From the IMG/VR virus record IMGVR_UViG_3300025682_000004: a stretch of 64,000 nt of DNA; one strand, written 5' to 3'. Below the pieces are notes generated by a model that saw nothing but the letters and a program-made list of their open reading frames with translations, was not told where the DNA came from and ran no database searches. The position numbers and the translations under genes were made by a program. Origin of the DNA: a virus (lineage: Duplodnaviria > Heunggongvirae > Uroviricota > Caudoviricetes). Shown piece after piece: positions 1 through 64,000 of this stretch; position 1 is the stretch's first letter, and the number at the start of each line of letters is the position of its first letter.

Positions 1-34
1 AAATCTCACACTACATATACACCCAACCGTTATG
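1..34. repeat. About 33-nt direct repeat, copy 1 (aaatctcacactacatatacacccaaccgttat)
   Basis: Near-identical copy at 779-812 with two mismatches. A partly inverted related segment lies around 668-712. Confidence 0.6.
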
Positions 35-106
35 TGTAAGTGTTCCGTTCATCATTCTAATCAACATTTTGGTTGAAAATTTTAAAATAAAAATCCCACC
101 CACTTT

Positions 107-571
107 TTAATTATTGATAACAATTACTTCATATTCACTTTTCCATATAGCATCAAATCTTTTTCCGCTACTAAAACCAGTCTTTTTAAGAAATGTTGGT
201 ATACAAATTAAAACATTAACATCATTAACATCAATTTCTATGATTTCATCACTTGTTATATTTTTGTTGAATATTTTTTTATACCAACCAATCATTTTGT
301 TTACTCCACGATAATCATATGTGTATGAAACAAATTTGTTTTTAGGTTTACCAATTCTATATAGTATATTATTTGGTGTTTCTTTATACTCTTTTGGTAT
401 GTTTAACTTTAATAATTTTTCACCAATTTCTTGCCTTTTTTCAGTATCATCTAATGAAGATATAATCCAATCAGAAACTAAATCATAAATAATTTTATCA
501 CTATCATATTGAGTATTTTCATTCAAATATTCTCGTATTGTGGTTTTAATAAACTGTTTCAAATCTTTCAT
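107..571 (-). CDS. hypothetical protein
   Basis: 154-aa ORF with no motif I recognise. Confidence 0.4.
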   Translation of the reverse strand: MKDLKQFIKTTIREYLNENTQYDSDKIIYDLVSDWIISSLDDTEKRQEIGEKLLKLNIPKEYKETPNNILYRIGKPKNKFVSYTYDYRGVNKMIGWYKKIFNKNITSDEIIEIDVNDVNVLICIPTFLKKTGFSSGKRFDAIWKSEYEVIVINN

Positions 572-778
572 TGTTTTCTTTTATATATAAATATTAAAAT
601 TTAAAAAATCCACCCCTATTTTTCTTTTAAAATTTTTGTTTAGTTCTCCGATTAAACATTCTACCTTAATAATCCACACCTACACATAACAAGGTGTATA
701 CGTAATGTGAGGTTCGTCTGTTTATTGTACGTTATTTCTTTTAATTTGTTTCATCAGTTAAGTGAAAGTTAGTATTTC

Positions 779-812
779 AAATCTCACACTACATATACAC
801 CCAGCCGTTATA
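779..812. repeat. About 33-nt direct repeat, copy 2
   Basis: Matches 1-34. Together the copies bracket ORF 107-571. Confidence 0.6.
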
Positions 813-819
813 AGTAATT

Positions 820-1035
820 TTATTTTTGTTTTGATTTAATTATATTTATTTGTGTTGTCAATTCTTGTGCTATTTCAAATTCTTCGTACTTAATAAAATA
901 TGGTAGTAAATAAAACTCTAAAATTTCAATTCTTTTATCATCTTCCATACCACCCATTTCAAAATTTGATTTTTTTATTTCTTCATAAGAGTTCCACATT
1001 GATTTGTGAAGTATATCATAATTACTAATTTCCAT
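820..1035 (-). CDS. hypothetical small protein
   Basis: 71-aa ORF. Confidence 0.25.
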   Translation of the reverse strand: MEISNYDILHKSMWNSYEEIKKSNFEMGGMEDDKRIEILEFYLLPYFIKYEEFEIAQELTTQINIIKSKQK

Positions 1036-1097
1036 ATTCTAATATTTTATAAGGTAAAACAAAAATAATACATACTTATAACAACAAATATATTGTA

Positions 1098-1490
1098 TTA
1101 AAACGACAATATATTTGCAACCGGTATTCCATTATCAATATTTAAATTATTCAAAGCAATTAAAATTGCTTTATCAGATAAACCATTATCATACCAATCA
1201 ATTGGGCTTATAATATTACAAGCACCACCCCTTGAAGTATTTTTAAATTCATTTAATAATACTTCAGAAATAAATTTTCCTGTAACACCTTTCTGACATG
1301 CAATTAAAAGTGGCAATTCTTTTGAAATCTTATACATTTTATTAATTTCTTTTCGAATTGCAACAATCTGTTCATCCCTACTATGATAATAAGTCGCACT
1401 ACTCTTACTACCAGATGCAACAGTAAGACCATCAATTAAAGTTTGTTTAATAGTTCCCAACATTTTTTGGGTTAAAACTAAATTTTCCAT
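1098..1490 (-). CDS. hypothetical protein
   Basis: 130-aa ORF with no recognisable motif. Confidence 0.4.
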   Translation of the reverse strand: MENLVLTQKMLGTIKQTLIDGLTVASGSKSSATYYHSRDEQIVAIRKEINKMYKISKELPLLIACQKGVTGKFISEVLLNEFKNTSRGGACNIISPIDWYDNGLSDKAILIALNNLNIDNGIPVANILSF

Positions 1491-1721
1491 AATTAAACCA
1501 ATTTAAAATTATAATATATTTTACGAATGTATTTAAAAAATGTTACAAAAAAAGCAAAAAAAAAGAAGTAACTTGGTTATATTTTTTTGTAAATATATTT
1601 GCACATATTACTGAAAATACATCCAGTTCTTCTTCTATAAAAAAGGGAATAGTTTAGAAATATTTTCTTTTTTTGCAAGTTTAAACTACTTGTGCCTAAA
1701 CCAATTCGGCTAATTATCCAT

Positions 1722-1797
1722 TATGGTAGGATAATATCGGATTCGAACCGATATTTACTGTAAACATTTCTAGTTTTCCCAAACTGCGGGGAGTGTA
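1722..1797 (-). other. tRNA-like fragment or possible tRNA pseudogene (T-arm and 3' acceptor-like region only)
   Basis: ggattcgaacc on the plus strand is the reverse complement of a canonical T-loop (GGTTCGAATCC), flanked by a 5-bp stem. I could not find a matching 5' acceptor strand or anticodon arm. An adjacent hairpin attatcc/ggataat lies at 1713-1735. Confidence 0.25.
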
Positions 1798-1860
1798 GGA
1801 CTCGAACCTACAAATCATTGTATCCAAAACAATTGCATTTTCCTAACTGTAAATACTATT
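1787..1860 (-). tRNA. tRNA-like (anticodon arm consistent with UGG/Pro) with no canonical 5' half found; possibly truncated
   Basis: Minus-strand read has T arm gtagg-ttcgagt-cctac, a 5-nt variable loop, and anticodon arm attgt-tttggat-acaat (loop positions 3-5 are UGG). The 3' acceptor actcccc has its only complement (ggggagt) far away at 1914-1920. Confidence 0.3.
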
Positions 1861-1944
1861 AGTTCTTATATCAAATAAGTAATTGTATAATATTTTTTGT
1901 ATTAATTTTGCTAACTCCCCATTTATATAAAGAACGTTTTTTTG

Positions 1945-2030
1945 TAGCGGTGATGGGAATCGAACCCATTTAAACCCAATAGGGACTCCGTGCTTATGAG
2001 GCAGGCGAGATACCATTTCTCCACACCGCA
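1945..2030 (-). tRNA. tRNA gene, class II-like (long variable arm), apparent anticodon CAU
   Basis: Folded by hand: 6-bp acceptor gcggtg/caccgc with a 1:72 mismatch, D arm gaga-aatggta-tctc, anticodon arm cctgc-ctcataa-gcacg, about 19-nt variable region, T arm atggg-ttcgatt-cccat. The combination of CAU with a long extra arm is unusual, so the assignment is uncertain. Confidence 0.45.
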
Positions 2031-2063
2031 ATTTCAAAAAACAGAAAATTTGTTTGTTATTTT

Positions 2064-2136
2064 TTTACAATGTTGGAATCGAACCAACAATATTTCATAT
2101 TGTGAATGAACACTCTATCCATTGAGTTAATTGTAC
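2064..2136 (-). tRNA. tRNA gene, 73 nt with canonical numbering; loop gives anticodon ACA with C at position 33
   Basis: Hand fold gives acceptor tacaat/attgta, U8, D arm actc-aatggata-gagt, anticodon arm ttcat-tcacaat-atgaa, 5-nt variable loop, T arm gttgg-ttcgatt-ccaac. The odd anticodon loop suggests a non-standard tRNA or pseudogene. Confidence 0.5.
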
Positions 2137-2300
2137 TGTATTAACAACCAGTTTCTGTTTACATATCTTAAAAGAACATATCTTCAATAATCACTGCAAA
2201 GATAAATAAAAAAAATTAAAATGCAAATTTTTAGAAAAATATTATTTGTAGATATAAATACGATAATTTTTATAAAATGTTACAAAATTTAATAAAATTT

Positions 2301-4037
2301 TCATTCTTTTTTTATAACATCTTGATTTTTACGTAATTTTTCTAATAATGATTCTATTTCATCATCATTATTATCAAAATAAATTTTATTATCTACCTTT
2401 AAATTATTAGAATTCGATTCTAAATTTAAGTTATTTTCTATTTCTTTTTCATCCAAATTATTTACATCATCTTTATTTTCATTCGTTTCTTCCCTGTTTT
2501 TTAACAATAAATCATTAATTCTATCAGATTCTTCTTTTTCTTTTAGATTATTTGTAGTGCAAATTGCTTCATGTATTTTCATTGTTGATGATTTTTCTTC
2601 TAACATTTTACTAGCCTTTTCATCAAAAGTTTCTTTATCTTTTTCATTATAATGTTTTAAATTTTTATATGTTTTTGAATATTTATATCTACTATCTTCA
2701 ATTACAATTTGCATTGTGTCGTTATTAAAAATACAATCTTCAAATCTTTGACCATCTTGTGCAAATCTTGCTTTAATAATAAAAATATTTGCTAAATGCG
2801 CTTCTTTTTGTTCATCAGTTTTAGCGACACTCATAAAAAAATGTGATTTTTGAATTCTTTTTATATTACCACCTGATTGATGTGGTTCTATAAATTCTGC
2901 ACCAAAACCAGAACGATTACTTTGAATAGCAGACCAAGCAGGAATATCTAAATCACCAGCAAGTGATTCAAATCCCTTTACAATTATTAATTCTGCATCA
3001 TTTCTATCGTATGCTTTTTTGTGTGGTTCTAAACAATCAAGATAATCAAGAACCAATAAATCAAATTTAAAACCATATTTTTTTTCATAACCAATCATCC
3101 AATTTCGAATATCTAATATTGTTGTATTATCTTGACTAAATCTTTTAATAACTAACTTGCCCTTACCTTTTAATTGTTTTACTTTTTCATATACAACATT
3201 ACTAACTCTTTCGTTTTCATCTTCATCATCCAATTTACTCAATGCTGATTTAGCCCATATTGTATAATGTTTACGTTTTATTTGGTCTTTAGTATCTTCA
3301 AATATTATTTGTGCTACGTTTTTTTCATTTTCATATGCAGTGTTTGCAATAACAGTTAATAAGGTTGTTTTTCCAACACCCGATGGAGATAAAATTAAAC
3401 CAATTTCACCCCTACCCAAACCACCACCACTTAATGCATCAATTACACCAACACCAGTTGGTATTGTTTTTCTAAATTCTTTTCTTAATGCAATATCAAT
3501 TCCTTCAATAACTTCTTCAGAATCATCTTCAGAATCAATCAACGATATTGTTCTTATTTTTTCTTCAATTAAACCAACAACATATTTATTTTTAATATCA
3601 CCCGTTTTTACATTTTCATGAATATAATCTGATAATTTACGATATTCTTGTTGTTTAATAAAAATGTTTGTACTTTTTCTAATAACATCCCCATCATACA
3701 ACATTTGCTTATTAATAATCCTTTCATTCCATAATTCAAGACGTTTAATTATAGAAAACAACGATTCTTCTTCTATTGAATTATTTGGTGTTTTATATGT
3801 ATTTATTGCTTGATAAATGCTTTTATTCTGAAGATTAGGAACTTTTTCAAATTCTTTATAAAATTCTAAAATTATTATAAACAATCTTTTTAAAATTGGG
3901 TCATCAAAATATTCAATTTCTAAATTAAGAATTGTTTTTTCTGCAAATTCTGGTTCAACCAATAATTGCCACATTAATTTTTGTTGAAATTCATATCCCA
4001 AATATGCTGTAAATGTATTTTCTACAACACCATCCAT
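2301..4037 (-). CDS. DnaB-family replicative helicase (T4 gp41-like)
   Basis: RecA-like core: Walker A SPSGVGKTT, Walker B LLVLDYLD, and SAIQSNRSG resembling the DnaB H4 motif (QxNR). The N-terminal domain is divergent. Confidence 0.6.
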   Translation of the reverse strand: MDGVVENTFTAYLGYEFQQKLMWQLLVEPEFAEKTILNLEIEYFDDPILKRLFIIILEFYKEFEKVPNLQNKSIYQAINTYKTPNNSIEEESLFSIIKRLELWNERIINKQMLYDGDVIRKSTNIFIKQQEYRKLSDYIHENVKTGDIKNKYVVGLIEEKIRTISLIDSEDDSEEVIEGIDIALRKEFRKTIPTGVGVIDALSGGGLGRGEIGLILSPSGVGKTTLLTVIANTAYENEKNVAQIIFEDTKDQIKRKHYTIWAKSALSKLDDEDENERVSNVVYEKVKQLKGKGKLVIKRFSQDNTTILDIRNWMIGYEKKYGFKFDLLVLDYLDCLEPHKKAYDRNDAELIIVKGFESLAGDLDIPAWSAIQSNRSGFGAEFIEPHQSGGNIKRIQKSHFFMSVAKTDEQKEAHLANIFIIKARFAQDGQRFEDCIFNNDTMQIVIEDSRYKYSKTYKNLKHYNEKDKETFDEKASKMLEEKSSTMKIHEAICTTNNLKEKEESDRINDLLLKNREETNENKDDVNNLDEKEIENNLNLESNSNNLKVDNKIYFDNNDDEIESLLEKLRKNQDVIKKE

Positions 4038-4056
4038 TTTTTATATAAAATTATTG

Positions 4057-4596
4057 TTAATAAGAATATTGCATATTTATAATATCACACATTTTCATTT
4101 TTTCGAAAATCTGATTTGTAATATCAACAACACATTCAACAATATCAACAGACCATCGAACATCAGGATTAAATCTATCAACATAAAATAATCTTTCTAC
4201 AATTGGATTGTCATTAACATATAACCCAATTTTACATTCAACACCTTTTATGATTTTATCTTCAATATGTAAAATGATTGGTTTTGGTTGATATTTTAAT
4301 TCTTCTCTTTGTTTTTTAGGAAAAGAATTAATTATATGATTATTATAATTTAAAAAATCATAATGTGTTAAATTTTCTGAATTAATACTATCCTTACCTA
4401 CATAATATATATGACTATATTGTTGTTTGGATAATAGTTTTTGTAATCTTGTTATTATTTTTGGTAAAATATCTCTAATATCCACTGAATATCTAACATA
4501 CGGACTAAAAACATTTCCATCAAAAATTTTTTCACATAAAATTATATCACCCTGTGATAAAGAAAATTTAAAAATATTAACATCTTTTTCTTCCAT
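4057..4596 (-). CDS. hypothetical protein
   Basis: 179-aa ORF. Confidence 0.35.
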   Translation of the reverse strand: MEEKDVNIFKFSLSQGDIILCEKIFDGNVFSPYVRYSVDIRDILPKIITRLQKLLSKQQYSHIYYVGKDSINSENLTHYDFLNYNNHIINSFPKKQREELKYQPKPIILHIEDKIIKGVECKIGLYVNDNPIVERLFYVDRFNPDVRWSVDIVECVVDITNQIFEKMKMCDIINMQYSY

Positions 4597-4664
4597 TTTC
4601 GTATAATTTAAAAAGTTTTATTGTATAAAAATATATTATATTTTAATAATAAACAAAAAAAATA

Positions 4665-5708
4665 TTATTTTTTATAATATTCAGTTAATAATTTTTTTTC
4701 ATTCATAATTACAGTATAAAACGGTTCAACGTAATTAGGAAAAGTGCTACCATAAACACTTAAAAAATCATCTTCAATCATCATATTATACAAATTTTTA
4801 CTCCCCCTATTTTCTGGAGATAATGGTACTTCTAATTGTAATAATTCTTCCTTTGCTTTTTCATTAAGTATTGGATTTTTTAAATTAACTAATTTATAAT
4901 TTGTTTTTAATCTATTCACATTGTTCAATAAATTATCCAATGCCTTTATTGGTTTTTTATTTTCTTTTAATCTATTTTCATTAAATTCTTTTGCTTTAAT
5001 ACAAATTTCACGAACAGTCAATTTTTTAAATTTTAATTCTGGAAAATATTTCAATAAACTTTTTTCACCCAATCCATCAATACCTTTTATATTATCTGAA
5101 GCATCGCCACAAATTATTTTATAAACTAAAGCATTTGTATAATGATGACTAAAGTGCATAATATAATTAATTTTATTTATTGGTTGTTCTTTATTTGGAA
5201 ATAAAATTAAAATATTTAAATCTAATAATTGAAGAAAATCTTTGTCATTTGAATATAATAAAATTTCTTCTTTATCATGATATTCAATACAATATTTTGC
5301 AATTAAATCATCACCTTCTATTTCGTCAACTTCTATTTGTCTTAAAAATAATTCTTCTGCATATGCTTGTATTCTTTTTTTCTGTTTTAATATTGATTCT
5401 TCTTTTTCTTTTTCTTTTTTTATTTCAACATCACTCATTTCAATTTTACGATACCATTCTTTGTTTTTTCTATTCGATTTGTAATTACTATCAATTCTAT
5501 GTCTATATATTCCACTATTTTCACCATCCCAAACTAAAACAACTTTATTAATTTTATGTGTTTTTATTAATTTACGAACAGTTGTTAAAAATTGATATAA
5601 TCCACCAATATGTCCAAATTTCACGGTGTAAGTATCTCTTGCACCGTGAAATGAACGTTGTAATAAGTATGATGAATCAACCAATAATGTCCTAATCTTC
5701 ATCTTCAA
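4665..5708 (-). CDS. 5'-3' exonuclease / flap endonuclease (T4 RNase H / T5 D15-like)
   Basis: N-terminal PIN-like region LLVDSSYLLQRSFHG, DKDFLQLL, and the H3TH motif ICGDASDNIKGIDGLGEKS characteristic of FEN and Pol I 5'-nuclease families. Confidence 0.8.
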   Translation of the reverse strand: MKMKIRTLLVDSSYLLQRSFHGARDTYTVKFGHIGGLYQFLTTVRKLIKTHKINKVVLVWDGENSGIYRHRIDSNYKSNRKNKEWYRKIEMSDVEIKKEKEKEESILKQKKRIQAYAEELFLRQIEVDEIEGDDLIAKYCIEYHDKEEILLYSNDKDFLQLLDLNILILFPNKEQPINKINYIMHFSHHYTNALVYKIICGDASDNIKGIDGLGEKSLLKYFPELKFKKLTVREICIKAKEFNENRLKENKKPIKALDNLLNNVNRLKTNYKLVNLKNPILNEKAKEELLQLEVPLSPENRGSKNLYNMMIEDDFLSVYGSTFPNYVEPFYTVIMNEKKLLTEYYKK

Positions 5709-6834
5709 AATCCATATGTTCTACAATATCATCTTCAAATGATATTTTTCCTTCCCCATCAATGTTCTTTGTTGAAAGAACTAAATCATTTTCATTAATA
5801 GAATCATCACCAAAAAGATTTCTAAAATAAAGAATATGTTTTTTCTTGAAATCAGGAATATCATCAGGATGTACAAAACCCAATGGTGTTGAAACAATTC
5901 TACCTTGCATTGATATACCACCCAACGGACCGTCAATATGGTTTTTTGCAACACCAATTTTTGTATCAATACCATATGAAACAACACGTTTTTTACTCTC
6001 AGCAACTGCTGCTTTAGTTCCATGTGTAATAATTCCACCAAAATGATATATTAACCTAGAACCTAAATACCAAGTTTCACCACCTTTATGTTTTACCACA
6101 CCTTTATTCATATTATCAATCCAAATTTTTTGAACTGCTGCTACAGTATTTGTATATTTTCTATTACCCTTTCTACTACTTGGTATTATATTATTTAACA
6201 AATACATAAAAGATTTTTCATATGCACCAGCATTCCACATATTGTTTTGTGTATCGTCTTTTTCTGCTGCATCAATTGTTTTTATACAATTTAATGTACC
6301 AATAGAATCAATTGCAAATAATAAATCGTATGGTAATTCACCAGATTCTTGCATGTCTAAAAAATAATAAAAACATTTTGCTAAATCTTCAATTGATGCT
6401 TCATTTCTATTTTTATTTTGTTTTTTTCCAAATTCAGTCAAAAGATAATCATTATCCACTCTTATATAATTATCAAAATCAAAACCCAACTCACTTAATC
6501 GATAATTACCTTTACCCATATTATTTTCTGTATCTATTAGAATAGGTAAAATTCCCATTTTTTGAGATTCAACTAATGTTTCACAAATTGCTGTTGACTT
6601 TCCTGTATTTGTATGTCCACGAAATAAATTAACATAACCCTTTGCTACACCAGGAAGACCTGTTGCTTTTTTAAAACCTGAAGATAAAGTAATCCATTCT
6701 AATGGTTTATTGGGTACATCTTCAACATTTGCCTTTTTCTTAAAGTTCTCTAAAGAAAATGTTTTTTTGGGTGTTGGTTTTCTTTTATTTCCTTGAATAC
6801 CATCACTATCTAAATTTAAAGAATCGTTTTTCAT
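5692..6834 (-). CDS. RecA/UvsX-like recombination ATPase
   Basis: Walker A GHTNTGKST, and a RecA-style Walker B FAIDSIGTL (compare UvsX VFIDSIGNM). GGETWYLGSRL resembles the RecA L2-region pattern. Confidence 0.5.
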   Translation of the reverse strand: MKNDSLNLDSDGIQGNKRKPTPKKTFSLENFKKKANVEDVPNKPLEWITLSSGFKKATGLPGVAKGYVNLFRGHTNTGKSTAICETLVESQKMGILPILIDTENNMGKGNYRLSELGFDFDNYIRVDNDYLLTEFGKKQNKNRNEASIEDLAKCFYYFLDMQESGELPYDLLFAIDSIGTLNCIKTIDAAEKDDTQNNMWNAGAYEKSFMYLLNNIIPSSRKGNRKYTNTVAAVQKIWIDNMNKGVVKHKGGETWYLGSRLIYHFGGIITHGTKAAVAESKKRVVSYGIDTKIGVAKNHIDGPLGGISMQGRIVSTPLGFVHPDDIPDFKKKHILYFRNLFGDDSINENDLVLSTKNIDGEGKISFEDDIVEHMDFEDED

Positions 6835-6914
6835 TATATATAAATTTTATTAAAATTAAATAAAAAAAAATCCAATTGGTATTTTAATCAACACCAATTG
6901 GATTTAAAAATAAA

Positions 6915-8171
6915 TTAAAATGGTAAATCATCATAATCATCAGAATCCATATCATAATCAGAAAAATCACTTATTTCTGAATCATCATTTGAATCATTCT
7001 CATTCAAATCATCTTCATTTTCCATAACATCACTACCTAAATCAGTAGCATCATCATCATATGTTCCAACATCAGATTCGGTTATATTGCTTATTGTTAC
7101 ACGTGGATATTCAACATCCTCTAAATCAGAAGCATATTCAAAATTATCATCTTCAGTTGAATCTAAATTCATTTTACGTGTATTTGCTAATTCTTCCAAA
7201 TCAGGTCTATTTGGAAATACCCAACGTTTATTTTTTGCATCAGTATCATCCCAATATGGATTAGTACCACTTACAACCATTTCTAAAAATTCAAATGGTG
7301 TTATATTTGGTGCTTTCTTTGGTAAGAAAACATCTCTCCAACTAATATCATCATCAAGCCATTGTTTCATCACAAGAGGGTCTTGTGATAATTTAGATTT
7401 TCCTCTTGCTGTAATTGCTGATATTGCCTTATAAACACGACCATTAAATTCACTATCAGTCATTATAATATTTAAATCAGTTCCATTATATGGGTCTGAA
7501 AAATCTGCTTGATTCATCATCATATAATCTTCTAAAATTGGAAGTAGTTTATCAAGAGTTCCTTGATTTTTATAATTGTGTTTAAATCTCCAAAATTTAA
7601 CACCATCCTTTTCAGCACCTTTATCAATACCACGAATTATATAAAATTTCTTTGCTTCCCATTTAATGGCTTCTTTATATATTTCATCGTTTTTTGCCTT
7701 TATTCTTTTTTGAACATCATTCATTTCCTCTTTCTTAACACCAATTAATGATGGGTCTTGTTGTGATAATAGTTTTTTATACTTTGCACATAGAGGACAT
7801 GGTGCTGGAACTAAAATTGGATTATTGTTTTGGTCTAACATAGGTTTACCATCACTACCAATTTTTGGAACTCTAGGGTCATTGTGTGCAGGACAATAAA
7901 GAATTGTACCATGCTTTTTTACACCACCCGCAATGTTTGTAGTAACAACATGAAAATAGGCTTCTTCAATATGTTTTCTACCTTGTTTTGGTGGTAATAT
8001 TCTAAACGTTTCTTTCGTATTTCTAGGCACAAAATACTTAGCAAGAATATTTTCACGGGATGATGTTTTTTTGTTTGCTTGTGATTGTTTTTTTTGATAG
8101 TCAGCAAACATTTTTTTCAGTTGTGATAAATCACCACCTTGTGGTGATTTTCCTTCAGTTACATTACTCAT
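6915..8171 (-). CDS. ssDNA-binding protein, gp32-like Zn-finger SSB with acidic C-terminal tail
   Basis: CPAH...CPLC matches the gp32 His/Cys Zn site spacing. The last about 60 residues are D/E/S-rich and end in DDLPF, resembling the bacterial SSB tip DDDIPF. Confidence 0.6.
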   Translation of the reverse strand: MSNVTEGKSPQGGDLSQLKKMFADYQKKQSQANKKTSSRENILAKYFVPRNTKETFRILPPKQGRKHIEEAYFHVVTTNIAGGVKKHGTILYCPAHNDPRVPKIGSDGKPMLDQNNNPILVPAPCPLCAKYKKLLSQQDPSLIGVKKEEMNDVQKRIKAKNDEIYKEAIKWEAKKFYIIRGIDKGAEKDGVKFWRFKHNYKNQGTLDKLLPILEDYMMMNQADFSDPYNGTDLNIIMTDSEFNGRVYKAISAITARGKSKLSQDPLVMKQWLDDDISWRDVFLPKKAPNITPFEFLEMVVSGTNPYWDDTDAKNKRWVFPNRPDLEELANTRKMNLDSTEDDNFEYASDLEDVEYPRVTISNITESDVGTYDDDATDLGSDVMENEDDLNENDSNDDSEISDFSDYDMDSDDYDDLPF

Positions 8172-8276
8172 AATTTCAGTTTTTTAAGTTACAGTTATTA
8201 TTTTTACAATTAAAATTAAATTACAATACAAATATATTTCAGTTTTTTCAAATATACAAATAAATTCAACTAATAA

Positions 8277-9692
8277 TTAAAAAAATCCATCATTTACTAT
8301 TTCAAACGATAATGGTTGTTTTATATCAAAATATTCGCCCGATTTTAACTTAATTTGAATATAATAAACTTGTGGTATTAACCACGATGTATCTAAATTA
8401 AAATAATATCCAAATTTGGTTCTATTTACACTAGTAAATGGTATTACATCAATTTCATATCCATCACTAATTTTTATATATACTCTATATTCAATATTTA
8501 ATGGAATAAAATTGTTTTGGTTTGTATACAATTCTTTAACCGATATTTTTATTTTCCTTATATCACCAGATTTTATTTGTTCAGATTCTTTAATTCCCCA
8601 AAAATTAAAATGATAATTTTCTAAATTTAGTTGTGATTCTTCATTAATTATAAAATATTTTTCTGGTGATATCAAATAAAATTTACTATAATAATTACTT
8701 TCAACTCCATTCATTGTTAAATTCCATTCATCTACAAATAAAACACTATCAGGATATTCATTTGAATTTATTTTATATTCAACAAAATAAATTCCATTAC
8801 CAACATTCGTAATTGAATCACCACTAATGGTTTCAATAAAATTATTATTATTATCATATATATTTACATGATTAACAATAATTTCATTATTATTTAAAAT
8901 ACTAATAGAATTTGTATATAAATATAATCTATTTTTTTTATCTAAATAAAAATAATTTCTATCATCTAATATGATATCATCATAAATTGTTTCAACATAC
9001 GGTTCATACCACGTGTTTGTTTTATTTGTATGAAAAGCAACTGCATGTCTAAAATCTGTTTCCAAAGATTCATATAAGTCTAAAAACTTAATCCCTAAAC
9101 CAAAAGAATCACCACTAAAAACAGTATTACCACTATATTCATTTTCAAATAATCTTTGGTTTACATAATCAGTAATATCAATTTCAATATTTTCATTACC
9201 CTTTTCAAATCTTTGATTTCCAATAATTTCAGTATTACCAGTTGAATAAACACCATCTACATTCCAAAATAAATTTGTTTTTCTATTAAACCAATTGGAT
9301 GCATGTTTTGATGATTTATCAGCAAATGTATCATCATATAATAAATCATAACCATTTCCTTCATCCCAATCTTCAGAAAGATTAAAAACTTCCAATTCAA
9401 AACTACTTGCTCTTTCAATCATTTCCGAATATGATTTTTTTCCAACATATTTTAAATCCCTACCAATTGTATTTGTCATGTGTAAAATATGTTTTTTAAT
9501 ATTGTTTTGAATAATAATACCCCTTTCTATTCTTTTTCTTAATAAAGAAAAATCAATATCAAAAATATATCTACTAACACAACCATCATAAGTACCATAT
9601 GATATTTCGGTAACAGGATTTTGAGAATTATTTGTTGTATTATTTGTTATTAAAGTATTTGACTTTTTAAAATAACTTCTAATTCTACTCAT
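8277..9692 (-). CDS. hypothetical protein, possibly virion-associated
   Basis: 471-aa ORF preceded by the TATTTATATTA promoter-like motif (9703-9717 on the opposite strand). Confidence 0.35.
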   Translation of the reverse strand: MSRIRSYFKKSNTLITNNTTNNSQNPVTEISYGTYDGCVSRYIFDIDFSLLRKRIERGIIIQNNIKKHILHMTNTIGRDLKYVGKKSYSEMIERASSFELEVFNLSEDWDEGNGYDLLYDDTFADKSSKHASNWFNRKTNLFWNVDGVYSTGNTEIIGNQRFEKGNENIEIDITDYVNQRLFENEYSGNTVFSGDSFGLGIKFLDLYESLETDFRHAVAFHTNKTNTWYEPYVETIYDDIILDDRNYFYLDKKNRLYLYTNSISILNNNEIIVNHVNIYDNNNNFIETISGDSITNVGNGIYFVEYKINSNEYPDSVLFVDEWNLTMNGVESNYYSKFYLISPEKYFIINEESQLNLENYHFNFWGIKESEQIKSGDIRKIKISVKELYTNQNNFIPLNIEYRVYIKISDGYEIDVIPFTSVNRTKFGYYFNLDTSWLIPQVYYIQIKLKSGEYFDIKQPLSFEIVNDGFF

Positions 9693-9792
9693 AATGATAA
9701 ATTTATTCTAATATAAATAGTAATATTTTCAACAACAACAAAAAAAGACTACAATAAGTAGTCCTTTTTCAAAAAAGAAATATTATTTAAAT

Positions 9793-11868
9793 TTATTTTT
9801 CTCTATATTTTTTCCATAATTCAAAAAATTCTTCTTTTTCATCATCCCTTAAACTATTAAAATCTTTCTTTTCATATTCCTGATATTTTTTTATTTCATC
9901 ATCATTATTATCAGAACTTTGACCACCCACAACCGATTTTGCATTATCAGAACCAACAATTTCTTCAGTTAAATCACCAACATTTATTGGCTTATAACCC
10001 AACAATTCATCTACCAATTCCTTTTCATTATCATATTCACTTGCTTCCTTACTTGCATTAAATTGTGCGCTTATTTCTGGGTCTTCTTTAACAGTATAAT
10101 ATTTAGGGTCTTCAGTTAAATGGTCTAATGCTATTTCCAATGCAATCATAGGGTCATTAGTATGTTCCATTTCAACCTTCATTCCCAATTTAATTTGTTC
10201 TGGGTCAAATTCCAATGGTGACTTATCATCACCAAGACCACCTTCAATTTGGTCACCGATTTCATCCCTTTTTTTTGCAAGATTTTCAATATCTAAATTA
10301 TTTTTTTCAGTTGTTTCAATTTCTTCTTCTGATTCAATAATAAAACCACCATCAGTTTCTGAAAACCTCATAATTCTTTTCATGTTAGTATCTTTCAATG
10401 AAAATAGATATATTCTAAATCTTGTATATGGTTTTTTTGTATTCATATCAAAAGGCATTATAAAAGGTTTACCTTCTCTTGCTAAAACACCTATTTGAAA
10501 TGTACCTTCTATTCCATTTACTTCAACAACATCACCAATATTAAGATTTTCATTATCTTCAGCATTCTTAATGACATCATCTTCAGATTCATTCATACTT
10601 CTTATATGTTCTTTAAATAATACAACGACTAAATCTCTTATCAAATTATGATATTTTTCTTTTGGTATTTTGAATTTATTAATACCATATTTATTAGTGA
10701 TTATATTATCTGCTCTTTTTATTAAAAACGTTTTAAATTCATCACTAGTTGAATTAAAATACTTCCATTCAATATAATCAACATTTGTGTTTTTTAATTT
10801 ATTTTCACTTAAATAATTATCAGCCCATGATGGATATACACGTGTTTTATTTTTAGCCATTCTCATTCCTTTTTTTCTTTTTTCGGGTTCTTTATTTAAA
10901 TTAGAAATTCTATTTACTTCTCTTTCAACTTCAGATTTTGACGGAAAATAATTTGGATTTTTTTGTGTTTTATTTTTCATCATTAAATTATCAAATGCTT
11001 TATTATATAATTCATCATCTTCTGATGAACTTTCCATATTTTCATAATCTAAATTAGATATGTTTTCATCATCATAATCATTTTCTAAATCTTTATACTT
11101 CATTGCATCCTTATCACTATATTTATTTACTAAATTGGAATCATCATCAAAATCAATATCATTATTTAAATTATTTCCAAAATTATCATCATAATCTAAT
11201 CCATCATCCAAATCTTCATCATCTAAATCATCATAATTAAAATCATCATCAAAATCATCATTATTTTCAGTAACATATGAATTTAATTCGGGTGAGTTTA
11301 CTCTAAGATTCGGATTTGTTGGTTTTTCATCAACATAGGATTTATGATTTTGTAATTCTTCTGTACTTCTTTTATATGGAATATTATCAATTAATTTAAT
11401 AACTTCATCCAAATCATCAACCTTTGATTTCATATCATCTTCAAAATTAATATAATTAGAAATAAAATCAATAATTTCTGTATTATAATCATCATTAAAT
11501 TCTTTTAGTGTGTTTTCATCAATGTTTAATGAATCACCATCATTGCCCATAAAAAAATTAATTAATTTTGAATCTTCAATTTCAATTACACCATCAGTTT
11601 CCCTTTCAATAAATTCACTTTTGAAAACAAAATTAATTTCTCTATTATTTTCACCTAAACAATCAATTGTTGTATAACATTCATTTGATTCAATATCATT
11701 TGTTATTCTTTTAATTTCAATTTCATCATTAAGTAGTTGATTGAATACTATTTTTAAATTTTCTATTGGATTATTTATTATATTTTCCTCATTTAAAGTA
11801 ATTTTATTTACTCTTTGAAGCATTTCAAATAATCTTTCTTTACTACCAATTGGACTAAAAACTCTCAT
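9793..11868 (-). CDS. hypothetical highly acidic protein with D/E/N/Y low-complexity tracts
   Basis: 691-aa ORF. The central region carries runs such as DDFDDDFNYDDLDDEDLDDGLDYDDNF. Confidence 0.4.
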   Translation of the reverse strand: MRVFSPIGSKERLFEMLQRVNKITLNEENIINNPIENLKIVFNQLLNDEIEIKRITNDIESNECYTTIDCLGENNREINFVFKSEFIERETDGVIEIEDSKLINFFMGNDGDSLNIDENTLKEFNDDYNTEIIDFISNYINFEDDMKSKVDDLDEVIKLIDNIPYKRSTEELQNHKSYVDEKPTNPNLRVNSPELNSYVTENNDDFDDDFNYDDLDDEDLDDGLDYDDNFGNNLNNDIDFDDDSNLVNKYSDKDAMKYKDLENDYDDENISNLDYENMESSSEDDELYNKAFDNLMMKNKTQKNPNYFPSKSEVEREVNRISNLNKEPEKRKKGMRMAKNKTRVYPSWADNYLSENKLKNTNVDYIEWKYFNSTSDEFKTFLIKRADNIITNKYGINKFKIPKEKYHNLIRDLVVVLFKEHIRSMNESEDDVIKNAEDNENLNIGDVVEVNGIEGTFQIGVLAREGKPFIMPFDMNTKKPYTRFRIYLFSLKDTNMKRIMRFSETDGGFIIESEEEIETTEKNNLDIENLAKKRDEIGDQIEGGLGDDKSPLEFDPEQIKLGMKVEMEHTNDPMIALEIALDHLTEDPKYYTVKEDPEISAQFNASKEASEYDNEKELVDELLGYKPINVGDLTEEIVGSDNAKSVVGGQSSDNNDDEIKKYQEYEKKDFNSLRDDEKEEFFELWKKYREK

Positions 11869-11870
11869 AA

Positions 11871-12320
11871 TTATTCAAATATTATAGGATTATTTTTACC
11901 ATATTCTCTCATAAAAACTGCTGCTAATGCATTGGCTTCATTTTCAATATCACTACCATCATCATTTGAATTAACATCTAATTTATTTTCTAAATTCTGT
12001 TTATGATGGACTATTTCATGTGCTAATGTTCTTAAAACATCTGCCAAATTTCTATTTACCATTACAACAACAATTTCTTTTAAATCTGGTGTATATTTAC
12101 CAAATGATTTCATTTTTTTTGCTGCAAAATCATCATTAGATATTTTTATATTTGGTAAATTATCCATAATATCCAATTTATTTCCAACAAAATTCACAAA
12201 ATCATTAAGGATTTTCATTTTTTTTTCTGGTGATAATTTAGATTCATTAATATAATTAACTTTTTTAAATAAATCAAAAAATCTTTCTTTACTATGTTGA
12301 TTTCCTTTTAACACCATCAC
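11871..12320 (-). CDS. small protein with HExxH motif (putative Zn metallopeptidase / SprT-like)
   Basis: LAHEIVHH motif only. Confidence 0.25.
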   Translation of the reverse strand: MMVLKGNQHSKERFFDLFKKVNYINESKLSPEKKMKILNDFVNFVGNKLDIMDNLPNIKISNDDFAAKKMKSFGKYTPDLKEIVVVMVNRNLADVLRTLAHEIVHHKQNLENKLDVNSNDDGSDIENEANALAAVFMREYGKNNPIIFE

Positions 12321-13024
12321 TAATCAATTTCAGTAAAACTATTTTTTATATCAATTCTTGATTTTTGTGGTAAATCATCAAAATCTGCAATAAAAGTACC
12401 ATCAGGTAATTCTCTAACACCATTTTCCATATTATCACCAGTATTATATTTATTATTAAACCAATTATTACTCCACATATCGTTTAAATTAAAATAATAT
12501 GGATAACTAACATTTTTTCTTGATGTTAATTTTTCAACGGTTGATGGTTCACGAACTTCTTCCACATCAGAATTTAAAACATCCAATTTTGAATTTAACG
12601 ATTGAACCATATTGTTAAGATTTTCCAATTCACTATGAATAGTTTTCATGGCTTCAATATTATGTCTAATAATATCATTTTGAATATTATCAACATTTTC
12701 TTGAGGTTCATTTACAGGTTCATTATTTAATTCATTATTTGGATTTTCATTGGGATTTTCTGCATCAAATGAAGGTATTGGCGTTTCTGCTGGAACTCCA
12801 CCAGTATCATCCTCTTGTTTTTCAGGATTATTAATTTTTGGTTTTTTTTCTAAATTATCATCATTTACAACATCATCCGCTTCATTAGTATTTGGAATTT
12901 CGTCAAATTCATCTAAATTACTAATTGGTATATATCTAGCAGATTCGTTAATTTTATAATCTACAACATATTTTATTCTATCCAAATGCTTATCTATTGG
13001 ATTTAAACTAATATTTTTTTTCAT
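12320..13024 (-). CDS. hypothetical protein with predicted coiled-coil
   Basis: 234-aa ORF with a heptad-like central region. Confidence 0.35.
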   Translation of the reverse strand: MKKNISLNPIDKHLDRIKYVVDYKINESARYIPISNLDEFDEIPNTNEADDVVNDDNLEKKPKINNPEKQEDDTGGVPAETPIPSFDAENPNENPNNELNNEPVNEPQENVDNIQNDIIRHNIEAMKTIHSELENLNNMVQSLNSKLDVLNSDVEEVREPSTVEKLTSRKNVSYPYYFNLNDMWSNNWFNNKYNTGDNMENGVRELPDGTFIADFDDLPQKSRIDIKNSFTEID

Positions 13025-13250
13025 ATGAATGTTATTAATAAACCTCTCTTAGTAATTGTTTACCATTTTCTGCAATAATGATTTTATCAAGACGTTCAAT
13101 AATAGAATTATCACTTTTTTTTATAACCCTTTTATTAAATTCTTTATTTTGGGTTTCTTGATTTTCATTATCAATAAAATCGTCAATTACTTTATCAATT
13201 TTATTTTCCATAGCAATTATAATTTATTTATTATAAATACTACTTAACAT

Positions 13251-13892
13251 TCATTTTGATAATATTGTAACTATATATCTTTTTAATTTGGTAAAATCAG
13301 GAAGTAGTTTTTTATATTTATTATAAATTTCACCATCAACATCATAATAACCATACTTATAACATCTATTAGAAATAGAAGTATTTAATAATTCAACATC
13401 AAATTGAAAAAACTTATAAATATTTAAATTAATACCCCATATTTTATTATCAAATAATACATAAATTATTTCATCTTTATACTGATAAAACAAATCTATT
13501 GTTTTTGGTAATACATCCATTAAATCTTCAACATTTCTTAAATGGAAAAAAACAGGGTCTAAATCAACATACATATATTTTGGTGAAAAATAAAATTCTG
13601 GTAATAAATTTATAAATTTCTCAATACCTTTAATGTGTGATGATTTATTCTCATTAAAAGAAAATTCCCAATACAGTTCATTGGTTATTATTTTCTTTTT
13701 TAGAATATCGGCATTTTGTATAATTTCATTATCTTGATTTGTTGATTTCATAAAATTCCATCCAACGTATAATGTTGGTAAAGATTTATCAATAATTGAA
13801 TATTCAATTGGTTCTTTTATGTAGTTAACATAATCAACCATAATATGATTTACCAATTCATCTTCATAAATAATATTACCAATCTTTACCAT
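13251..13892 (-). CDS. hypothetical protein
   Basis: 213-aa ORF whose start overlaps the stop of the epimerase gene (operon-like). Confidence 0.35.
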   Translation of the reverse strand: MVKIGNIIYEDELVNHIMVDYVNYIKEPIEYSIIDKSLPTLYVGWNFMKSTNQDNEIIQNADILKKKIITNELYWEFSFNENKSSHIKGIEKFINLLPEFYFSPKYMYVDLDPVFFHLRNVEDLMDVLPKTIDLFYQYKDEIIYVLFDNKIWGINLNIYKFFQFDVELLNTSISNRCYKYGYYDVDGEIYNKYKKLLPDFTKLKRYIVTILSK

Positions 13893-14800
13893 TTTTTTAA
13901 ATAATTTAAATATTTTAAATATTCACTAATTCCATATTCTAAACTCTTAAATTTAATAGAATAACCAATTTCTTTTAATTTATCAATTTTTGCTTCTGTA
14001 AAATTTTGATATTTATCTGATATACTATCTGGAATATCAATATACTTAATATTAGGTGGTATTCCTAAATTGTGAAAAATAATATTAGCAATATCATTAA
14101 ACGACCTTGCAATTCCTGTTCCAACATTATAAATACCTGATTTTGGTAATCTATTTATTAAAAATATTATAACATTTACAACATCATCAATATGAATAAA
14201 ATCTCTTTTCTGTTCACCATCCAAAATATTAAATGTGTTTGATTTAAATAATTTTACATACCCATTATCAATAATTTGATTATATATTTGATATATCATT
14301 GAAGACATTCTAAGTTTATATTCTTCAAATTTACCATACACATTAAAAAACTTCAAACCATACCAATTCTTAGGTGATTTATGTTCTAATTGTGACCATA
14401 AATCAAAATTATGTTTTGACCAACCATATAAATTCAATGGTTTTAATTTCCAAATATCCGATTTATCATCAAAACCATAACTACCATCACCATACGTTGC
14501 AGCAGAACTAGCATAAATTAATGTTATATCATATTTAGAACATAGTTTCCAAATAAACATAGACATACCTAAATTATATTCATAAAAAAGTTCACTATTT
14601 TCTAATGTAGTATCTGTAATTGCACCCAAATGAATAATAGTTTTAATACTACTAGCATTATTTGTTAACCAAATATAAATATCATTTAAACTTTCTCTTT
14701 TAGTATCAAGAATTTTAATTGGTAATTTATTATTCGTTATAGAAAATTCAAACACTAAATTTCTACCAATAAAACCATCACCACCAGTAATTACAATCAT
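13886..14800 (-). CDS. hldD: ADP-L-glycero-D-manno-heptose 6-epimerase-like (HldD/RfaD family, SDR)
   Basis: N-terminal Rossmann MIVITGGDGFIGRNL. YASSAATYG, NVYG and NVGTG blocks align with E. coli RfaD (YASSAATYG, NVYGPRE, NLGTG) in the same order. Confidence 0.75.
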   Translation of the reverse strand: MIVITGGDGFIGRNLVFEFSITNNKLPIKILDTKRESLNDIYIWLTNNASSIKTIIHLGAITDTTLENSELFYEYNLGMSMFIWKLCSKYDITLIYASSAATYGDGSYGFDDKSDIWKLKPLNLYGWSKHNFDLWSQLEHKSPKNWYGLKFFNVYGKFEEYKLRMSSMIYQIYNQIIDNGYVKLFKSNTFNILDGEQKRDFIHIDDVVNVIIFLINRLPKSGIYNVGTGIARSFNDIANIIFHNLGIPPNIKYIDIPDSISDKYQNFTEAKIDKLKEIGYSIKFKSLEYGISEYLKYLNYLKKW

Positions 14801-15222
14801 AATTTCTTTATTTTATTAATAATATCGGTTGTTGATTTTCCGTTTGTTTTTGGATAATAAACAACACCATATTTTGAATACTCAGAACCAATAACTGTTT
14901 TATTTTTATATTCATCACCAACAACCATACAATCAATTTTTAAGTTCTTTATATAATTTTTTAATTCATCATCCGTATTAAATATAGCAACAACATCAAC
15001 CATATTTAAACTTGACATTATTTTAACTCTTGTTTCTAAATCATTTATTGGACGATTATCCCCTTTTAATTCTTTTATACGTTCATCACTATCTAAACCA
15101 ACAAATAGTTTATTTAATTTATTTTGTTTCTTTTTAGTAACACCATATCTTTTTGCAAACCACAATAAATCAATATGACCACTATGAAGAATATCAAAAC
15201 AACCATTTACCCAAACTCTCAT
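14797..15222 (-). CDS. hldC: D-beta-D-heptose 1-phosphate adenylyltransferase-like (HldE domain II / HldC; cytidylyltransferase fold)
   Basis: VWVNGCFDILHSGHIDLL matches the (H/T)xGH nucleotidyltransferase signature of the RfaE C-domain (GCFDLLHAGH). The 141-aa size fits a stand-alone HldC. Confidence 0.7.
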   Translation of the reverse strand: MRVWVNGCFDILHSGHIDLLWFAKRYGVTKKKQNKLNKLFVGLDSDERIKELKGDNRPINDLETRVKIMSSLNMVDVVAIFNTDDELKNYIKNLKIDCMVVGDEYKNKTVIGSEYSKYGVVYYPKTNGKSTTDIINKIKKL

Positions 15223-15509
15223 AATTCATCAATTTTTATTGCCTTATCATCTATTAATAAATCAAAGGCTGGTTTATTATTCATTATTAATTCATTATAT
15301 TTACAACCCCAATCAGATAGTTGTTTTTTTGTTAAATTAGTCCAATCTAAACCACTTTTCATACCCCTTCCTGTCCAATATATTATTATATTACCATCAT
15401 CATATAGTTTATTTACCTTTTTGATGTTTTCAAAATTTGGTATTGAATTAACATAATCATTTCCATTCGTATAACATATTGTATTATCAATATCTACATA
15501 AATTATCAT
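15219..15509 (-). CDS. minimal HAD-superfamily phosphatase (GmhB-like role proposed)
   Basis: DIDNT (HAD motif I, DxDxT), WTGRG (motif II Thr) and a K...DD motif III/IV. Only 96 aa. Its position between kinase and adenylyltransferase fits the pathway step. Confidence 0.5.
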   Translation of the reverse strand: MIIYVDIDNTICYTNGNDYVNSIPNFENIKKVNKLYDDGNIIIYWTGRGMKSGLDWTNLTKKQLSDWGCKYNELIMNNKPAFDLLIDDKAIKIDEL

Positions 15510-15889
15510 GATTGACTATCACCCTTTCTTATTCTATAACTATCAAAATCAAAATGTTGTGTTGATATTTCAATAATTTCACTATCTTCCAATGCTATTA
15601 TTTGATGTGGGTCACCCTGTTCAATATGAATAACATCACCAATATTAAGTTCTCTTGAATATTCAGTAGCATCATTAGTATCAATATAATTTAATATTAA
15701 TTTTCCTTTATTTACATAAAAGGTTTCTTCTTTTTTTAAATGGTAATGCATACTAAATTTAGAACCAGATTTAAATTGAAGTATTTTACCACAATAATTT
15801 TCATCATTATGTAGTATTATTTCACGACCCCATTTTTTCTCAACAATAGATTCAAAATCCAAATCATTTATGTTTAAAATTTTTATCAT
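15506..15889 (-). CDS. cupin-fold protein (candidate sugar-phosphate isomerase replacing SIS-type GmhA)
   Basis: Cupin motifs G(x)5HxH(x)3E: SMHYHLKKEETFYV ... GDVIHIEQGDPHQ. No SIS-domain gene is in the operon. The function is inferred from context only. Confidence 0.45.
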   Translation of the reverse strand: MIKILNINDLDFESIVEKKWGREIILHNDENYCGKILQFKSGSKFSMHYHLKKEETFYVNKGKLILNYIDTNDATEYSRELNIGDVIHIEQGDPHQIIALEDSEIIEISTQHFDFDSYRIRKGDSQS

Positions 15890-16641
15890 ATATTACTTTT
15901 ATTTATAACACCAACACCTTTTTGGGAAACAACCCAAGAAGCACATTTATTTGCAAAATTAATTGCTTTTGGAATATTTCCAAATTCTAAATAATTTGCC
16001 ACAAAACCTGCAAAAAAAGTATCACCAGCACCCGCTAAATTAATAATAGCATATTGTTGTTCAACATGATATAAAACATCATTATGTCTAGCACCTTCAT
16101 CCCCCAAGGTAATAATTAATTCACCCTTAAAATCATCAATTAAATACTTTGAATTATTATTAAACTCATTTTCATTAACTTTTATGAATTCTATACCATC
16201 TGCCCATTTTCCAAACTTTTTTTTGCTATCTAAAAAAACTAATTTGTGTTTATTTGTTATATTTGTTATAGTATTTTCAGTAAGAAAACCTTTATCATAA
16301 TCTGAAATTACAATAGCATCATAATCATTAAAATTAATATTAACTAAATATTCTTCTGCTTTTTCAACAATCCTATCATAACCATCAACCCTAAGTAACA
16401 TTTGATTTGTTTTTTTATCAACAAATCTTAATTTATGTGGTTTTACCATAGTATTTGTAATTATATCACACGAAATACCTAAACCTTCTAAATTATTTTT
16501 AACATTACTTGCCATACCACTAGATTGAACACCATACAAACTCTTAAAAATAGGCACTGGTGCTTCAGGACTAATTCTTTCACAAACACCATATTGAAAT
16601 TCATCAATACAACTATCACCAATAACTAATACTTTATCCAT
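15886..16641 (-). CDS. hldA: D-beta-D-heptose 7-phosphate kinase-like (HldE domain I / HldA; PfkB family)
   Basis: N-terminus KVLVIGDSCIDEFQYGVCERISPEAPVPIF closely parallels RfaE domain I (VLVVGDVMLDRYWYG...RISPEAPVPVV). C-terminal PfkB motif LAGAGDTFFAGF. Confidence 0.75.
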   Translation of the reverse strand: MDKVLVIGDSCIDEFQYGVCERISPEAPVPIFKSLYGVQSSGMASNVKNNLEGLGISCDIITNTMVKPHKLRFVDKKTNQMLLRVDGYDRIVEKAEEYLVNINFNDYDAIVISDYDKGFLTENTITNITNKHKLVFLDSKKKFGKWADGIEFIKVNENEFNNNSKYLIDDFKGELIITLGDEGARHNDVLYHVEQQYAIINLAGAGDTFFAGFVANYLEFGNIPKAINFANKCASWVVSQKGVGVINKSNI

Positions 16642-16671
16642 AATATTATTTTTTTACATAATAAATATAGT

Positions 16672-16911
16672 TTAACAAACCCAAATATATGTTGGTGTTG
16701 CATTAAATCTTCTTGTGGGTGTTTTATATCCCAAAGGTTTTAAAAAATCATCAATTTCTTTAAATTCTTCACTTGTTGCTGCTTCACAAATAATAACAGG
16801 TAATTTGTTTTTTATTAAATTTATACCACCATCAAGTATTTTTCTTTCAGCACCTTCAGTATCTATTTTAATCAACACAACATTTTCATTTAATGAAATT
16901 TCATCATCCAA
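16672..16911 (-). pseudogene. FkbM-family methyltransferase, C-terminal fragment (gene split by IS insertion)
   Basis: LIKIDTEGAERKIL matches the FkbM LKIDVEGAE block. There is no native start codon; the ORF caller used TTG. The upstream in-frame sequence runs straight into the IS end. Confidence 0.55.
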
Positions 16912-16929
16912 TGTATTTGAAATTGTGAA

Positions 16930-18120
16930 CTACCCATTTGCTAAAGACAAATGGGCTTCGGACTTCGCAGATAGTTGAGTATTACTACTTCTTACACCAT
17001 CTCCATCCGTGTTATCGAGCGTCCCACCCGATATTATTTTCAATCCTTCTTTCAGAATGACCTTTGCTGCATTTAAATCACGGTCTAATTTATGTCCATT
17101 TTTGCAAGTCCATTCACGAACCGAAAGATTTAAATCTTGATTTATCCATCCACACACATTACAAGTTTTGCTTGAGGGGTAAAAGCGATTGATTTTAACA
17201 ACTTGTTTATCGTTCCAATCTGCTTTGTACTCCAAGAATCTCACAAATGTACCCCAACTTGCATCTGCAATGTGTTTTGATAATTTTCTATTGCTCATCA
17301 TTCCCTTTACATTAAGGTCTTCCAAAGCAATTATGTCATAATCAGAAACAAGTTGATGCGATACCTTATGCAATACATCTTGTCTTGTGTTGGATATTTT
17401 CTCGTGTATTTTGGCAACTTTTCGTTTTTGTCTTTCAAACGAATTGCTACCTTTTTGCTTACGAGAAAGATGTTTTTGTGCTTTCGCTAAATCTCTTTCA
17501 TATTTCTTGGTATATCTGTTATTCTTGAATTTGATGCCGTCAGAAGTAATGGCAAAATCTTTCAAACCTAAATCCACACCACATACAGCACCAGTTTTTT
17601 CTTTTGGTTGATATTGTTCTTCGGTTAAAATTGAAACATAGTATCTTCCAGTCGGTGTTTTAGTAAAGGTCATTTTGCCAACATCGCCCCTTATTTCACG
17701 GTGAACAATACATTTAATCCCTTCTTTGAATTTAGGTACGTGAATTTTACTACCTTCTAATTTTGTGTGTTGTGGTACGGTGAAACTATTCCTTCTTTTC
17801 TTAGACTTAAATCTTGGAAACTTGGCATTGCCACGAAAGAAGTTAAGGAATGCAGTATCCAAAGACCTTAAAGCAAATTGCAGGGTTTGGCTGTTTACTT
17901 CTTTAAGCCAAGCAGTTTCCTCTTGCTTTTTTAATTCAGTCAAAGTTTTTGCTTGAACATAATAGTTGTCAGACTTCTTGTTTGCCTGATACTGTTCTTT
18001 ACGCTCATTCAGAAAGTAATTGTACACGAACCTAACACACCCGAAGTGTTTATCCAGCAACACTTTTTGGTCTTGTGTCGGTCTTAATTCAAAGCGATAT
18101 GTCCTATATATTGTTTTCAC
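16930..18120 (-). CDS. tnpB: TnpB (OrfB; RuvC-like, RNA-guided nuclease family)
   Basis: RuvC-I GVDLGLKDFA, RuvC-II IALEDLNVKGM, Zn finger CNVCG...CKNGH, RuvC-III DRDLNAAKVI. The C-terminus overlaps the right-end hairpin, where omega-RNA is normally derived. Confidence 0.85.
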   Translation of the reverse strand: MKTIYRTYRFELRPTQDQKVLLDKHFGCVRFVYNYFLNERKEQYQANKKSDNYYVQAKTLTELKKQEETAWLKEVNSQTLQFALRSLDTAFLNFFRGNAKFPRFKSKKRRNSFTVPQHTKLEGSKIHVPKFKEGIKCIVHREIRGDVGKMTFTKTPTGRYYVSILTEEQYQPKEKTGAVCGVDLGLKDFAITSDGIKFKNNRYTKKYERDLAKAQKHLSRKQKGSNSFERQKRKVAKIHEKISNTRQDVLHKVSHQLVSDYDIIALEDLNVKGMMSNRKLSKHIADASWGTFVRFLEYKADWNDKQVVKINRFYPSSKTCNVCGWINQDLNLSVREWTCKNGHKLDRDLNAAKVILKEGLKIISGGTLDNTDGDGVRSSNTQLSAKSEAHLSLANG

Positions 18121-18210
18121 GTTTACAAATATACTATATTTATACTAAATACGCAAGTTTTGTAAAAGTTCCGTCTTTGGGTAAAAACTTTCACAAAAAC
18201 TTGCTTCGTT

Positions 18211-18624
18211 ATGTCTAAAAAATCACAGTACATTTCTACAAATCGTTCAAAGCATTATCTCAAGTGCCATCTTATTTTTGTCTGCAAGTACCGTAAAAAG
18301 TTGCTTGTTGGTCAGTTAAAAGATGATATGCGTTCTATTCTTTTAAACATTACTTCTAATTCAGATTTTGAAATTGAAGTCTTTGAATCTGATTTAGACC
18401 ACATTCACTTTCTTATTCGCTACATTCCTAGTTTATCCATTACTTCAATAGTTCGTAAGTTAAAACAAGAATCTGCCTATCACATTTGGCGTTCATCTCA
18501 CAGGTCATTCTTATTTAAACATTTTTGGAAAGAACACACTTTTTGGTCAGATGGTTATTTCGTTTGCTCAATTGGTGAGGCTTCTCCTGATACCATTCGT
18601 GAGTATATTCTCAATCAGGGCTAG
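18211..18624 (+). CDS. tnpA: TnpA, IS200/IS605 Y1 (HUH) transposase
   Basis: HUH motif HIHFLI, C-terminal Tyr in TIREYIL. The 137-aa size is typical. Confidence 0.85.
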   Translation: MSKKSQYISTNRSKHYLKCHLIFVCKYRKKLLVGQLKDDMRSILLNITSNSDFEIEVFESDLDHIHFLIRYIPSLSITSIVRKLKQESAYHIWRSSHRSFLFKHFWKEHTFWSDGYFVCSIGEASPDTIREYILNQG

Positions 18625-18642
18625 TCGCTTACATCCCACAAA

Positions 18643-19104
18643 CTAAAGATTTGTGGGTTTTACGCTCCGTTTTATAAATAATAAATTGTCATTGTTTTTA
18701 TTTTTTTCAATTACTTTCGATATTCCAGTATTTTGATATGTTTCATATTTAATTAAATTTAATTCATCTTTTTTGTTCCATAAAGCAATATTTCTTAAAA
18801 CATATTGTTTTTTTGAATTTTTTGATAAATTCTCATTTAAAATGTTAAAACAAAAATTTTCTGGTTCAAATATATATAATTTTGTTGAATTACAATGATT
18901 GGCAAAAAATAATGAATGATTTCCTATATTACCACCAACATCAACATAAACACCATTTAAATTTAAATTACTAATATATTCTAATAATTCTTGTTCATAC
19001 CAAGGTATTTGTTTAAAAATATGTTCATTTTCAACTCCTTTAAATGAATATTGAAAATTATCATATTTAAAATTTTTTATAACAACATTATTTTTCATAT
19101 TCAT
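18643..19104 (-). pseudogene. FkbM-family methyltransferase, N-terminal fragment (gene split by IS insertion)
   Basis: YVDVGGNIGNHSLFFA is the FkbM SAM-binding block (DVGANIG). The last about 8 codons (RSVKPTNL-stop) are read from the IS end hairpin. Confidence 0.55.
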
Positions 19105-19258
19105 TCTTTTTATAATGAAATTATTTTATGAATTTTTCTAACTTCAGGATTCATTAATGATTCATGGTCACCATGATATGCAAAACTTTTAATAGGTGTA
19201 AATATTGGTATTTTTAAATCACGCAATCTTATTGACAATTGTCTACCAACACCTGAAC

Positions 19259-19993
19259 TCATTTTATCATTTTTTTTTTTATTGGAAATATTGTAAATTT
19301 TAATTTTTCTAATGTTTTTCTATTTGTAAAAAAACCACAATCAGTAAAAAATGATATATAAATATCATCTGAAATTTTATATGATTTTTTTCCTGTCCAC
19401 GATTCTAACCTACCATCATTAATAATATTAAAAACATAATAATACTCTGACAATAATGATGCGTATTTAAATATTCTACTAAAATTAATATTTAAAAAAT
19501 CATTTGGAATGAAACAATACACATCATAATTCGATTTTTCACACATTTTAAACATCTCATCAAATGTTTTCCAATATTGATGTTTACCTCTATGCTCACT
19601 ATTCACAATAAAACGATTATCATCCAAAACATAATCTGACCTATCATCAAATATATAATAATCAATATTATTATATTCTTTTATTTCATTTAATATCATA
19701 GTCAACATGTCAATTCTCATATAATTTGAGATTAACACCAATGTTTTTAATTCTGTATTATGTTTTTTGTTATTAAAAATATAAGCATAATCATATGTAT
19801 TACTAATATTGTTAACATCAACATCATTGACTATTAAATTATCATTAATGTTTTTTTGGTTAATATATATTTTATTGTCATTAATATTATTTTCAATAAA
19901 AATATTATTAGAATTAATAATATTAATCCTTTTTTTTATTATTCTCTTAATATTGTTTTTATTTTTTCTCATTATTATCACAATTATAATCAA
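19259..19993 (-). CDS. hypothetical protein, possibly a nucleotide-sugar transferase
   Basis: 244-aa ORF with an I/N-rich N-terminus and DD-containing segments. No secure motif. Confidence 0.3.
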   Translation of the reverse strand: MIIIVIIMRKNKNNIKRIIKKRINIINSNNIFIENNINDNKIYINQKNINDNLIVNDVDVNNISNTYDYAYIFNNKKHNTELKTLVLISNYMRIDMLTMILNEIKEYNNIDYYIFDDRSDYVLDDNRFIVNSEHRGKHQYWKTFDEMFKMCEKSNYDVYCFIPNDFLNINFSRIFKYASLLSEYYYVFNIINDGRLESWTGKKSYKISDDIYISFFTDCGFFTNRKTLEKLKFTIFPIKKKMIK

Positions 19994-20579
19994 TCTCGGT
20001 GTAGTTAATCTTACTTTTATTATTAAAATAATTTGGAAATTTTAATTTTTGTAAATTAAAATTTAATTCTGGAAACACATCAATATGCGACACAATTACA
20101 TTTAAACACTTTTTTAATTGATAACCACGTTTAAGCATTTCTTGATTTATCATAAAATCCCAATAAACAGATTCATCACAAACCCAATAATTAATATCAT
20201 CAATTACTTTTCTTCTCTGTATATTAACACAAGTTACCGTATTAACATCACCAAAAAAAACACCATTATATTCTTGAATATTTATTGGTTGAATTATATT
20301 ACCAACACCCGTTCTTTTTAACATTAATTGACCAATATTTCGAAAGGCATCCATTATATTCACAATTTTATCCAAAAAATTTTCTGTTATTGGTGGACGA
20401 TCATTATCCCATTGCATAGTATAAACACAATCATCATCCAAATTTTCATAACCCAATTTAGTCCCACCAAAATCACCTGAATTATAATCTAAAAAAATTG
20501 GCTTTATTTTATAATATCCATCAACTACAATAGATTTTAACCATTGTGTTGTACCATCAGTACTATTATTATCAATCAC
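19959..20579 (-). CDS. glycosyltransferase-like protein (GT-A fold fragment/short form)
   Basis: N-terminal IDNNSTDGT resembles the GT2 DDGSTD block. Its start overlaps the stop of the upstream gene by ATGA. Confidence 0.35.
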   Translation of the reverse strand: MIDNNSTDGTTQWLKSIVVDGYYKIKPIFLDYNSGDFGGTKLGYENLDDDCVYTMQWDNDRPPITENFLDKIVNIMDAFRNIGQLMLKRTGVGNIIQPINIQEYNGVFFGDVNTVTCVNIQRRKVIDDINYWVCDESVYWDFMINQEMLKRGYQLKKCLNVIVSHIDVFPELNFNLQKLKFPNYFNNKSKINYTEIDYNCDNNEKK

Positions 20580-21295
20580 ACCTTTAAAAATACGTTATTA
20601 ATAAAATTAGTTTGCACACTATCATCGTTTTTGTGTTTATCAAAAACATAATTATCTTCAGGATATTGTTTTTTGTGTTTTAAATACCCTTCAACATGTG
20701 ACAAAACATACCGTTTTATCCCATTTTTTTTCGCAAAATAATTAACATATAAATCATCCATTGATACATTACCACAGTAATCATACCATTTATCTAAATC
20801 ATTATAAAAATTACGTTTAAATAAACTACCACAATTACTAACAATATCGACTTCTTGATCCAATAAAACAGTACCTAACGCCCTATAAACAATTCTATCT
20901 CTATAATAACTATTAATAATACCTTTCAATAATACAACACCATGTAATGAAACATGTGCATTATATTTCTCACAACCATTAATTAATTTACCTAAATAAT
21001 CGTGTGGATATATTAAATCATCATCAGCCAACGCAATATAATAATTATTACCATGAGCAATATATTTTAATTTTTCATTACTACCCTTTTCATTATTACC
21101 CCTATATAATTTAATTCGCATATCATCGCCCAATTCTTTATTAATATATTCCCATTGCTCATCAGTCCAATTATTACACGTAATTGTTGCTGTACCAAAT
21201 TCTGGTTGACTTCTTAGCGAATTAATTGCAACAACGGCATGACCTTGTCGCCATAATGATGCAATGTAAATATCTACTTTACTATTCATAATCAT
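20576..21295 (-). CDS. putative glycosyltransferase
   Basis: ALADDD (DxD-like) and a position between other GT genes. Weak evidence. Confidence 0.35.
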   Translation of the reverse strand: MIMNSKVDIYIASLWRQGHAVVAINSLRSQPEFGTATITCNNWTDEQWEYINKELGDDMRIKLYRGNNEKGSNEKLKYIAHGNNYYIALADDDLIYPHDYLGKLINGCEKYNAHVSLHGVVLLKGIINSYYRDRIVYRALGTVLLDQEVDIVSNCGSLFKRNFYNDLDKWYDYCGNVSMDDLYVNYFAKKNGIKRYVLSHVEGYLKHKKQYPEDNYVFDKHKNDDSVQTNFINNVFLKV

Positions 21296-23396
21296 TTGGT
21301 TTTTTTCCTAAATTTGGAACACCTTGTGTTTTTGTTAACACTTGGTTAATCCATTTCTGTTTTAATTTTTTATTTTCTAATTGTTTAATAGCCCTATAAT
21401 CACCAAAATTCCAAGACACCCAATCAATTGGTAAATATTTCGAATGAAACATAAAACCAATACCAGATATATTCCCTGCAATAATTTTTCCAAAACCATT
21501 ATCATCTGGAACTATTCTTCCATTAATGTTTACTCTCCAAAGCAATAATTCATCTTCATTTTCAATATGATTCACTATTATACTTAAAGAATTTTCATTA
21601 ATAAACATATCATCATCATCTAAATACATAATCCAACCTTCTTTTACATAGTTATGTAAAACATTTATGTGTAAATTCCAAGGTGCAGGATATGATGCCA
21701 AATTATCTGGTTTTGGTTGAACTTCTTGTAATTCTAATTTAATATAATCATCACAATAATCACAATCAATATCACTACCAACAATATGATTAATATTTTT
21801 ATATGTTTGATTTAAAATTGAATCTCTACATATTTTAAAATGTTTAGGTCTATCGTGTGTTCTTGTTATAATATTAATAATTGGATTTTTATTTTCTTTA
21901 TTTCTTTTAATTTCTCTTTCTTTATTTTCAAAATCGTTTACAAAATTCATCAATCTATTATAATCAACCATAAATCTTTCATTACCACCCAAAATTTTAT
22001 TTCTACTTATAGATTCATAATGAATTGCAACAGCATCACTAACTGTAATATTTTTTAATCCATCGTATTTACATTTAATATTTAATTCAACATCTTCCAA
22101 ACATTCAATATAGTTTTCATTAAACCCACCATATTTTAAAAATAAATCTTTTTTAATTAACATAAACCCACCAGTATTTCCCAATGAATCGTAATTAATA
22201 CCAGTAAAATAATTTTCAGTTTTTCTAATATCTTTATGTGTAAGTCTTAAAATATTATTTTCTTTATACATTAAAATCCCATTATGTTGAATACTACCAT
22301 CCCCATAATGTAATCTAATACCAATAGTACCAACAGTATCTTTATTTTGATTATAAATTTCAATACATCTACTAAGACTATCATTTAATAATTTTATATC
22401 ATCATTACAAAATAGTATTAATTCTGTATCATTAGATGTATGATTTTTTACTACATCATTATTTATTTTAGCAAAATTATAATAATTATATTTTATTAAT
22501 TTAATTTTATTTGAAAGAAATGAATCATATTCCTTAATTACACTTTCATCACTACCCGTATCAGCAATAATTATTTCATAATTATCATAATTAACAACAT
22601 TATTCCAAGAATAAATATTATTTTTAATATACTTTAAATTATTTTTTGTTGGAATAATTACTGTTACTTTTGGCTCTGTTAATAAATTAACAATTAAATC
22701 ATTATATTCTGGTAATATTGTTATTGGTAATTCATCATAATATTTTTCCGCTAATTGTTTTCTATTTTCATCCCATTGTTGATTTGTTTCACCAATTGAT
22801 TTATGTAATATTCTAATATCTGTTGTTACACCAATATTACAACCATCAAGCCAATTTGGAATACAAAATGATAAATCATAAAGATGAAACCCTTTAAATT
22901 CTTCATCAAATCTATGTACAATCGTATCGGGATTAAAAGAAATAAAAAGACCATCAACCAAAACAACTGGTGTAATCACACCCTTTTTTTCTTTAGAATA
23001 TTCACTTGTCCAAATAGAATATCCATCCGTATGGTCAACAATACCAACCATTTTTGTTCTATCTTCCCACCATACACAGGATTCAGGTAAATAGGTACTA
23101 CCTGCAACACCAATAATATCAAAATTTGTTTGATTAAATTTAAAAAGCAATAATTTACCCCAATCTCTCGTACCTATAATAATATCATTATGACAAACAA
23201 CAAATATAGAATCCTTTTTATAATGTTCTTTAATCGCTTTATTATAAATTTCAGTAAGACTATACTGATTAAAATTTGAATAGCAAATTACATCATGTTT
23301 AACTTTACCAATGGTATTGTTAATATGTTTAATAAATTTCTGATTTTCTTCTTCAGATAAATGGGATGAAAAAACAACAACAATATTATTTTTCAT
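21282..23396 (-). CDS. multidomain glycosyltransferase (at least two GT2-like modules)
   Basis: Central module KVTVIIPTKNNLKYIKNNI...YEIIIADTGSDESV is a classic GT2 N-terminal pattern. The N-terminal and C-terminal regions each have additional GT-A-like DxD segments (FHLYDLSF, MYLDDDDMF). Confidence 0.6.
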   Translation of the reverse strand: MKNNIVVVFSSHLSEEENQKFIKHINNTIGKVKHDVICYSNFNQYSLTEIYNKAIKEHYKKDSIFVVCHNDIIIGTRDWGKLLLFKFNQTNFDIIGVAGSTYLPESCVWWEDRTKMVGIVDHTDGYSIWTSEYSKEKKGVITPVVLVDGLFISFNPDTIVHRFDEEFKGFHLYDLSFCIPNWLDGCNIGVTTDIRILHKSIGETNQQWDENRKQLAEKYYDELPITILPEYNDLIVNLLTEPKVTVIIPTKNNLKYIKNNIYSWNNVVNYDNYEIIIADTGSDESVIKEYDSFLSNKIKLIKYNYYNFAKINNDVVKNHTSNDTELILFCNDDIKLLNDSLSRCIEIYNQNKDTVGTIGIRLHYGDGSIQHNGILMYKENNILRLTHKDIRKTENYFTGINYDSLGNTGGFMLIKKDLFLKYGGFNENYIECLEDVELNIKCKYDGLKNITVSDAVAIHYESISRNKILGGNERFMVDYNRLMNFVNDFENKEREIKRNKENKNPIINIITRTHDRPKHFKICRDSILNQTYKNINHIVGSDIDCDYCDDYIKLELQEVQPKPDNLASYPAPWNLHINVLHNYVKEGWIMYLDDDDMFINENSLSIIVNHIENEDELLLWRVNINGRIVPDDNGFGKIIAGNISGIGFMFHSKYLPIDWVSWNFGDYRAIKQLENKKLKQKWINQVLTKTQGVPNLGKKPNDYE

Positions 23397-23445
23397 TTAT
23401 AAAAAATTTAATATTTTGCAATATTAATATAAATAAATTAAATTA

Positions 23446-23766
23446 TCAAATAAATTGTTGCATATGATTTTTTAAAATTAATTCATAATCATAAATTGCC
23501 CTCTCTAATGGGAATGGTATTCTAATCAATGCATTATCAGGAATATCAAATTCATTTGTATATTCATTATTGGCATATAATATTAAAAAATCGTAAAAAG
23601 GATTATTATAATATTTTTGTGATAATTTATCTAACCTATCACTACCACTACTCCAAAAAATATACTTATCACTAGTATTAACAGGTAAATCAACAAAAGG
23701 CATGGGTTCAATTGAACCATCAGGCTTTTTTAATATGGCATATCTATTATAATCTAATTTTGGCAT
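23446..23766 (-). CDS. hypothetical protein
   Basis: 106-aa ORF. Confidence 0.3.
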   Translation of the reverse strand: MPKLDYNRYAILKKPDGSIEPMPFVDLPVNTSDKYIFWSSGSDRLDKLSQKYYNNPFYDFLILYANNEYTNEFDIPDNALIRIPFPLERAIYDYELILKNHMQQFI

Positions 23767-23777
23767 AATAATAAAAT

Positions 23778-26700
23778 TTATGATAAATTATTATTTGTTT
23801 TTAATTCGTTATATCTACTTTTCATATTATCAATAATATCCTTTTTTATTTCTTTAAAATATGCTTGTTGTTCCCTTGCAATTCTACTTGCCTTTTTATA
23901 AATCCCTGTATTAGTAAAAGTTGAATTGGCATAATAGTTATACGATACAGCATTTTGAAGTGCATCGATAGGTCCTGACAGTGATTGACCACCCAATACA
24001 TTCATTTGTAATGTAACCTTTGCAATCATTGGTTGCATACCAAATCCTTCAGGATTCATATCCCATGTTGTATCGTTGTAATCAACAGTAACATTATTAA
24101 TAATTACCTTTGTATAAAAGAAATCACCAACCCTTAAAATACATATTGGTTGCTTACCAAAAACTGAATTTTTTGATGTTAAATTATCTTTATCTTTTAT
24201 ATTTCTATTTCTAACTGAAGAACCTTGTCTAGTACATTGCTGTAAAAACGTTAATCTTTTATGAAAATCCTCTGGTGTTTGAGAATGATACATGGGTTTA
24301 TAATGATTCGTTTTTATTGATTCAAAATTATCAAAAATCGCTTTATCTTCTTTTGTTCTTTCTGTAAATATATTATCCTTTCTATTTCTTGCTCTATATA
24401 ATGTTGTATATAAATTTTCTAATTCTTTTTCTAATTCTTTTATTTCTAATTCATATTGATTGTCACTAACAGTACCATCTTCAGATATTGTTTTTCCATT
24501 ATGAACAAAACTTAATTCAACCCTTCTATCACCTTTTACTTCATTAATATTTTTATCATCTACATCATCACTATAATTAGAACCTTTATTTACTATTTCA
24601 ATAAAAATATCTTCATCAACAAAATCATTATTAGGAAATAATGCATTTAATCTTTTTAAAATAAAAATTTTTGCTGCTTCAAGTCTTCTTTCAACCAAAA
24701 TTGTATTATAACCAACTATATTATCACCATGTCTTGATGCATAACCTTCAAGTTTAATACCAATAACCTTTTTATTATTATTATCAACATAAACTTCTTT
24801 TAATGTCTTATTCAATAAACAATTTTCATTAATTGCATTATATTGTGATGTATCTGCACTTAAAACATATATATTGTCATTTAATCCTGAACTACCTTCA
24901 TCACCCTCTATTGTAGAATTTTTATTACTTATTTCATATTTATTATTATATATATAATCAATAACATTTGAAACCCCACCTTCTTTTGGATAATCATTTG
25001 GAAAATAAATTGAAGGTAAATTTTCTAAATTTAATCCATCAGCAACTATTTCACCAGAATTAATTAAATTATCTTTTTTTATATTATCTATTTCTTGTTT
25101 TATATCTTCAATTCTTTTTGTTAAATCACTAATACTAACACTATCTTCATAATAATCATCACCCCCAAAAGCAAAGAAATTAGCAATTTTCTTTTTATAT
25201 TCTTCTTCACCCATATAGTTAATTAAATGAGGTGGATGGTCAATAAGGAGAACAAAAGAAAGTGTTGCACTTCTTTCTGAATTCATATATGTATATATTG
25301 GTTCATTTCTACCCACCATAACAGTAGAGTCAAATTTTGCTGTTGAAGTTTCATTAAGTTCAATTCCGTATGGTGGAAACCACATAATACGACCGTTGAA
25401 CGGTCCTACCTCACTTATCGGTATTTGAGAACCATCTTCATCATCAATATAACCAATATTATTTAATTCATCCTTAACAGCAGTAACAGCAAGATTTTCA
25501 ATGCTAAACATCATGTTTTTATTATCAACATTTCCTTTATCATCTCTAATTGGATGTATTTTTGGCATTACTGAATTATATATTACAGAATCTTTATTAT
25601 TACCACTCTTATTATATGCTATATTACCATCAAACCTAATTGCCTTTACAAATTTATCATATTTATCCAATGCATTATGCTGACGAATACCTTCTTTTCT
25701 ACCTTTAAAATTTTTTGATGAATATTTTGTTAATTCTTTTTCCCATACAGGAGAACCATTAAATCCATATATTCTTTTATTTAAATCTCTATATATTTTT
25801 TTGGTCATATCAACATAAAAACCAGATGATACGTTTAATAAATTTTTAGTATATTCAAGTAAACCTCTTTTAATTTTGAAATTTTCAATATTATTATTAA
25901 TTAATTCTTTTGTATATTTATCCCTTGAATTATCTAAATTAAAATGTACAATTTGTCCAACACCATCCTTACCCCAAATTAAGTTATTTTGAATATCATC
26001 TTCAGAATCATAATTAGTTATAAAATCTTTAGGAATTTCTGTTAACTCTTGATTAGTTGTTTTACCATAAAAAAATGATATATCATGAATATCTGAAACA
26101 TATTCTTCTGCACCAGCATATGTTTCAGGTAATTTATCTGAATATGTTTTAATCATATCAGAACCATATAATATTGAATATGGATTATAAAAAAAATCAA
26201 ATCTTTTTCCTTTCAATTCATCAATTAAATCTTTTTGTCCTTTTATATTATATTTAACACGATATTCATATAACGAATTAAATTTATAAAAATTAAAATT
26301 TAGTTGTCTAAACAATTCATTTAATTGACCTTTACCTGTATAATCAACAATTTCATTTTCGTTTATAATATGTTCATAATTACTATCAATACGTTGTGAT
26401 TTATAAAATGATGGTGATAATAAATTATCAACAAAATCAAAACCAGTAATATTTAATTTAGTAATACTATAATCAGCAGGTTTACTAAAAATTGGTTCAT
26501 TCGTAAATAAATTTTGAATATTAATACTTGGTAGATAATCGGCAGTAGTACGTGCTGCTTGTGATACAGCATTAAATGTCATTTGTTTACCTAACATAAC
26601 ACTACCAATACTTTCCAATGGTGTTATGTTACCAAATAATCCAAAATCAATTCCACGACCAATTAAAGTATTTGATAAATTTAATGAATTATATTGAGGT

Positions 26701-27026
26701 ATAACATCAAGAAGTGCATTTCCAAAATTACCTAATTTAGTATCATTATTAAATCTAAATAAATTTCCAGCACTTGATGTAGCATAATCTTTATAATCTA
26801 AATCAAAACTATATCTATTTTCTTTAAGATTTCTATATAATATAAAATTTATAAATTCATCAAAAGTATAAACACCATCACCATAATGGATATTATTTTT
26901 ATTGTCAAAATTATTTAAATTTAAAATTACATTAAGAAATTCTTCAAGAGTATAATTTATATCATTATAAATAATATAATCTTTTCTTATTAAATTTGAA
27001 CTATTTTCAGGTAAATTAATATCCAT
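23778..27026 (-). CDS. large virion (tail/baseplate?) protein with OmpA/MotB-like peptidoglycan-binding-type segment
   Basis: 1082 aa, directly downstream of the tape measure gene. KLEGYASRHGDNIVGYNTILVERRLEAAKIFI resembles the OmpA_C consensus (GHTD..G....N..LS..RA..V). Confidence 0.4.
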   Translation of the reverse strand: MDINLPENSSNLIRKDYIIYNDINYTLEEFLNVILNLNNFDNKNNIHYGDGVYTFDEFINFILYRNLKENRYSFDLDYKDYATSSAGNLFRFNNDTKLGNFGNALLDVIPQYNSLNLSNTLIGRGIDFGLFGNITPLESIGSVMLGKQMTFNAVSQAARTTADYLPSINIQNLFTNEPIFSKPADYSITKLNITGFDFVDNLLSPSFYKSQRIDSNYEHIINENEIVDYTGKGQLNELFRQLNFNFYKFNSLYEYRVKYNIKGQKDLIDELKGKRFDFFYNPYSILYGSDMIKTYSDKLPETYAGAEEYVSDIHDISFFYGKTTNQELTEIPKDFITNYDSEDDIQNNLIWGKDGVGQIVHFNLDNSRDKYTKELINNNIENFKIKRGLLEYTKNLLNVSSGFYVDMTKKIYRDLNKRIYGFNGSPVWEKELTKYSSKNFKGRKEGIRQHNALDKYDKFVKAIRFDGNIAYNKSGNNKDSVIYNSVMPKIHPIRDDKGNVDNKNMMFSIENLAVTAVKDELNNIGYIDDEDGSQIPISEVGPFNGRIMWFPPYGIELNETSTAKFDSTVMVGRNEPIYTYMNSERSATLSFVLLIDHPPHLINYMGEEEYKKKIANFFAFGGDDYYEDSVSISDLTKRIEDIKQEIDNIKKDNLINSGEIVADGLNLENLPSIYFPNDYPKEGGVSNVIDYIYNNKYEISNKNSTIEGDEGSSGLNDNIYVLSADTSQYNAINENCLLNKTLKEVYVDNNNKKVIGIKLEGYASRHGDNIVGYNTILVERRLEAAKIFILKRLNALFPNNDFVDEDIFIEIVNKGSNYSDDVDDKNINEVKGDRRVELSFVHNGKTISEDGTVSDNQYELEIKELEKELENLYTTLYRARNRKDNIFTERTKEDKAIFDNFESIKTNHYKPMYHSQTPEDFHKRLTFLQQCTRQGSSVRNRNIKDKDNLTSKNSVFGKQPICILRVGDFFYTKVIINNVTVDYNDTTWDMNPEGFGMQPMIAKVTLQMNVLGGQSLSGPIDALQNAVSYNYYANSTFTNTGIYKKASRIAREQQAYFKEIKKDIIDNMKSRYNELKTNNNLS

Positions 27027-27482
27027 TGGTATATAATCCTATATATTTTTAATAAATACTTGTTAAATTGTTTTATATGTATTATCTTTACATTGGGAAA
27101 ATATATTCTTTTTCGAAAAATTTAATTTTGAATTAAACCAATTCCTTTATTGAGGTGTGTTAATAATTTTTAATTTTTAAATTATGAATTATAATGGTAA
27201 GATTTTTTTAAATGAAAAAAATTTTAAATTTTTGAATATAATATGCCCTTCATCTAAGTTTTTTGTTAAATTCGTAGAATTTAATTATAAACATTATAAC
27301 TTTGATTTTGTTTCGTAGAAACGAAAAAAGATTTTGAATAGAATTTTTATTTACTTTTATTTGAAATAAATAAATATTACCTTTTTATTGTTTTTACATT
27401 GAAAATAAAAATCTTGGCAAAGTTATAAAAAATTTTTGACATTTGCAAATTTTTATTGTTTTTATTTTTATTAAATTATTTT

Positions 27483-30083
27483 TTAATTTACCTTACCAAG
27501 TTTAGCATCATTTGATTTTTGAACAGCAATTCTATTCGTAAATGATTTATTCATTAATTTTTCACCATCAACTTCAAGCGTTACATCAGTTTGAATAGGT
27601 ATTGTATTTTTTTCAAATTCTACTTTTAAAGGTGTTTTTAATAATGCTGCAAGTTCAGCAAATACACTACCTTTATTTGTATTCACACTTGAAATTAATT
27701 TAACTGCACTTTCAACGGCTTCAAAATCTTCTTTTGTTCCAGACATTACTGCTTTTATATTACCAAAAGCATTACCTACCTTTTCAACAGCATCGGCATG
27801 TTTTGCTATTGTTTTCATTGTTAATGCAAATACTCCCAAACCTAAAGCACCTGCTGTAAAACCCATCATTGCTAATGATAATGCCTTAACACCAAGTCCA
27901 ACACTAAGCATTGCATCACCAGCACCTTTACTTTTTTCAATCATTTCACCAATTCCTTTTGCCATAATTCCTATTCCAACAGCAGCAATACCAACAGCAG
28001 CACCTATTCCTAAAGCAGCAACACTAAGTGCATATAATCCTGGAGCAGCAAGTGCACCAGCAGCACCTGCAATAGCAATACCAAGAGCAGCAGCAGGAAA
28101 CGAAATGGCTAATGTCATGGCAATTCCTTTTAAAACAGATAATTGTTTTTCATCCAATTTGCTCATAGAATCGGCAAGTTTACTAATACCAACAGCAGCA
28201 AGTGCAACACCGCCACCAATTCCTAAAGCAGCAGCACCAATACCTGCACCAGTACCAAGTCTTTTCATTCCAATACCCTTTGCTTCAGCACCAGCACCAA
28301 TACCCCTACCCTTTGCTTCAGCACCAGCACCAATACCCCTACCCTCTGCTTCAGCACCAGCACCAATACCCCTTCTCATATCTGCTAAACCACTACTTCC
28401 TTTTCCTGTTGTTGGTGTTAATGAATCACCAATACCAACACTTTTACTAAAAAGACTAGAAAGACCACCAGAATTAGTTGCTGCTAAATTTCTAAAACTT
28501 AATTTATTATATGATATGTAATTATCAAATGCTCTATTAAGAAGTTTTGAAGAAAGAAAAAATAATTTAGCACCAGCAAATAATGTGGTAGCAGCAATAA
28601 CAATACCCTTTCCTTCAAATAATTTATCTGAATACTTACTTATCCATAACAATGCTTTATTTATATTATTTAATAATGGTAATAATCCTGCTTTTAACAT
28701 TTCTATTGTTGCTTTAAATGTTTCATCAAAAGTCATTGCTTCTTTTGCACGGTCTTTTAATAGTTTTTGTTCTTGTGCAAAAGATTTAGCCTGTTGTATT
28801 GTTAATTCACTGATATTTTTCATATCTTCACCAAGTTGAACTTGAAATTTACCAGTTTGTTGATTAAAAAATGCAGCACCTTCAATTAGTTGTTTTTGTT
28901 CATTTGTTAAACCCATACCAGATAATTCCTGTGACATTTTTCCGATATCAAATGCTCTTAATGCCATTTCTGTCATTTTATCCGTAGTAATACCCAATGC
29001 TTTACCAGCAGCAGCAAGCCTATCACGGTCAGCAGGACTAATAAATTTTTCAAAAGTACCTTCACTATTTTTACGAAGTGTAACAATACCCTTTGTCATT
29101 TCCCCAATTTTTGCTTGAAGTTTAGCAGGGTCATTACGTGCAAAATATAGTGTTTCAAACATATCCAATTTAGCAAATTCACCACCCATTACCTGTAAAT
29201 TTGCTACCATACCAATAGCCCCTTCAAGTGTTCTTGCAATTTCAGCAGAATTTAATGCATCGGAAATATCAACTTTAAATTTTTCAGCATATTCTGCCAT
29301 TTCTCTAAAACCTCTAACACCCTGTTGAAAATGGAAGGTTTGTAGTTTTTTAAAATTATCAGTAATATTTTTTAATACTTTTGTGGTATTAACACCCATT
29401 CTTTCAGAAGTATCAACAACACCCTGAACATAATCTAAAGCACCTTTTGTATTAATACCAATTGCTTCAAATTGTGCTGAAAGTTTAGTTGCCTGTTCAA
29501 TTCCAAGACCAGTACCTTTACCAATAACAGTAATATCCTTAACCATATCTGATGTTAATGCACGTGACCTACCTGTTTCATCGGCAAATCCAGTCATCAT
29601 GGTTTGAATAACTTCAAGATTACCACCCAATCTAGCAACAAACATTGCACTTCTTTCAAAAGAACCTCGCATTAATTCTGCTTTGTTCCCACTCATTCCT
29701 AGATTAAGAATGGTATTTTTTATGATTTTATCCTGTTGTTGTAAATATTTATAACCACTTACTAATAAATCAAAACTATGTTTTAATGAACTTATAATAT
29801 GTTTTCTTCTTTTATATTCATTATCAAGTTCGTTATTTAATTCTTTTTGAATATCAATTAATTTATTGTATTGTTTTAATTGTTCGTCTGTTAAACCTTT
29901 AGTATTATTTTTTAATTGATTTACAATTTTTTCATTATTTGCAATAATTTCAACAGTAATTGCTCTAGCACGTTCATAATCACCAAGATTAATTAAAGAT
30001 TTTCTTGATTTTTGAAGTTCTTTATTTAATTTTTGATATTCTTCAAATGTTTTTCTAACTTCTTCAGGTGACATTTTGCTCAT
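27483..30083 (-). CDS. tail tape measure protein (gp29-like role)
   Basis: 866 aa with an N-terminal coiled-coil-rich region, multiple hydrophobic/TM-like Gly/Ala stretches, and internal 11-aa tandem repeats (GIGAGAEAKGR x3). Confidence 0.55.
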   Translation of the reverse strand: MSKMSPEEVRKTFEEYQKLNKELQKSRKSLINLGDYERARAITVEIIANNEKIVNQLKNNTKGLTDEQLKQYNKLIDIQKELNNELDNEYKRRKHIISSLKHSFDLLVSGYKYLQQQDKIIKNTILNLGMSGNKAELMRGSFERSAMFVARLGGNLEVIQTMMTGFADETGRSRALTSDMVKDITVIGKGTGLGIEQATKLSAQFEAIGINTKGALDYVQGVVDTSERMGVNTTKVLKNITDNFKKLQTFHFQQGVRGFREMAEYAEKFKVDISDALNSAEIARTLEGAIGMVANLQVMGGEFAKLDMFETLYFARNDPAKLQAKIGEMTKGIVTLRKNSEGTFEKFISPADRDRLAAAGKALGITTDKMTEMALRAFDIGKMSQELSGMGLTNEQKQLIEGAAFFNQQTGKFQVQLGEDMKNISELTIQQAKSFAQEQKLLKDRAKEAMTFDETFKATIEMLKAGLLPLLNNINKALLWISKYSDKLFEGKGIVIAATTLFAGAKLFFLSSKLLNRAFDNYISYNKLSFRNLAATNSGGLSSLFSKSVGIGDSLTPTTGKGSSGLADMRRGIGAGAEAEGRGIGAGAEAKGRGIGAGAEAKGIGMKRLGTGAGIGAAALGIGGGVALAAVGISKLADSMSKLDEKQLSVLKGIAMTLAISFPAAALGIAIAGAAGALAAPGLYALSVAALGIGAAVGIAAVGIGIMAKGIGEMIEKSKGAGDAMLSVGLGVKALSLAMMGFTAGALGLGVFALTMKTIAKHADAVEKVGNAFGNIKAVMSGTKEDFEAVESAVKLISSVNTNKGSVFAELAALLKTPLKVEFEKNTIPIQTDVTLEVDGEKLMNKSFTNRIAVQKSNDAKLGKVN
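28270..28380. repeat. 3 x 33-nt tandem coding repeat within the tape measure gene
   Basis: ctttgcttcagcaccagcaccaatacccctacc is repeated. It encodes GIGAGAEA(E/K)GR on the minus strand. Confidence 0.7.
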
Positions 30084-30154
30084 AGTGATAATATTTTACT
30101 ATAAATAGTTATTGGTAAATTTTAATAAAATTTTAAATTACGATTATTATAAAT

Positions 30155-30192
30155 AAAAAAAGACCAAAATTTTAAAATCTTGGTCTTTTTTT
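30155..30192. terminator. hairpin plus T-run, bidirectional terminator-like
   Basis: agaccaa...ttggtct stem followed by ttttttt, and T-rich on the other strand. Lies between gene 30360-31289 and the tape measure start. Confidence 0.4.
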
Positions 30193-30359
30193 GATTTCTT
30201 TTTCTTGTAGTTTTTTTAATTCTTCCATTTCTTTTTCAAACAGATATAAAAAATATCTTCTTCGATAAACGGGTATATTTTCAATATATTCGCTTTGAAA
30301 TTTAGCGTGTTTAGTAAGAACATAAATTTCTTCATTTACCATTTTTTTATAATCTTCCG

Positions 30360-31289
30360 CTAGATGCTTGGGAAAAAAAAATCTAAACCAATTGTTAAAT
30401 TAGCATTGAAAGTATATCCATCTTTAGCAGTAAAGACATAATCCATATCAACATCAGGACTAACATCCAACATTTTTTTACGAATTGCGTATGCATCCAA
30501 TGCTGGCATTGCATCAACAAACTTACTAATATATGTTTTATTAGTATTACCATCTATTGATACAATACTTGCAACTAATCTCATGGTAGAATACTGACTA
30601 AATTCTTCATTTTTTGCTTCTTTTAAAGATTCAGCAGTTTTATATATTCTTGTATCTTCACCAACAGTTAATAGTTTAAAAAGTACATTTTTTTTACGCA
30701 TTGGTAAATCAACACTAAACAAACCATTATCGTTTGGTTTTTCTTCAATTTTTTTATATTTAAGTTTTGTTAAATCAACTGTTGTTTTAAATGGAACACC
30801 TGTTCTTGGGTCAGTTACTTGAACAGTATAATCAGAACCATAACTTGTTATACGTAAAAACAGTAAAATTGCATTACGGTCACCTGGTAATAAATCTTCT
30901 GGATTAACATTTGGTGTTTTTATTTTTCTTTTCAATAGTAAGTCTAAAACAACACCACTTTCAATTAATGATGAAGTAGTTAATAAATCTTCATCTTTTG
31001 ATGTCATATATTCGACATTTATTTCAGAAAGACCATTTTTATAAAATAAACCTTTAGATGGTAATTTAACAATTTCATAAGTTGTAATTAAATCTGGGTC
31101 GGTTTCTTTAGACATGGCTTTTTCAAATTCTTCATGATTAAATTGTTGTAAATTAGGTGTATTTTCTTGTGGTTTTGGAATGTTGATTTGATTTGTATTT
31201 TCATTTTCAACATTATCTTTTTGACTTCTATATTTTTTTAGAAGGTCAGAAATACCCTTTTTTTGAGAAAAATTTTTTTCTTCAGACAT
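30360..31289 (-). CDS. hypothetical protein (tail-associated by position)
   Basis: 309-aa ORF. Confidence 0.35.
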   Translation of the reverse strand: MSEEKNFSQKKGISDLLKKYRSQKDNVENENTNQINIPKPQENTPNLQQFNHEEFEKAMSKETDPDLITTYEIVKLPSKGLFYKNGLSEINVEYMTSKDEDLLTTSSLIESGVVLDLLLKRKIKTPNVNPEDLLPGDRNAILLFLRITSYGSDYTVQVTDPRTGVPFKTTVDLTKLKYKKIEEKPNDNGLFSVDLPMRKKNVLFKLLTVGEDTRIYKTAESLKEAKNEEFSQYSTMRLVASIVSIDGNTNKTYISKFVDAMPALDAYAIRKKMLDVSPDVDMDYVFTAKDGYTFNANLTIGLDFFFPSI

Positions 31290-31413
31290 TTTTATAAATT
31301 TTTATAAATAACCATTATTTTTTTTATAAATACTACAAAAAAATAAAATTATAAAAATTTCAAGATTTTTATAAAAAAAACGTATTATATATATAGAAAA
31401 ATATTAATTAAAA

Positions 31414-31692
31414 ATGAGTAATATGATTTTAGTTATTTATGTTGGTGTTGCTAATATTAGATTAGCAGATATTGAAGATTTTGTAAAAAAAGTTACAAAA
31501 AAAATTACACCTGAAAGATTTGAAGGTGAAATAATAGTTATACCAACAAATACAATTGATACTAAAATTGAATGTATTAATCCGAGATATGTTACTGAAG
31601 AAGCATTAATTAAAGAACATAATGAAATGATGAAAAAATTAAATAATTTACTTAATTATCAAATAAATGAATTAGAAAATGAAAATAAATAA
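31414..31692 (+). CDS. hypothetical protein
   Basis: 92-aa ORF. Confidence 0.3.
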   Translation: MSNMILVIYVGVANIRLADIEDFVKKVTKKITPERFEGEIIVIPTNTIDTKIECINPRYVTEEALIKEHNEMMKKLNNLLNYQINELENENK

Positions 31693-32431
31693 AAAAAATG
31701 TTGGAATTGATATTGATGAAATATTAAGGGCGAAATGGTTACAATTTGATAAGTATTATGTTGAAGAATTTGGTTTAGATGGTGTTCCAAAAGAACAGGA
31801 ATATGTTTATGATTTCTTTAATAATTATAAATTTAATGATGTTGAAGAAATAATTAAAGAACTTAAAGAGCCAGAAGATATTCCAGAAAATATAAGTCCA
31901 TTAGAATATCAATTGAATGATAAAAATGAAGCACCTGCTGATTTTTTATTATTTAAAAAGGAGAATAAAATAAAATTAACATCAAAAGAAGTTTATAATA
32001 GATTCATGTATGAAGATTACTTATTTGAAATACATGGTTCAGCACCGATGATGTATAGAAATATGGATGTTGATGTTAATAAATTTTATGATAAATATTG
32101 TGATACTGTTAATTTTACATTATTTTCTGTTGAAAATAGATTTAGTATACCACCCACATTATTCTTTTTAAGTAAAATTAAAAGTAGATTTGAAAACATT
32201 CGATTTGTAAAAAAATCTATTGAAATGTGGAATAATATTGATATTTTAATAACAACAGACCCAGAAATATTAAAATTAGGAACACCTTGGTTTAAAAAAC
32301 TAATAAAAGTAAAAAGACCATATAATGAAAAGTTTAATTCATATTCAATGGAAATTTTACAAATAGCAGAATTAATAGAAAATAAGGATTTTGAAAAAAT
32401 AATAAAATATAAAAAAAATGAAAATGGATAA
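31679..32431 (+). CDS. hypothetical protein
   Basis: 250-aa ORF, translationally coupled to its neighbours. Confidence 0.35.
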   Translation: MKINKKNVGIDIDEILRAKWLQFDKYYVEEFGLDGVPKEQEYVYDFFNNYKFNDVEEIIKELKEPEDIPENISPLEYQLNDKNEAPADFLLFKKENKIKLTSKEVYNRFMYEDYLFEIHGSAPMMYRNMDVDVNKFYDKYCDTVNFTLFSVENRFSIPPTLFFLSKIKSRFENIRFVKKSIEMWNNIDILITTDPEILKLGTPWFKKLIKVKRPYNEKFNSYSMEILQIAELIENKDFEKIIKYKKNENG

Positions 32432-33596
32432 AAATATTGAAAAATCAATTGAAGATGTTGAAAAAGAAAAATTTGAAAAAATTAAAATTTCTTTAAATAA
32501 TTTAGAAAATAAAAAATCTAAATTTATTTTTTGTATACCCGAATCACAATCACCAGTAGCAAGTATATATGAGTTATATTTTCATGCCACTGTTGTAAAA
32601 AGAATGGGATATGATGTAATTATATTCACAGAAAAAAATGATTATGTAAAACCTAATTGGATTGAGAGTGAATTAACCGATATTAAACATTTATCAATGG
32701 ATGAAAATAATAAATTAAGTGTCGGTCCTGAAGATATTATGATAATTCCTGAAGTTTATTCAAATATCATGGAACATACTAAAAATTTACCTTGTTTAAG
32801 AATAGGATTTTTACAATCTATTGATTATATGTTAAATAGTTTAATACCAGGTATAAATTGGGAAATGTTTGGTATTAATAATATTATTACTACTTCAAAA
32901 ACACTTGAGGAATTTATTGAATTATATTTTGGAAAAAAATATAAAACTAAATCATATACAATAGGAATTCCTGATTATTTTGAAAAAACAGAAAGACCAA
33001 AAAAACCAGTAGTATCAATTATTGGTAGAAATCCAAATGAAATTAGTAAATTAGTTAAATTGTTTTTTCTTAAATACCCTGAATTTAATTGGATTACTTT
33101 TGACCCAATGTTAACTAAAAGTAAACCACCACAACAAATGCGTAGGGTTGATTTTGCAAAAAGATTGAGTGAAAATTTTGCTGCTGTTTGGATTGATAGA
33201 ATCTCAAGTTTTGGTACATTTCCTCTTGAATGTATGAAATCAGGCGTTGTTCCTATTTGTTTAAAACCAGATATTATTCCTGAATATATGGTTGAAAGAA
33301 GTGAAGATGGTGATAAACCAATAAAAGCAATTGATAATTGTGGCGTTTGGACTAATAATTATTATGATTTACCAATTTTAATTGCAGATACATTAGTCAA
33401 ATTTTTAGATGATAATATATCTAAAGAAATTTATGATAATATGGATAAGATTGCATCAAAATACAATCAAGATAATTCTGAAAAAGAATTGGTTGAGATT
33501 TATAGTGGATATGTAAACGAAAGAATTAATTTATTTAAATCCGCATTAGAATCTAATAAAAATAACAATAATGAAAATACTAAAGAAAATGAATAG
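32418..33596 (+). CDS. hypothetical protein (glycan-related by context)
   Basis: 392-aa ORF upstream of, and overlapping, a GT2-like gene. Confidence 0.3.
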   Translation: MKMDKNIEKSIEDVEKEKFEKIKISLNNLENKKSKFIFCIPESQSPVASIYELYFHATVVKRMGYDVIIFTEKNDYVKPNWIESELTDIKHLSMDENNKLSVGPEDIMIIPEVYSNIMEHTKNLPCLRIGFLQSIDYMLNSLIPGINWEMFGINNIITTSKTLEEFIELYFGKKYKTKSYTIGIPDYFEKTERPKKPVVSIIGRNPNEISKLVKLFFLKYPEFNWITFDPMLTKSKPPQQMRRVDFAKRLSENFAAVWIDRISSFGTFPLECMKSGVVPICLKPDIIPEYMVERSEDGDKPIKAIDNCGVWTNNYYDLPILIADTLVKFLDDNISKEIYDNMDKIASKYNQDNSEKELVEIYSGYVNERINLFKSALESNKNNNNENTKENE

Positions 33597-34392
33597 TACA
33601 TCAATAATAATTCCAATACATGAATTTAATGATAATATTTCAACATATTTAAATAAAGCGATTGAATCAATTATAAATCAACAAGAAGTTGAAAAACCAG
33701 ACGTTTTAATTGTTTATTCATCAACAATAGAAAATGAAATTAATAATTTTATTAAAGAAAAATATTTTAATTATAATTTTAAACTAATAAAAAATAATGG
33801 AAATACTGATTATCAATCTCAGGTAAATCTTGCTGTTGATAGTGTTAATACTGATTATTTTACTGTTCTTGAATTTGATGACGAATTGGGGTTAACGTAT
33901 TTAAAAAATATTAATGAATATGTAAAAGCATATCCCAACATTGATATTTTTTTAATAATGATGATTGAAGTAACAAATGAAAATAAAGGTATTAAATTAA
34001 CTAATGAAATGGTTTGGTCACAACAATTTGTTGGTGAAAATGGTGAATTGGGATATTTGAATTTAAATTCAATAAAACAATATACTGATTTTAAATTAAG
34101 TGGTGCTGCAATAAAAAAATCTGAATTTATTAATTTGGGTAGATATAAAAGAAACATAAAACTAACTTTTATGTATGAATTTATTCTTAGAGCATTAAAT
34201 AATGCATCTAAAATATTTGCAATACCAAAAATCGGATATAGACATTTAATTAATCGTGAAGGTAGTTTATTTGATGGATATTTAAAAAATATGCCAATGG
34301 ATGAACGAAAATTTTGGTTTGAAACTGCGTTTAAAGAGTCTAATTTCACTACAGATAGAGAAATTGATATAAGTAAACTTCAAGAAAAATAA
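33571..34392 (+). CDS. glycosyltransferase family 2-like
   Basis: SIIIPIHEFNDNISTYLNKAIESIINQ resembles the GT2 N-terminus (IIIPxyN...L.SL..Q), with a downstream EFDDE acidic motif. Confidence 0.45.
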   Translation: MKILKKMNSTSIIIPIHEFNDNISTYLNKAIESIINQQEVEKPDVLIVYSSTIENEINNFIKEKYFNYNFKLIKNNGNTDYQSQVNLAVDSVNTDYFTVLEFDDELGLTYLKNINEYVKAYPNIDIFLIMMIEVTNENKGIKLTNEMVWSQQFVGENGELGYLNLNSIKQYTDFKLSGAAIKKSEFINLGRYKRNIKLTFMYEFILRALNNASKIFAIPKIGYRHLINREGSLFDGYLKNMPMDERKFWFETAFKESNFTTDREIDISKLQEK

Positions 34393-34492
34393 ACATTTTT
34401 ATTTATAAATTTATTTAAATATAAATATATAATAAAAAATGAATATGAAAAATATGTGAAAATATCATATTATTTTTAATGTTTTTTATTGA

Positions 34493-35353
34493 ATGGAAAA
34501 AGAAGAAACTAATCAATATTTTGGTGAAAAAGAAGAAAGGGCTGTTATAAATTATATTAAATCAAATTCTAAAGAAGAAAAAAATAGAATTTATAATGAG
34601 ATTTTAATAGAACCATTTAGAAAAATGATACAGTCAATATTAAGAAGATATCCAATACATATTGGTAATTATGAAATGGAAGAAATTGAATCAAATGCTC
34701 TTAGCCATATGATTGACCAAATGGTTAAATATAAACCATATATTATTGAATTTTATCATGATGAAAAATGGATTAAATTGGGTGATGGTTATAGATTCTT
34801 ATATAAAAAAAATGCTGATGAAAAATTACTTTCGTTAAAAAATAATAATGAAAATATTAAATATAGAATTTTCTGTTCTAAAGCATATAGTTATTGTCAA
34901 ACAATTGTTCGTAATTACTATAAAGACCATAGTAAAAAAACATATAACGATAAGATGGTTAATTTATGCTACGATGAATATATAGAAGAAATTAATAAAG
35001 AAAATGACTATATTTATGAAATGGATATTGATTATCTTAATAAATTAGAAATATTAATTAATAATATTATAAAAAAAATTCAAAATAAATTAGAAAACGA
35101 TAAAAATTTAAAAAAAAATGAAATTATTGTTGGGGATGCTATAATAAATATTTTATCAAATTGGCAAGAATTATTTATGGAAGAAACACCAGAAGGTAAT
35201 TATAATAAAAAAATAACAAATAAATTTACAAAAAATAAAATTCTATTATTTTTAAAAGAACAAACAGGATTAAACACAAAAGAAATAAGAATGGGAATAA
35301 AACCATTTAAAGATATTTATTTTTTTGAAAAAAAAGAAATATATGATGATTAA
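34493..35353 (+). CDS. possible late-transcription sigma factor (T4 gp55-like)
   Basis: The N-terminal 90 aa parallel gp55 block order (RAVINYIK ~ LLQAIIDWK; ILIEPFRKMIQSILRRY ~ IGLAIMLIAEGLSKRF; EMEEIESNAL ~ EMIADGIEAS). From recall only. Confidence 0.35.
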   Translation: MEKEETNQYFGEKEERAVINYIKSNSKEEKNRIYNEILIEPFRKMIQSILRRYPIHIGNYEMEEIESNALSHMIDQMVKYKPYIIEFYHDEKWIKLGDGYRFLYKKNADEKLLSLKNNNENIKYRIFCSKAYSYCQTIVRNYYKDHSKKTYNDKMVNLCYDEYIEEINKENDYIYEMDIDYLNKLEILINNIIKKIQNKLENDKNLKKNEIIVGDAIINILSNWQELFMEETPEGNYNKKITNKFTKNKILLFLKEQTGLNTKEIRMGIKPFKDIYFFEKKEIYDD

Positions 35354-35397
35354 TAAATTTTAATTATTACTATTTATATGTACTAAAACTAATAATT

Positions 35398-35778
35398 ATG
35401 GCAAGACCTAAACGTAAAGAATTAAAATTTGATGAAGAAAGTGTTAATAAACTACTTCAAGAAATATATAATGAATCCCATAATATTAAAGCAAAAATCA
35501 CTAGATTATTTACTAAATGGGAATTAAAAGTAAAAGACAATGGAGAAGTTGCTGCTATTGGTGACCAAATTGTTAAACTTATTGCTGCTGAAGCAAAAAA
35601 TCAAGACCAAAAAATAATGTTACTTAAATATCTTAAAGAAGTTGTTTTTGAGAAAAAAACCGAAAAAACATCTTCTGATGATGAAGAAAAGGGTGATGTT
35701 ACTGATGCAAGAAGAAATGAATTATTATCATTTGTTGCAAAAGAAATAGAACGTAAAAGAAAAGAAAGTAATGAGTAG
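35398..35778 (+). CDS. hypothetical protein
   Basis: 126-aa charged ORF. TATTTATATG motif 18-27 nt upstream. Confidence 0.35.
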   Translation: MARPKRKELKFDEESVNKLLQEIYNESHNIKAKITRLFTKWELKVKDNGEVAAIGDQIVKLIAAEAKNQDQKIMLLKYLKEVVFEKKTEKTSSDDEEKGDVTDARRNELLSFVAKEIERKRKESNE

Positions 35779-37108
35779 AATTAACAATAAAAGAAATGTC
35801 TTTTCAGACATTAAAGCATTTTCTTCTAAATCTGGAAATAAACCAGAAGTAAAAGATAGTTATTCTTCTGTTAATAATTCTAAAGATTCTATTTCATTTA
35901 TGTTGGATGTATTAAAAGCAATTGCAGGAACTGAAGCATTAAAATTTTTAATTGGTTCTTTTCTTGTTGATATATTAAATAATTCAGAATCTCAATTAAA
36001 AAGTGGATTAAAAAAACAATTTGTTCAATCAAATGCCGATAACTCATTACCAGAATTTGATGTAAATGTTAAGGTAAAAACTCTCGATAGTAAAAAAAAA
36101 TTAAAAGTATTGCCAACAGATGAAGAAAAGGGTGGAAATTTATTGTATGGTGATTCGAATAATAATGGTGATAGAATGTTAAGAAATGCCATTAATAATC
36201 CAAGTTCAAATATTCCTTGTCACAATACATTAGTAAATTATAATCCTGATAATGATAGTTTTTTATTAAAGCCTATAGATGTAAATGTTGGTGATTATTT
36301 TAATAATTTTATTGATAATACAAATATAATAAATTCAGATGAAATTGTTGGCAATGCAATGGATAAATTATTTGGAACATTATCTAAATCACAAAATAAA
36401 ACAAAAGAAGAGGTTTTAGATGAACTTTTAACTGAAAAAATATTAGAAAATGTTTTAAATGATGAAGATAATCCATATGATGTTAATATAGAAAATTATC
36501 CTGATTTAGATTTAGAAGCGGAACAAATTTCTAATGGTTTAGTAACTTATGATATTAATTGTAAAATAGTTCAAGGTTTTATACCTGAAGAAATTGAATA
36601 CGAAGTATATTATGGTGAATTACCAATGGAATCATTACAAAAAATGATGGTGGATATAAATGATTCTAATAAAAATCCTAATGAAGTTGGTAATATTGTT
36701 AGTGATATAATGGAAAATAGCATAAATACTTCTGATGATTCCGATAAAAGAAGTTTTAAGGACGGTTTTTTTGTTAAATTTATAAAAACAATTATTCTTA
36801 AATTATTAGAAGCAGTTACAACAGCACCACAAGTAAGAATGTTAATGGCAATATATAGTGCTATTGTTAATAATGGTGAAGTTATGTTAGAAAAAGCAAA
36901 AGATGATTTAAAAAAATGGAAAAGAATTATTTTTTGTATGAAAAAAGAAATTATGCTTATTGTAGGTGCATTTATTTTTGCTTTAGTTGTTAAATATTTA
37001 GTTAAATTAATTAAACCAGAAATAAAAGAACGAATGAAAGAAAGATTAGAATCTTGGGAAAATAGTCTTATGTCATTAGTTTCAACAATAAAATCTAAAA
37101 TATTATGA
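35771..37108 (+). CDS. hypothetical protein with C-terminal transmembrane segment
   Basis: 445-aa ORF with a hydrophobic stretch LIVGAFIFALVVKYLV near the C-terminus. Confidence 0.35.
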   Translation: MSRINNKRNVFSDIKAFSSKSGNKPEVKDSYSSVNNSKDSISFMLDVLKAIAGTEALKFLIGSFLVDILNNSESQLKSGLKKQFVQSNADNSLPEFDVNVKVKTLDSKKKLKVLPTDEEKGGNLLYGDSNNNGDRMLRNAINNPSSNIPCHNTLVNYNPDNDSFLLKPIDVNVGDYFNNFIDNTNIINSDEIVGNAMDKLFGTLSKSQNKTKEEVLDELLTEKILENVLNDEDNPYDVNIENYPDLDLEAEQISNGLVTYDINCKIVQGFIPEEIEYEVYYGELPMESLQKMMVDINDSNKNPNEVGNIVSDIMENSINTSDDSDKRSFKDGFFVKFIKTIILKLLEAVTTAPQVRMLMAIYSAIVNNGEVMLEKAKDDLKKWKRIIFCMKKEIMLIVGAFIFALVVKYLVKLIKPEIKERMKERLESWENSLMSLVSTIKSKIL

Positions 37109-37286
37109 TTATAGACCAAAAAGTTAATAAACAAATAGTTGGTGTGTATTTAATTGATGGTAATGTTAATGGTACACAAATGGCTACAACTTCTAAACCT
37201 AATTTAGTTAGAAAAATATTAACAAGATTAATATTGGGTTGGAAATGGGTTAATGTAAAAAAATTAAAAACATTAAAATAAATATA

Positions 37287-37694
37287 ATGAATATTGATTA
37301 TACCAATATTGATTCTATTATTGGTGGTTTTACTAAAATTTTAAAATTATCATCAATTGGAAGTCCACCACCAATACCAACACCATTAATTTTGGTTGGT
37401 GTTCCACAACGTGGTGGTTTATCTGCAAGTAAAATTGCACATGAAATTATTAAAAGAAAAAGTGAAGCAGGATTACCAATTGGTGTATTACCAAATGGCA
37501 ATGCAAATCCTGATGAAATTATGGAAAAAATTAGAGTTGAAGAAATAATTAAAGCACTTCAAACTGATGCAATTATTAGTGTTGCTATACCACCAGGAAT
37601 AACATTATCTGCTGCGGGAATATCACCAGCAGGTCCTGTTTCAGTATATGGTTCAACAATTACGATAACAAAAGGATATGGTATAATACAATAA
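37287..37694 (+). CDS. hypothetical Gly/Pro-rich protein
   Basis: 135-aa ORF with GSPPPIPTP and GIPPGITLSAAGISPAGP. Confidence 0.3.
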   Translation: MNIDYTNIDSIIGGFTKILKLSSIGSPPPIPTPLILVGVPQRGGLSASKIAHEIIKRKSEAGLPIGVLPNGNANPDEIMEKIRVEEIIKALQTDAIISVAIPPGITLSAAGISPAGPVSVYGSTITITKGYGIIQ

Positions 37695-37698
37695 AAAT

Positions 37699-37902
37699 AT
37701 GGATTTAACAGATTATACACAAATAGAATTACTAAAATATAGTAATGATATTAGAAGTGAACACGAATCACTTAAACAAGAAATTATTAAAGATTTATTG
37801 ACGGTTGAAGAATTACAAAATAAAATAAACGAAAATTTAAAAATTTTAGAAGATTTAAAAACATTAAATAGTTTAATACACGAAGAATTAGATAAAAGAT
37901 AA
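37699..37902 (+). CDS. hypothetical small coiled-coil protein
   Basis: 67-aa ORF. Confidence 0.25.
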   Translation: MDLTDYTQIELLKYSNDIRSEHESLKQEIIKDLLTVEELQNKINENLKILEDLKTLNSLIHEELDKR

Positions 37903-37906
37903 TAAT

Positions 37907-38818
37907 ATGTTAGATAGTTATATAAATAAAATAACACATACTAGTAATCCATTAAGAAAATCACCATCTACAATAGTACCACAAAGAACAATTTTTTATG
38001 GTACTGTTTTAGATATTGATGATAAGACTGATGGTATGAGAATTAAAGTATATATTCCAGATTTAGATAGTCAAATAGATAAAGATAATCCTGAAAATTT
38101 ATCGTGGTGTTATCCCTTATTACCAAAATTTTTTCATGTATATCCAAAAATTAATGAAACGGTTAGGGTATTCATTGAAGATATTAGTTTTAATCAAAAA
38201 GGTAGATTTTGGTTAGGTAGTATTATATCACAACCACATAAAATTGGTGGTGATTATATTTTTAGTGCAAGGTCTAATATTGATAAAGAAATGGGATTAG
38301 CACCTGAAAAAGCACCATCTACATATCCAGATGCTGAAGGTATTTACCCTACAAAAACAGATGTTGCAATTATTGGTCGTGTTAATACTGATGTTATATT
38401 AAGATTAAATGAAGTTCATATACGTGCAGGAAAACATGAAAATGATAATCCTTTAAAATTAAACATAAAAAATCCAGCACAAATTAGTTTAGTTTTTGAA
38501 CCAAATATAGAAAAAAAAGATGAATATCAAAGTAATATTATCATGACCAGTGATAAAATTGCTTTAATTTCACATGATGGTAATCCAAATTTAAAAACAA
38601 CAAAATTAAAATTTGAAGATAGAAAAAGAATATTTGATAATACACATCCTTTAGTTCGTGGTGATGTGTTATTAGAAATTTTAGAAATATTTAGAAATGT
38701 TTTAATTAATCATATTCATGGATATTCTGCATTACCAGCAGAAAAAACAGAAATAATTAGAATGTTGGAAGAACTACAATTTGAACCAATGCTTCAAAAA
38801 AATATTGTTATTAATTAA
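37907..38818 (+). CDS. hypothetical virion protein
   Basis: 303-aa ORF in the structural block. Confidence 0.35.
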   Translation: MLDSYINKITHTSNPLRKSPSTIVPQRTIFYGTVLDIDDKTDGMRIKVYIPDLDSQIDKDNPENLSWCYPLLPKFFHVYPKINETVRVFIEDISFNQKGRFWLGSIISQPHKIGGDYIFSARSNIDKEMGLAPEKAPSTYPDAEGIYPTKTDVAIIGRVNTDVILRLNEVHIRAGKHENDNPLKLNIKNPAQISLVFEPNIEKKDEYQSNIIMTSDKIALISHDGNPNLKTTKLKFEDRKRIFDNTHPLVRGDVLLEILEIFRNVLINHIHGYSALPAEKTEIIRMLEELQFEPMLQKNIVIN

Positions 38819-38858
38819 AAAAAGCAATTATATAATTAAATATAATTGCTTTTAAACT
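38813..38858. terminator. bidirectional hairpin terminator between convergent genes
   Basis: 12-bp perfect stem aaagcaattata / tataattgcttt (38821-38832, 38841-38852), flanked by aaaaaa on one side and tttt on the other. Confidence 0.55.
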
Positions 38859-38874
38859 TAAGAATAAATAATAT

Positions 38875-39363
38875 TTACATATTAAGAATACATCTCCAAG
38901 GTTGTAATTCTAATGAAATTTCAGTTAGGTCATCACTACTATAATCATTATCACCAAAATCAATACTAATAATTTGACAATCTTCAAGTGTCCATTTTTC
39001 AATAGCAATACCCGTTGGGTCTAACGATTCTAATGTTATGGTTTTTTTATAACCAGCAGCATAACCCATACGACCAGTTATGGATTCTGCATGTAAACGA
39101 ACCCATTCCATGAGAATTTGTGAGGAAGAAGGACCGATTGGGTCAAGAAAAGTAACATTAACCGAATCCCATGTATATCTACCCGCAACATAATTCTGTT
39201 CATTCATGTATGGTATTTCAATTTTATTTATTTTCATTGAAGGTCTTTTAAATTTACGAATTGCCCAAGTTTCAATACCAATATCAGTACCAAAATGAGC
39301 AAAATATCTATTTTTTCTTTTTGGTTCGTGTTGCATTGGCACTTTTATTAACATATCACCCAT
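38875..39363 (-). CDS. tail tube protein (T4 gp19-like)
   Basis: Block-wise similarity to gp19: IEIPYMNEQNYVAGRYTWDSVNVTFLD ~ IPVGFMNRKINVAGDRTFDDWTVTVMND; GYKKTITLESLD ~ EYKKSAIVRQYARD; C-terminal LEDCQIISIDFGDNDYSSDDLTEISLELQPW ~ LWPTNVGELQLDWDSNNEIQTFEVTLALDYWE. Confidence 0.6.
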   Translation of the reverse strand: MGDMLIKVPMQHEPKRKNRYFAHFGTDIGIETWAIRKFKRPSMKINKIEIPYMNEQNYVAGRYTWDSVNVTFLDPIGPSSSQILMEWVRLHAESITGRMGYAAGYKKTITLESLDPTGIAIEKWTLEDCQIISIDFGDNDYSSDDLTEISLELQPWRCILNM

Positions 39364-39396
39364 ATCATATATATTTAATTAATTCAAATTTATTTT

Positions 39397-39408
39397 TTTT
39401 ATAAATAG
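39397..39408 (-). promoter_or_regulatory. candidate promoter motif (reverse complement ctatttataaaa) upstream of the tail tube gene
   Basis: Plus-strand ttttataaatag lies 34-45 nt upstream of the gp19-like ATG on the minus strand. Confidence 0.3.
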
Positions 39409-39424
39409 TTTTAATTCTCTTTTT

Positions 39425-39751
39425 TTATTCTGGAATTATACCTGTTCTTAAATATTGTCTATATTCAGATTTACTTAAATCAGCAATGGATTTTTTTGGT
39501 TTTTCGACAATTATTTCATTTTCTTTTTCAATTGTTTCATTTTCTATATATTCTATTTCTGAAAAATTATCGTTTTTTATATTTTCTTCCATACTATATT
39601 CATTTTCAGGAATTTCTTGATTAATTTCAATTTTATCATTAAAAATATACATATTTTGATATTGTGGAATACTATTAACAATTCTATTGTTAATGTTAAA
39701 AGTATTGGGGTCAATTAAAATGACATTACTAGTACCATCACTCATTTTCAA
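39425..39751 (-). CDS. hypothetical protein
   Basis: 108-aa ORF. Confidence 0.3.
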   Translation of the reverse strand: MKMSDGTSNVILIDPNTFNINNRIVNSIPQYQNMYIFNDKIEINQEIPENEYSMEENIKNDNFSEIEYIENETIEKENEIIVEKPKKSIADLSKSEYRQYLRTGIIPE

Positions 39752-39830
39752 TAAATTTTAATATAAATACACTGTTTTTTTTTATTTTACTTTAATTGGG
39801 TTTTAACTATTTATTATTAAAAATAGAAAG

Positions 39831-40214
39831 TTGAATCAAAACGGTATATATTGGTATAATGATATGTTTTTTTATCTATTTGGTGGTTTGATGATTTTTA
39901 TAATCACTATGTTAGTTTTCTTATATTTAAAATTACAAGAAAAAATAAAAGAAAATAAACAATTACAACAACAACATATTGCAAAAATAGATATAATTAG
40001 AAAAGAACAATCAATTACGTTAGAAAACATAAGAATTGAAATGTTAAAACGTGAAGATGAAAGAAATCGACAATGGTTTGAATCAGAAAAAGAAACACTT
40101 CATGTTTTAAATGGTATTTCAATAGTGTTAGATTTATACGATAAAATGGATAAGGTTGGTAATGAGGAAATTTTAAAAAAATTAGACCAAATAATTGAAA
40201 AAATAAATGGATAA
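39831..40214 (+). CDS. hypothetical membrane/coiled-coil protein
   Basis: 127-aa ORF with N-terminal TM segment YLFGGLMIFIITMLVFLYL. Confidence 0.3.
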   Translation: MNQNGIYWYNDMFFYLFGGLMIFIITMLVFLYLKLQEKIKENKQLQQQHIAKIDIIRKEQSITLENIRIEMLKREDERNRQWFESEKETLHVLNGISIVLDLYDKMDKVGNEEILKKLDQIIEKING

Positions 40215-40381
40215 TTATAAAATAAAAAATGATTTGAAAAAAATAGAAAGATTTAAAGAAGTAAATGAATCAATAAATCTTATTATAAAAAAAATGAAAT
40301 ATTGTTTATTTCTTAATGAAGATAAAAATATTATTCAAAGAATGGATAATATAATCATTAAATCAAATCATTAATTTTAAC

Positions 40382-40394
40382 TATTTATATAAAA
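40382..40394 (+). promoter_or_regulatory. candidate promoter motif TATTTATATAAAA upstream of the prohead protease gene
   Basis: The same motif class recurs 10-45 nt upstream of many virion genes on both strands (see findings). Confidence 0.3.
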
Positions 40395-40402
40395 TATATA
40401 AT

Positions 40403-41098
40403 ATGAGCAGAATATTACGAAAAGGTGATATTGGTTTTGGTATATTAATTGAAAATGATGCAGGATTTATAACACACGAATTAAACAATAATATACTAAA
40501 TGAAGATTTTAAAATAAACCCAAATGAACCAATTTTAATTGATTGTATTTTACAAAAATGGGGAGTTAAAAATAAAAACGATAGGATTTATCCAAAAGAA
40601 GTATTAGTACCACAAGTAGAAATTTATCAGGAATTAATAAAAAACAATAGTTCTGTTTCAGAAGCAGACCATCCTGAGAGTAGCATAATTTCTTTACAAA
40701 ATATATCCCATTTATTAACAAAAATGTGGTGGGGTTCTGGTGAAAACGAAAATATATTATATGGAACAATAAAATTAATAGTAAGTCCTGGTTTTTTAAA
40801 ATATGGTATTGTTTCTGTTATTGGTGATAAAATTCTTTTATATTTACAAAATAAAATAAGATTGGGTATATCTAGTAGAGGTGTTGGTAGTTTAAAAGAA
40901 ATAAATGGTGAAAATATTGTACAAAATGATTTTGAATTAATTGGATTTGATTTGGTGGCAACACCAAGTACCCCTGGTGCATATTTATTTCCAAAAAGAC
41001 ATGATGATAAAAATTTTAATGAATTTTATGTGATTGAAAAAAAACCACAACTATTCGAAAATAAAATAATAAAAACATTAGATGATTTTTTACTTTAA
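40403..41098 (+). CDS. prohead core protease (T4 gp21-like)
   Basis: WGVKNKNDRIYPKEV ~ gp21 CGVRNRNNRVYPRKV; EADHPESS ~ ELDHPDNS; LGISSRGVGS ~ IGISSRGLGN. Confidence 0.7.
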   Translation: MSRILRKGDIGFGILIENDAGFITHELNNNILNEDFKINPNEPILIDCILQKWGVKNKNDRIYPKEVLVPQVEIYQELIKNNSSVSEADHPESSIISLQNISHLLTKMWWGSGENENILYGTIKLIVSPGFLKYGIVSVIGDKILLYLQNKIRLGISSRGVGSLKEINGENIVQNDFELIGFDLVATPSTPGAYLFPKRHDDKNFNEFYVIEKKPQLFENKIIKTLDDFLL

Positions 41099-41176
41099 AT
41101 AAAGTAAAAATCGTCTTTTTATCAATTAGTTTGTATTTATATTAAAATTATACTATTAGGTTGATATTTTATTGTT

Positions 41177-42748
41177 ATGAGTGATATAAAAAAAACATCA
41201 ATTCTTAAAGAAGCATTATCTGATTATGATGAAATCATGAATGCTGCTAAAATTGTTGCGAATAAAAAATTAGAAGAAGAATATTCAAAACGATTTAATG
41301 AAATTATAAATGAAGAATTAAATAAAAATAAAACAAAAAAATCCTATAAAAAAATGGATGATAATAAAGAATCTGATGAAGATGATGAAATTAATCAAAA
41401 AGAAGAATCTGTTATGAAAAAGAATGAAAAAGAAACTAAAAAAGTTAAAAAAACCACAGATGAATTAGAAAAACAAAAAGTGGTTGATGAAGATGTAAAA
41501 ATTACTGATACTGTTGGTGATAGTAACCCATATGAGAAAAAAGTTAACGAAAATAACGTTTCTGAAGAAAAAAATAAAGAAATTATGGGCGATGTTGAAT
41601 CTAATACACCAAATATTGCAACTAAAAAAAGCAAAGATGGTGATACATTCAAAGAAAAAACACCAAAAAAAGAAAACATCAAGGAAGAATTTGACATAAC
41701 AGAATTGGATGTTAATCGAGTGGGTAATGCATTAGAATGTGCAAATGAAAGTGATGAATTTCAAATTGATGATGACGAAACATTTAGTTTAAATGATATT
41801 GAAAAAGAAATTAATGCATTAAATTCTGAAGATGAATTAGATGACTTAAATTCTGATGAAGAATTAGATGACTTAAATTCTGATGAAGAATTAGAAAATT
41901 CAGATTCTAATGAAATCAAACCAACATCTAATAATTTGAATGATAAACTATATGAATTGCGTAATCAATTAGATGAAATTATTCAAAATTTTGATTCTAA
42001 TATTCAAGAAGACGATGAACTTCAAGATATTGAAATTGATGATGAATTAGATAATCAACTTCAAGATATTGAAATTGATGATGAATTAGATAATCAACTT
42101 CAAGAAATTGAAATTACTGATGATGATATCGATGCAGCACTTGCTGATAATGAAATCGATGAAACATTAGGAATGTCATATCCCAATAAAAGGGCTACAA
42201 CTGGAAATATTCCTGATAAAGAATATCAAACACAAGGAAATGTTCAACGTATGCGTTTTTCTATGAGGGAATCTGAAAGAAGGATTAATGGTTTAATTAA
42301 TGAGAATAAAAAACTCACAAAAAAATTAAATGAAAATAAAAAATACAAACAAACCGTATCCAAATTATTAGAACAATATAAAACCGCACTTGAAAAATAT
42401 CGAAATCAATTGAAAGAAATGGCAACATTTAATACCAATTTAGCACACGTCAACAACTTATTGGTAAACGAAAATCTTGCCCTTACACAAAATGATAAAA
42501 TTAATATTATCAACAACTTTAAAAAAATTGATAATATTGCTGAGTCACAGAAAAAGTATAACGAATTACTTGTAGAAATGCAAAAAAAACCAAATACTTT
42601 AACTGAAAGCATTGAAACGAAAGTGTCTGCTTCAATACAATCGTCTTCAAAGCAAAAACTTGACGAAGTTGTTGAAAAAACTGCATATGAAAATAATCAA
42701 CATATCGAAAAAATTAAAAAGTTGATTAATTACGGAAGCAAAAAATAA
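41177..42748 (+). CDS. acidic prohead scaffold-like protein (gp22-like role) with tandem repeats
   Basis: 523 aa, highly D/E-rich with coiled-coil character. Located between the protease and major capsid genes as in T4. Confidence 0.5.
   Translation: MSDIKKTSILKEALSDYDEIMNAAKIVANKKLEEEYSKRFNEIINEELNKNKTKKSYKKMDDNKESDEDDEINQKEESVMKKNEKETKKVKKTTDELEKQKVVDEDVKITDTVGDSNPYEKKVNENNVSEEKNKEIMGDVESNTPNIATKKSKDGDTFKEKTPKKENIKEEFDITELDVNRVGNALECANESDEFQIDDDETFSLNDIEKEINALNSEDELDDLNSDEELDDLNSDEELENSDSNEIKPTSNNLNDKLYELRNQLDEIIQNFDSNIQEDDELQDIEIDDELDNQLQDIEIDDELDNQLQEIEITDDDIDAALADNEIDETLGMSYPNKRATTGNIPDKEYQTQGNVQRMRFSMRESERRINGLINENKKLTKKLNENKKYKQTVSKLLEQYKTALEKYRNQLKEMATFNTNLAHVNNLLVNENLALTQNDKINIINNFKKIDNIAESQKKYNELLVEMQKKPNTLTESIETKVSASIQSSSKQKLDEVVEKTAYENNQHIEKIKKLINYGSKK
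41820..41905 (+). repeat. about 30-nt tandem coding repeat (SEDELDDLN x2 to 3)
   Basis: aattctgatgaagaattagatgacttaaat is repeated. Confidence 0.7.
42020..42135 (+). repeat. 39-nt tandem coding repeat (LQDIEIDDELDNQ x2 to 3)
   Basis: cttcaagatattgaaattgatgatgaattagataatcaa is repeated. Confidence 0.7.
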
Positions 42749-42774
42749 CAAAAAATAAATAAAAATTTAAAACA

Positions 42775-44457
42775 ATGGGATTTTTAATGGAAAGTGGCGA
42801 AGTTGGTAACATTGGTATTAAACAACTTCGTGAACAAAGAGAAATTACGACAAACCGTTGGGAAAAAATTGGATTACTTGAAGGATTAGATGGCAATATT
42901 AAAGAAAATTGCGCTCAATTATTCGAAAACCAATTATCTCATATGCTTAAAGAATCTTCTGATTCTACATCAAGCGGTCAATTTGAAACAGTTGCATTCC
43001 CTGTTATTCGTAGGGTGTTTGCAAAATTATTAGCAAACGATATTGTTTCAGTACAAGCACTTAACTTACCTTTAGGTAGATTATATTTTATCAATCCAAA
43101 GGCTAGTACACGTGTACAAGATAGTACACATACAACAACACTTGGTAATATTCATACATCACCTGATGGTGCATATGGAAATGCTGCTGAAAAAACATCA
43201 ACAAGTTCAACTAATTTTGAAACTCGTTCATTATACGATGCATTCTATGCAACTGAATATAATGATGAAGGTACTTCATTATTCGATTTATCAAAAGGTA
43301 GTATTGATAGTAAATCAATTACTGGTTTAACTGCTAAAGGTTATACAGCAGGAGATAAATTCGTTACTCTTGAAATCACAGGATTTACTACTGATAATGC
43401 AGGTAAATTGGTAGGTCCTGCTGGCGCACCAATGGATACCGAATCATTCCTTGCTGGATTAAAAGTAACAGCAAATAAAACTTTTACAGCACCAAGTGGT
43501 TATACAAGTGAAAATATTGCAAGTGGAAATCCAATACCATTTAACGTAAAAGTTCAAAAATATGGACAGGGTATTGTGGATAAAAATGGTAAAATTGTTG
43601 TTTTACTTGATGTTCAATATCCTGGTAAAGATGGTTATCATGCATTAACCATTCCAACTGGAACTATTTATACTGCAACATATAGAACATATAGCGACCT
43701 TGAACAAGATTCAAGAATGGCAGAAGTAACATTCGTTCTTGATTATGTTACTGTAAGTGTTGAAACTCGTAAAATGAGAGCAATGTGGACACCTGAATTA
43801 GCACAAGACGTTTCTGCATTCCATAATATTGATGCTGAAGCAGAATTAACTGCATTGTTATCAGAACAAATGGCTGCTGAAATTGACCGTGAAATATTAC
43901 GTGACTTAAGACGTGGTGCTGCATGGACTGCTCGTTGGGATTATAACGGATTAAGAAAAGGAACTAATACTTATTATGGTGTACAAAAAGACTGGAATCA
44001 AACGTTAATTACTAAAATTAACCAAATTTCAGCACAAATTAATAAGTCAACATTACGTGGTGGTGCATCATGGATAGTTGTATCTCCTGAAGTTTCTGCT
44101 GTTTTTGATGACTTAGAATATTTCCACGTTTCAAATGCTTCACCTGAACAAGATAAGTATAATATGGGTATTGAAAAAATTGGTACAATAGGTGGACGTT
44201 ATGTTGTTTACCGTGACCCATATTCAGCACCTAATACTGTTCTTATTGGACATAAAGGAACTAGCATATTGGAAACCGGCTATATTTATGCACCATATAT
44301 ACCTATGCAATTAACACCTGTAATGTATAATCCATTTGATTTTACACCAATTCGTGGTATTTTAACACGTTATGCTAAGAAAATGGTTCTAAACCGTTAC
44401 TATGGTAAAATCTTATGTGATGGATTAACAACATTTGGTGTTGGTGATTTATCCTAG
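42775..44457 (+). CDS. major capsid protein (T4 gp23-like)
   Basis: ETVAFPVIRRVFAKLLANDIVSVQALNLPLGRLYF ~ gp23 GPAVMGMVRRAIPNLIAFDICGVQPMNSPTGQVFAL; RKMRAMWTPELAQDVSAFHNIDAEAEL ~ KSRQLKAAYSIELAQDLRAVHGMDADAEL. Confidence 0.8.
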   Translation: MGFLMESGEVGNIGIKQLREQREITTNRWEKIGLLEGLDGNIKENCAQLFENQLSHMLKESSDSTSSGQFETVAFPVIRRVFAKLLANDIVSVQALNLPLGRLYFINPKASTRVQDSTHTTTLGNIHTSPDGAYGNAAEKTSTSSTNFETRSLYDAFYATEYNDEGTSLFDLSKGSIDSKSITGLTAKGYTAGDKFVTLEITGFTTDNAGKLVGPAGAPMDTESFLAGLKVTANKTFTAPSGYTSENIASGNPIPFNVKVQKYGQGIVDKNGKIVVLLDVQYPGKDGYHALTIPTGTIYTATYRTYSDLEQDSRMAEVTFVLDYVTVSVETRKMRAMWTPELAQDVSAFHNIDAEAELTALLSEQMAAEIDREILRDLRRGAAWTARWDYNGLRKGTNTYYGVQKDWNQTLITKINQISAQINKSTLRGGASWIVVSPEVSAVFDDLEYFHVSNASPEQDKYNMGIEKIGTIGGRYVVYRDPYSAPNTVLIGHKGTSILETGYIYAPYIPMQLTPVMYNPFDFTPIRGILTRYAKKMVLNRYYGKILCDGLTTFGVGDLS

Positions 44458-44477
44458 TAGGTACTTAACTTTATTAA

Positions 44478-44510
44478 AGGGGGATGTTAAACACATCCCT
44501 TTTTTTATTT
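44478..44510 (+). terminator. rho-independent terminator after the capsid gene
   Basis: 7-bp GC-rich stem gggatgt/acatccc (44481-44487 / 44493-44499) with loop taaac, followed by ttttttta. Confidence 0.7.
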
Positions 44511-44545
44511 CCAAAATAATACTATTTTTGTAAAAATGTTTTTCT

Positions 44546-46003
44546 ATGGAAGCACACCAACATAAAATTAGAATAAAAAAATCAAAAGAAGAAATATTAG
44601 ATTTTAATTATAAAAACATTTCTTTAGATAATACAGAAATTAAATTAATTGATAAAAACACTGCAAGTAAAATTATAATAGAATATGAATGGTTAAAAAC
44701 AATGCCATATATTGTTAAATATTGTTTTGGTATATATTTTAATACAGAAAATGGTCAAAAACTAGGTGGTGTTTTAGTTTTTAGTAATGATTATACAGAA
44801 AATACTGGTGTTTGGGATAAATATGGATTTACAAATAAAATTTTATTATTAAGCAGGGGTGTTTGTTTATGGTGGACACCAAAAAATACAGCATCTTTTT
44901 TTATTTCTAGGGTTTGTAAATGGTTAAAAAATAATACAAAATATAGAATAATAACAGCAACTGTTGACCCAGCAGCAGGTGAAATCGGAACAATTTATCA
45001 ATCATTAAATTGGTTATATGTTGGTGTTATGTCTGGTAATTATTCCAATAATAAAGAAACAAAAAGATTTTCAGTATTAATTGATGGTAAATTAAGATAT
45101 AGTAGATGGGTTAGAAATAAATTGGGTACGATGAAAAAAAATGTTATTTTAAAACACTATCCCAATGCAATATTTTTACCACAATATAGAAAACATAGAT
45201 ATTTTTATTTTATAGACACACCAAGAAATAATAAAAAACATAAAACATCTATAAATCATTTAATATTACCATATCCTAAAAGAAATGATGAAATTATTGG
45301 CGTTATTTATAAAATAAAAAACAAAATAAACAACAAATTATATATTGGACAAACAATTCGTTCAATAAATGAAAAAATATTAGAATATAAAAATGGTTTG
45401 GGTAATGATTATATTAATAATGCATTCAATAAGTATGGTTGGGATAATTTTGAATTTACAATAATTGATACGGCAAAAACAATTCAAGAACTAAACAATA
45501 AAGAAATTAAATATATTAGTGATTATAAATCAAACCAAAAAGAATTTGGTTATAATATTGAAGGTGGTGGTAAAAATATAATACCAACAAAAGAAACTTT
45601 AGATAAAATGTCTATTTCTCATTTAGGTATTAAACAATCTAAAGAATGGATTAATAAAAGAATTTCAAAAGCAGGTAGTAATGATGCAAAAAAATACGGT
45701 AGAAAAAAAACAAAGCAAGATAAATTAATTTTAAGTAAAAATTCTTCTAAATATTGGTTAGGTAAAAACCATACAGAAGAAACTAAACAAAAAATTAGTA
45801 AAACAAAAAAACAAATTGGATTGTCTGAAAAACAAAAAGAAATAATTTGCAAAAAGGTATTTAAAGTTAATTTAAAAACTAATGAAATTATTGAATTTGA
45901 ATCAACAAAAAAGGCGAGTGTTTTTGAAAATGTTAATCAATCCACAATATCAAGATGGTGTAAAAATGAAAAAAGAGTAAATGGTTATTTATGGAAAAAT
46001 TAA
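44546..46003 (+). CDS. GIY-YIG homing-endonuclease-like protein with unusual N-terminal extra domain and C-terminal NUMOD-type DNA-binding repeats
   Basis: GIY-YIG core at about residues 250-330: GVIYKIKNKINNKLYIGQT...R...E...N. C-terminal repeats SISHLGIKQSKEWINK and WLGKNHTEETKQKISK resemble NUMOD3. The first about 240 aa form an unrecognised domain. Confidence 0.55.
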   Translation: MEAHQHKIRIKKSKEEILDFNYKNISLDNTEIKLIDKNTASKIIIEYEWLKTMPYIVKYCFGIYFNTENGQKLGGVLVFSNDYTENTGVWDKYGFTNKILLLSRGVCLWWTPKNTASFFISRVCKWLKNNTKYRIITATVDPAAGEIGTIYQSLNWLYVGVMSGNYSNNKETKRFSVLIDGKLRYSRWVRNKLGTMKKNVILKHYPNAIFLPQYRKHRYFYFIDTPRNNKKHKTSINHLILPYPKRNDEIIGVIYKIKNKINNKLYIGQTIRSINEKILEYKNGLGNDYINNAFNKYGWDNFEFTIIDTAKTIQELNNKEIKYISDYKSNQKEFGYNIEGGGKNIIPTKETLDKMSISHLGIKQSKEWINKRISKAGSNDAKKYGRKKTKQDKLILSKNSSKYWLGKNHTEETKQKISKTKKQIGLSEKQKEIICKKVFKVNLKTNEIIEFESTKKASVFENVNQSTISRWCKNEKRVNGYLWKN

Positions 46004-46293
46004 AATATTAGTGGTTTGAATATATAAGCAGGTTTACCTTATAAAAATTATTAATTTAACTAATATAATTTAATATCTCTTTATAATAAACATTTAGATA
46101 ATATTTTTAGAGTATATTTTTAATATTTCAAGAAATTTATTTTTAATATCATTTACATTAGATTCAATTAGTTTTAAGAATTTCTCTAACTTCATCAGAT
46201 GAATTCTTATATACTTCTTTTAAGGTTTTATTTGTTTCTTCCATCATTTAATTATTTTTATAATATACGATAAATAATTTAAATTGTTACAAA

Positions 46294-46566
46294 TTATTCA
46301 ACAAAGTCAATTGTTTTAAAATTTTCCAATTCTAACGATAATTTTTCATAAATATCAATCAACTCATTTAATTTTTCATGTATTTTATACATAATATTAG
46401 CAATTTGGTTAATATTTATATTTAATAAAAAGACATCATTATAAAAATCTATCCAATTATTATTTATTTTATATTGACCAATAAATGTTAAATTTTTTTC
46501 TATGGGATTAAATTTAACTAATATTCTTCTATCACTATATTTTTCAAAATTTACTTTCCATTCCAT
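46294..46566 (-). CDS. hypothetical protein
   Basis: 90-aa ORF. Confidence 0.3.
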   Translation of the reverse strand: MEWKVNFEKYSDRRILVKFNPIEKNLTFIGQYKINNNWIDFYNDVFLLNININQIANIMYKIHEKLNELIDIYEKLSLELENFKTIDFVE

Positions 46567-46578
46567 AAATTTAAAATT

Positions 46579-49500
46579 TTAAGAGATATCTGTCCAATTT
46601 CTATCAAAGATTAATTCATTTTTTGCTCTTGTATATGCAACATATTCTAAATTTTTTTCTTGTAAAAATTCCCAATTTTTTGTTGTTTTCATTGGTAATA
46701 AATCTGGTCTTATTATAAAGACCCTATTTGCTTCAAGACCCTTTATTTTATGTATTGTACTTAAGCAAATTCCTTGAATTTCATCACTAAAAATTAAACC
46801 AATTTTATTTTTTAAATCAACAATACTATTTGATAATTTTGCTAAAAAAAGTAATGTTGTTACTTTATCTTCTAATGTAACATAACCACTATGTTCATTT
46901 GGGTTTAAAATACCTTCCTTTTTTAATTCTTTTCTATATTTAATTAATTCTCTATCCCAAAAAAGAATTAAATTGTCAATAGATTTAATATCACCAATTA
47001 ATTCAATTAACTGAACACCAATATCAGAACCTTTCACAATTGCTTTTTTTTCTTGTTCTAAAAATTCAAAAAATAATTTAATTAATGGTATTGTTGTTCT
47101 ACATAAAACAAAATCACCACTTTCTGCTTCTTTTAAAACATTACCATCCCTTACAATACCATCAGGTGCATTGGGTAGTGCTTTTATATCAGGTACAATT
47201 TCTTGTGCTTTTTTTATTACATTTTTTGAACATCTGAATGACGTTGATAATGGTAGTGTTTTAGTATTTGGGAATTTACTAAACCATTCAAACGCTTTTT
47301 CATCTGCTGCATTAAATCCATATATACAATTATGTGTTAATATATTATCAGCAACATATGTTTCGTATTTATCAATTTCTAAAGAATAAACTAAACCAGA
47401 ATATTTTTCATATTTTAATTCATATATTTTTTGAATGTTGTGCAAATTTGCATTTAAACTGCAAATTTGCATTAAATCTGGAATAATATTAATTGCATAT
47501 ATTTCTAAAAAATTTTGATTATAATCCATATTCCAATTAGAATTCCATATCGGGTAGTTTGAATTTTTATTAAAATCATTAAATATTTTATCTTTATTTG
47601 CTAAATAATAATTAGCATCTTTATATGCATAATACAAAGAATAGTACGATTTTAAAATCCAAATTTTATTAACATCACTTTTATTCTTAAAAATTTTAAA
47701 AAAATCAATCTCATTTCTTATTGTGAATATACGTATGTGTTGAGTTTCATCCATCAATTCAAACAAACACAATACAAATTGTAATTGTTTTGTTTTTTTT
47801 ATTTTAACCAAACATTTATGTTCTGGTGTATATTTAGATTCACATCCTCTTGAAATTATTTTTATTAAATTTCCATTATAATACCTACAACCAATATTGT
47901 TAATTTTACTTTTAATAAAGGAATTACTTTTTCTATCGTAAGAAATAATTAAATCACCAACATTTAAATTTTCAATATCCTTTTCTGTATTATCATTCAT
48001 TAATATTTTTGTTCCTTTAGGTTGACATTGATAATAATCACCAACAGATATTAATCTACCTATATATTTACCAGTAGTTTTATCTTTTTTTATTAATTTT
48101 TCTACAATTTTTATTTGACAACGATTTAAATCTTGAACTTCATCAATAAAAATATAATCTTGAGGAAACATCCAAATACTACTATCTATTGCTGGTAAAT
48201 ATATCATATCAATAAAATCATAATTTTTTCTATCAATTGTTGATTCTTCTAATATTTTTAATATTCTTTTAATATCTTTATTTTCTTTAATTGGTATATT
48301 ATATTTTTCAGCAATATTTGGAATAAATTCTGAATTTGTTGTTAATGTTAATCTACATAAATTAACCATTTTTTTTATATTATTTAAATATAAAGAAATA
48401 TCATCGTTATCATCAAATTCATCGTTTAATTTCCAATTTTTTGATTTTGATTGTATTATTTTATCAATTTTAAATTCATCGAATTGTATTTTATCACCAT
48501 ATTTTCTTTTAATTGCAGACGTACCTAAACCATAAGTTGTATAACATCTAACATATTCGGGTAATTTTGTTTTTAATTCTTCTTGTATGTGTTTATTGAA
48601 CGCTAAAAACATAATAGATTTATCTTTAGGTAATAATTTTACTGCATCAACTATGGTTGAAGTATTGTGTGTGATTGTAAAATCACCCAATAAAAATCTA
48701 CCATTACCATTTAAAGTAAATCCAAAATATAAACCTTGTGATATAATATTTTCTTTTATTTTAAAAGAAAATAAATTATTGTAATTTGTTTTTTGTTTTC
48801 TTTTATATACTAAAGGTAATATGCTAGTATTTCCATTAATGTCAATTTTCCAAAAAATGTTATTTCGAAAAGAAAATATCTTTTTCTCTTTATATATAAA
48901 ACCTAAACTTTCACATAAAAATTTCAAATTAACTATTTTCCTTTTTGAAATTATTGTTAGTTTGGATGTCCTGTTTTTTTTATTATAATAAACATCAAAA
49001 ATACCCGCCAAGATTTTTTTTCTATTTTCAATAGAATTTATTAGATATTTGTCTGGTATTGATAAATGAATATTCTTTTTGTTTTTATCAATATTAAAAA
49101 TAATACACTTTTGAAAATCATCGGAATAAAAACCCTTTTCATATTTTTTATTTAAACAAACACTTGTTTTATTTAAAACAAAAAAAGAATTATCTTTTAA
49201 CTCCAACAATTTTTCTATTATTTTTCTTGTTAACCTAAAATCGACAAATAAAAATTGTTTTATATTATTTTTTAAATTATATCCTAACCATAATCCTAAT
49301 AAATATGGATTTATTTCTGTTTTATTTTCTTGAAATTCAACAATGGATTTTTTTAATTTAATATTTTTTAAATAACCATTCCATTTTTTTGAATATTTGA
49401 GTTCATTTAGTGGTGTATCTAACAAAATTTTAGAAATTTCATTGTAATGTGTAATTACATGAACATCATTACAAACCCAAGAATATCCTATTTCATTTTT

Positions 49501-49749
49501 TATTTTATATAGTTTACCATATCCAATATTTTTATTCAATACTTTACGAGGCGATGAATCATCACCCATTAAAAAATCACCAATTTTTATATCTTGAACC
49601 CTTTTTATTGTTCCATCATACATCAATACTGGTGTATCATATCCAAGACATTTACCTGTACCAGCATATGCTTTTATTAAAATATTTTCAGGTCTTTTTT
49701 TTGTAAATAAAAATATTCTTTCTTGTTCTTTTGTTGGTTTATTAATCAT
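46579..49749 (-). CDS. SF1 DNA helicase (Dda/UvrD-like) precursor containing two inteins
   Basis: Exteins join to give Walker A AYAGTGK|TSTIV and motif III VGDYYQ|CIYGFNAA (compare UvrD VGDDDQSIYGWRGA). The C-terminus has LSTIHKIKGLEAN and YVAYTRAKN (motifs V/VI). The predicted mature size is about 494 aa. Confidence 0.7.
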   Translation of the reverse strand: MINKPTKEQERIFLFTKKRPENILIKAYAGTGKCLGYDTPVLMYDGTIKRVQDIKIGDFLMGDDSSPRKVLNKNIGYGKLYKIKNEIGYSWVCNDVHVITHYNEISKILLDTPLNELKYSKKWNGYLKNIKLKKSIVEFQENKTEINPYLLGLWLGYNLKNNIKQFLFVDFRLTRKIIEKLLELKDNSFFVLNKTSVCLNKKYEKGFYSDDFQKCIIFNIDKNKKNIHLSIPDKYLINSIENRKKILAGIFDVYYNKKNRTSKLTIISKRKIVNLKFLCESLGFIYKEKKIFSFRNNIFWKIDINGNTSILPLVYKRKQKTNYNNLFSFKIKENIISQGLYFGFTLNGNGRFLLGDFTITHNTSTIVDAVKLLPKDKSIMFLAFNKHIQEELKTKLPEYVRCYTTYGLGTSAIKRKYGDKIQFDEFKIDKIIQSKSKNWKLNDEFDDNDDISLYLNNIKKMVNLCRLTLTTNSEFIPNIAEKYNIPIKENKDIKRILKILEESTIDRKNYDFIDMIYLPAIDSSIWMFPQDYIFIDEVQDLNRCQIKIVEKLIKKDKTTGKYIGRLISVGDYYQCQPKGTKILMNDNTEKDIENLNVGDLIISYDRKSNSFIKSKINNIGCRYYNGNLIKIISRGCESKYTPEHKCLVKIKKTKQLQFVLCLFELMDETQHIRIFTIRNEIDFFKIFKNKSDVNKIWILKSYYSLYYAYKDANYYLANKDKIFNDFNKNSNYPIWNSNWNMDYNQNFLEIYAINIIPDLMQICSLNANLHNIQKIYELKYEKYSGLVYSLEIDKYETYVADNILTHNCIYGFNAADEKAFEWFSKFPNTKTLPLSTSFRCSKNVIKKAQEIVPDIKALPNAPDGIVRDGNVLKEAESGDFVLCRTTIPLIKLFFEFLEQEKKAIVKGSDIGVQLIELIGDIKSIDNLILFWDRELIKYRKELKKEGILNPNEHSGYVTLEDKVTTLLFLAKLSNSIVDLKNKIGLIFSDEIQGICLSTIHKIKGLEANRVFIIRPDLLPMKTTKNWEFLQEKNLEYVAYTRAKNELIFDRNWTDIS
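47329..48027 (-). mobile_element. intein 2 (233 aa) inserted in helicase motif III
   Basis: Starts with Cys after VGDYYQ and ends ...ILTHN followed by Cys. Contains a Cys/His cluster (CRYY...GCESKYTPEHKC). Its endonuclease type is unclear. Confidence 0.55.
48664..49650 (-). mobile_element. intein 1 (329 aa) with LAGLIDADG-type homing endonuclease motifs, inserted in Walker A
   Basis: Starts with Cys after GTGK and ends ...ITHN followed by Thr. Internal blocks LLGLWLGYNL and ILAGIFDVYY resemble the two LAGLIDADG motifs. Confidence 0.65.
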
Positions 49750-50230
49750 TTGTAGAAATCCAATTATTGTTTAAAATCCCATTTTTTAATTTATATGTTT
49801 TCATTTCATTAAGAACCAAAACAGTTAATCCTTCTTTTCTTTCAAAAATTTTATTGTTATAATATATATATTTCATATCTAAATTATACAATTCTTCAAT
49901 ATTTTCCACCTGTATGTGATAATTTGAATTCAAAGAAAATGCAATATCTCCTTTATCTTTCATATTATTCCATAAAATTTTTGCAATTTCATCACTTATT
50001 TGTCCTAATAGTTTAATAGTATTATTCATGTGTTTAATTGCATTTTCAGAAAACTTATCATTCTTTTCAACATATATTTTTTCCAATAAATATCTTGTTA
50101 ATTCTATTGCAAAAAATCTATCTTCTGGATTATTTTCATAATCATTTGATAAATCCACACAAGGTCTACCATTTTCATTTAATGTAATATCATATTCAAT
50201 ATTAAACATAATAAAAATAATATAATGCAA
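49742..50230 (-). CDS. hypothetical protein
   Basis: 162-aa ORF. Confidence 0.3.
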   Translation of the reverse strand: MHYIIFIMFNIEYDITLNENGRPCVDLSNDYENNPEDRFFAIELTRYLLEKIYVEKNDKFSENAIKHMNNTIKLLGQISDEIAKILWNNMKDKGDIAFSLNSNYHIQVENIEELYNLDMKYIYYNNKIFERKEGLTVLVLNEMKTYKLKNGILNNNWISTND

Positions 50231-50329
50231 ATATATATTATTAATTCTAATAAGACAACTAATTATAGCAATTTTTAGTATTTATATTAAAGAAATAAAT
50301 TTAAATAATCCAATTATTAAATTATAAAT

Positions 50330-51451
50330 ATGGCACTTATATCAACAACAGAAAAAAATAAACTTTATTTAAAAGTTAAACATGTTTTAGGATATCCATT
50401 AAGACCTTTTGAAATAACTAATGAAATGATGGATTCATATCTTGAAATTGTTATTGAAGATTATTCTTCGTTAGTTAATAATTGGTTAATTAAACAACAA
50501 TGGGTTAGTTTGGAAGGATTAAATAGGGAAAATAGTGATTTTTTGGCTGCATTTACTCATAAATCCAATGCATATATGAAAAGTTTTACATATGCTTATT
50601 CTAAACAATTGGGATTAGGTACAAATGCACCAGGAGCAAAAGGTTGGGAATTAAAAAGAGATTTTATTATAACTGAAGAAAACACACAACACTATTTAAT
50701 ACCTAAAGGTCGTGAAGTTAATGAAGTTTTATGGGAAACACCACCAATTATTGATGGTGGTCTAGTAGACCCATTTGCATTAAATGCTTGGAGTTCTGGA
50801 TTAATGGGTATGTCTTATTTAGGTCGTCCTGCATTATATGTTCAACCAACATTTTCAACATTATTGGCAGCACAAGACCGTAGAATGAAACAAAGAGTAT
50901 TACAATCAATTTTAACATATAGAATTACAGGATTAGAAACTGGTGAAAAATTATTACATTTATATCCAGTACCAAATGATAGATATGAAATTGCAAATAG
51001 TTGGGGAAAACATTATGCTGGTAGAAAAGTATGGTATTGGTATTATGATACAAACAATGGTAAAGATAGAGATAGATGTCTTGAAGAAAATGATGATGTC
51101 GTAAGATTACCATCAGACCCACCAACAAAAGTATTAAAATGGGAAGATATGAATGATGTTGCACAACAACAAATAAGAAATTTATTAATTGCTCAAGTGA
51201 AAATTGTTATTGGTGGTGTTAGAGGATTTTATAGTGGTGAATTGGGTGTTAGTGAAAAACAACTAACAATGGATTATCGTCATTTACTTGAAGAAGGTAC
51301 AAAACTTAAAGAAGACACTGAAAGATTTATTATTGAACAATTGGATAAAATAAGTCAGGTTAATTTAACGGAAGAACGTGCGAAAATTGCAGAAAATGTT
51401 AATAGGGAACGTGGTTTTCAACCTTTACAATATCCTATTATTGTAATTTAA
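50330..51451 (+). CDS. hypothetical virion protein
   Basis: 373-aa ORF. TATAAATA sits immediately at, and overlaps, the ATG. Confidence 0.35.
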   Translation: MALISTTEKNKLYLKVKHVLGYPLRPFEITNEMMDSYLEIVIEDYSSLVNNWLIKQQWVSLEGLNRENSDFLAAFTHKSNAYMKSFTYAYSKQLGLGTNAPGAKGWELKRDFIITEENTQHYLIPKGREVNEVLWETPPIIDGGLVDPFALNAWSSGLMGMSYLGRPALYVQPTFSTLLAAQDRRMKQRVLQSILTYRITGLETGEKLLHLYPVPNDRYEIANSWGKHYAGRKVWYWYYDTNNGKDRDRCLEENDDVVRLPSDPPTKVLKWEDMNDVAQQQIRNLLIAQVKIVIGGVRGFYSGELGVSEKQLTMDYRHLLEEGTKLKEDTERFIIEQLDKISQVNLTEERAKIAENVNRERGFQPLQYPIIVI

Positions 51452-51679
51452 GTTTGAATTTCATATTCCACAATCATAAATATGATAATAATTCAATGAT
51501 GACATTATTTTTCTAAACTTTTTTTTATAAATAATTATCTATTATTATAATTCTCATTACCATATCTTTCTTTTTTTGTTTTTTTCATTTTAATAACATT
51601 TTCCCTATTTTTCATTGGATTGTTTTCACCAAATTTTTTATATTTATCATTTGTATTTATATAAAAGATATTTTTTTAT

Positions 51680-52243
51680 ATGAAAAAAAGAAAACAATTT
51701 ATTGACCTAGAATCAAATCGAATGGGTTTATTTATGAACAATAATTCATTTGATTTGGATATTATGTATGGTAGAAATTATTTACAAACAGATAATGCTC
51801 AAGAAATTATACTATATAAAATAAATGTTATTGAAAGTAAAACACATGACCTTTATGGTCAAGCAAAAGCAAAAGATAAAAAATATTTACCACCAGTAAG
51901 ATTGTCCGTTATGGTTAATGTTGAACAAAGTAAGCAAGAATATTATGGTAATAATCAAAGCGGTATTGTTCGTGATGATACGGGTAGTTTGATTTTTGGT
52001 GTTTATTTAAAAGAATTGGAAGATAAAAAAATTGATATTGATAGGGGCGATATTGTTATGTATAACATGAGTGGTGAAAAAAATAGATTTTATGAAGTTG
52101 AAAATGCTAATAATGTTACCGATGAAACAACTAAAACAATTGGTGGATTTAAACCATATTGGAAACGTGTAACGGCAGTTCCAGTGCGTAGTGATGTTGT
52201 CGCATTATTCGAAGGTGGTGAACATGGAGAATTTAGAGTTTAA
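51680..52243 (+). CDS. hypothetical protein
   Basis: 187-aa ORF with a TATTTATATAAAAG motif 13-26 nt upstream. Confidence 0.3.
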   Translation: MKKRKQFIDLESNRMGLFMNNNSFDLDIMYGRNYLQTDNAQEIILYKINVIESKTHDLYGQAKAKDKKYLPPVRLSVMVNVEQSKQEYYGNNQSGIVRDDTGSLIFGVYLKELEDKKIDIDRGDIVMYNMSGEKNRFYEVENANNVTDETTKTIGGFKPYWKRVTAVPVRSDVVALFEGGEHGEFRV

Positions 52244-52835
52244 TTTTATTTTTTATAAATCTTCTCCAAATAAATGAATAAAATGGTTGCCAATCGTTAA
52301 ACTCAACAATACAAATCTCACCATTTTTTAATGTTTTATTTTCTTTATCATCACAATATTTATATTTTTCAACATCATTCCAATATATTCTATAAAAATC
52401 ATCATCCGTTTCAAAAGAAAGCGAATGATTTAATTTTTCAATATGATTAAAATTTTTTTGAATAAAATTATCTCTACAATCTATTGCAAATAAACTATTA
52501 AATGTTGGTGATGATTTAATAAATAACGAAAAATTATTACCGTAATCTTTTCTTGCTATTAAATTTAGTGCCTTCCAATATGTTCTAGGTAATTCATAAT
52601 CCCATTCTTTTTGTGTTGTGGCATATTCACATATCAATTTCTTTTTTCTATCACCACTAATTTGTATTAATATAATATCGTTTTTATTGTATTGATTTTC
52701 ACATTGAATTTCAAAAAAAATACCACATTTAACAAAAAAAAGTGGCATGTTTTTATTCAAATAATGACACATTATAAATTCATTTTGATGATTAATTTTA
52801 TAATATTCATCAACCGCATTATAATTTTTCCCCAT
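52233..52835 (-). CDS. hypothetical protein
   Basis: 200-aa ORF. Confidence 0.3.
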   Translation of the reverse strand: MGKNYNAVDEYYKINHQNEFIMCHYLNKNMPLFFVKCGIFFEIQCENQYNKNDIILIQISGDRKKKLICEYATTQKEWDYELPRTYWKALNLIARKDYGNNFSLFIKSSPTFNSLFAIDCRDNFIQKNFNHIEKLNHSLSFETDDDFYRIYWNDVEKYKYCDDKENKTLKNGEICIVEFNDWQPFYSFIWRRFIKNKIKL

Positions 52836-53076
52836 TATTTAACAAATGTTTATTCTTAATTTTATTCAATTCTTCTGATAATATTTTGTGTTGGTCTTCT
52901 GATTGAATACCTAAATCATCACCAAATTCAATGAAAATATCAATAACAAATTTAATATATTCTTTTTCTTTATTAGATAAATAAATGCTTTTTTTTATAA
53001 AAAGAAATAATCCTATTGAAAGAAATAGAATTATTAATATTAATAAAATAATTAATATAATGCATATTATTGTCAT
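52819..53076 (-). CDS. small membrane protein
   Basis: 85 aa with an N-terminal strongly hydrophobic 25-residue segment. Confidence 0.3.
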   Translation of the reverse strand: MTIICIILIILLILIILFLSIGLFLFIKKSIYLSNKEKEYIKFVIDIFIEFGDDLGIQSEDQHKILSEELNKIKNKHLLNNGEKL

Positions 53077-53100
53077 TCATTAAATTAATTCAAATTTTAA

Positions 53101-54171
53101 TTACTTTTTTTGGTCTTTAGATAATCCAACAAACAATTCAAAATTTATTTTAGAATGTGATTGATAATTTACCAATTCAAAATCATCAATTGTTAAATTT
53201 GTTATATCTTCAAGTGTGTTTAAATTTTTATTAATTTTCATTTTCGGTAATTCAAAGGGCTTTCTTTTTGTTTGATTTTTAATATTTTCAATATGATTAA
53301 GATAAATATGTGTACATCCACCAATCCATATAGCAACACTTGGAATCATATTACATGCTTTTGCCATTAACATTAATAATAAACTCATTGATGCTAAATT
53401 ATATGGAACACCAAGCGCAACATCACATGAACGTTGATACATGTTTAAATCAAGATAAAATTTGGGTATGTTATTTGTTTCCAATAAATCTAAATTTGTT
53501 TCAAATAACATTTTTGGTAATTTTAATTCTTTTACTGCATATTTAATGCGTTCTTTTTTCGTTAATGGTCTTACAATAAAATGATAAAGTAAATGACAAG
53601 GTGGTAATGCCATGTTATTAAAATCAGATTTATTCCAAGCATTTATAATATGATAACGACTATATGGATTATTTTTTAAACCATCAATAACATCTTTAAC
53701 TTGGTCAATACCATTTTGATTTCTCCATTGATAACCATAAACTTTATCCAAATCACCATATGTATATGTTACATATCTTTCATATGGATGTTCTTTAGTT
53801 GGGTTTGGGTTATTAACTTTTGTTTTTTTTCCTCTTTTTACATTATCAATAAATTCATCAAAAGATATTATAGGTGCGCCTAATTTAACATATTTATCAT
53901 TATACCACCTATAGGCATCATCATTCCATATGTTAACATTATTATTAACTAAATATTTAATATTGGTATCACCACGTAAAAACCATAATAATTCATGTAC
54001 AATACCCTTCCAATACATTTTTTTTGTTGTTAGTAATGGAAATCCGTTTTTCAAATCCATTTTTATAGAACTTTTTGAAATTTCTAAAGTGTTTGGCATA
54101 TTAGCCCTACCACTTTCTTTTTCAACACCATTTTTTAAAATATTATTAACTAAATTTATATATTGTTTCAT
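53101..54171 (-). CDS. thyA: thymidylate synthase (ThyA family) with internal insertion
   Basis: MKQYINLV N-terminus, DGFPLLTTKKMYWKGIVHELLWFLRGDTN, active-site region PPCHLLYHF, and YQRSCDVALGVPYNLASMSLLLMLMA all match ThyA. At 356 aa it is about 90 aa longer than E. coli ThyA. Confidence 0.85.
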   Translation of the reverse strand: MKQYINLVNNILKNGVEKESGRANMPNTLEISKSSIKMDLKNGFPLLTTKKMYWKGIVHELLWFLRGDTNIKYLVNNNVNIWNDDAYRWYNDKYVKLGAPIISFDEFIDNVKRGKKTKVNNPNPTKEHPYERYVTYTYGDLDKVYGYQWRNQNGIDQVKDVIDGLKNNPYSRYHIINAWNKSDFNNMALPPCHLLYHFIVRPLTKKERIKYAVKELKLPKMLFETNLDLLETNNIPKFYLDLNMYQRSCDVALGVPYNLASMSLLLMLMAKACNMIPSVAIWIGGCTHIYLNHIENIKNQTKRKPFELPKMKINKNLNTLEDITNLTIDDFELVNYQSHSKINFELFVGLSKDQKK

Positions 54172-54197
54172 GCTTTTATTTTTTTTGTTTTATGTTT

Positions 54198-54671
54198 TTA
54201 TTTACCCGTACTACCAAAACCACCCCTATCTTTTGAATTTAATTTATCAACTTCAATAAATTCAATTTTATTATCAAAAATCCATTTAAGTTTAGCCCAC
54301 CAAGGTGCTTTCATTGTAGGTCTTATTTCAAACTGACAAATTCTATCACCAGTTGATATTTTTGTTGACCTTAATGCAATAGCACTAAATTTCCAAATAT
54401 CGTTATTACCCGAATAACCATCCGTGTGTTTATCAGGACCGTCAACCACTCCGTAATGATTTCCTTGAATTACACCGAATTTAGAAAAAGTTCCACTTCT
54501 AGGAACAACACTACCCTGATAATATTTTGGTAATTTCATTGATACTCCCAATGGTATTAATGCATGTTCAAATTCATTTAATTCAATATCAATTGATGAT
54601 TTTAAATCAAACCAATTACCATGTGATTCAATTTTACAATTAGGATTATGATATTTGATTAAAATTTTCAT
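54198..54671 (-). CDS. dut: dUTP diphosphatase (dUTPase)
   Basis: VPRSGT (motif II), GVVDG...Y (motif III-like with an insertion), GDRICQFEI (motif IV), DRGGFGSTG (motif V). The start is taken at internal Met 33 of the ORF-track product; the upstream 32 aa look like a spurious extension. Confidence 0.75.
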   Translation of the reverse strand: MKILIKYHNPNCKIESHGNWFDLKSSIDIELNEFEHALIPLGVSMKLPKYYQGSVVPRSGTFSKFGVIQGNHYGVVDGPDKHTDGYSGNNDIWKFSAIALRSTKISTGDRICQFEIRPTMKAPWWAKLKWIFDNKIEFIEVDKLNSKDRGGFGSTGK

Positions 54672-54917
54672 AATTTTATTTATCTTTTGTTTTATAACCT
54701 TTAAGAAAAAACATTTTAAATGGAATAAAAGACTTAATAAAATTATTATTTTTTTCAAAAAATTCACTTCTTTGAAATATTGTTATTATTACAATAAGAT
54801 AATAAACAAATAAAATAATTATAATTCCAAAAATAATTAAACTTATCATGGCTTTATTTTTTTTTTATTAAAATTAAATATTAAAAAATTATTCACTTCC
54901 CTTATTTTATTGTTTGT

Positions 54918-56147
54918 TTATTTGTTTTTATTCAAATCTTCCATCTTTTTCATAACATCCAATCCCATGCTAACACCAATCATATCCATTGGATTTGCAC
55001 CACCTTTACCTTCATTTCCCACAATAATCATTGTTGGTACTTTAATTTTAGCAAGTTCAGTTGCAACACCAACTTTTGTTTTATATTCCCATTCAACACG
55101 TTCTTGTGGTGTAAGTCCTGCGGAAACCTTAAGTCTTGCTGCTTCTGCTTCACCTTGACCCTTTGAAATTAATGCTTTACGTTCTTCTTCTGCTTCTTTT
55201 GCCTTAAACATTGCTACTTTATATGCTTTTTCTGCATTAAGTTCTGCGACTTCTTTTTCTTTCTGTGCAATTGTCACTTGTTTAATTTTATCAACTTCTT
55301 GGTCTGCTTTTTCTTTAGCAATTCGTGTTTCACCTTTGGCTTTTTCTGTAATAGCATCTTGTTGTGCTTTTTGTGCATCCTTTCTTGAATCAATTAATGC
55401 TATTAATTTATCATCAAAATCCATATCCTTAATATTAAATTGTGGTAAAGTGATATCATATTTACCAAGCAACGATTCTTTCATTATTATAGGTTTTCCT
55501 GTAGTATCTCTATTTACACTATAATGTTTAATTTCTTGATTTTGACCTGCTGAATTTGTAATAAATTCACTTCTTACTTTAGATTCATATAAACCAAATA
55601 ATGCTTGTTCTTTCGATAATCGAATAAATTCAGAACGTTTATTGGAATATGCTTCTTCAGCAGACATTAATGTGGCAGTATTTTTTAATGCTTCCGTAAT
55701 TTGTTGTTTAATCATATACTGAAGATTAGAATTATTACCATATTTAATATGAAGTTCAATTTGAATTTCTGGAACTAATGGTATTTCATATAAACCAACA
55801 AAATCAATATCGGCATAACCATTCGGAAATAGTACACGTTCAGGTTTAATTTCTCTATTAGTAAGACTTTTATCACCCTTTTCTTTACTTAATATTACAT
55901 CATCAGTAATTCGATATGTAGTAATTTTTCCAAAATTTTGCATATAAGTACCAGGTGTATTTCTAACACTCAACTTACCACTAATTAATGATTGTTTAAC
56001 TTGATAATATCCTGCATTGTTTGTTTCAAATAGTTTAAAAATTGCAATAAGAATTAATGCAGAAATTACAACAAGTGATGTAATCATCATAATTGAACGA
56101 GATTTCATAGCGTTCATTTTTGTTTGATTTTCATTTCTTCTTTCCAT
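54918..56147 (-). CDS. SPFH/band-7 (HflK/C-prohibitin-like) membrane protein
   Basis: N-terminal TM helix IMMITSLVVISALILIAIF, an SPFH-like core, then a long Ala/Glu/Lys coiled-coil (EKAKGETRIAKEKADQEVDKIKQ...). Confidence 0.6.
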   Translation of the reverse strand: MERRNENQTKMNAMKSRSIMMITSLVVISALILIAIFKLFETNNAGYYQVKQSLISGKLSVRNTPGTYMQNFGKITTYRITDDVILSKEKGDKSLTNREIKPERVLFPNGYADIDFVGLYEIPLVPEIQIELHIKYGNNSNLQYMIKQQITEALKNTATLMSAEEAYSNKRSEFIRLSKEQALFGLYESKVRSEFITNSAGQNQEIKHYSVNRDTTGKPIIMKESLLGKYDITLPQFNIKDMDFDDKLIALIDSRKDAQKAQQDAITEKAKGETRIAKEKADQEVDKIKQVTIAQKEKEVAELNAEKAYKVAMFKAKEAEEERKALISKGQGEAEAARLKVSAGLTPQERVEWEYKTKVGVATELAKIKVPTMIIVGNEGKGGANPMDMIGVSMGLDVMKKMEDLNKNK

Positions 56148-56166
56148 TTCTTTATAATTTTAATAG

Positions 56167-56472
56167 TTAAAAATTTTTTGTTAAATTATCTAAATTATTA
56201 AAAATTTCATTTATTTTATTTTCAGTAATATCTTCATTATTTAAACGTTCAAAATATTCATTATCAATATCTTCATTAAACTTTATCAGTTCATCTATCT
56301 TTGATAATGCAAATTTTGCTTGTGTACCATTGTCTATTATAATTTTTCTATCTTTAAATTTTGAATCACTTGATGGTAATTTATAATTTTCTTCATCGGA
56401 ATAAAATTCAAGTATTTTCTTAACTAAAAGAAATAAATTATCATATTGTTCAATTGTGATATTATTCATCAT
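56167..56472 (-). CDS. hypothetical protein
   Basis: 101-aa ORF. Confidence 0.3.
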   Translation of the reverse strand: MMNNITIEQYDNLFLLVKKILEFYSDEENYKLPSSDSKFKDRKIIIDNGTQAKFALSKIDELIKFNEDIDNEYFERLNNEDITENKINEIFNNLDNLTKNF

Positions 56473-56806
56473 CCAAAATTTGATTATTTTTTTTCCATTC
56501 TGAAATTATTTTTTTTATTTCATCAATTTCATTGGGATATAGTTTATACTCTTTATATGTTGGATATTTTTCATTATTTCTTATATTACTATGAAAATAT
56601 TTTCCTTGGGATTCTGCATTTTCAAAATCATCATAAATTTCTTGGGTTATGTTTAAATATGAATATGTATTTCCTTTATTAAAGACAATATAAAGTTTTT
56701 CACTTTTGGGAAAATATGTACTTTTTAATATATTTTGTGAATTATATATTGCATCAACATATCCAATTTCATTATTTTCTATATGTACCTTTTTTTCAAC
56801 TAACAT
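56462..56806 (-). CDS. KTSC-domain-like protein
   Basis: LYIVFNKGNTYSYLNITQEIYDDFENAESQGKYFHSNI matches the KTSC pattern (Y.Y..V...F..A.SKG.YF...I). Confidence 0.45.
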   Translation of the reverse strand: MLVEKKVHIENNEIGYVDAIYNSQNILKSTYFPKSEKLYIVFNKGNTYSYLNITQEIYDDFENAESQGKYFHSNIRNNEKYPTYKEYKLYPNEIDEIKKIISEWKKNNQILDDE

Positions 56807-56946
56807 GTTTTATTTTTTTTATACAAAGATATTTTTAATTTTATAAAAAACAAAATTTCAAAAAAATTTACATTAATATTATATAAATCCAATAAACATA
56901 TAACCATTATTAATAAAAAAATAAGTATTTATAAAAAAAACTAATA

Positions 56947-57711
56947 ATGGCACTTCCAAAAAAAAATAAAACAAAACTTGATATTCGACCACCAAAAATT
57001 GGTAGTGAATACCTTAAATATGGTATGGATAGAATTGAAGAATTGATGAATGCTACCGATATTAAAACGAATTATTTACCAAGAACAATTCTTTTAGAAG
57101 ATATGGATAGGGGTATATTTAACCATATCAATTCAAAAAATCTTAAAATTGTGATTGATGGTAAAATAGTTCCCACATTCTATTTGGATAATGACAGATG
57201 GGGTGAATATAGTAAAACTTGGAAGTTTGTTGACGATGATAAAAACGTACCAACACCATATGTAACCATTAGAAGAATTAATAAAGAAATTGGTACTAGA
57301 TTGGGTAATAAATATTTAGTGCCACAACTTCGTAAATTTAAGTATATGGATGTTCCAATACTTGATGAAGGAGAAGTAATCTATTTAAGATTTAAAATGC
57401 CAGAACCCGTTAATGTTGATTTAACATATGAAGTTGTTTTATTCACCAAATATCGTGTTGATGTTAATCAGTATGATGAACAGGTGTTAAGAAATTTTGC
57501 ATCACGTCAAGACTATATCCATATTAATGGTAATCCTTTACCTTTACTTTTTGAAGGATTTACTGAATCAAACCCAATTGAAAATATTGATGGTGATAGA
57601 TATTTTGTTTCTAAATACACATTAAAACTATTGGGCTATATTCGTGATGAAAAGGATTATGAAATTGTAAAAACCACAAGAAAACCAAGATTTACAACAA
57701 CAATTATATAA
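56947..57711 (+). CDS. hypothetical virion protein
   Basis: 254-aa ORF with a TATTTATAAAAAAAA motif upstream. Confidence 0.35.
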   Translation: MALPKKNKTKLDIRPPKIGSEYLKYGMDRIEELMNATDIKTNYLPRTILLEDMDRGIFNHINSKNLKIVIDGKIVPTFYLDNDRWGEYSKTWKFVDDDKNVPTPYVTIRRINKEIGTRLGNKYLVPQLRKFKYMDVPILDEGEVIYLRFKMPEPVNVDLTYEVVLFTKYRVDVNQYDEQVLRNFASRQDYIHINGNPLPLLFEGFTESNPIENIDGDRYFVSKYTLKLLGYIRDEKDYEIVKTTRKPRFTTTII

Positions 57712-57715
57712 TACA

Positions 57716-58531
57716 CTATTGTTCATTAGTATATGTTCCAGTATTAGGATTAAATTTATTCCCACCTTCTGGATATTTTTGTTGAATATAGTTAGTTTTA
57801 TTAAATGTATTATTAATTTTATCAACATATTGTGATTTTGGTAATTCATAGGCTTTAAATTCAGATAAAATTGGTGGTTGTGGTTTAAAGTACCATGTTT
57901 TTTCTTTTTTATTAAAAATAACATCAAAATACATTATTTCTTCAGTATTATTAATCAACTGATTATTATATTTTGCATAATTATAAAATAATGATAAAAT
58001 ACCCGTTTCTGCATTATAGAAACTTAACTTTAAAAAACAACCAAATTCGTTTTTTTCTTGTTTATTTATATATGATATTGGAACATCAAAAAAAGATAGT
58101 TGTGTATCTTTTGTTGTTGTTATTATATATTTCGGTTTATTATCATTAGCATAGTCAATAAATTTTGTGAAATATGTTCTAAAAATTTTATTTTGTGTGT
58201 TGGAATTAAAACTATCATAAAAATCAAATATAAAAAAACTATTTTGAATAAATTTTGTTTTATATGTCACAAACATTTTATTTTCAAAAGGAAATTCGTT
58301 GTAGTGTGATGTTTTACCTTTGAAATAAAAATAAAATATTTGAGAACCACCAACATTAGATTTTTTAAATCTACAGACTTCTTCATCAATAATTGGATTA
58401 ATTAAAGAATTACCTACATTTTCAACTAAATTATTCAATGAATTAATAATAATATCATTTTTAGAATTTAATTGAAAATTTATATTTAAATCTTTTCCTG
58501 AAAATTTTAATCTTTTTTTATTTATAAGCAT
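57716..58531 (-). CDS. hypothetical protein
   Basis: 271-aa ORF overlapping the start of the next gene. Confidence 0.3.
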   Translation of the reverse strand: MLINKKRLKFSGKDLNINFQLNSKNDIIINSLNNLVENVGNSLINPIIDEEVCRFKKSNVGGSQIFYFYFKGKTSHYNEFPFENKMFVTYKTKFIQNSFFIFDFYDSFNSNTQNKIFRTYFTKFIDYANDNKPKYIITTTKDTQLSFFDVPISYINKQEKNEFGCFLKLSFYNAETGILSLFYNYAKYNNQLINNTEEIMYFDVIFNKKEKTWYFKPQPPILSEFKAYELPKSQYVDKINNTFNKTNYIQQKYPEGGNKFNPNTGTYTNEQ

Positions 58532-60159
58532 GGTTTTCCAATATCATCTAAATTATTTTTTGGTTTAATTGAAGTAATTTCACCGTTTTTTGTATACCAA
58601 AGTTCATCAAATATATTTTTTGTTGTAATATCATTTAAATCGGGTGTAACTGAAAATATTGTTGGTGTAAAAATATAATGATTATCATTTAAAAACGGAT
58701 GGTCTACACCAATATTCGTTAATGGTTCAAAATAACCTTCTGGTAAAATTTCTCTCCAAATATATGTATTATTATTCAAAATATCAATTGCATGTTTTGG
58801 TATTTGTTCAATATTTTCATATATACTATCATTAGAACTAATACTATAAACATCACTGCTTAAATATCTTAATCTTATCGGTATAAATGGATTATATTTC
58901 CAAACTAATCTTATTTTTAAATTATCTTCATTATAATGAAAAGTATATATATTGAATTTTTGTTCTAACAATAATTCTTGATTATAATTTTTTTTATCAT
59001 ATTTAACAATATCAGAAATATATTCATTTTCATTATTAGTAACATAATCACCAATTGATAATAATTTACTGTTTAAAATTTTCATTTCATATTCATCATC
59101 TTCTTCATCATACATCCAAGTGCAAAATTTTAACAATTCTGAATCATTATTACCATTATTTGATTCTATATATTTAGCATATAAATATAATTCAGTTATT
59201 GGGTATTCATCATCTTTTGCAAAATCAGAAAGTTTAATTGTTTTATCAATATCCCAATAATAAATTTGTTCGTTATATACATTTTTTGAAAAACCAGCAT
59301 TATGAATAGTAAAATCGTTAGGCGTTGCTAATACTTTAAATTTTCTTTTAATATTTTGAGAATCATTGTATAATTCAATTTTTATATAGTCTAAATAAAC
59401 TTTTAGGGAATTACCTTTTACTATAATAACTATTTTACGTATAGGATTTTCATTGTCAATATCACAAGTATATGTTTTTTCACCATCTTCTGTAAGAGAA
59501 ACATTAAAATCTTTATAATTATCATCATCAAATTTTAATAAAACCCTAAAACTATCATTTTCAACATTACCATATACAGTTGTTTTAGTTTTAAAAACCA
59601 AAGTACCATAGGATTCTATTATGTTTTTTGTCATTTGAATCGTACCATTTTGTAACATACCACTAGGATGTACTATTAATTCTGCTTGATTTGCTAATGT
59701 TTGTGACATATAAGAATCTCCCTTAACAATAACATCCCATCCTCTTGGATAATCCGTTGGTTCTGATATTACCCAATCATCAAAATTTTCATCAATTAAT
59801 ATTTTTGGCTGTTCTTCTACTTCATCTAAATTTAATTCTGGTTTAACTAAATAAAAATCAAATGAATTTAAAATATTTTTAGAATTATTTTCACTTGGTT
59901 TAAAAAAATCCTTTAATTCATTATAACCAAATTTGAGGTTATTTAATAGCGAAATCCATTCAAATTTACCATAAAATCTATAATTATCACTATTTTCTCT
60001 TTCTTTTATATATTGTTCACTAGAACTAATAGTTTTATGAACATCATATTCAACAATTTCAGATATTTCATTCGTTAATGATATATTATCATGCAAATCA
60101 GTATTTGTAGAATCTATATTTTTTTTATCACCCAATAATATTTTTACCTGTTTATCCAT
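58522..60159 (-). CDS. large structural protein, paralog A (tail fiber/baseplate-type candidate)
   Basis: 545 aa. Shares blocks with ORF 62491-63828: YRFYGKFEWISLLNNLKFGY ~ YRIYGRIDYVSMLNGLKLDY; NSFDFYLVKP ~ NSFKFYVVKP; VWKYNPFIPIRLRYLSSD ~ VWKYNPLIPLRLRYLSND. TATTTATATAAA motif upstream. Confidence 0.4.
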   Translation of the reverse strand: MDKQVKILLGDKKNIDSTNTDLHDNISLTNEISEIVEYDVHKTISSSEQYIKERENSDNYRFYGKFEWISLLNNLKFGYNELKDFFKPSENNSKNILNSFDFYLVKPELNLDEVEEQPKILIDENFDDWVISEPTDYPRGWDVIVKGDSYMSQTLANQAELIVHPSGMLQNGTIQMTKNIIESYGTLVFKTKTTVYGNVENDSFRVLLKFDDDNYKDFNVSLTEDGEKTYTCDIDNENPIRKIVIIVKGNSLKVYLDYIKIELYNDSQNIKRKFKVLATPNDFTIHNAGFSKNVYNEQIYYWDIDKTIKLSDFAKDDEYPITELYLYAKYIESNNGNNDSELLKFCTWMYDEEDDEYEMKILNSKLLSIGDYVTNNENEYISDIVKYDKKNYNQELLLEQKFNIYTFHYNEDNLKIRLVWKYNPFIPIRLRYLSSDVYSISSNDSIYENIEQIPKHAIDILNNNTYIWREILPEGYFEPLTNIGVDHPFLNDNHYIFTPTIFSVTPDLNDITTKNIFDELWYTKNGEITSIKPKNNLDDIGKPCL

Positions 60160-60268
60160 AAAACACTTTCTGTTTATATAAATAGTTATTAAAATAATAT
60201 AATATTTTGTAACATTTTTTTACTATTTTCGTATCACTAAATAAACTAACAAAAAAATATTTAAAGCC

Positions 60269-60784
60269 ATGAAAAAACTAATTTATTTTATGATGATTGC
60301 AATAGTTGTAGCAACCAGTTGTAAAAAAGAAGAAATCGTTGAACCCGAACCACCAAAACCAATTCCCATTATTAGTTTTGAAGAACTAATTGGTTACTGG
60401 ACTACAATTAAATGGGAATATGATGGTAATACATATACGGAATGTGATGATGTTAAATTCCTTATGTGGCTTAATGATAAAGGTGCAATACTTTTAGAAA
60501 TTGAATTTAATAATGACTATCCTTGGACGGATGATAATGGTGTACCTTGGGGCTATGGTTTATTTCATGATATGTGTGGTGGTAATTGGGGTAGTCAAAA
60601 TTATTATTTTATAGATATTGAAAAAAATCAAATTATTTTTGCTGACCATCTTAGTCTTGAAATTCGTGTATTATTTCAAGTATTGGAATACAACAAAGAA
60701 GAACAAATACTGAAATTTGAATTAACTAAAACTAAACCTAGTATGAGTTTTATTAATTCAATTTATACAATGAAAAAACTGTAA
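60269..60784 (+). CDS. lipoprotein (signal peptide plus lipobox-like ATSC)
   Basis: MKKLIYFMMIAIVVATSCKKEE has a hydrophobic signal followed by Cys. Confidence 0.5.
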   Translation: MKKLIYFMMIAIVVATSCKKEEIVEPEPPKPIPIISFEELIGYWTTIKWEYDGNTYTECDDVKFLMWLNDKGAILLEIEFNNDYPWTDDNGVPWGYGLFHDMCGGNWGSQNYYFIDIEKNQIIFADHLSLEIRVLFQVLEYNKEEQILKFELTKTKPSMSFINSIYTMKKL

Positions 60785-60805
60785 ATGTTTAGCATTAAGT
60801 TCAAA

Positions 60806-60845
60806 CTCACCACTACTATCAATAGTGGTGAGTTTGGATTATTCA
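60806..60845 (+). terminator. rho-independent terminator-like hairpin
   Basis: 12-bp perfect stem aaactcaccact / agtggtgagttt with a 9-nt loop, immediately after the lipoprotein stop. Confidence 0.5.
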
Positions 60846-61007
60846 ATTTAGTCTTTATATAATTATAATTAGTAGAATTATAAAAATTTATGATTTTTTA
60901 TAGAATGAAAAGTATTTATTAAAAAATATAATTATTAACGTTTCATTTTAAACAAAATAATATAAAATTAGAACATTGTAAATATTTACAAAAATTTAAA
61001 AATTTTT

Positions 61008-61541
61008 ATGAAAATAATAATAAGAATATTTTTATATTTTCAACATATTTGGAAATTATTTATTGGTTTTCTATCAAAGAAAAAAATTCATAGTAATAAT
61101 CCACAACTTAGTAGATTGATGGAATCAAATTTAAGTTTTAAAGAGTTAGAAATTAAAAGAAAAAAATTAATAAACAAAAAACTAAAGTTGTGTGCTGAAT
61201 TAAACGCATTTAAATACAATAAAATGGAACGTGGAATAGATTATAATATTTTAGACTTCAACGAAAAGAACGATAAAATTTCTCAAATAAATTCTTTGTT
61301 GAAAGGCATAGAAGTTAAATTAAGAAAAATTGGTTATGTTTATGAATATATAAAAGAAATAGTTGCAAAGAATGAATTTAACGAAAAAATATTATTGAAA
61401 AATAGGTGTGAAATTATACTTGAAAAAAAATATGAATTACCATTAAATCAAGAAGATTTCATTGAAATATTTAAACTTTTAGATTTGAATGATGATGAAA
61501 ATTTAATATCAATAAGACATATTAAATCTATTAATAGTTAA
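61008..61541 (+). CDS. hypothetical protein
   Basis: 177-aa ORF. Confidence 0.3.
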   Translation: MKIIIRIFLYFQHIWKLFIGFLSKKKIHSNNPQLSRLMESNLSFKELEIKRKKLINKKLKLCAELNAFKYNKMERGIDYNILDFNEKNDKISQINSLLKGIEVKLRKIGYVYEYIKEIVAKNEFNEKILLKNRCEIILEKKYELPLNQEDFIEIFKLLDLNDDENLISIRHIKSINS

Positions 61542-61655
61542 TGGATTTAACATACCTATTATTGGCAGTAATAAATTTGAAATAAAAAATATTACTTAAT
61601 AATATTAATTTAATGTTTGATATTGATGATGAAATTGAAATAAAAAAATATTAAA

Positions 61656-62297
61656 ATGAAAAGAATAAAAAATTTTATAAATGTTAAAATATTACCATAT
61701 TTAAGAAGTGGATATGGTTATTACTATTACCTTTGTTTTAAGAATTTTATAATAAAACTCATAAAACCAAAGAAAATAATAGCCATTAAATGGAGAATTA
61801 CTATTGATGAAGAATTTAAATACGTCACGTATGTTGAAAAATGTTTAATTACAAGGTATATAGGAAGAATAAGAAACAATATACTATTTGATAATAAAGA
61901 CACTTTTCATTTTAAATTTAATAATATACCCACAGCACCATCATCAATATATGAAAAGGATGTAATTAATCCAGAAATCAAACCCCAAAACGATTTTTAT
62001 TTTGTTGAAAAAAACTGTTTGATTGAATATATAGTGGATGAATTTAATGATAATTCAATTGTTTTTCATTCTGAAAATTTCACACATTTCAAGATTGGTA
62101 ATTCAGAATGGATACCCATTGAAAATATTGACTATAGGTATGGTGGATTATGTTTATTTTCGTTTGAACATAAATTATTTGCAATTATTGAAACTGATTT
62201 AATTTCAGAAGTAAGTAAAAATGAAATTGGTAATTTAATAGAAAAAGATTTAAAGGAATTAACACTTTCTTTTCAAAAAATTAAACAAAAAATATAA
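61656..62297 (+). CDS. hypothetical protein
   Basis: 213-aa ORF. Confidence 0.3.
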   Translation: MKRIKNFINVKILPYLRSGYGYYYYLCFKNFIIKLIKPKKIIAIKWRITIDEEFKYVTYVEKCLITRYIGRIRNNILFDNKDTFHFKFNNIPTAPSSIYEKDVINPEIKPQNDFYFVEKNCLIEYIVDEFNDNSIVFHSENFTHFKIGNSEWIPIENIDYRYGGLCLFSFEHKLFAIIETDLISEVSKNEIGNLIEKDLKELTLSFQKIKQKI

Positions 62298-62490
62298 AAA
62301 TTTAAATAATTATTAAACATAAAGAAATTAATTTGTATGGAATTGAATATTTTTTAGTACCAAAATCCACCAAATATGATATTATAAAAACCTAACCAAA
62401 GAATATTGAATCCTCACATGGTCTTTGGAAAATCTTTGAAGAACCAAAAAGAGTTAAAAAAACACAAATTATAATTAATGTTTTAGAAAA

Positions 62491-63828
62491 TCATTTAATG
62501 TTAAGAACATCTGCCACAAATTTTATACAATCAGATTCCCCCAACCCTTTATAAAAATAAAAATCTGAGTCGGGTTGGTTTGTGGGAATACCATATAATT
62601 TTCCACCATTTAATGGGCAAGCAACACCACCCCATGATGGTGAGTTTACACCGTTACGATAATAACCCAATTCATTAACATCGATATTAAAAACATCATC
62701 AATATATTTAAATCCCTTTTTCTCTATACTATTAAAACTTTTAATATGGTTTTCTGGTACTTCAATAAAATCAGTCCAGTGTAAATTGGGTCGTATAAAT
62801 CTTTTGGTATTGATATCATTTGCTGCAATTGGATAACTATTATCATTAATCGATTGAACTTCACCGCTAATTTCTGTATCATAACTAAAACATGTGTTAA
62901 TTCTTAACCCACCAAATTCAGCACTACTAACATAACTCAAATCATTACTTAAATATCTCAACCTAAGTGGTATTAGTGGGTTATATTTCCAAACAATACC
63001 TGAATTTTGATTATCTGAATTTTTATGATATGTTTTTATGTATAAAGTCTGAGTACTGTTAATGTTTTGTTTAAATTCATTTTCGTTATAATAAACCAAA
63101 TCACCAATAATTTGATTTGTATTTGTTTCAACAACGTCACCAACATTAAAATTAAAATCAAATGTCGATGGTAATGTCATTTTTTTCTCAATACCATTAG
63201 ATTCCCATGTTGTACCAGAAATAGTTTCAGATGTATTAAATCCGTTACTTTTTTTAATATAACAAGGCATTAAATATAATTCAGTTAATGGAAATCCTAA
63301 ATAATCATACATTTCTCTAACATCAATGTCAATATTAACATTAAACGCATAAACTTGCTTACCAAAAATATTATTTGTAAAACCTGCAGGATATATATCA
63401 ATATTGTTTGGTGTTGCGATTACTTCAAATTTTCTAATATATTTTTTTATTGATAAATCACTACTATATAATGAAACATATTCTTTATCAGATGGTTTAA
63501 CTACATAAAATTTAAATGAATTAAAAATGTTTTTAGAATTATCAATTCTATATTCATAATAATCTGTTGTATATTTATAATCAAGTTTTAAACCATTTAG
63601 CATTGAAACATAATCAATTCTACCATATATTCTATAAATTGCATTTCTTTCACGTTCAGTTACGTATGTTTCAGATGCGTTCACGTTACTATAAACATCA
63701 TATTCGGTTAATTCAGACTCTCTATTAATTAGTTGAATCTTATCAACGTTATCAACATTAACCGATTTAACGTGTTTAAATTTTCCTAATAATATTTCAA
63801 CCTCTTTTTCCATATACAATAAATACAA
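62491..63828 (-). CDS. large structural protein, paralog B
   Basis: 445 aa, paralogous to 58522-60159 (see the blocks listed there). Confidence 0.4.
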   Translation of the reverse strand: MYLLYMEKEVEILLGKFKHVKSVNVDNVDKIQLINRESELTEYDVYSNVNASETYVTERERNAIYRIYGRIDYVSMLNGLKLDYKYTTDYYEYRIDNSKNIFNSFKFYVVKPSDKEYVSLYSSDLSIKKYIRKFEVIATPNNIDIYPAGFTNNIFGKQVYAFNVNIDIDVREMYDYLGFPLTELYLMPCYIKKSNGFNTSETISGTTWESNGIEKKMTLPSTFDFNFNVGDVVETNTNQIIGDLVYYNENEFKQNINSTQTLYIKTYHKNSDNQNSGIVWKYNPLIPLRLRYLSNDLSYVSSAEFGGLRINTCFSYDTEISGEVQSINDNSYPIAANDINTKRFIRPNLHWTDFIEVPENHIKSFNSIEKKGFKYIDDVFNIDVNELGYYRNGVNSPSWGGVACPLNGGKLYGIPTNQPDSDFYFYKGLGESDCIKFVADVLNIK

Positions 63829-63908
63829 TTAATATAAAAATTTTATATTTTTTTGTAACATTATTAAAATACCATCGTATTATACATCAAACTTAAATAC
63901 TGAAAACT

Positions 63909-64000
63909 ATGAAAAGACTGAACTTAATTATCATGATGTTCGCAATGGTATTGGTTAATACCGCTTGCGATGAAAAGGAAGAACCAACCCCAACGTTCAA
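63909..64000 (+). CDS. partial lipoprotein gene (5' end only), locally GC-richer
   Basis: MKRLNLIIMMFAMVLVNTACDEKEEPTPTF has a signal peptide plus Cys. It runs off the window. Confidence 0.35.
   Translation, partial: MKRLNLIIMMFAMVLVNTACDEKEEPTPTF

Follow-up and report, generated by a model that had tools for sequence, protein, structure and literature searches.

The LPS inner core is built with ADP-heptose as donor, and the same molecule is a potent innate-immune signal in animals. The canonical Gram-negative pathway to it uses GmhA, either HldE or HldA plus HldC, GmhB and HldD, and GDP-D-glycero-alpha-D-manno-heptose is made by GmhA, HddA, GmhB and HddC. Virus-encoded heptose synthesis is already known from cultured cyanophage genomes such as P-SSM2: the cyanomyovirus 'heptose/LPS' cassette (T4-like gene clusters 304-308; PSSM2_309-313 in P-SSM2, with further examples in S-CAM1, S-SM2 and S-T4) lies next to glycosyltransferases or carbamoyltransferases. 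These records call the HAD protein a 'phosphoheptose isomerase' and give the cupin as 'cysteine dioxygenase' or 'nucleotidyltransferase', labels from which it follows that an isomerase role of the cupin has gone unrecognised there. Phages also make UDP-D-arabinofuranose for DNA arabinosylation (RB69 gp51-55, HY126 AfhE/AfhF), starting at ribulose-5-phosphate and proceeding through a SIS arabinose-5-phosphate isomerase, an APH/choline-kinase-like kinase and a MurU-like transferase to a product placed onto DNA 5-hydroxycytosine; that pathway has no HldD, in contrast to the locus described here (PMC13326640).

We analysed a 64-kb stretch of viral DNA, hereafter the window, whose gp23-type major head protein, tail tube protein, DnaB-like helicase and UvsX-like protein identify it as a T4-like phage. 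Its minus strand bears a five-gene operon at 13886-16641 (Table 1). A sequence-only reading had described five consecutive, overlapping genes here; all the ORFs lie where it placed them, and at all four junctions the stop and start codons overlap as ATGA. The operon is no assembly artefact, since a 220-kb metagenomic contig carries it with 100% identical DNA and 95 blocks of the public collection record the HldD protein. Its five protein families are those of the cyanomyovirus cassette, whose cupin is 46-51% identical to that of the window and whose minimal HAD is shared; however, the window comes from another phage lineage, of much lower GC (24%), and its genes are arranged differently. Compared with the canonical pathway, its genes are virus-borne, and a 127-aa cupin stands where GmhA would be expected. 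The ORF directly after HldD also occurs in five relatives (L011, L013, L019, L048 and L062) and had no match in searches of Pfam, PHROG and the PDB.

Table 1. Features of the heptose operon and its surroundings in the 64-kb window.
Feature	Coordinates	Strand	Details
Sixth ORF, no family	13251-13892	-	213 aa; translationally coupled to HldD, 7-nt overlap with HldD stop
HldD, ADP-glyceromanno-heptose 6-epimerase	13886-14800	-	304 aa; TIGR02197
HldC-like nucleotidyltransferase, putative heptose-1-phosphate adenylyltransferase	14797-15222	-	141 aa; CTP_transf_like 3e-15
Capless HAD phosphatase, putative heptose-1,7-bisphosphate 7-phosphatase (GmhB functional analogue)	15219-15509	-	96 aa
Metal-binding cupin; putative sedoheptulose-7-phosphate isomerase in place of SIS-type GmhA	15506-15889	-	127 aa
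PfkB-type HldA-like kinase	15886-16641	-	251 aa; Pfam PfkB 2e-17
FkbM-type methyltransferase, C-terminal fragment	16672-16911	-	Methyltransf_21 2.5e-10, profile positions 103-172 of 173
IS200/IS605 TnpB	16930-18120	-	OrfB_IS605, Cas12f1-like_TNB, HTH_OrfB_IS605
IS200/IS605 Y1 transposase TnpA	18211-18624	+	Y1_Tnp
FkbM methyltransferase, N-terminal fragment	18643-19104	-	aligns to residues 1-142 of intact L158 protein
Three GT2-family glycosyltransferase genes, candidate sugar users	19959-23396	-	Glycos_transf_2, Glyco_tranf_2_5; upstream, same orientation
GT2-family gene	33571-34392		

The kinase and nucleotidyltransferase had been read as an RfaE domain I-like PfkB protein and a separate adenylyltransferase, and the profile matches agree with this: they are two ORFs, split in HldA/HldC style rather than fused as in HldE, and the HldE domains are the best matches of both. 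The kinase (phrog_8133) falls about 60 residues short of HldE domain I in length and has rfaE_dom_I as its top NCBIfam match (121.7 bits, under the cut-off of 345), ahead of fructoselysine kinase (43.5) and ribokinase (35.6). For the transferase (phrog_7878) the top match is rfaE_dom_II (109.2 bits, under the cut-off of 181.5), with glycerol-3-phosphate cytidylyltransferase at 60.1; neither ribokinase nor TagD, the assignments that would have spoken against heptose, is thus the best match. Because both enzymes score under the equivalog cut-offs, we infer their sugar and nucleotide specificity from these relationships. HldD, also named in the earlier reading, reaches 313.4 bits against the TIGR02197 equivalog (NCBIfam cut-off 274.6), and among the four non-cupin enzymes it alone clears a curated equivalog threshold. 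With its PfkB kinase, HldC-like transferase and HldD, the operon is of the ADP/beta type, unlike the GDP-heptose pathway.

The 96-aa protein is, as had been read, a minimal HAD phosphatase. It has the four HAD catalytic motifs (D6xD8xT10, T46, K79 and D87D88), of which D8, T46 and K79 are invariant among 32 homologues and the other residues are conserved in 90% or more of them. A Pfam profile search returned no match, and NCBIfam gave a weak one to TIGR01689, 'capsule biosynthesis phosphatase'. The nearest solved structure is phage AfhF, a sugar-1,5-bisphosphate phosphatase, and with its capless core and four motifs the protein belongs with the AfhF / EcbF-BcbF (TIGR01689) minimal sugar-bisphosphate phosphatases, closest to AfhF/1xpj. 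It is not GmhB proper, which is of the HAD-IIIA, histidinol-phosphatase-like type; we infer that it is a distant capless replacement of that enzyme.

The cupin assignment holds as well. Cupin_1 and Cupin_2 score over the Pfam cut-offs, and the protein has the double-stranded beta-helix, the G(X)5HXH(X)3-4E(X)6G motif 1 and a further His in motif 2. All 62 homologues keep H48, H50, E55 and H95 as well as several basic residues, giving an invariant HxHxxKxE...H metal site, and the family has invariant KxWGxE and C-terminal DSYR motifs of its own. Structure prediction, which the sequence-only reading had suggested, gave an all-beta AF2 model (pLDDT 95.7) whose best fold match is a D-lyxose/mannose isomerase. 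Aldose-ketose isomerase families are also the most frequent specific Pfam matches of the cupin family, although for the window protein Lyx_isomer and MannoseP_isomer are weak and below the gathering thresholds. Known cupin isomerases (the D-lyxose/D-mannose enzymes 7nzo and 3kmh, the type II phosphomannose isomerase domain and archaeal phosphoglucose/phosphomannose isomerases) share the single barrel and the His/His/Glu/His metal site with a Lys three residues past the second His. A His3-Glu site plus Lys is typical of aldose-ketose isomerases. Identity to these enzymes is nevertheless at most 25%, the window protein scores below the family thresholds, and it is much shorter than D-lyxose isomerases (~180-230 aa).

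We propose that the cupin is probably a sedoheptulose-7-phosphate isomerase within a self-contained viral route, by which the operon would convert sedoheptulose-7-phosphate, a pentose-phosphate-pathway intermediate, into ADP-L-glycero-beta-D-manno-heptose. H48, H50, E55 and H95 would hold a divalent metal, and the cupin would turn the ketose into D-glycero-D-manno-heptose-7-phosphate via an enediol, much as D-lyxose/mannose and phosphomannose isomerases act on their own substrates; the predicted reaction would parallel the conversion of fructose-6-P to mannose-6-P, with a seven-carbon sugar. K53 may aid catalysis, with the phosphate gripped by K18, K35 and the DSYR motif. The family matches of the remaining enzymes suggest the rest: the PfkB kinase would phosphorylate C1, the mini-HAD would remove the 7-phosphate as AfhF takes the 5-phosphate off arabinose-1,5-bisphosphate, the HldC-like enzyme would add AMP and HldD would invert C6. 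Substrate, intermediates and product would then be those of the canonical pathway, whose kinase, adenylyltransferase and epimerase are homologous to those of the window, and the cupin would be a non-orthologous replacement of SIS-type GmhA. Neighbouring glycosyltransferases had also been claimed; GT2-family genes are present at both sites listed in Table 1 and presumably consume the product.

The earlier reading held that GmhA alone was missing, and indeed, with the other four steps matched by family, no ORF or six-frame SIS/GmhA match was found in the 64-kb window (~156 kb of the ~220-kb phage genome lies outside it), using queries that detected 29 of 29 GmhA loci. GmhA could come from the rest of the phage genome or from the host. 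Across viral cassettes, cupin and GmhA are complementary in distribution, with GmhA occupying the same cassettes where the cupin is absent. None of 80 IMG/VR viral cupin loci has a SIS gene, while 63 have the kinase, 61 the transferase, 48 the mini-HAD and 31 an HldD match; conversely, none of 29 viral GmhA loci has the cupin, and 11 have the kinase, 10 the transferase and 6 canonical GmhB (in one, L131, in the order kinase-GmhA-transferase-GmhB). The cupin set stays together through more than 20 gene orders, with a median cupin-kinase gap of 2 nt. Among 35 cupin-bearing phage records, several of them complete (P-SSM2, S-SM2, S-T4), a SIS-like gene occurs only in SynMITS9220M01, where the SIS protein and the cupin are in different cassettes. 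In that cyanophage an HddA-type GHMP heptose kinase (3e-85) lies on one side of the cupin and an HddC-like transferase on the other, so that the cupin occurs with two kinase/transferase pairs that are not homologous and have only the heptose-phosphate steps in common.

Fusions point the same way. Cupin-transferase and transferase-cupin fusions both occur, and a Levyibacteriota (CPR) genome has an HldA-cupin fusion beside HldC-GmhB, HldD (401 bits) and a GT9 heptosyltransferase. In giant-virus contigs, which also encode Rpb2, topoisomerase II and DVNP, HAD-cupin fusions adjoin an HldE-like gene; these loci consist of HldE and HAD-cupin only, with no SIS gene within 10 kb. GmhA is not known from their eukaryotic hosts. 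Complementary distribution, fusions, the ADP- and GDP-type cassettes and the fold match thus speak strongly for the earlier suggestion that the cupin would replace GmhA as the isomerase.

The cupin might instead epimerise ADP- or GDP-heptose at C3/C5 or act on it as a ketoisomerase, comparable to RmlC, Campylobacter DdahB/MlghB or the CapF cupin domain, with host GmhA performing the isomerase step. Bacterial hosts with LPS heptose could provide GmhA, 39 of the 62 cupin family members match Polysacc_synt_C, the Pfam family spanning the region where the Cap5F chain aligns, and the SynMITS9220M01 cupin is clustered with a GMD-like 4,6-dehydratase and an RmlD-like reductase. Such epimerases require a 4-keto intermediate, yet a GMD-like dehydratase is present in only 2 of the 80 viral cupin loci and is absent from the window. 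The RmlC and FdtA families match neither the cupin nor its 61 relatives, the invariant His3-Glu plus Lys site has, to our knowledge, no equivalent in RmlC-type epimerases, and the fusions join the cupin to phosphosugar-stage enzymes (HAD phosphatase, kinase); with the SIS-free giant-virus loci, this makes an epimerase unlikely. A role outside sugar activation, as a dioxygenase or regulatory ligand-binding protein hitch-hiking with the cassette, would fit the PHROG and RefSeq labels and the sequence-level PDB matches, which are oxalate decarboxylases and dioxygenases. It would also fit the stand-alone copies: 17 of the 80 viral loci have no kinase, and four of these (L077, L080 and L092, with ~10 kb of flank on each side, and L068, with 10 kb on one side) have the cupin and no heptose gene, so the family may have a wider or different role. 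For the window cupin we consider this very unlikely, as the linkage persists although gene order has been extensively reshuffled, and phages, giant viruses and CPR bacteria between them show three kinds of domain fusion; none of the 62 members matches a cysteine dioxygenase family, and we know of no cysteine dioxygenase with a glutamate equivalent to the invariant Glu55.

Least probable, in our view, is a phosphomannose-type (fructose-6-P to mannose-6-P) or other phosphosugar isomerase in a cassette that activates a hexose or pentose. Relatives are annotated 'mannose-6-phosphate isomerase-like', MannoseP_isomer and GMP_PMI matches occur in the family, the kinase and transferase fall under the heptose cut-offs, and the structure nearest to the mini-HAD works on arabinose-1,5-bisphosphate in a pathway of like logic. 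That pathway, however, has quite different kinase and transferase families and a SIS isomerase, whereas here the best matches are HldE domains. HldD exceeds its equivalog cut-off in both the window and L115 (401 bits), the cassettes of L007-L010 and L115 come with GT9 heptosyltransferases, and C6 epimerisation is, as far as we know, meaningful for heptoses only.

As the phage heptose pathway is known from cyanophages, only the cupin's role is new here, and it appears to have been unrecognised. If the cupin is the isomerase, this would be a clean example of a committed step taken over by a non-orthologous enzyme, in a pathway regarded as well understood, giant viruses of eukaryotes would bear all four ADP-heptose synthesis steps, and a 127-aa enzyme would be available for chemo-enzymatic heptose synthesis. 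It would also correct a propagated annotation error, in which the phosphatase is called 'phosphoheptose isomerase' (PHROG 1238, RefSeq) and the cupin 'cysteine dioxygenase' (PHROG 7851); one virome study counts phosphoheptose isomerase (gmhA) among marker metabolic genes. At E <= 1e-10 the family numbers at least 580 contigs in IMG/VR and 2,626 representative clusters, and nearly all of it is viral, as 185,579 species genomes have just 30 loci. We lean towards the broader view that the cupin founds an almost entirely virus-borne family of metal-dependent sedoheptulose-7-phosphate isomerases which, with the mini-HAD, may give phages and giant viruses of protists host-independent ADP- or GDP-heptose, allowing heptosylation where hosts may make none (marine picocyanobacteria, eukaryotic plankton), and that the virome 'phosphoheptose isomerase' is the phosphatase.

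Upstream of the operon, an FkbM methyltransferase gene is split by an IS200/IS605 element (16930-18624). The joined fragments are 95% identical to the intact 225-aa gene of L158, an otherwise identical locus from which the element is missing, and the interval 16001-18000, which holds most of the element, has 31% GC compared with 22-26% in adjacent 2-kb intervals.

The five minus-strand genes proposed by the sequence-only reading were borne out exactly as described, as was the stop/start overlap of consecutive genes, with ATGA at every junction. The curated threshold was passed by the epimerase only, and the identities of the kinase and the nucleotidyltransferase are best-hit assignments. Promoter and terminator scans performed no better than shuffles. 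The phage arabinose pathway, whose sugar-1,5-bisphosphate phosphatase AfhF is the closest solved structure to the 96-aa capless HAD protein (mini-HAD), was considered as the identity of the operon and rejected, because the kinase and transferase belong to other families and HldD is present.

Genes of the operon and of the adjoining insertion element
Feature	Coordinates	Strand	Assignment
Kinase	15886-16641	minus	PfkB fold; best NCBIfam match HldE domain I, 121.7 bits (ribokinase, 35.6)
Cupin	15506-15889	minus	127 aa
HAD	15219-15509	minus	96 aa; four of four catalytic motifs present
Nucleotidyltransferase	14797-15222	minus	cytidylyltransferase fold; best match HldE domain II, 109.2 bits (TagD, 60.1)
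Epimerase	13886-14800	minus	SDR; ADP-glyceromanno-heptose 6-epimerase, 313.4 bits (curated equivalog threshold, 274.6)
Sixth ORF, coupled	13251-13892	minus	placed after HldD, as also in close relatives; without function assignment
TnpB	16930-18120	minus	IS200/IS605 element
Y1 TnpA	18211-18624	plus	IS200/IS605 element

That no SIS-type GmhA, the canonical sedoheptulose-7-phosphate isomerase, lies beside the operon held true throughout the 64-kb window: three queries (E. coli and C. jejuni GmhA and one phage SIS protein) found no SIS or GmhA protein among its ORFs, and a six-frame translation searched with two GmhA queries gave no match. The same queries recovered 29 of 29 viral GmhA loci, indicating that the window search was sensitive enough. 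The overall interpretation of the operon as an ADP-heptose pathway with a cupin in place of GmhA is supported, and we infer that the cupin is likely, on good grounds, to be a non-orthologous sedoheptulose-7-phosphate isomerase because of its complementary distribution with GmhA, its linkage to the pathway despite gene shuffling, its fusions, its occurrence in two kinds of cassette, the phage records, and its fold and active site. The proposed reaction would be the seven-carbon counterpart of the conversion of fructose-6-P to mannose-6-P; the searchable literature yielded no description of a cupin-type heptose isomerase.

The distributions of cupin and GmhA in viral cassettes are complementary. 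In a cupin-centred sample of 80 IMG/VR loci, a PfkB kinase accompanied the cupin in 63, a transferase in 61, a mini-HAD in 48 and an HldD match in 31, and a SIS protein in none; among 29 GmhA-centred viral loci, 11 had a kinase, 10 a transferase and 6 a canonical GmhB phosphatase, and none had a cupin. In these GmhA loci GmhA occupies a place inside the cassette, as in one locus with the order kinase-GmhA-transferase-GmhB (L131). The cassettes occur in more than 20 different gene orders, with median gaps of 2 nt between cupin and kinase and 0 nt between cupin and HAD.

Fusions tie the cupin to the same partners. HAD-cupin proteins of 221-223 aa adjoin a gene that resembles HldE (320 bits against the HldE model) on contigs that also encode RNA polymerase Rpb2, topoisomerase II and DVNP, which identify them as giant viruses. 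Giant-virus contigs with both a bifunctional HldE-like enzyme and a fused HAD-cupin are L001, L004-L006, L014-L018, L020, L037, L043, L049, L051 and L078, the markers having been seen for L001 and L004-L006. The two proteins together would suffice for all four steps that lead to ADP-D,D-heptose, in viruses that infect eukaryotes. In a Levyibacteriota genome, consecutive genes encode HldA fused to the cupin, HldC fused to GmhB, HldD (401 bits) and a heptosyltransferase of family GT9, a cassette that is canonical at each step except for the cupin in the expected place of GmhA. Cupin-transferase and transferase-cupin fusions exist too; ten cupin proteins whose N- or C-terminal extensions are unexplained showed no further partner domain in Pfam scans, and the source names of cupin cluster members were generic only. 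The family is overwhelmingly viral: IMG/VR has at least 580 loci that were confirmed, versus 30 in prokaryotes (one genome each of 185,579 species), several of the latter on short contigs of metagenome-assembled genomes, possibly viral DNA that was mis-binned. When 1.84 billion representative proteins were searched with a profile, 2,626 matched at E <= 1e-10, and 177 at the stricter E <= 1e-30.

Cupin relatives with 46-51% identity were found in 35 phage records, all from marine cyanophages or uncultured marine viruses. The P-SSM2 cupin, labelled 'putative nucleotidyltransferase' and, in RefSeq, 'cysteine dioxygenase', has as neighbours a nucleotidyltransferase, a PfkB kinase, a 'phosphoheptose isomerase' gene and an HldD-like epimerase. 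Such cupin-adjacent isomerase annotations were weighed as a refutation and rejected: the translated genes of P-SSM2 and Sf-CH8 are DxDGT mini-HAD proteins, not SIS proteins, as are those of S-SM2, S-CAM1 and S-T4. The labels recur in PHROGs, where phrog_1238 ('phosphoheptose isomerase') is the HAD and phrog_7851 ('cysteine dioxygenase') the cupin; the labels in PHROGs and in the cyanophage records (L152 5697-6378 of P-SSM2, L153, L155-L157) are a propagated annotation error. With the operon, a viral heptose cassette that cyanophages already contain, although mis-annotated there, gains a new member. A genome announcement of such a phage lists 'heptose-related lipopolysaccharide synthesis' genes (PMC7378029); phage-encoded heptose activation is already known, and the proposed role of the cupin is the new part.

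A SIS-like sequence occurred in only one of these 35 records, several of which are complete genomes. This phage, SynMITS9220M01, carries two parallel sugar-activation cassettes (L154 2310-12002). In one, the cupin is flanked by a GHMP heptose-7-phosphate kinase of the HddA type (3e-85) and by an HddC-like transferase; with a reductase resembling RmlD and a dehydratase resembling GMD, the gene content looks like a GDP-6-deoxyheptose route. The other, separate, comprises a GHMP kinase, a SIS protein, an epimerase and a fusion of mini-HAD and transferase. Each cassette has exactly one candidate isomerase, the cupin in one and the SIS protein in the other. The cupin thus accompanies two non-homologous kinase/transferase pairs, whose common factor is the heptose-phosphate stage.

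The AlphaFold model of the cupin was confident (pLDDT 95.7), and residues H48, H50, K53, E55 and H95 are invariant in the family, as are the basic K18, K35 and R119. Among 62 members, the specific Pfam families most often matched were Lyx_isomer (43) and MannoseP_isomer (39), and no RmlC-type family was matched. PDB sequence searches with the single cupin and the 62-member profile returned generic metal-cupin matches only (oxalate decarboxylase, quercetinase), which do not discriminate function, and Foldseek against BFVD found no close viral model. The main rival reading, that the cupin is a nucleotide-heptose epimerase, is disfavoured. Such epimerases need a 4-keto substrate, supplied by an enzyme of the 4,6-dehydratase type, but a GMD-like 4,6-dehydratase was present in only 2 of the 80 viral cupin loci; moreover, the fusion partners of the cupin act at the phosphosugar stage, the gene sets of the giant viruses are minimal and the cupin metal site is conserved.

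Counted against the isomerase role are the coexistence of cupin and SIS protein in SynMITS9220M01, the sub-threshold isomerase-family scores of the window cupin itself, the roughly 156 kb of the phage genome beyond the window, and stand-alone cupins. The last occur in phage contigs L077, L080, L092 and L068, where about 10 kb of flanking DNA (in L068 on one side only) contains neither a kinase nor a transferase, HAD or other heptose gene; they are not explained by the isomerase model unless the phages feed a host pathway. The cupin of L080 directly follows a 370-aa thymidylate-synthase homologue, and those of L068 and L092 lie between a FAD-oxidoreductase-like gene and a P-loop ATPase. In cultured bacteria, Poseidonibacter isolates (L110, L113) have a shorter, 114-aa relative with a DDDSIYI end in place of the DSYR motif. 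It is in a different context, which the model does not explain: its neighbours are a gene of 158 aa resembling cytidylyltransferases and a GT4-like gene, and a kinase is lacking.

The window, with a GC content of about 24% overall (21-33% in 2-kb steps), is part of a large tailed phage. Among its products are a tail tube protein, a UvsX-like recombinase, a DnaB-like helicase and a major head protein of the gp23 type, for which Microcystis phage Mel-JY01 and 0.5-Mb uncultured phages have the best relatives. A 22-kb stretch around the operon had no megablast match in 50,697 phage records, indicating a lineage without a close sequenced relative among them. A metagenomic contig of 220,431 bp carries a copy of the operon that is 100% identical in DNA, and the HldD protein is recorded in 95 blocks of a public collection, showing that the phage is real and widespread.

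GT2-family glycosyltransferases lie upstream of the operon in the same orientation. Directly upstream of the kinase, an IS200/IS605 element has split an FkbM-type methyltransferase gene (window 16672-19104), and the 2-kb interval 16001-18000 has 31% GC versus 22-26% in adjoining intervals; in the otherwise identical locus on the 220-kb contig (L158) the methyltransferase is intact (225 aa), without the element. Farther along, the glycan cluster shows strain-level variation: a 206-aa GT2-like ORF and a 244-aa ORF (19259-20579) are replaced at the matching position of L158 (5970-7440) by a 301-aa ORF and a methyltransferase of class I, between flanking genes that are apparently shared, and the DNA of the five-gene operon does not differ.

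Elsewhere in the window are minus-strand phage tRNA genes for tRNA-Met (CAT) and tRNA-Cys (ACA) at 1944-2136. A 1056-aa ORF (46579-49749) has CLGYDTPVLMYDGT immediately after a P-loop (…AGTGK), as though an intein interrupted a gene for an ATPase or helicase. Adjoining the 3' side of the major head protein gene, a 485-aa ORF (44546-46003) with a GIY-YIG-like motif (…IGVIYKIKNKINNKLYIGQT…) in its C-terminal half is possibly a homing endonuclease. An unusually long thymidylate synthase homologue (356 aa; 53101-54767), whose PYNLAS motif keeps the uracil-type Asn, adjoins a dUTPase-like ORF.

Follow-up and report, generated by a model that had tools for sequence, protein, structure and literature searches.

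An IS200/IS605 element splits an FkbM methyltransferase gene

The 64-kb stretch of DNA analysed here (the window) derives from an uncultured AT-rich phage (~24% GC) whose T4-type (Gp23) capsid protein shares ~32% identity with its best matches among deposited phages; blastn of the region found no relative of this phage among the deposited phages, returning distant insertion sequence (IS) matches only. A complete IS200/IS605-family element of 1749 bp (16925..18673, minus strand) lies within an FkbM-family methyltransferase gene of the phage glycan locus, its components following one another on the minus strand in the order left end (LE), tnpA (antisense), tnpB, ωRNA region and right end (RE). 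The N-terminal part of the methyltransferase (18674..19104, minus strand) contains the motif DVGGNIGN, ends in ...NDNLLFI and is 99% identical to the intact protein P0121. Its ORF in the window (18643-19104, minus strand) continues for 9 extra codons into LE and terminates at a TAG in the hairpin loop (18643). The C-terminal part (16672..16924, minus strand; ISNTLDDEISL...IKIDTEGAE...; PF05050) is represented by an ORF at 16672-16911 (minus strand) that matches the Methyltransf_21/FkbM models of Pfam and NCBIfam, and the N-terminal fragment by itself has no Pfam match. The two parts are joined in P0121, which reads ...LLFI/ISNTLDD... across the insertion point (slash), and in the near-identical phage contig L081. 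Removal of the element restores the ORF exactly, giving a product that matches PF05050 at profile positions 1-172/173 (E = 2.6e-14), is 99% identical to the 225-aa P0121 and shows 57-64% identity to many other full-length FkbM proteins. The proposal of an initial annotation that the two ORF fragments belong to one methyltransferase, continuous after excision of the insert, is thus confirmed, and the insertion inactivates the gene.

The ends of the element fall at 18673 (LE, AAAACGG...) and 16925 (RE, ...GTTCAC), exactly where homology to more than 30 related elements begins and stops; the interval 16920-18669 that the initial annotation named for a database search is a few nucleotides off at both ends. 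Directly 5' of LE is TTTAT (18674..18678, minus strand), a 5-nt target and transposon-adjacent motif (TAM) in place of the tetranucleotide that had been expected. TTTAT adjoins LE at 6/6 independent sites (five full copies and the derivative in L068) as well as in aligned family relatives, and comparison with the empty site of L081 shows that insertion 3' of it was precise and without target-site duplication. A longer, 1755-bp element that would include TTTAT was rejected because the two codons (F, I) that TTTAT supplies are still present in P0121 and L081.

The element has no terminal inverted repeats. Instead, the minus strand carries two subterminal hairpins, one at LE (CCCACAAA / TCTTTAG / TTTGTGGG; 18635..18657) and one at RE (CCCATTTG / TCTTTAG / CAAATGGG; 16933..16955), whose identical loops had been noticed from the outset and which are the sole matches to their pattern in the 64 kb (0 expected from shuffles). 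Changes in the left-end stem preserve pairing in relatives (e.g. CCCACAGG/CCTGTGGG), and compensatory changes are likewise found in the right-end stem. The transposon-encoded motif (TEM) TTCAC occupies 16925-16929 (minus strand) at RE. By analogy with IS608 and ISGst2, the presumed DNA guides are AAAA at LE (18658-18661, minus strand) and GAAG, 5' of the right-end hairpin (16956-16959, minus strand). The relation of AAAA and GAAG to TTAT and TCAC presumably parallels that of AAAG and GAAT to TTAC and TCAA in IS608. The guide tetranucleotides and the TAM and TEM positions are invariant among the relatives collected.

The TnpB stop codon is in frame with the FkbM C-terminal fragment, as the initial annotation had remarked, and the N-terminal fragment is in frame too because the length of the element is a multiple of three (1749 = 3 x 583 bp). 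The shared frame is a 1-in-3 coincidence of which no consequence was seen.

TnpA and TnpB

The tnpA gene (18211..18624, plus strand) encodes a 137-aa Y1 HUH transposase (Pfam Y1_Tnp, E = 5.6e-32; NCBIfam transpos_IS200, IS200/IS605 transposase, 119 bits against a cutoff of 55) that aligns with the TnpA structures of ISDra2 and IS608 (2XM3 and 2A6M). The HUH motif is formed by H64-I65-H66, and Y132 aligns with the tyrosine of the C-terminal helix of ISDra2 TnpA. The divergently oriented tnpA and tnpB are separated by 90 bp (18121..18210) presumed to contain their promoters; a consensus scan for promoters was unconvincing (10 sites against 14.2 expected from shuffles) and a terminator scan found none. 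Divergent tnpA and tnpB are also found in IS605 and IS606 of Helicobacter pylori, whereas the two genes of ISDra2 are co-directional.

The tnpB gene (16930..18120, minus strand) has a GTG start and encodes a predicted RNA-guided nuclease of 396 aa, with matches to the Pfam families HTH_OrfB_IS605, OrfB_IS605 and Cas12f1-like_TNB and to NCBIfam guided_TnpB (359.8 bits against a cutoff of 100). The protein aligns over its full length with ISDra2 TnpB (8H1J/8BF8, E about 2e-76), placing D183, E267 and D348 of the RuvC domain opposite D191, E278 and D361, of which D191 and E278 are essential in ISDra2 (PMC8612924). The early description of the ~1.75-kb insert as encoding a Y1 HUH transposase and a full-length TnpB with its RuvC residues therefore stands, but the zinc finger appears to be of a CCC + His rather than a CCCC type: C320, C323 and C339 are kept, whereas the fourth cysteine of ISDra2 has no counterpart owing to a one-residue deletion, with H343 as the likely candidate for the fourth ligand. 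The resulting CKNGH form is common to most of the close relatives, with CxxC in some. Intact motifs are no guarantee of TnpB activity, as a published assay found HpyTnpB of IS608 inactive.

The predicted ωRNA and its guide

The last ~135-190 nt of the element adopt an ωRNA-like fold that covaries strongly, and we assign the predicted scaffold to 16925..17111 (minus strand), where it overlaps the 3' end of tnpB and RE. In an RNAalifold analysis of 22 family members, compensatory changes occur in 20/37 pairs, distributed over helices at 17030-17016, 17008-17005/16963-16960, 17001-16999/16972-16970, 16991-16978 and 16956-16932 (minus strand). In controls, 94.5% of cells pair against 27-49% with the partners slid, and the observed values were reached by 0/500 shuffles; the single-sequence fold has a z of -4.0 (16925-17150). 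An additional RNAalifold helix (helix 1, 17133-17136 with 16928-16931) was not counted, as it lacks compensatory changes and falls outside the segment that short derivatives keep. What these non-autonomous derivatives retain is exactly the ωRNA part, beginning at IS position 1563 or 1504 and running through to the end. A search of 16400-19400 against Rfam at E <= 1 gave no match, so that no curated ωRNA family covers this interval.

The putative guide template is the FkbM coding sequence directly 3' of RE (AATTTCAAATACATTGGATG; 16905..16924, minus strand), its position being that described by Karvelis 2021. The empty allele of L081 carries TTTAT followed by exactly AATTTCAAATACATTGGATG, a perfect TAM and guide match, which agrees with the first suggestion that the guide derives from the FkbM flank. 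Within the window, the only guide-like site is the self site, and this is preceded by TTCAC and not by TTTAT.

Occupied and empty alleles

Occupied and empty contigs were obtained from ERZ795049, ERZ795052, the ERZ272574xx set, SRR27686863 and JGI 3300010347 and 3300025689. In L081, which encodes an intact 225-aa FkbM, TTTAT is followed by AATTTCAAAT (empty joint TTATTTAT/AATTTCAAAT), so that position 18674 is joined directly to 16924 with no base extra or missing, and the flanks are 99.98% identical to the window over 10.2 kb. Intact FkbM is encoded also in L083, L092 and L094; the comparison of relatives that had been suggested at the start thus yields both an empty-site allele and uninterrupted genes.

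The same 1749 bp, 99.4-100% identical, is present at five sites (A-E); the left flank ends in TTTAT at every one of them, and the right flank differs from site to site. Site A is the FkbM gene and site B a 194-aa SAM methyltransferase gene of the same glycan locus, where carriers differ from the empty contig L081 by 0-4 SNPs over 5-6 kb. The remaining sites, C, D and E, are outside the glycan locus on contigs without overlap with the window; the contigs bearing the four further sites, one of which is another tnpB gene, are AT-rich, phage-like metagenome contigs. Independently assembled contigs of several samples show the same junctions. The copies in L090 and L088 differ from that in the window by 6 and 10 substitutions, respectively, nearly all synonymous and, except for one in common with L083, clustered in tnpB codons 179-203; these variant patches may result from metagenome co-assembly of IS variants.

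The near-identical copies at further sites indicate that the element was mobile very recently. The GC content is 35.2% within the element and 24.4% in the remaining window, in line with the initial observation of a GC-richer insert, but ~35% GC is usual for this IS200/IS605 family in hosts of 27-51% GC. Recent arrival, which had been read from composition, is instead shown by the empty sites and identical copies, GC by itself being no proof.

The FkbM gene is variable in a nearly clonal population: the variants F27I, a three-allele codon 94 (S/N/I) and a nonsense change, L159* (L091), occur between flanks with 0-4 SNPs per 5-6 kb, and the genes beside FkbM form a cassette swapped between lineages. 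More widely, TnpBs 77-89% identical to that of the phage element are encoded in Bacteroidota isolates, a gammaproteobacterial chromosome, and Patescibacteria and Methanobacterium MAGs, and full copies together with short ωRNA-bearing derivatives of this IS family are found in 36 IMG/VR viral contig stretches.

Discussion

The intact genes and ends, the near-isogenic empty site and the multiple near-identical copies are best explained by an autonomous and recently active IS200/IS605 insertion sequence in the phage FkbM gene, which the insertion inactivates; we put the probability of this reading at about 0.88. By analogy with IS608, ISDra2 and ISGst2, TnpA would act while the phage DNA replicates, excising the strand that bears the hairpins as a single-stranded circle with an expected junction of ...GGGTAGTTCAC/AAAACGGAGCG, and the circle would be pasted 3' of another TTTAT, leaving the donor joint scarless. 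TnpB would in turn take up an ωRNA carrying a 3' guide transcribed from the adjacent FkbM DNA and would cut any genome copy carrying TTTAT + AATTTCAAATACATTG, that is, the empty allele, after which recombination with an occupied copy would restore the element. In occupied copies the guide match has TTCAC in front of it instead of TTTAT, which should protect them from cutting. Where a cell contains many copies of the phage genome, TnpB cutting and re-copying into empty alleles would make such an element hard to lose, and could convert the empty alleles of co-infecting relatives.

Homing into uninterrupted alleles, as the initial annotation had suggested, follows from published TnpB work (PMC8612924, PMC10055086). 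The population data, searched for occupation of a single site across genetic backgrounds, gave no direct sign of homing: the flanks of all site-A carriers are 100% identical, which fits clonal descent, and no phage with the type-1 cassette and an empty site A was found. A jump in divergence at the IS in BLAST alignments (99.98% identity on the right, 82.6% on the left) was considered as a sign of co-conversion and discarded, as finer alignment puts the boundary at ~19200, upstream of FkbM, where it marks a cassette swap unrelated to the IS. The population search is therefore neutral, neither supporting nor excluding homing. That this IS family acts in phages as an RNA-programmed homing element, with TnpB-ωRNA cutting the empty allele and recombination copying the IS in, we regard as a tentative extension, with the odds somewhat against it.

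A different account of why the insertion persists is that it is useful, loss of the methyltransferase altering the glycan produced during infection and scarless TnpA excision providing a reversible on/off switch. The presence of one IS in two methyltransferase genes of a single locus (sites A and B), the FkbM variants, including a nonsense allele, despite nearly clonal flanks, and the swapping of the neighbouring cassette between lineages would all suit such a switch. The same pattern is, however, given by simple tolerance, with insertions surviving only in dispensable accessory genes, and sites C, D and E are not in the glycan locus at all. TTTAT occurs ~15 times per kb (both strands counted), and therefore target supply does not single out these genes. 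TnpB is moreover expected to oppose loss of the element, counter to easy reversal, and we consider a useful switch improbable.

Far less probable still is a long-resident element that has lost its mobility, or a TnpB that has been domesticated and has ceased to belong to a transposon. Phages commonly carry IS200/IS605 copies that are decayed or reduced to tnpB, those of CP220 and CPt10 being mostly tnpB-only, but here both genes and both ends are intact, the catalytic residues are kept, unlike those of TldR-type proteins, and the 99.4-100% identical copies at five sites and near-isogenic empty alleles contradict immobility. Least likely of all is the joining of an IS of a bacterial genome to phage DNA by metagenome mis-assembly: assemblies do break in the IS (L138 and L139 stop 25 nt into LE) and some copies contain clustered variant patches, but the same two junctions appear in independent assemblies of different samples, exactly at TTTAT and at the right flank, and split an ORF that is whole in L081, unlike chance chimeras.

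Among characterized relatives of this recently active IS, ISGst2 of Geobacillus stearothermophilus shares the subterminal hairpins, the ωRNA at the 3' end of tnpB and RE, and the TTTAT TAM of TnpB2 with the wild-type TEM TTCAC (Meers et al. 2023, PMC10055086). TnpB of ISGst2 cuts the donor joint and raises transposon retention (PMC10055086). ISGst2 resides on a bacterial chromosome with its TnpA encoded elsewhere in the genome, whereas the phage element has its own divergent tnpA. ISDra2 of Deinococcus radiodurans (8H1J, 8BF8, 8EXA) resembles the phage element in its full-length TnpB alignment with RuvC D/E/D, its TnpA of the same family and its guide from the flank 3' of RE, and differs in its TAM (TTGAT instead of TTTAT) and CCCC zinc site. 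The H. pylori elements IS605, IS606 and IS608 share peel-and-paste Y1 transposition 3' of a short target without duplication, but the target of IS608 is TTAC and its TnpA is distant from the phage protein (E about 1e-12).

TnpB homologues occur in 619/50,697 deposited phage records, and the description of IS200/IS605 elements in T4-like phages dates from 2010 (PMC2853527), so the category is not new. The ISCaje1-4 elements of the virulent T4-like Campylobacter phages CP220/CPt10 are also IS200/IS605 elements of AT-rich lytic phages located at differing places in close genomes, but are mostly tnpB-only with their activity left open (PMC2853527). The passages of PMC2853527 consulted contain no empty-site allele, TAM or ωRNA analysis for ISCaje1-4; for the phage element, the documentation includes exact copies at several sites as well as alleles with and without the insertion. 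The element is thus ordinary in kind, and the evidence of its recent insertion unusually clear.

In multicopy plasmids, TnpB creates a gene drive: copies that lack the IS are cut, which biases inheritance (Mears et al., bioRxiv 10.1101/2025.02.20.638934). There too a TnpB-bearing IS is nested in a multicopy mobile replicon; what is shown for plasmids we infer for phages. The free-standing Seg/Mob homing endonuclease genes of T4-like phages offer a second parallel: a co-infecting relative has its empty allele cut and receives the element by recombination, an outcome that would be expected here too. Seg/Mob proteins read the target themselves, whereas the phage element would use an RNA guide and TAM, with the guide reset at each insertion, and can transpose as well.

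The locus provides a clean natural case in which occupied and empty alleles exist in near-isogenic phages and TAM, TEM, guide and target are readable from sequence. In this phage group it marks the glycan methyltransferase genes as dispensable and as variable to an unusual degree, and it lends itself to testing whether the inheritance bias reported for TnpB on chromosomes and plasmids extends to viruses. Homing, if true, would amount to a natural gene drive between co-infecting viruses at FkbM or methyltransferase alleles. It would fit the full copies and short derivatives in IMG/VR viral contigs, and phage carriage would then help to explain the spread of these TnpBs across Bacteroidota, gammaproteobacterial, Patescibacteria and Methanobacterium genomes.

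Anatomy of the interrupted FkbM gene

The window is phage DNA. Among its genes are those for a DnaB-like helicase, an intein-bearing UvrD-type helicase and a major capsid protein of Gp23 type, whose identity to the nearest deposited phages is only ~32%, indicating an uncultured phage distant from anything named. The UvrD-type helicase ORF (46579-49749, minus strand; 1056 aa) matches Hint/intein-type profiles twice: Hom_end_hint close to the N-terminus, and Intein_splicing over residues 583-807. A 485-aa ORF (44546-46003, plus strand) lies immediately downstream of the major capsid gene; its residues 31-245 match a Mom-family domain and residues 252-331 a GIY-YIG nuclease domain.

Among a row of glycosyltransferase, epimerase, sugar kinase and cupin genes, four ORFs occupy positions 16672-19104. 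The outer two, both on the minus strand, are a 153-aa FkbM N-terminal fragment (18643-19104; ORF calling) and a 79-aa C-terminal fragment (16672-16911; C-terminal part of Pfam Methyltransf_21, FkbM). Between them lie tnpA (18211-18624, plus strand, 137 aa; Pfam Y1_Tnp, NCBIfam IS200/IS605 family transposase) and tnpB (16930-18120, minus strand, 396 aa; Pfam HTH_OrfB_IS605, OrfB_IS605 and Cas12f1-like_TNB, NCBIfam RNA-guided endonuclease TnpB family protein), divergently oriented in the IS605/IS606 arrangement. The initial annotation had proposed an IS200/IS605 insertion splitting one FkbM gene, and these family matches, an intact FkbM protein (P0121) and the empty contig encoding it (L081) bear this out: the rejoined halves are 99% identical to the 225-aa P0121. 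The insert is also, as suggested, richer in GC than the phage (35.2% vs 24.4% in the remaining window; 33-37% along the profile vs 19-27% on both sides).

To map the ends, 80 genomic loci encoding TnpB relatives were fetched and those with homology reaching the element ends were used. Homology begins near window 18678 and halts at 16925. On the right all copies finish ...GGGTAGTTCAC, after which the bases diverge, and by this alignment the right end at 16925 is unambiguous. On the left the block common to relatives opens with TTTAT; these five bases were ruled out as the start of the element because they are present in the intact gene. P0121, found by searching with the rejoined FkbM, reads ...NNDNLLFIISNTLDD..., and in L081 ...GACAATTTATTATTTAT is joined directly to AATTTCAAATACATTGG..., so that TTTAT is host-gene sequence and the target, a 5-nt motif rather than the tetranucleotide first supposed. 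Judged from these junctions, the element runs from 18673 to 16925 and measures 1749 bp; host bases are neither duplicated nor lost, and the search for an empty-site allele in a relative, proposed at the outset, has yielded a scarless one. The target (TAM, TTTAT) and the last five bases of the element (TEM, TTCAC) are the pair of ISGst2, where each was experimentally tested (PMC10055086).

Both ends bear the subterminal hairpins with a shared loop described initially, each, read on the minus strand, with an 8-bp stem closing a TCTTTAG loop; the pattern matches only twice across the 64 kb and in 0 of 100 shuffles. Each loop (18643-18649 and 16941-16947) contains a TAG; the one in the left-end loop closes the reading frame of the truncated FkbM N-fragment. 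TnpB stops at a different TAG (16930-16932), found at the 3' foot of the right-end hairpin. The loop TAGs look incidental.

TnpA and TnpB retain their catalytic motifs

The HUH motif of TnpA is H64-I65-H66, and Y132 of the protein lines up with the Tyr of the ISDra2 TnpA C-terminal helix. TnpB residues 9-393 align with ISDra2 TnpB (8H1J, 8BF8; E ~2e-76), and D183/E267/D348 map to ISDra2 D191/E278/D361, of which D191 and E278 are needed for cleavage (PMC8612924). The earlier description of RuvC as intact stands; the zinc site keeps three of four binding Cys, the fourth being lost with a one-residue deletion to give C-K-N-G-H, in which the His (H343) may act as ligand. This form is common to most close relatives, while some relatives retain CxxC. 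TnpBs 77-89% identical (L001-L033) are carried by Bacteroidota isolates (Algoriphagus, Sphingobacterium), a gammaproteobacterial MAG chromosome, and Patescibacteria/Saccharibacteria, Methanobacterium and Pacearchaeota MAGs; some of these MAG contigs may be mis-binned phage DNA. Across flank GC of 27-51%, tnpB GC is constant at 30-37% in this set.

The element occupies several sites

Exact-protein look-ups for TnpB and TnpA led to metagenome contigs from several samples in which the 1749-bp sequence lies at five different places, 100% identical in most contigs and 99.4-99.9% in L083/L092, L090 and L088. These are FkbM (site A: window, L082, L090, L099); a 194-aa SAM methyltransferase gene in an alternative cassette of the same glycan locus (site B: L083/L092, L086/L095, L091, L094, L098); a position just past a hairpin between small ORFs (site C: L084, L093, L097); a different tnpB gene, 38-52% identical (site D: L085, L087, L096); and a short contig (site E: L088). 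At all five, TTTAT lies to the left of the element and the right flanks are unrelated; L068 has a derivative at a further, sixth site, also flanked by TTTAT. Neither A nor B is occupied in L081, which is separated from the site-B carriers by 0-4 SNPs in 5-6 kb. Of the contigs of the window's cassette type, 10/10 have the IS at site A or end 25 nt into its left end. Sites C, D and E have AT-rich flanks (24-29% GC) with no overlap with the window. The element has been recently mobile.

At site D the nested IS divides the second tnpB (L096 3950-4768 and 6443-6868), leaving an N-terminal piece of 272 aa and a TNB-domain piece of 141 aa. Relative to the window copy, those in L090 and L088 carry 6 and 10 substitutions, nearly all synonymous and grouped in tnpB codons 179-203, except for a codon 251 change in L090 common to L083; we interpret these clusters as the product of recombination with, or co-assembly of, related IS variants.

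In IMG/VR, 36 viral contig stretches contain the family's exact 35-nt right end, as part of full elements and of short non-autonomous derivatives. One type (~275 bp) fuses left-end positions 1-89 straight to 1563-1749 (ωRNA region and right end), and a second (~230 bp) keeps the extreme ends only, each type lying at different sites (L108, L112, L121, L130, L133; L102, L120). In L068 (BPGB01000011.1, AT-rich, binned as 'Candidatus Woesearchaeota' KatS3mg002; 2110-3251) the first 127 bp (left end) and last 246 bp (TnpB C-terminus, ωRNA region, right end) are each 100% identical to the window copy, and the middle is replaced by a 235-aa GIY-YIG/NUMOD homing-endonuclease-like ORF, placing a homing endonuclease gene within transposon ends that retain the guide-RNA region.

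A conserved ωRNA-like structure and its predicted guide

For 22 family members the final 226 nt were aligned and folded jointly, giving compensatory changes in 20 of 37 predicted pairs, a covariation reached in 0/500 shuffles. With the structure held fixed, standard pairs fill 94.5% of cells, falling to 27-49% when the 3' partners are slid by 1-3 columns; the window sequence folded singly gives z = -4.0. The supported helices lie within 17058-16932, the last of them being the right-end hairpin; compensatory changes did not support a long-range helix at 17133-17136, and it was discounted. Covariation in the right-end hairpin could equally be explained by TnpA recognition of a DNA hairpin, whereas the helices upstream fall in the poorly conserved TnpB C-terminal tail, and RNA is the better explanation for them.

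By the ISDra2 and ISGst2 rule, the guide would be transcribed from the first 16-20 nt beyond the right end on its 3' side, AATTTCAAATACATTGGATG (16924-16905). In L081 the empty allele carries TTTAT and, immediately after it, precisely AATTTCAAATACATTGGATG; the only guide-like site in the window is the occupied one, with TTCAC in place of TTTAT, in keeping with the published proposal that occupied copies would be shielded by the TEM/TAM difference.

Variation at the insertion locus

In an almost clonal phage population, FkbM (window 16672-19104; L081 9183-9860; L091, L094) is a variation hot spot: it carries the IS insertion, F27I, three alleles at codon 94 (S/N/I) and, in L091, a nonsense change (L159*), yet the DNA flanking it shows only 0-4 SNPs per 5-6 kb. 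A first BLAST hinted at co-conversion, with divergence from L081 jumping exactly at the insertion point; this was dropped when column-by-column comparison placed the boundary at ~19200, upstream of FkbM, where it reflects a swap of two neighbouring genes. Within the glycan locus, window ~19200-20600 (a 244-aa ORF and a 206-aa GT2-like ORF) is exchanged for L081 7690-9170 (the 194-aa SAM methyltransferase and a 301-aa ORF), the bordering DNA being 97-100% identical on both sides. Site-A carriers have identical flanks and so look clonal, and the population data are therefore neutral on homing, neither for nor against.

Proposed mechanism and known systems

By analogy with IS608, ISDra2 and ISGst2, TnpA would peel and paste the hairpin-bearing strand during replication, TnpB-ωRNA would cut the donor joint or any empty allele, and the element would be restored via recombination with an occupied copy. 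A phage with many genome copies per cell could supply both single-stranded DNA and repair templates, and the closest experimental parallel is TnpB-driven IS spread in multicopy plasmids (bioRxiv 10.1101/2025.02.20.638934). Homing into empty alleles, as initially envisaged, may reasonably be inferred, and the initial interpretation is supported overall. The T4-like lytic Campylobacter phages CP220 and CPt10 are described as carrying IS200/IS605 elements at differing sites in genomes 96% identical (PMC2853527); together with TnpB homologues in 619 of 50,697 deposited phage records and the right end in the IMG/VR stretches, this makes the element type one already known. What the present element offers is a natural example resolved in detail; the kind of system itself is not new.

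Follow-up and report, generated by a model that had tools for sequence, protein, structure and literature searches.

A glycan-synthesis island with a triple-module glycosyltransferase and an ADP-heptose operon in a large, distantly T4-like phage, and its putative virion-protein acceptors

Overview of the island

To what acceptor would a phage attach the product of a dense run of glycosyltransferase (GT), methyltransferase, and heptose-supply genes? The question is raised by the window studied here (the whole 64,000-nt stretch of DNA that was analysed, GC ~24%), the source of which is a large, uncultivated myophage, distantly T4-like; the window encodes a major capsid protein of the gp23 type together with a head protease and a T4 baseplate protein. 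The sequence-only reading had described four consecutive minus-strand GT genes within a roughly 10-kb glycan-synthesis island. All four open reading frames were found on that strand where it had placed them, and the island measures ~9.5 kb (nt. 13886–23396; Table 1). The proposed content was likewise borne out: the GTs are GT-A enzymes, a methyltransferase of the FkbM type is encoded, and HldD of the ADP-heptose operon scores above its equivalog cutoff. As to the identity of the four GTs, the 704-aa and 239-aa proteins pass Pfam thresholds, the 206-aa ORF is sub-threshold, and the 244-aa ORF was recognised by its GT-A fold only (AlphaFold/Foldseek). From nt. 27026 to 13251, neighbouring genes overlap or sit within ~50 nt of one another, an IS insertion excepted, and no convincing terminator was seen in this interval.

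Table 1. Position and basis of assignment of features in and around the island.
Feature	Position (nt.)	Strand	Basis
392-aa Agt/AmGGT-like GT-B and 273-aa GT2	32418–34392	+	PDB profile, PF00535
Upstream flank: 1082-aa and 106-aa proteins, after tape-measure-like gene	23446–27026	-	conserved synteny
704-aa glycosyltransferase, three GT-A modules (A-B-C)	21282–23396	-	Pfam, AlphaFold2, Foldseek
Module A (aa 1–228), Glyco_tranf_2_5 type	22713–23396	-	PF13712
Module B (aa 240–470), classical GT2	21987–22679	-	PF00535
Module C (aa 505–704), third GT-A module	21285–21884	-	NCBIfam PglI, PDB 5hea
239-aa GT2 glycosyltransferase, intact, LADDDL DxD motif	20576–21295	-	PF00535
206-aa 5′-truncated GT2 remnant	19959–20579	-	partial PF00535, L001 comparison
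287-aa GT-A-fold protein gene, frameshifted in window	19110–19972	-	sibling assemblies, AlphaFold2, Foldseek
FkbM-family methyltransferase, N-terminal half	18643–19104	-	TIGR01444, phrog_8156
IS200/IS605-family element inside FkbM gene	16926–18685		ends approximate
TnpA of IS200/IS605 element	18211–18624	+	PF01797
TnpB of IS200/IS605 element	16930–18120	-	PF01385, PF07282, PF12323
FkbM methyltransferase, C-terminal half (…VVLIKIDTEGAERKIL…)	16672–16925	-	frame translation
pfkB-type sugar kinase, closest to heptose-7-phosphate kinase (HldA / RfaE domain I)	15886–16641	-	PF00294
127-aa cupin	15506–15889	-	Cupin_1, Cupin_2
96-aa minimal HAD phosphatase, DIDNT motif	15219–15509	-	TIGR01689
Nucleotidyltransferase, closest to heptose-1-phosphate adenylyltransferase (HldC / RfaE domain II)	14797–15222	-	PF01467
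ADP-glyceromanno-heptose 6-epimerase (HldD)	13886–14800	-	TIGR02197
213-aa conserved protein, downstream cassette border	13251–13892	-	homologues in 13 loci

The 704-aa triple-module glycosyltransferase

The island is anchored by the gene for the 704-aa glycosyltransferase. This enzyme had been thought to hold two or three GT modules, and the number is three, supported by the AlphaFold2 model, by Foldseek, and by the separate occurrence of the modules in related contigs. The model (pLDDT 84.4) comprises three Rossmann-like GT-A units with a joining helix at aa 471–501, module C being modelled at lower pLDDT (49–90), and its best Foldseek matches are multi-GT-A enzymes (K4CP, LH3, PmHS2, and Mimivirus R699). 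Related contigs carry the modules in varied sets (A alone, A+B, A+C, and C alone), with module A standing alone in 11 loci and stand-alone homologues of module C present in 10. Full-size homologues are 704–725 aa long and share 66–71% identity.

Module A is assigned by Pfam (PF13712, E 2.3e-25, 90 bits vs. a cutoff of 27, aa 8–219) and displays the conserved motifs CHNDI (aa 68–72), VDGLF (aa 147–151), FHLYD (aa 170–174), and ILHKS (aa 196–200), in which the columns H69, D71, D148, H171, and H198 are invariant across 44 homologues. PF00535 matches the protein over two stretches (E 1.4e-13, 51.5 bits vs. 23.3), the best of which (aa 245–421) is module B; the IIPTKNN (aa 247–253) and ADTGSDES (aa 278–285) motifs of the sequence-only reading were verified here, alongside FCNDDI (DxD) and ECLEDVE. 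In NCBIfam, module B shows EpsD, TuaG, and HpsN-like matches, each under its own cutoff, and its sequence match in the PDB is K4CP. Module C carries the motifs IITRTHDRP and YLDDDDM (DxD) and resembles the N-terminal half of PglI (NCBIfam, E 5e-12, aa 505–613) and, in PDB 5hea, GalT1 (E 7e-4). It is an accessory module, and most relatives are without it.

Conserved core gene and variable cassette

The gene order around the island runs from the tail hub through a tape-measure-like gene, the 1082-aa and 106-aa genes, the A+B glycosyltransferase, and a cassette of 0–9.5 kb to the 213-aa gene, and is shared by 18 IMG/VR loci and 3 MAG contigs. The 1082-aa and 106-aa proteins gave no family match, and the 213-aa protein, whose gene overlaps hldD by 7 nt, gave no family or PDB match. 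In four loci (L008, L009, L019, and L024) the cassette is missing and the 213-aa gene lies directly behind the A+B glycosyltransferase, while the cassette content differs among L001, L004, L005, L022, L025, and the window. In the distant loci L011 and L021, the A+B gene is directly followed by homologues of window genes at nt. 35398–38818, which have no family assignment. The A+B glycosyltransferase is the conserved core gene, and all that lies downstream is a hypervariable, swappable cassette.

The cassettes of relatives carry heptose, ManNAc, methyltransferase, and acetyltransferase genes, and include GT-D-like enzymes as well as PseB/PseC-like, WecB, and NeuD-like sugar genes. Each cassette has one GT with a basic amphipathic N-terminal helix. 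Multi-pass membrane proteins are missing among the products of the 87 cassette ORFs, and more than one hydrophobic segment was found in no cassette or island ORF.

Accessory genes and their lesions

Directly behind the anchor gene lies the 239-aa GT2 (PF00535, E 2.4e-8, 34.5 bits vs. a cutoff of 23.3), with homologues in L001 and L025 at 67–68% identity. The following 206-aa ORF begins at a GTG overlapping the stop codon of the upstream gene, and the IDNNSTDGT motif noted earlier was confirmed at aa 2–10. Its match to PF00535 (20 bits, cutoff 23.3) starts at profile position 33, and compared to the 238-aa L001 homologue (MAKVNIIIRAFNR...), upstream of which lie three further genes, it is without ~36 N-terminal residues (beta1-alpha1 of the GT-A fold). 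The last of the four, the 244-aa ORF, is a frameshifted form of a 287-aa gene due to a 1-nt deletion in an A-run (nt. 19270–19280): the window reads CCAAT(A)11TGAT, vs. CCAATAAAAATAAAAAATGAT in three 99.9%-identical assemblies (Logan contigs at 99.94–99.96% identity), which carry the gene intact. The 287-aa P0121 is 100% identical to the frameshifted window ORF. A TTG at nt. 19993 proved a spurious start for this ORF, the gene beginning at nt. 19972. While the 244-aa ORF gave no match in Pfam, NCBIfam, or PHROGs, the 287-aa protein, which has a basic N-terminal leader (MRKNKNNIKRIIKKRI), is predicted by AlphaFold2 to have a GT-A core (pLDDT 80.9); its Foldseek matches are GT-A enzymes without exception (E 1e-5 to 1e-3), and hhalign similarity to modules A–C is weak. 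The protein belongs to a rare family, for which the model and Foldseek indicate a GT-A fold.

The FkbM methyltransferase gene is split by an IS200/IS605-family element (GC 31%, vs. ~24% for the window) with subterminal hairpins at nt. 18627–18665 and 16933–16955. Its N-terminal half, the final ~13 codons of which come from the IS end, matches TIGR01444 over profile positions 1–85 of 143 only (58.9 bits vs. a cutoff of 37.7), and also the phrog_8156 methyltransferase. An intact 248-aa homologue (L004_14222) spans both halves (aa 54–157 = nt. 19017–18706; aa 176–230 = nt. 16881–16723), and the IS/FkbM junction was also found in contig L051. The window genome thus carries three lesions, namely the IS insertion in the methyltransferase gene and, among the four GT genes, one 5′ truncation and one frameshift, the frameshifted gene being intact in sibling genomes. 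With three accessory genes damaged, the pathway may not work in full in the window genome.

The five-gene ADP-heptose operon, by comparison, looks intact. HldD scores 313.4 bits against the TIGR02197 equivalog cutoff of 274.6, and the sugar kinase (TIGR02198, E 3.5e-35) and nucleotidyltransferase (TIGR02199, E 1.5e-31) fall under theirs. The cupin, with weak MannoseP_isomer and Lyx_isomer matches, is kept in the L001, L005, and L022 operons at the slot expected for GmhA, and is a putative sugar-phosphate isomerase or epimerase. The HAD phosphatase matches the TIGR01689 capsule biosynthesis phosphatase (E 3.4e-7) and, weakly, HAD_PNKP, and would fill a GmhB-like role.

The likely acceptor

Among virion, host surface, and DNA, the three targets proposed for the island, the new evidence leans towards protein. 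Tentatively, with confidence a little short of even, we read the island as a putative system for the cytoplasmic glycosylation of virion proteins. The A+B enzyme, encoded after the tail-hub genes, would serve as the core GT, and the cassette behind it would supply accessory enzymes, playing in the phage the part that the O-antigen locus plays in bacteria. In the window, this accessory set would consist of the fused GT module C, the intact and truncated GT2s, the leader-bearing GT-A enzyme, the FkbM O-methyltransferase, and the five-gene ADP-L-glycero-D-manno-heptose supply operon. Inside the infected cell, these soluble enzymes would build an oligosaccharide, probably heptose-containing, directly on protein, the acceptor most likely being one or more virion structural proteins synthesised at the same time; with these glycosylated, the particle surface would therefore bear a strain-specific glycan. 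We infer a protein, and more narrowly a virion protein, as the acceptor, as we do the order of sugar addition and which GT would use ADP-heptose.

The protein acceptor is suggested in part by bacterial homologues. Contigs from Competibacteraceae MAGs encode the A+B unit (34–38% identity, aa 1–485) in one polypeptide with TPR repeats and a GT41 domain (PF13844, 51.9 bits vs. 25). GT41 comprises the OGT/NGT enzymes, and those characterised so far glycosylate proteins. A second indication is the conserved Agt/AmGGT-like neighbour: the 392-aa protein (nt. 32418–33596; profile A3) matches AmGGT (PDB 8xsg_A, E 1.6e-14), and is followed by the 273-aa GT2 (PF00535, 30.4 bits vs. 23.3). Homologues of both lie directly downstream of a module-A/AB cassette in L017, L035, and L040, and of the Agt-like protein only, as the next gene downstream, in L020, so the two window genes may be part of the same system as the island. 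Agt relatives add onto the glucose of N-glycopeptides, extending it (PMC12159676). Soluble-only machinery and the GT-D-like enzymes and rare-sugar genes in relatives' cassettes also favour a protein, and capsid and tail-tube glycosylation in mycobacteriophages, as cited in PMC12619734, offers a precedent. Against a virion protein, no GT41 and no other recognised initiating protein-GT was found in the window, and the flanking 'structural' genes are mostly without family assignment, HMM support being limited to the T4 baseplate protein (nt. 30360–31289).

The TPR+GT41 fusion and Agt-like neighbour would fit equally well if host or non-structural phage proteins were glycosylated, taking over or protecting the infected cell, as nothing marks the acceptor as structural. 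Bacterial glycosylating toxins and effectors modify target proteins in this manner. We consider this very unlikely here, since hypervariable, multi-sugar, rare-sugar cassettes typify exposed surface glycans rather than regulatory single-sugar marks, and the place behind the tail-hub genes and conserved co-linearity fit late expression.

Other evidence points away from proteins and towards the host envelope. The best-named sequence relatives found for modules B and C (EpsD, TuaG, HpsN, and PglI) all work on lipid-linked glycans, PF13712 proteins are encoded in the LOS outer-core loci of Acinetobacter, ADP-L,D-heptose (HldD being above its cutoff) classically serves as donor for the LPS inner core, and the basic amphipathic helix on one GT per cassette could bind membrane. 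The soluble GTs might then modify host lipid-linked intermediates (undecaprenyl-PP oligosaccharides or lipid A-core) at the cytoplasmic membrane face, with the product exported by host flippase and ligase and the LPS, LOS, or capsule altered during infection; superinfection might be blocked, for example, or progeny kept from adsorbing to debris. This appears unlikely given some ten independent cassettes without an initiating phosphoglycosyltransferase, flippase, polymerase, or ligase, a position behind tail-hub genes and not among early genes, and the TPR+GT41 fusion of the bacterial A+B unit. The ADP-heptose-using enzymes known so far are mostly GT-B, and the absence of a GT9 heptosyltransferase counts against envelope remodelling and virion glycosylation alike.

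DNA as the acceptor is suggested by a distant second lineage, in which eight loci have a module-A gene immediately downstream of a dUTPase-like gene (4-nt overlap in two of the eight), a nucleotide-metabolism setting that, with the precedent for phage DNA heptosylation, tells against virion proteins. The GTs would build a glycan, possibly with heptose, on a hydroxylated pyrimidine of phage DNA and so evade restriction. Phage clusters, some using GT-A-fold enzymes, decorate 5hmC with mono- to trisaccharides, heptose among them (bioRxiv 10.1101/2023.12.21.572611), and T4-like phages poly-arabinosylate 5-hydroxycytosine (PMC13326640); the strongly basic leader and linker found on one GT in each cassette would suit this role, and diversifying selection would be expected there too. 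We nonetheless regard DNA as a distinctly unlikely acceptor. A hydroxymethylase, 5mYOX/TET, C5-methyltransferase, and dNMP kinase are absent in or near the island, in a search covering 64 kb of a genome probably >200 kb, and the sole ThyA homologue in the window, 30 kb off, scores above the equivalog cutoff for thymidylate synthase (TIGR03284, 260.7 bits vs. 108.35). The enzymes characterised as transferring heptose or arabinose to DNA are GT-B rather than GT-A, the 5–9 GT domains per cassette with methyl-, acetyl-, and aminotransferases imply glycans exceeding any known DNA glycan, and a separate Mom-like DNA-modification gene is already present in the window.

Comparison with known systems

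For the favoured glycosylation of virion proteins, the mycobacteriophage loci (Freeman et al. 2023, cited in PMC12619734) provide a parallel. As described there, GT-A-type GTs and methyltransferases likewise lie beside structural genes, capsid and tail proteins are decorated in the cytoplasm (proposed or shown), and content varies between related phages. The window island differs in its triple-module enzyme, its own ADP-heptose pathway, and its far larger cassette; 50,697 phage records searched by tblastn with the 704-aa protein, module A, and the Agt-like protein yielded no mycobacteriophage match.

Giant viruses likewise combine several GT-A modules and methyltransferases per polypeptide with their own rare-sugar pathways in clade-specific clusters. 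Chlorovirus PBCV-1 A064R, for instance, is a three-domain enzyme, and the glycosylation clusters of the Megavirinae are clade-specific. The top Foldseek matches of the 704-aa model include, besides Mimivirus R699, many Megaviridae multi-GT proteins, although these viruses have eukaryotic hosts and the similarity is at the fold level only (11–16% identity). The best PDB structure and sequence matches, K4CP (E. coli K4 chondroitin polymerase) and PmHS2 (Pasteurella heparosan synthase), also have tandem GT-A domains in one chain with a DxD motif in each, but polymerise a repeating capsule disaccharide and share 12–15% identity; the 704-aa protein has three modules, shuffled combinations (A, A+B, A+C, and A+B+C), and no export machinery. 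Bacterial TPR-GT41 proteins and the NGT/Agt N-glycosylation system resemble the island in their soluble cytoplasmic enzymes and, through the fused A+B homologues, in sequence, whereas the phage protein is without the TPR or GT41 part.

DNA-glycan clusters (Pyle et al., bioRxiv 10.1101/2023.12.21.572611; Lee et al. 2026, PMC13326640) similarly pair phage GTs with sugar-activation genes, sharing a HAD phosphatase, kinase, and nucleotidyltransferase with the island and having heptose among the transferred sugars. They adjoin a base-hydroxylating or -hydroxymethylating enzyme and use GT-B enzymes to transfer heptose and arabinose, neither of which is true of the island. Finally, of the ADP-L-glycero-beta-D-manno-heptose pathway (GmhA, HldA/HldE, GmhB, HldC, and HldD), the kinase, phosphatase, adenylyltransferase, and 6-epimerase are gathered in one phage operon, which departs from the standard pathway in having a cupin instead of the SIS-fold GmhA, a minimal HAD as its phosphatase, and a kinase and adenylyltransferase, both under equivalog cutoffs, as separate proteins.

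Genome features and relatives of the phage

The window, which has a GC content of ~24%, belongs to an uncultivated, distantly T4-like myophage. This placement follows from the genes it carries for a major capsid protein of gp23 type (phrog_138, E 5e-65), for a head maturation protease (phrog_207) and for a baseplate protein of T4 type (HMM support from PF12322 and phrog_150), taken together with the low similarity of the capsid protein to those of the Microcystis phage Mel-JY01 and metagenomic 'huge phages' (≤33% identity) and the lack of near-identical DNA or any close relative among 50,697 GenBank phage records. Protein searches of the GenBank phages returned no match for the tape-measure-like protein, module A of the 704-aa glycosyltransferase (GT), or the Agt-like protein (an AmGGT-like GT-B enzyme), while the 704-aa protein as a whole matched in module B only, in fragmentary records. 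No cultured member of the lineage was found in searches of the GenBank phage records; the IMG/VR contigs that carry relatives reach 365 kb in length, with IMGVR_UViG_3300031669_005479 and 3300044712_001937 among those of 200-365 kb. Moraphages, which carry four core GT orthogroups (PMC12619734), might be related to this lineage. A 485-aa ORF with a Mom-family domain directly follows the major capsid gene, and ARAGORN called a tRNA-Cys whose anticodon, ACA, is unusual, together with an 87-nt CAU-anticodon tRNA, called as Met, near the start of the window (see the table).

Three contigs from metagenome-assembled genomes (MAGs) labelled as Candidatus Vampirococcus lugosii (L052), Paceibacterota (L053) and a Bacteroidetes bin (L054) share the phage synteny of 1082-aa, 106-aa and GT genes at 25–33% GC, and are most simply read as phage contigs that were probably binned into bacterial MAGs; the L053 scaffold (362,763 bp) may represent a whole jumbo-phage genome. 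In L052, an insert of ~1.9 kb lies between the 106-aa gene and the GT carrying modules A and B (A+B), which adjoin everywhere else. Because one homologue is labelled 'Candidatus Vampirococcus', we considered an alternative genetic code (a code-25 host), which was rejected: all three stop codons are used in 59 ORFs (TAA 38, TAG 11, TGA 10) and the code is therefore standard.

The triple glycosyltransferase

The four ORFs that a sequence-only reading had placed at 19259-23396 were all recovered there, and its suggestion of two or three GT modules in the largest product can be narrowed to three, based on HMM matches, an AlphaFold2 model, Foldseek comparison, and the separate occurrence of the modules in related phages. 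Families were assigned using the Pfam and NCBIfam HMMs (PF00535 gathering threshold of 23.3 bits). Module A matches PF13712 (Glyco_tranf_2_5) at aa 8-219 over profile positions 5-210 of 210 (E 2e-25; 90 bits vs. a cutoff of 27). PF00535 (Glycos_transf_2) matches the protein in two stretches, the best at aa 245-421 (E 1e-13), with module B scoring 51.5 bits against the 23.3-bit cutoff. For the C-terminal third, containing module C, the matches are to PglI, over its N-terminal half (E 5e-12), and to GalT1 (PDB 5hea). In the AlphaFold2 model (44 homologues; pLDDT 84.4), the chain folds into three Rossmann-like GT-A units, with modules B and C connected by a long helix (aa 471-501). Foldseek placed the tandem-GT-A enzymes K4CP, LH3, PmHS2 and Mimivirus R699 first, and a viral library returned an uncultured-phage GT (29% identity) and Megaviridae multi-GT proteins. 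Taken across the island, the GTs carry the DxD-type motifs FCNDDI, YLDDDDM, LADDDL, WDNDRP and IPNDF; such motifs within Rossmann-like folds in the AlphaFold2 models, and Foldseek matches exclusively to GT-A enzymes, support the GT-A fold.

All three modules are intact in the window. Among related contigs, module A occurs alone in 11 loci, A+B in most loci, and C alone in 10 loci, with A+C in L022 and A+B+C in L001 and L025 (all related IMG/VR loci). Judging from this distribution, A, B and C are real evolutionary units.

Glycosyltransferase genes downstream of the 704-aa gene

The sequence-only reading had seen GT hallmarks in all four genes, which holds by profile score for two of them: the 704-aa and 239-aa products exceed the PF00535 cutoff, while the 206-aa product falls below it and the support for the fourth is structural. 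The 239-aa ORF encodes an intact GT2 (34.5 bits vs. 23.3), whereas the PF00535 match in the 206-aa ORF begins at profile position 33 and reaches 20 bits, under the 23.3-bit cutoff. Its homologue in L001 is 238 aa long, beginning MAKVNIIIRAFNR… with 36 more N-terminal residues, and in L001 three additional genes separate the counterparts of the 239-aa and 206-aa ORFs; a deletion in the window phage therefore removed those genes along with the first ~36 codons. The 206-aa ORF is thus a GT2 remnant without the β1 nucleotide-binding strand, and the truncation is seen in sibling assemblies too.

The fourth ORF (244 aa as read in the window) had no family match in any library searched (Pfam, NCBIfam, PHROGs). 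A database protein 100% identical to its product is 287 aa long, and three independent assemblies (99.94–99.96% identity) read CCAATAAAAATAAAAAATGAT where the window has CCAAT(A)11TGAT, i.e., A5-T-A6 in place of an A11 run on the minus strand. As the three sibling assemblies are intact at this run, one nucleotide has been deleted from the window copy, shifting its frame. The frameshift is confined to the window; it could be a genuine variant, possibly prone to slippage, or else a homopolymer misassembly. Samples of runs DRR438527, DRR438533 and DRR438535 contain the phage, and an intact 287-aa allele is present in DRR438535. The family is rare (22 proteins among 5.8 billion), with members of ~290–320 aa. 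The full-length protein was predicted (pLDDT 80.9) to comprise a GT-A core preceded by an N-terminal helix and a disordered linker, and every significant Foldseek match was a GT-A enzyme (e.g., COLGALT1, PcManGT, STIV A197, Manic Fringe and SunS). Profile support for kinship with modules A-C was weak (hhalign probability 2%). On the strength of the structural evidence, the 287-aa proteins appear to constitute a new GT-A family without a Pfam model.

A conserved backbone and a variable cassette

The window proteins were compared to 48 IMG/VR loci using tblastn. A constant series of genes, encoding the baseplate protein, the tape-measure-like protein, a 1082-aa protein, a 106-aa protein and the A+B glycosyltransferase, precedes the cassette, and a second series (213-aa, 234-aa, 149-aa and 691-aa proteins) follows it. 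Three contigs assigned to MAGs from unrelated phyla have an identical backbone order, and in 21 contigs the GT is the gene that directly follows the series of hub, tape-measure-like, 1082-aa and 106-aa genes. What lies between differs widely: four loci (L008, L009, L019 and L024) have no variable segment, with the 213-aa gene ~55–125 nt after the GT, and elsewhere the segment spans ~2.7 kb (L025), 4 kb (L022), ~8 kb (L001 and L004) or 9.5 kb (L005), with largely non-overlapping gene sets between loci. These sets include GT2, GT-D-like and rhamnosyltransferase-like transferases, FkbM and class-I methyltransferases, a NeuD-type acetyltransferase, and PseB-like, PseC-like and RmlD/dehydratase-like sugar genes, along with a WecB that passes its cutoff. 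Given its fixed place against the changing genes behind it, A+B is a core gene, and everything behind it behaves like a serotype cassette.

A hydropathy scan of 87 cassette ORFs from 10 loci and the island ORFs of the window found none with more than one hydrophobic segment; the cassette machinery is soluble, without a flippase, polymerase, ligase or initiating phosphoglycosyltransferase. From 27026 to 13251, all genes lie on one strand and overlap or are separated by short gaps, the insertion sequence (IS) excepted, with no convincing terminator in this stretch. In DNA of such high AT content, promoter-like sites were as frequent as shuffling predicts, and the promoter/terminator scan was therefore uninformative. 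PHROGs, Pfam and PDB sequence searches with the 1082-aa, 106-aa and 213-aa genes and those at 31679-38818 gave almost nothing, and by-eye identities for neighbouring genes (LysM-like, spike-like and sigma-like) were set aside on this account.

In each cassette, exactly one enzyme begins with a basic leader (consensus MKKxxxNIKKxIKKRI), behind which lies a basic, disordered linker; in the 287-aa protein, which begins MRKNKNNIKRIIKKRI, the AlphaFold2 model predicts a helical leader. The leader also heads most members of the 287-aa family, and is attached to a GT2 in L001 and L007, a GT-D-like protein in L005 and L006, and an unassigned protein in L022. Its presence on GT2, GT-D-like and 287-aa family enzymes, whose catalytic folds are unrelated, marks it as a portable N-terminal module, which could serve as a docking, membrane-binding or nucleic-acid-binding signal.

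Split methyltransferase and ADP-heptose operon

The FkbM methyltransferase gene is not intact over the whole TIGR01444 domain, as an IS200/IS605 element divides its two halves. The N-terminal half covers profile positions 1-85 of 143 (58.9 bits vs. 37.7), and the C-terminal half (…VVLIKIDTEGAERKIL…) restarts directly after the tnpB stop codon, 1.75 kb from the first; an intact FkbM homologue aligns to both pieces. The element (31% GC vs. ~24% for the window) encodes TnpB and a divergent TnpA, and its junction with the FkbM gene is identical in another, sibling assembly. Relatives of the TnpB are abundant in metagenomes (up to 94% identity), none with an organism name. A self-splicing (IStron) reading was rejected, as neither a group I intron nor any other RNA family was detected when 12-32 kb was scanned with Rfam (E ≤ 0.1).

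Downstream of the FkbM gene lies an intact, tightly overlapping five-gene operon encoding a pfkB kinase, a cupin, a HAD phosphatase (96 aa), a nucleotidyltransferase and HldD. The HldD 6-epimerase passes its equivalog cutoff (TIGR02197, 313.4 bits vs. 274.6), while the kinase and nucleotidyltransferase best match the equivalogs for heptose-7-phosphate kinase (RfaE domain I; TIGR02198, 121.7 bits vs. a cutoff of 345) and heptose-1-phosphate adenylyltransferase (RfaE domain II; TIGR02199, 109.2 bits vs. 181.5), each scoring below its cutoff. No SIS-fold GmhA (sedoheptulose-7-phosphate isomerase) was found in the operon or among the other scanned window ORFs. The 127-aa cupin is kept in the same operon slot in L001, L005 and L022, and is a candidate non-orthologous replacement for GmhA, or else a sugar epimerase. 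The heptose operon is present in the variable cassettes of three loci.

ADP-L,D-heptose is the donor for the LPS core, PF13712 is found in lipooligosaccharide outer-core loci, and the named relatives of modules B and C have lipid-linked glycans as substrates, all of which would suit an island that remodels the host envelope. No cassette encodes a membrane component, however, and we consider such remodelling unlikely.

Candidate acceptors in the phage

Phage DNA, which can carry heptose and oligosaccharides, would be another candidate acceptor. In eight more distant loci (L017, L030, L031, L035, L036, L037, L040 and L041), a dUTPase-like gene immediately precedes the module-A gene, at a point just before position 10001 (or its equivalent), and the two overlap by 4 nt in L036 and L037; either a shared operon with nucleotide-metabolism genes or synteny alone may account for this. 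Against glycosylation of DNA, no base-hydroxylating enzyme is encoded nearby: neither a ThyA-like hydroxymethylase/5hoC synthase nor a C5-methyltransferase with 5mYOX was found in the island or its flanks (64 kb visible), and the sole ThyA homologue in the window is a bona fide thymidylate synthase by equivalog cutoff. Those heptose and arabinose transferases for DNA that have been characterised are, moreover, GT-B enzymes, leaving this a decidedly improbable role for the island.

The closest cellular homologues of A+B (34–38% identity over aa 1-485) are encoded on Competibacteraceae MAG contigs of 53–56% GC, in proteins of 1186-1199 aa that continue beyond A+B into TPR repeats and a GT41 domain (PF13844, 51.9 bits vs. 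25). GT41 enzymes in CAZy (OGT, SPY, HMW1C/NGT) glycosylate proteins, with the TPRs binding substrate. A large methyltransferase-domain protein adjoins the fusion gene on both contigs (L055 and L056), and a GT4 gene lies ~2 kb away in L055. In the phage itself, a conserved 392-aa GT-B matches AmGGT (PDB 8xsg) over nearly its full length (E 1.6e-14) and is directly followed by a GT2 gene (273 aa). Its Agt relatives extend glucose on glycopeptides that are products of the cytoplasmic N-glycosyltransferase (PMC12159676). The Agt-like gene is next downstream of the module-A or A+B cassette in the more distant L017, L020, L035 and L040, with the GT2 following in all but L020, which has the Agt-like gene only.

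The island is positioned after the tail-hub genes, and glycosylation of mycobacteriophage capsids and tail tubes, as cited in PMC12619734, offers a precedent. Given the GT41 fusion, the Agt-like neighbour, the tail-hub position and this precedent, we favour cytoplasmic glycosylation of virion proteins, at a confidence a little short of evenly balanced. Proteins other than those of the virion are very improbable targets. More tentatively, and doubtful as a whole, this widespread, uncultivated large-myophage lineage would carry a viral equivalent of an O-antigen locus, in which A+B starts a virion glycan and interchangeable cassettes extend it into strain-specific structures, drawing on heptose, ManNAc and sugars like pseudaminic acid and adding methyl or acetyl groups. 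In each cassette a single enzyme would be recruited via the basic leader grafted on unrelated folds, to give a phage 'serotype' system under diversifying selection.

Coordinates of features in the window and, where a locus handle is given, in related loci
Feature	Location	Strand	Remarks
tRNA calls	1944-2136	-	
213-aa gene	13251-13892		borders variable segment on its downstream side
Cupin	15506-15889	-	
IS200/IS605 element	16926-18685		approximate ends; inside FkbM methyltransferase gene
FkbM, C-terminal half	~16925		restart point
TnpB	16930-18120	-	PF01385, PF07282, PF12323
TnpA (Y1 transposase)	18211-18624	+	PF01797; divergent from tnpB
Subterminal hairpins of the element	18627-18665 and 16933-16955		
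FkbM, N-terminal half	18643-19104		
287-aa gene (true extent)	19972-19110	-	
A11 run	19270-19280	-	
Leader of 287-aa protein	19925-19972		aa 1-16
704-aa triple glycosyltransferase	21282-23396	-	modules A, B, C
T4-type baseplate protein	30360-31289		
Agt-like gene	32418-33596	+	
GT2 gene	33571-34392	+	
Major capsid protein	42775-44457		
485-aa ORF	44546-46003	+	Mom-family DNA-modification domain (PF25680, 92 bits) and GIY-YIG homing-endonuclease domain
Thymidylate synthase	53101-54171	-	two matching stretches, aa 1-201 and 239-345, implying ~40-residue insert
dUTPase-like gene	54198-54767		adjoins thymidylate synthase gene
Leader-bearing gene, L001	12847-13656		
Leader-bearing gene, L005	17449-18501		
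Leader-bearing gene, L006	12837-14345		
Leader-bearing gene, L007	13506-14417		
Leader-bearing gene, L022	4973-5665		
Insert, L052	790-2710		
A+B-TPR-GT41 protein, L055	6189-9788		Competibacteraceae MAG contig
A+B-TPR-GT41 protein, L056	7938-11552		Competibacteraceae MAG contig

Significance and comparison with known systems

If virions are decorated, an entire lineage of large phages in the environment would bear a variable glycan coat made from a conserved anchor and swappable cassettes, with a bearing on host recognition, evasion of neutralisation or grazing, and particle stability; if the acceptor is instead DNA or the host envelope, known systems would be extended to GT-A enzymes and much larger glycans. 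The triple GT-A enzyme, the GT-A family without a Pfam model, the cupin/GmhA candidate and the shared leader are offered as experimental subjects.

To our knowledge, glycosylation of tailed-phage particles has been demonstrated experimentally in few groups. Glycosylation clusters encoded by viruses have precedents, as do polypeptides with several GTs, and the island is therefore not a new kind of system. Wzx/Wzy- or ABC-dependent polysaccharide clusters encode an integral-membrane initiating transferase, flippase, polymerase or ligase, none of which the hydropathy scan revealed in these cassettes, and phage DNA-glycosylation clusters have a co-located enzyme for hydroxylated or hydroxymethylated pyrimidines, which was not found in or beside this island. 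In the virion-glycosylation systems of mycobacteriophages, GT genes are embedded in or adjacent to the structural module, as they are here. Beyond the described cases are the layout of a conserved anchor and swappable cassettes beside the tail genes of a large uncultivated lineage, the free shuffling of three GT-A modules, the putative new GT-A family, the shared leader, and a full operon for ADP-heptose in which a cupin stands where GmhA would be.
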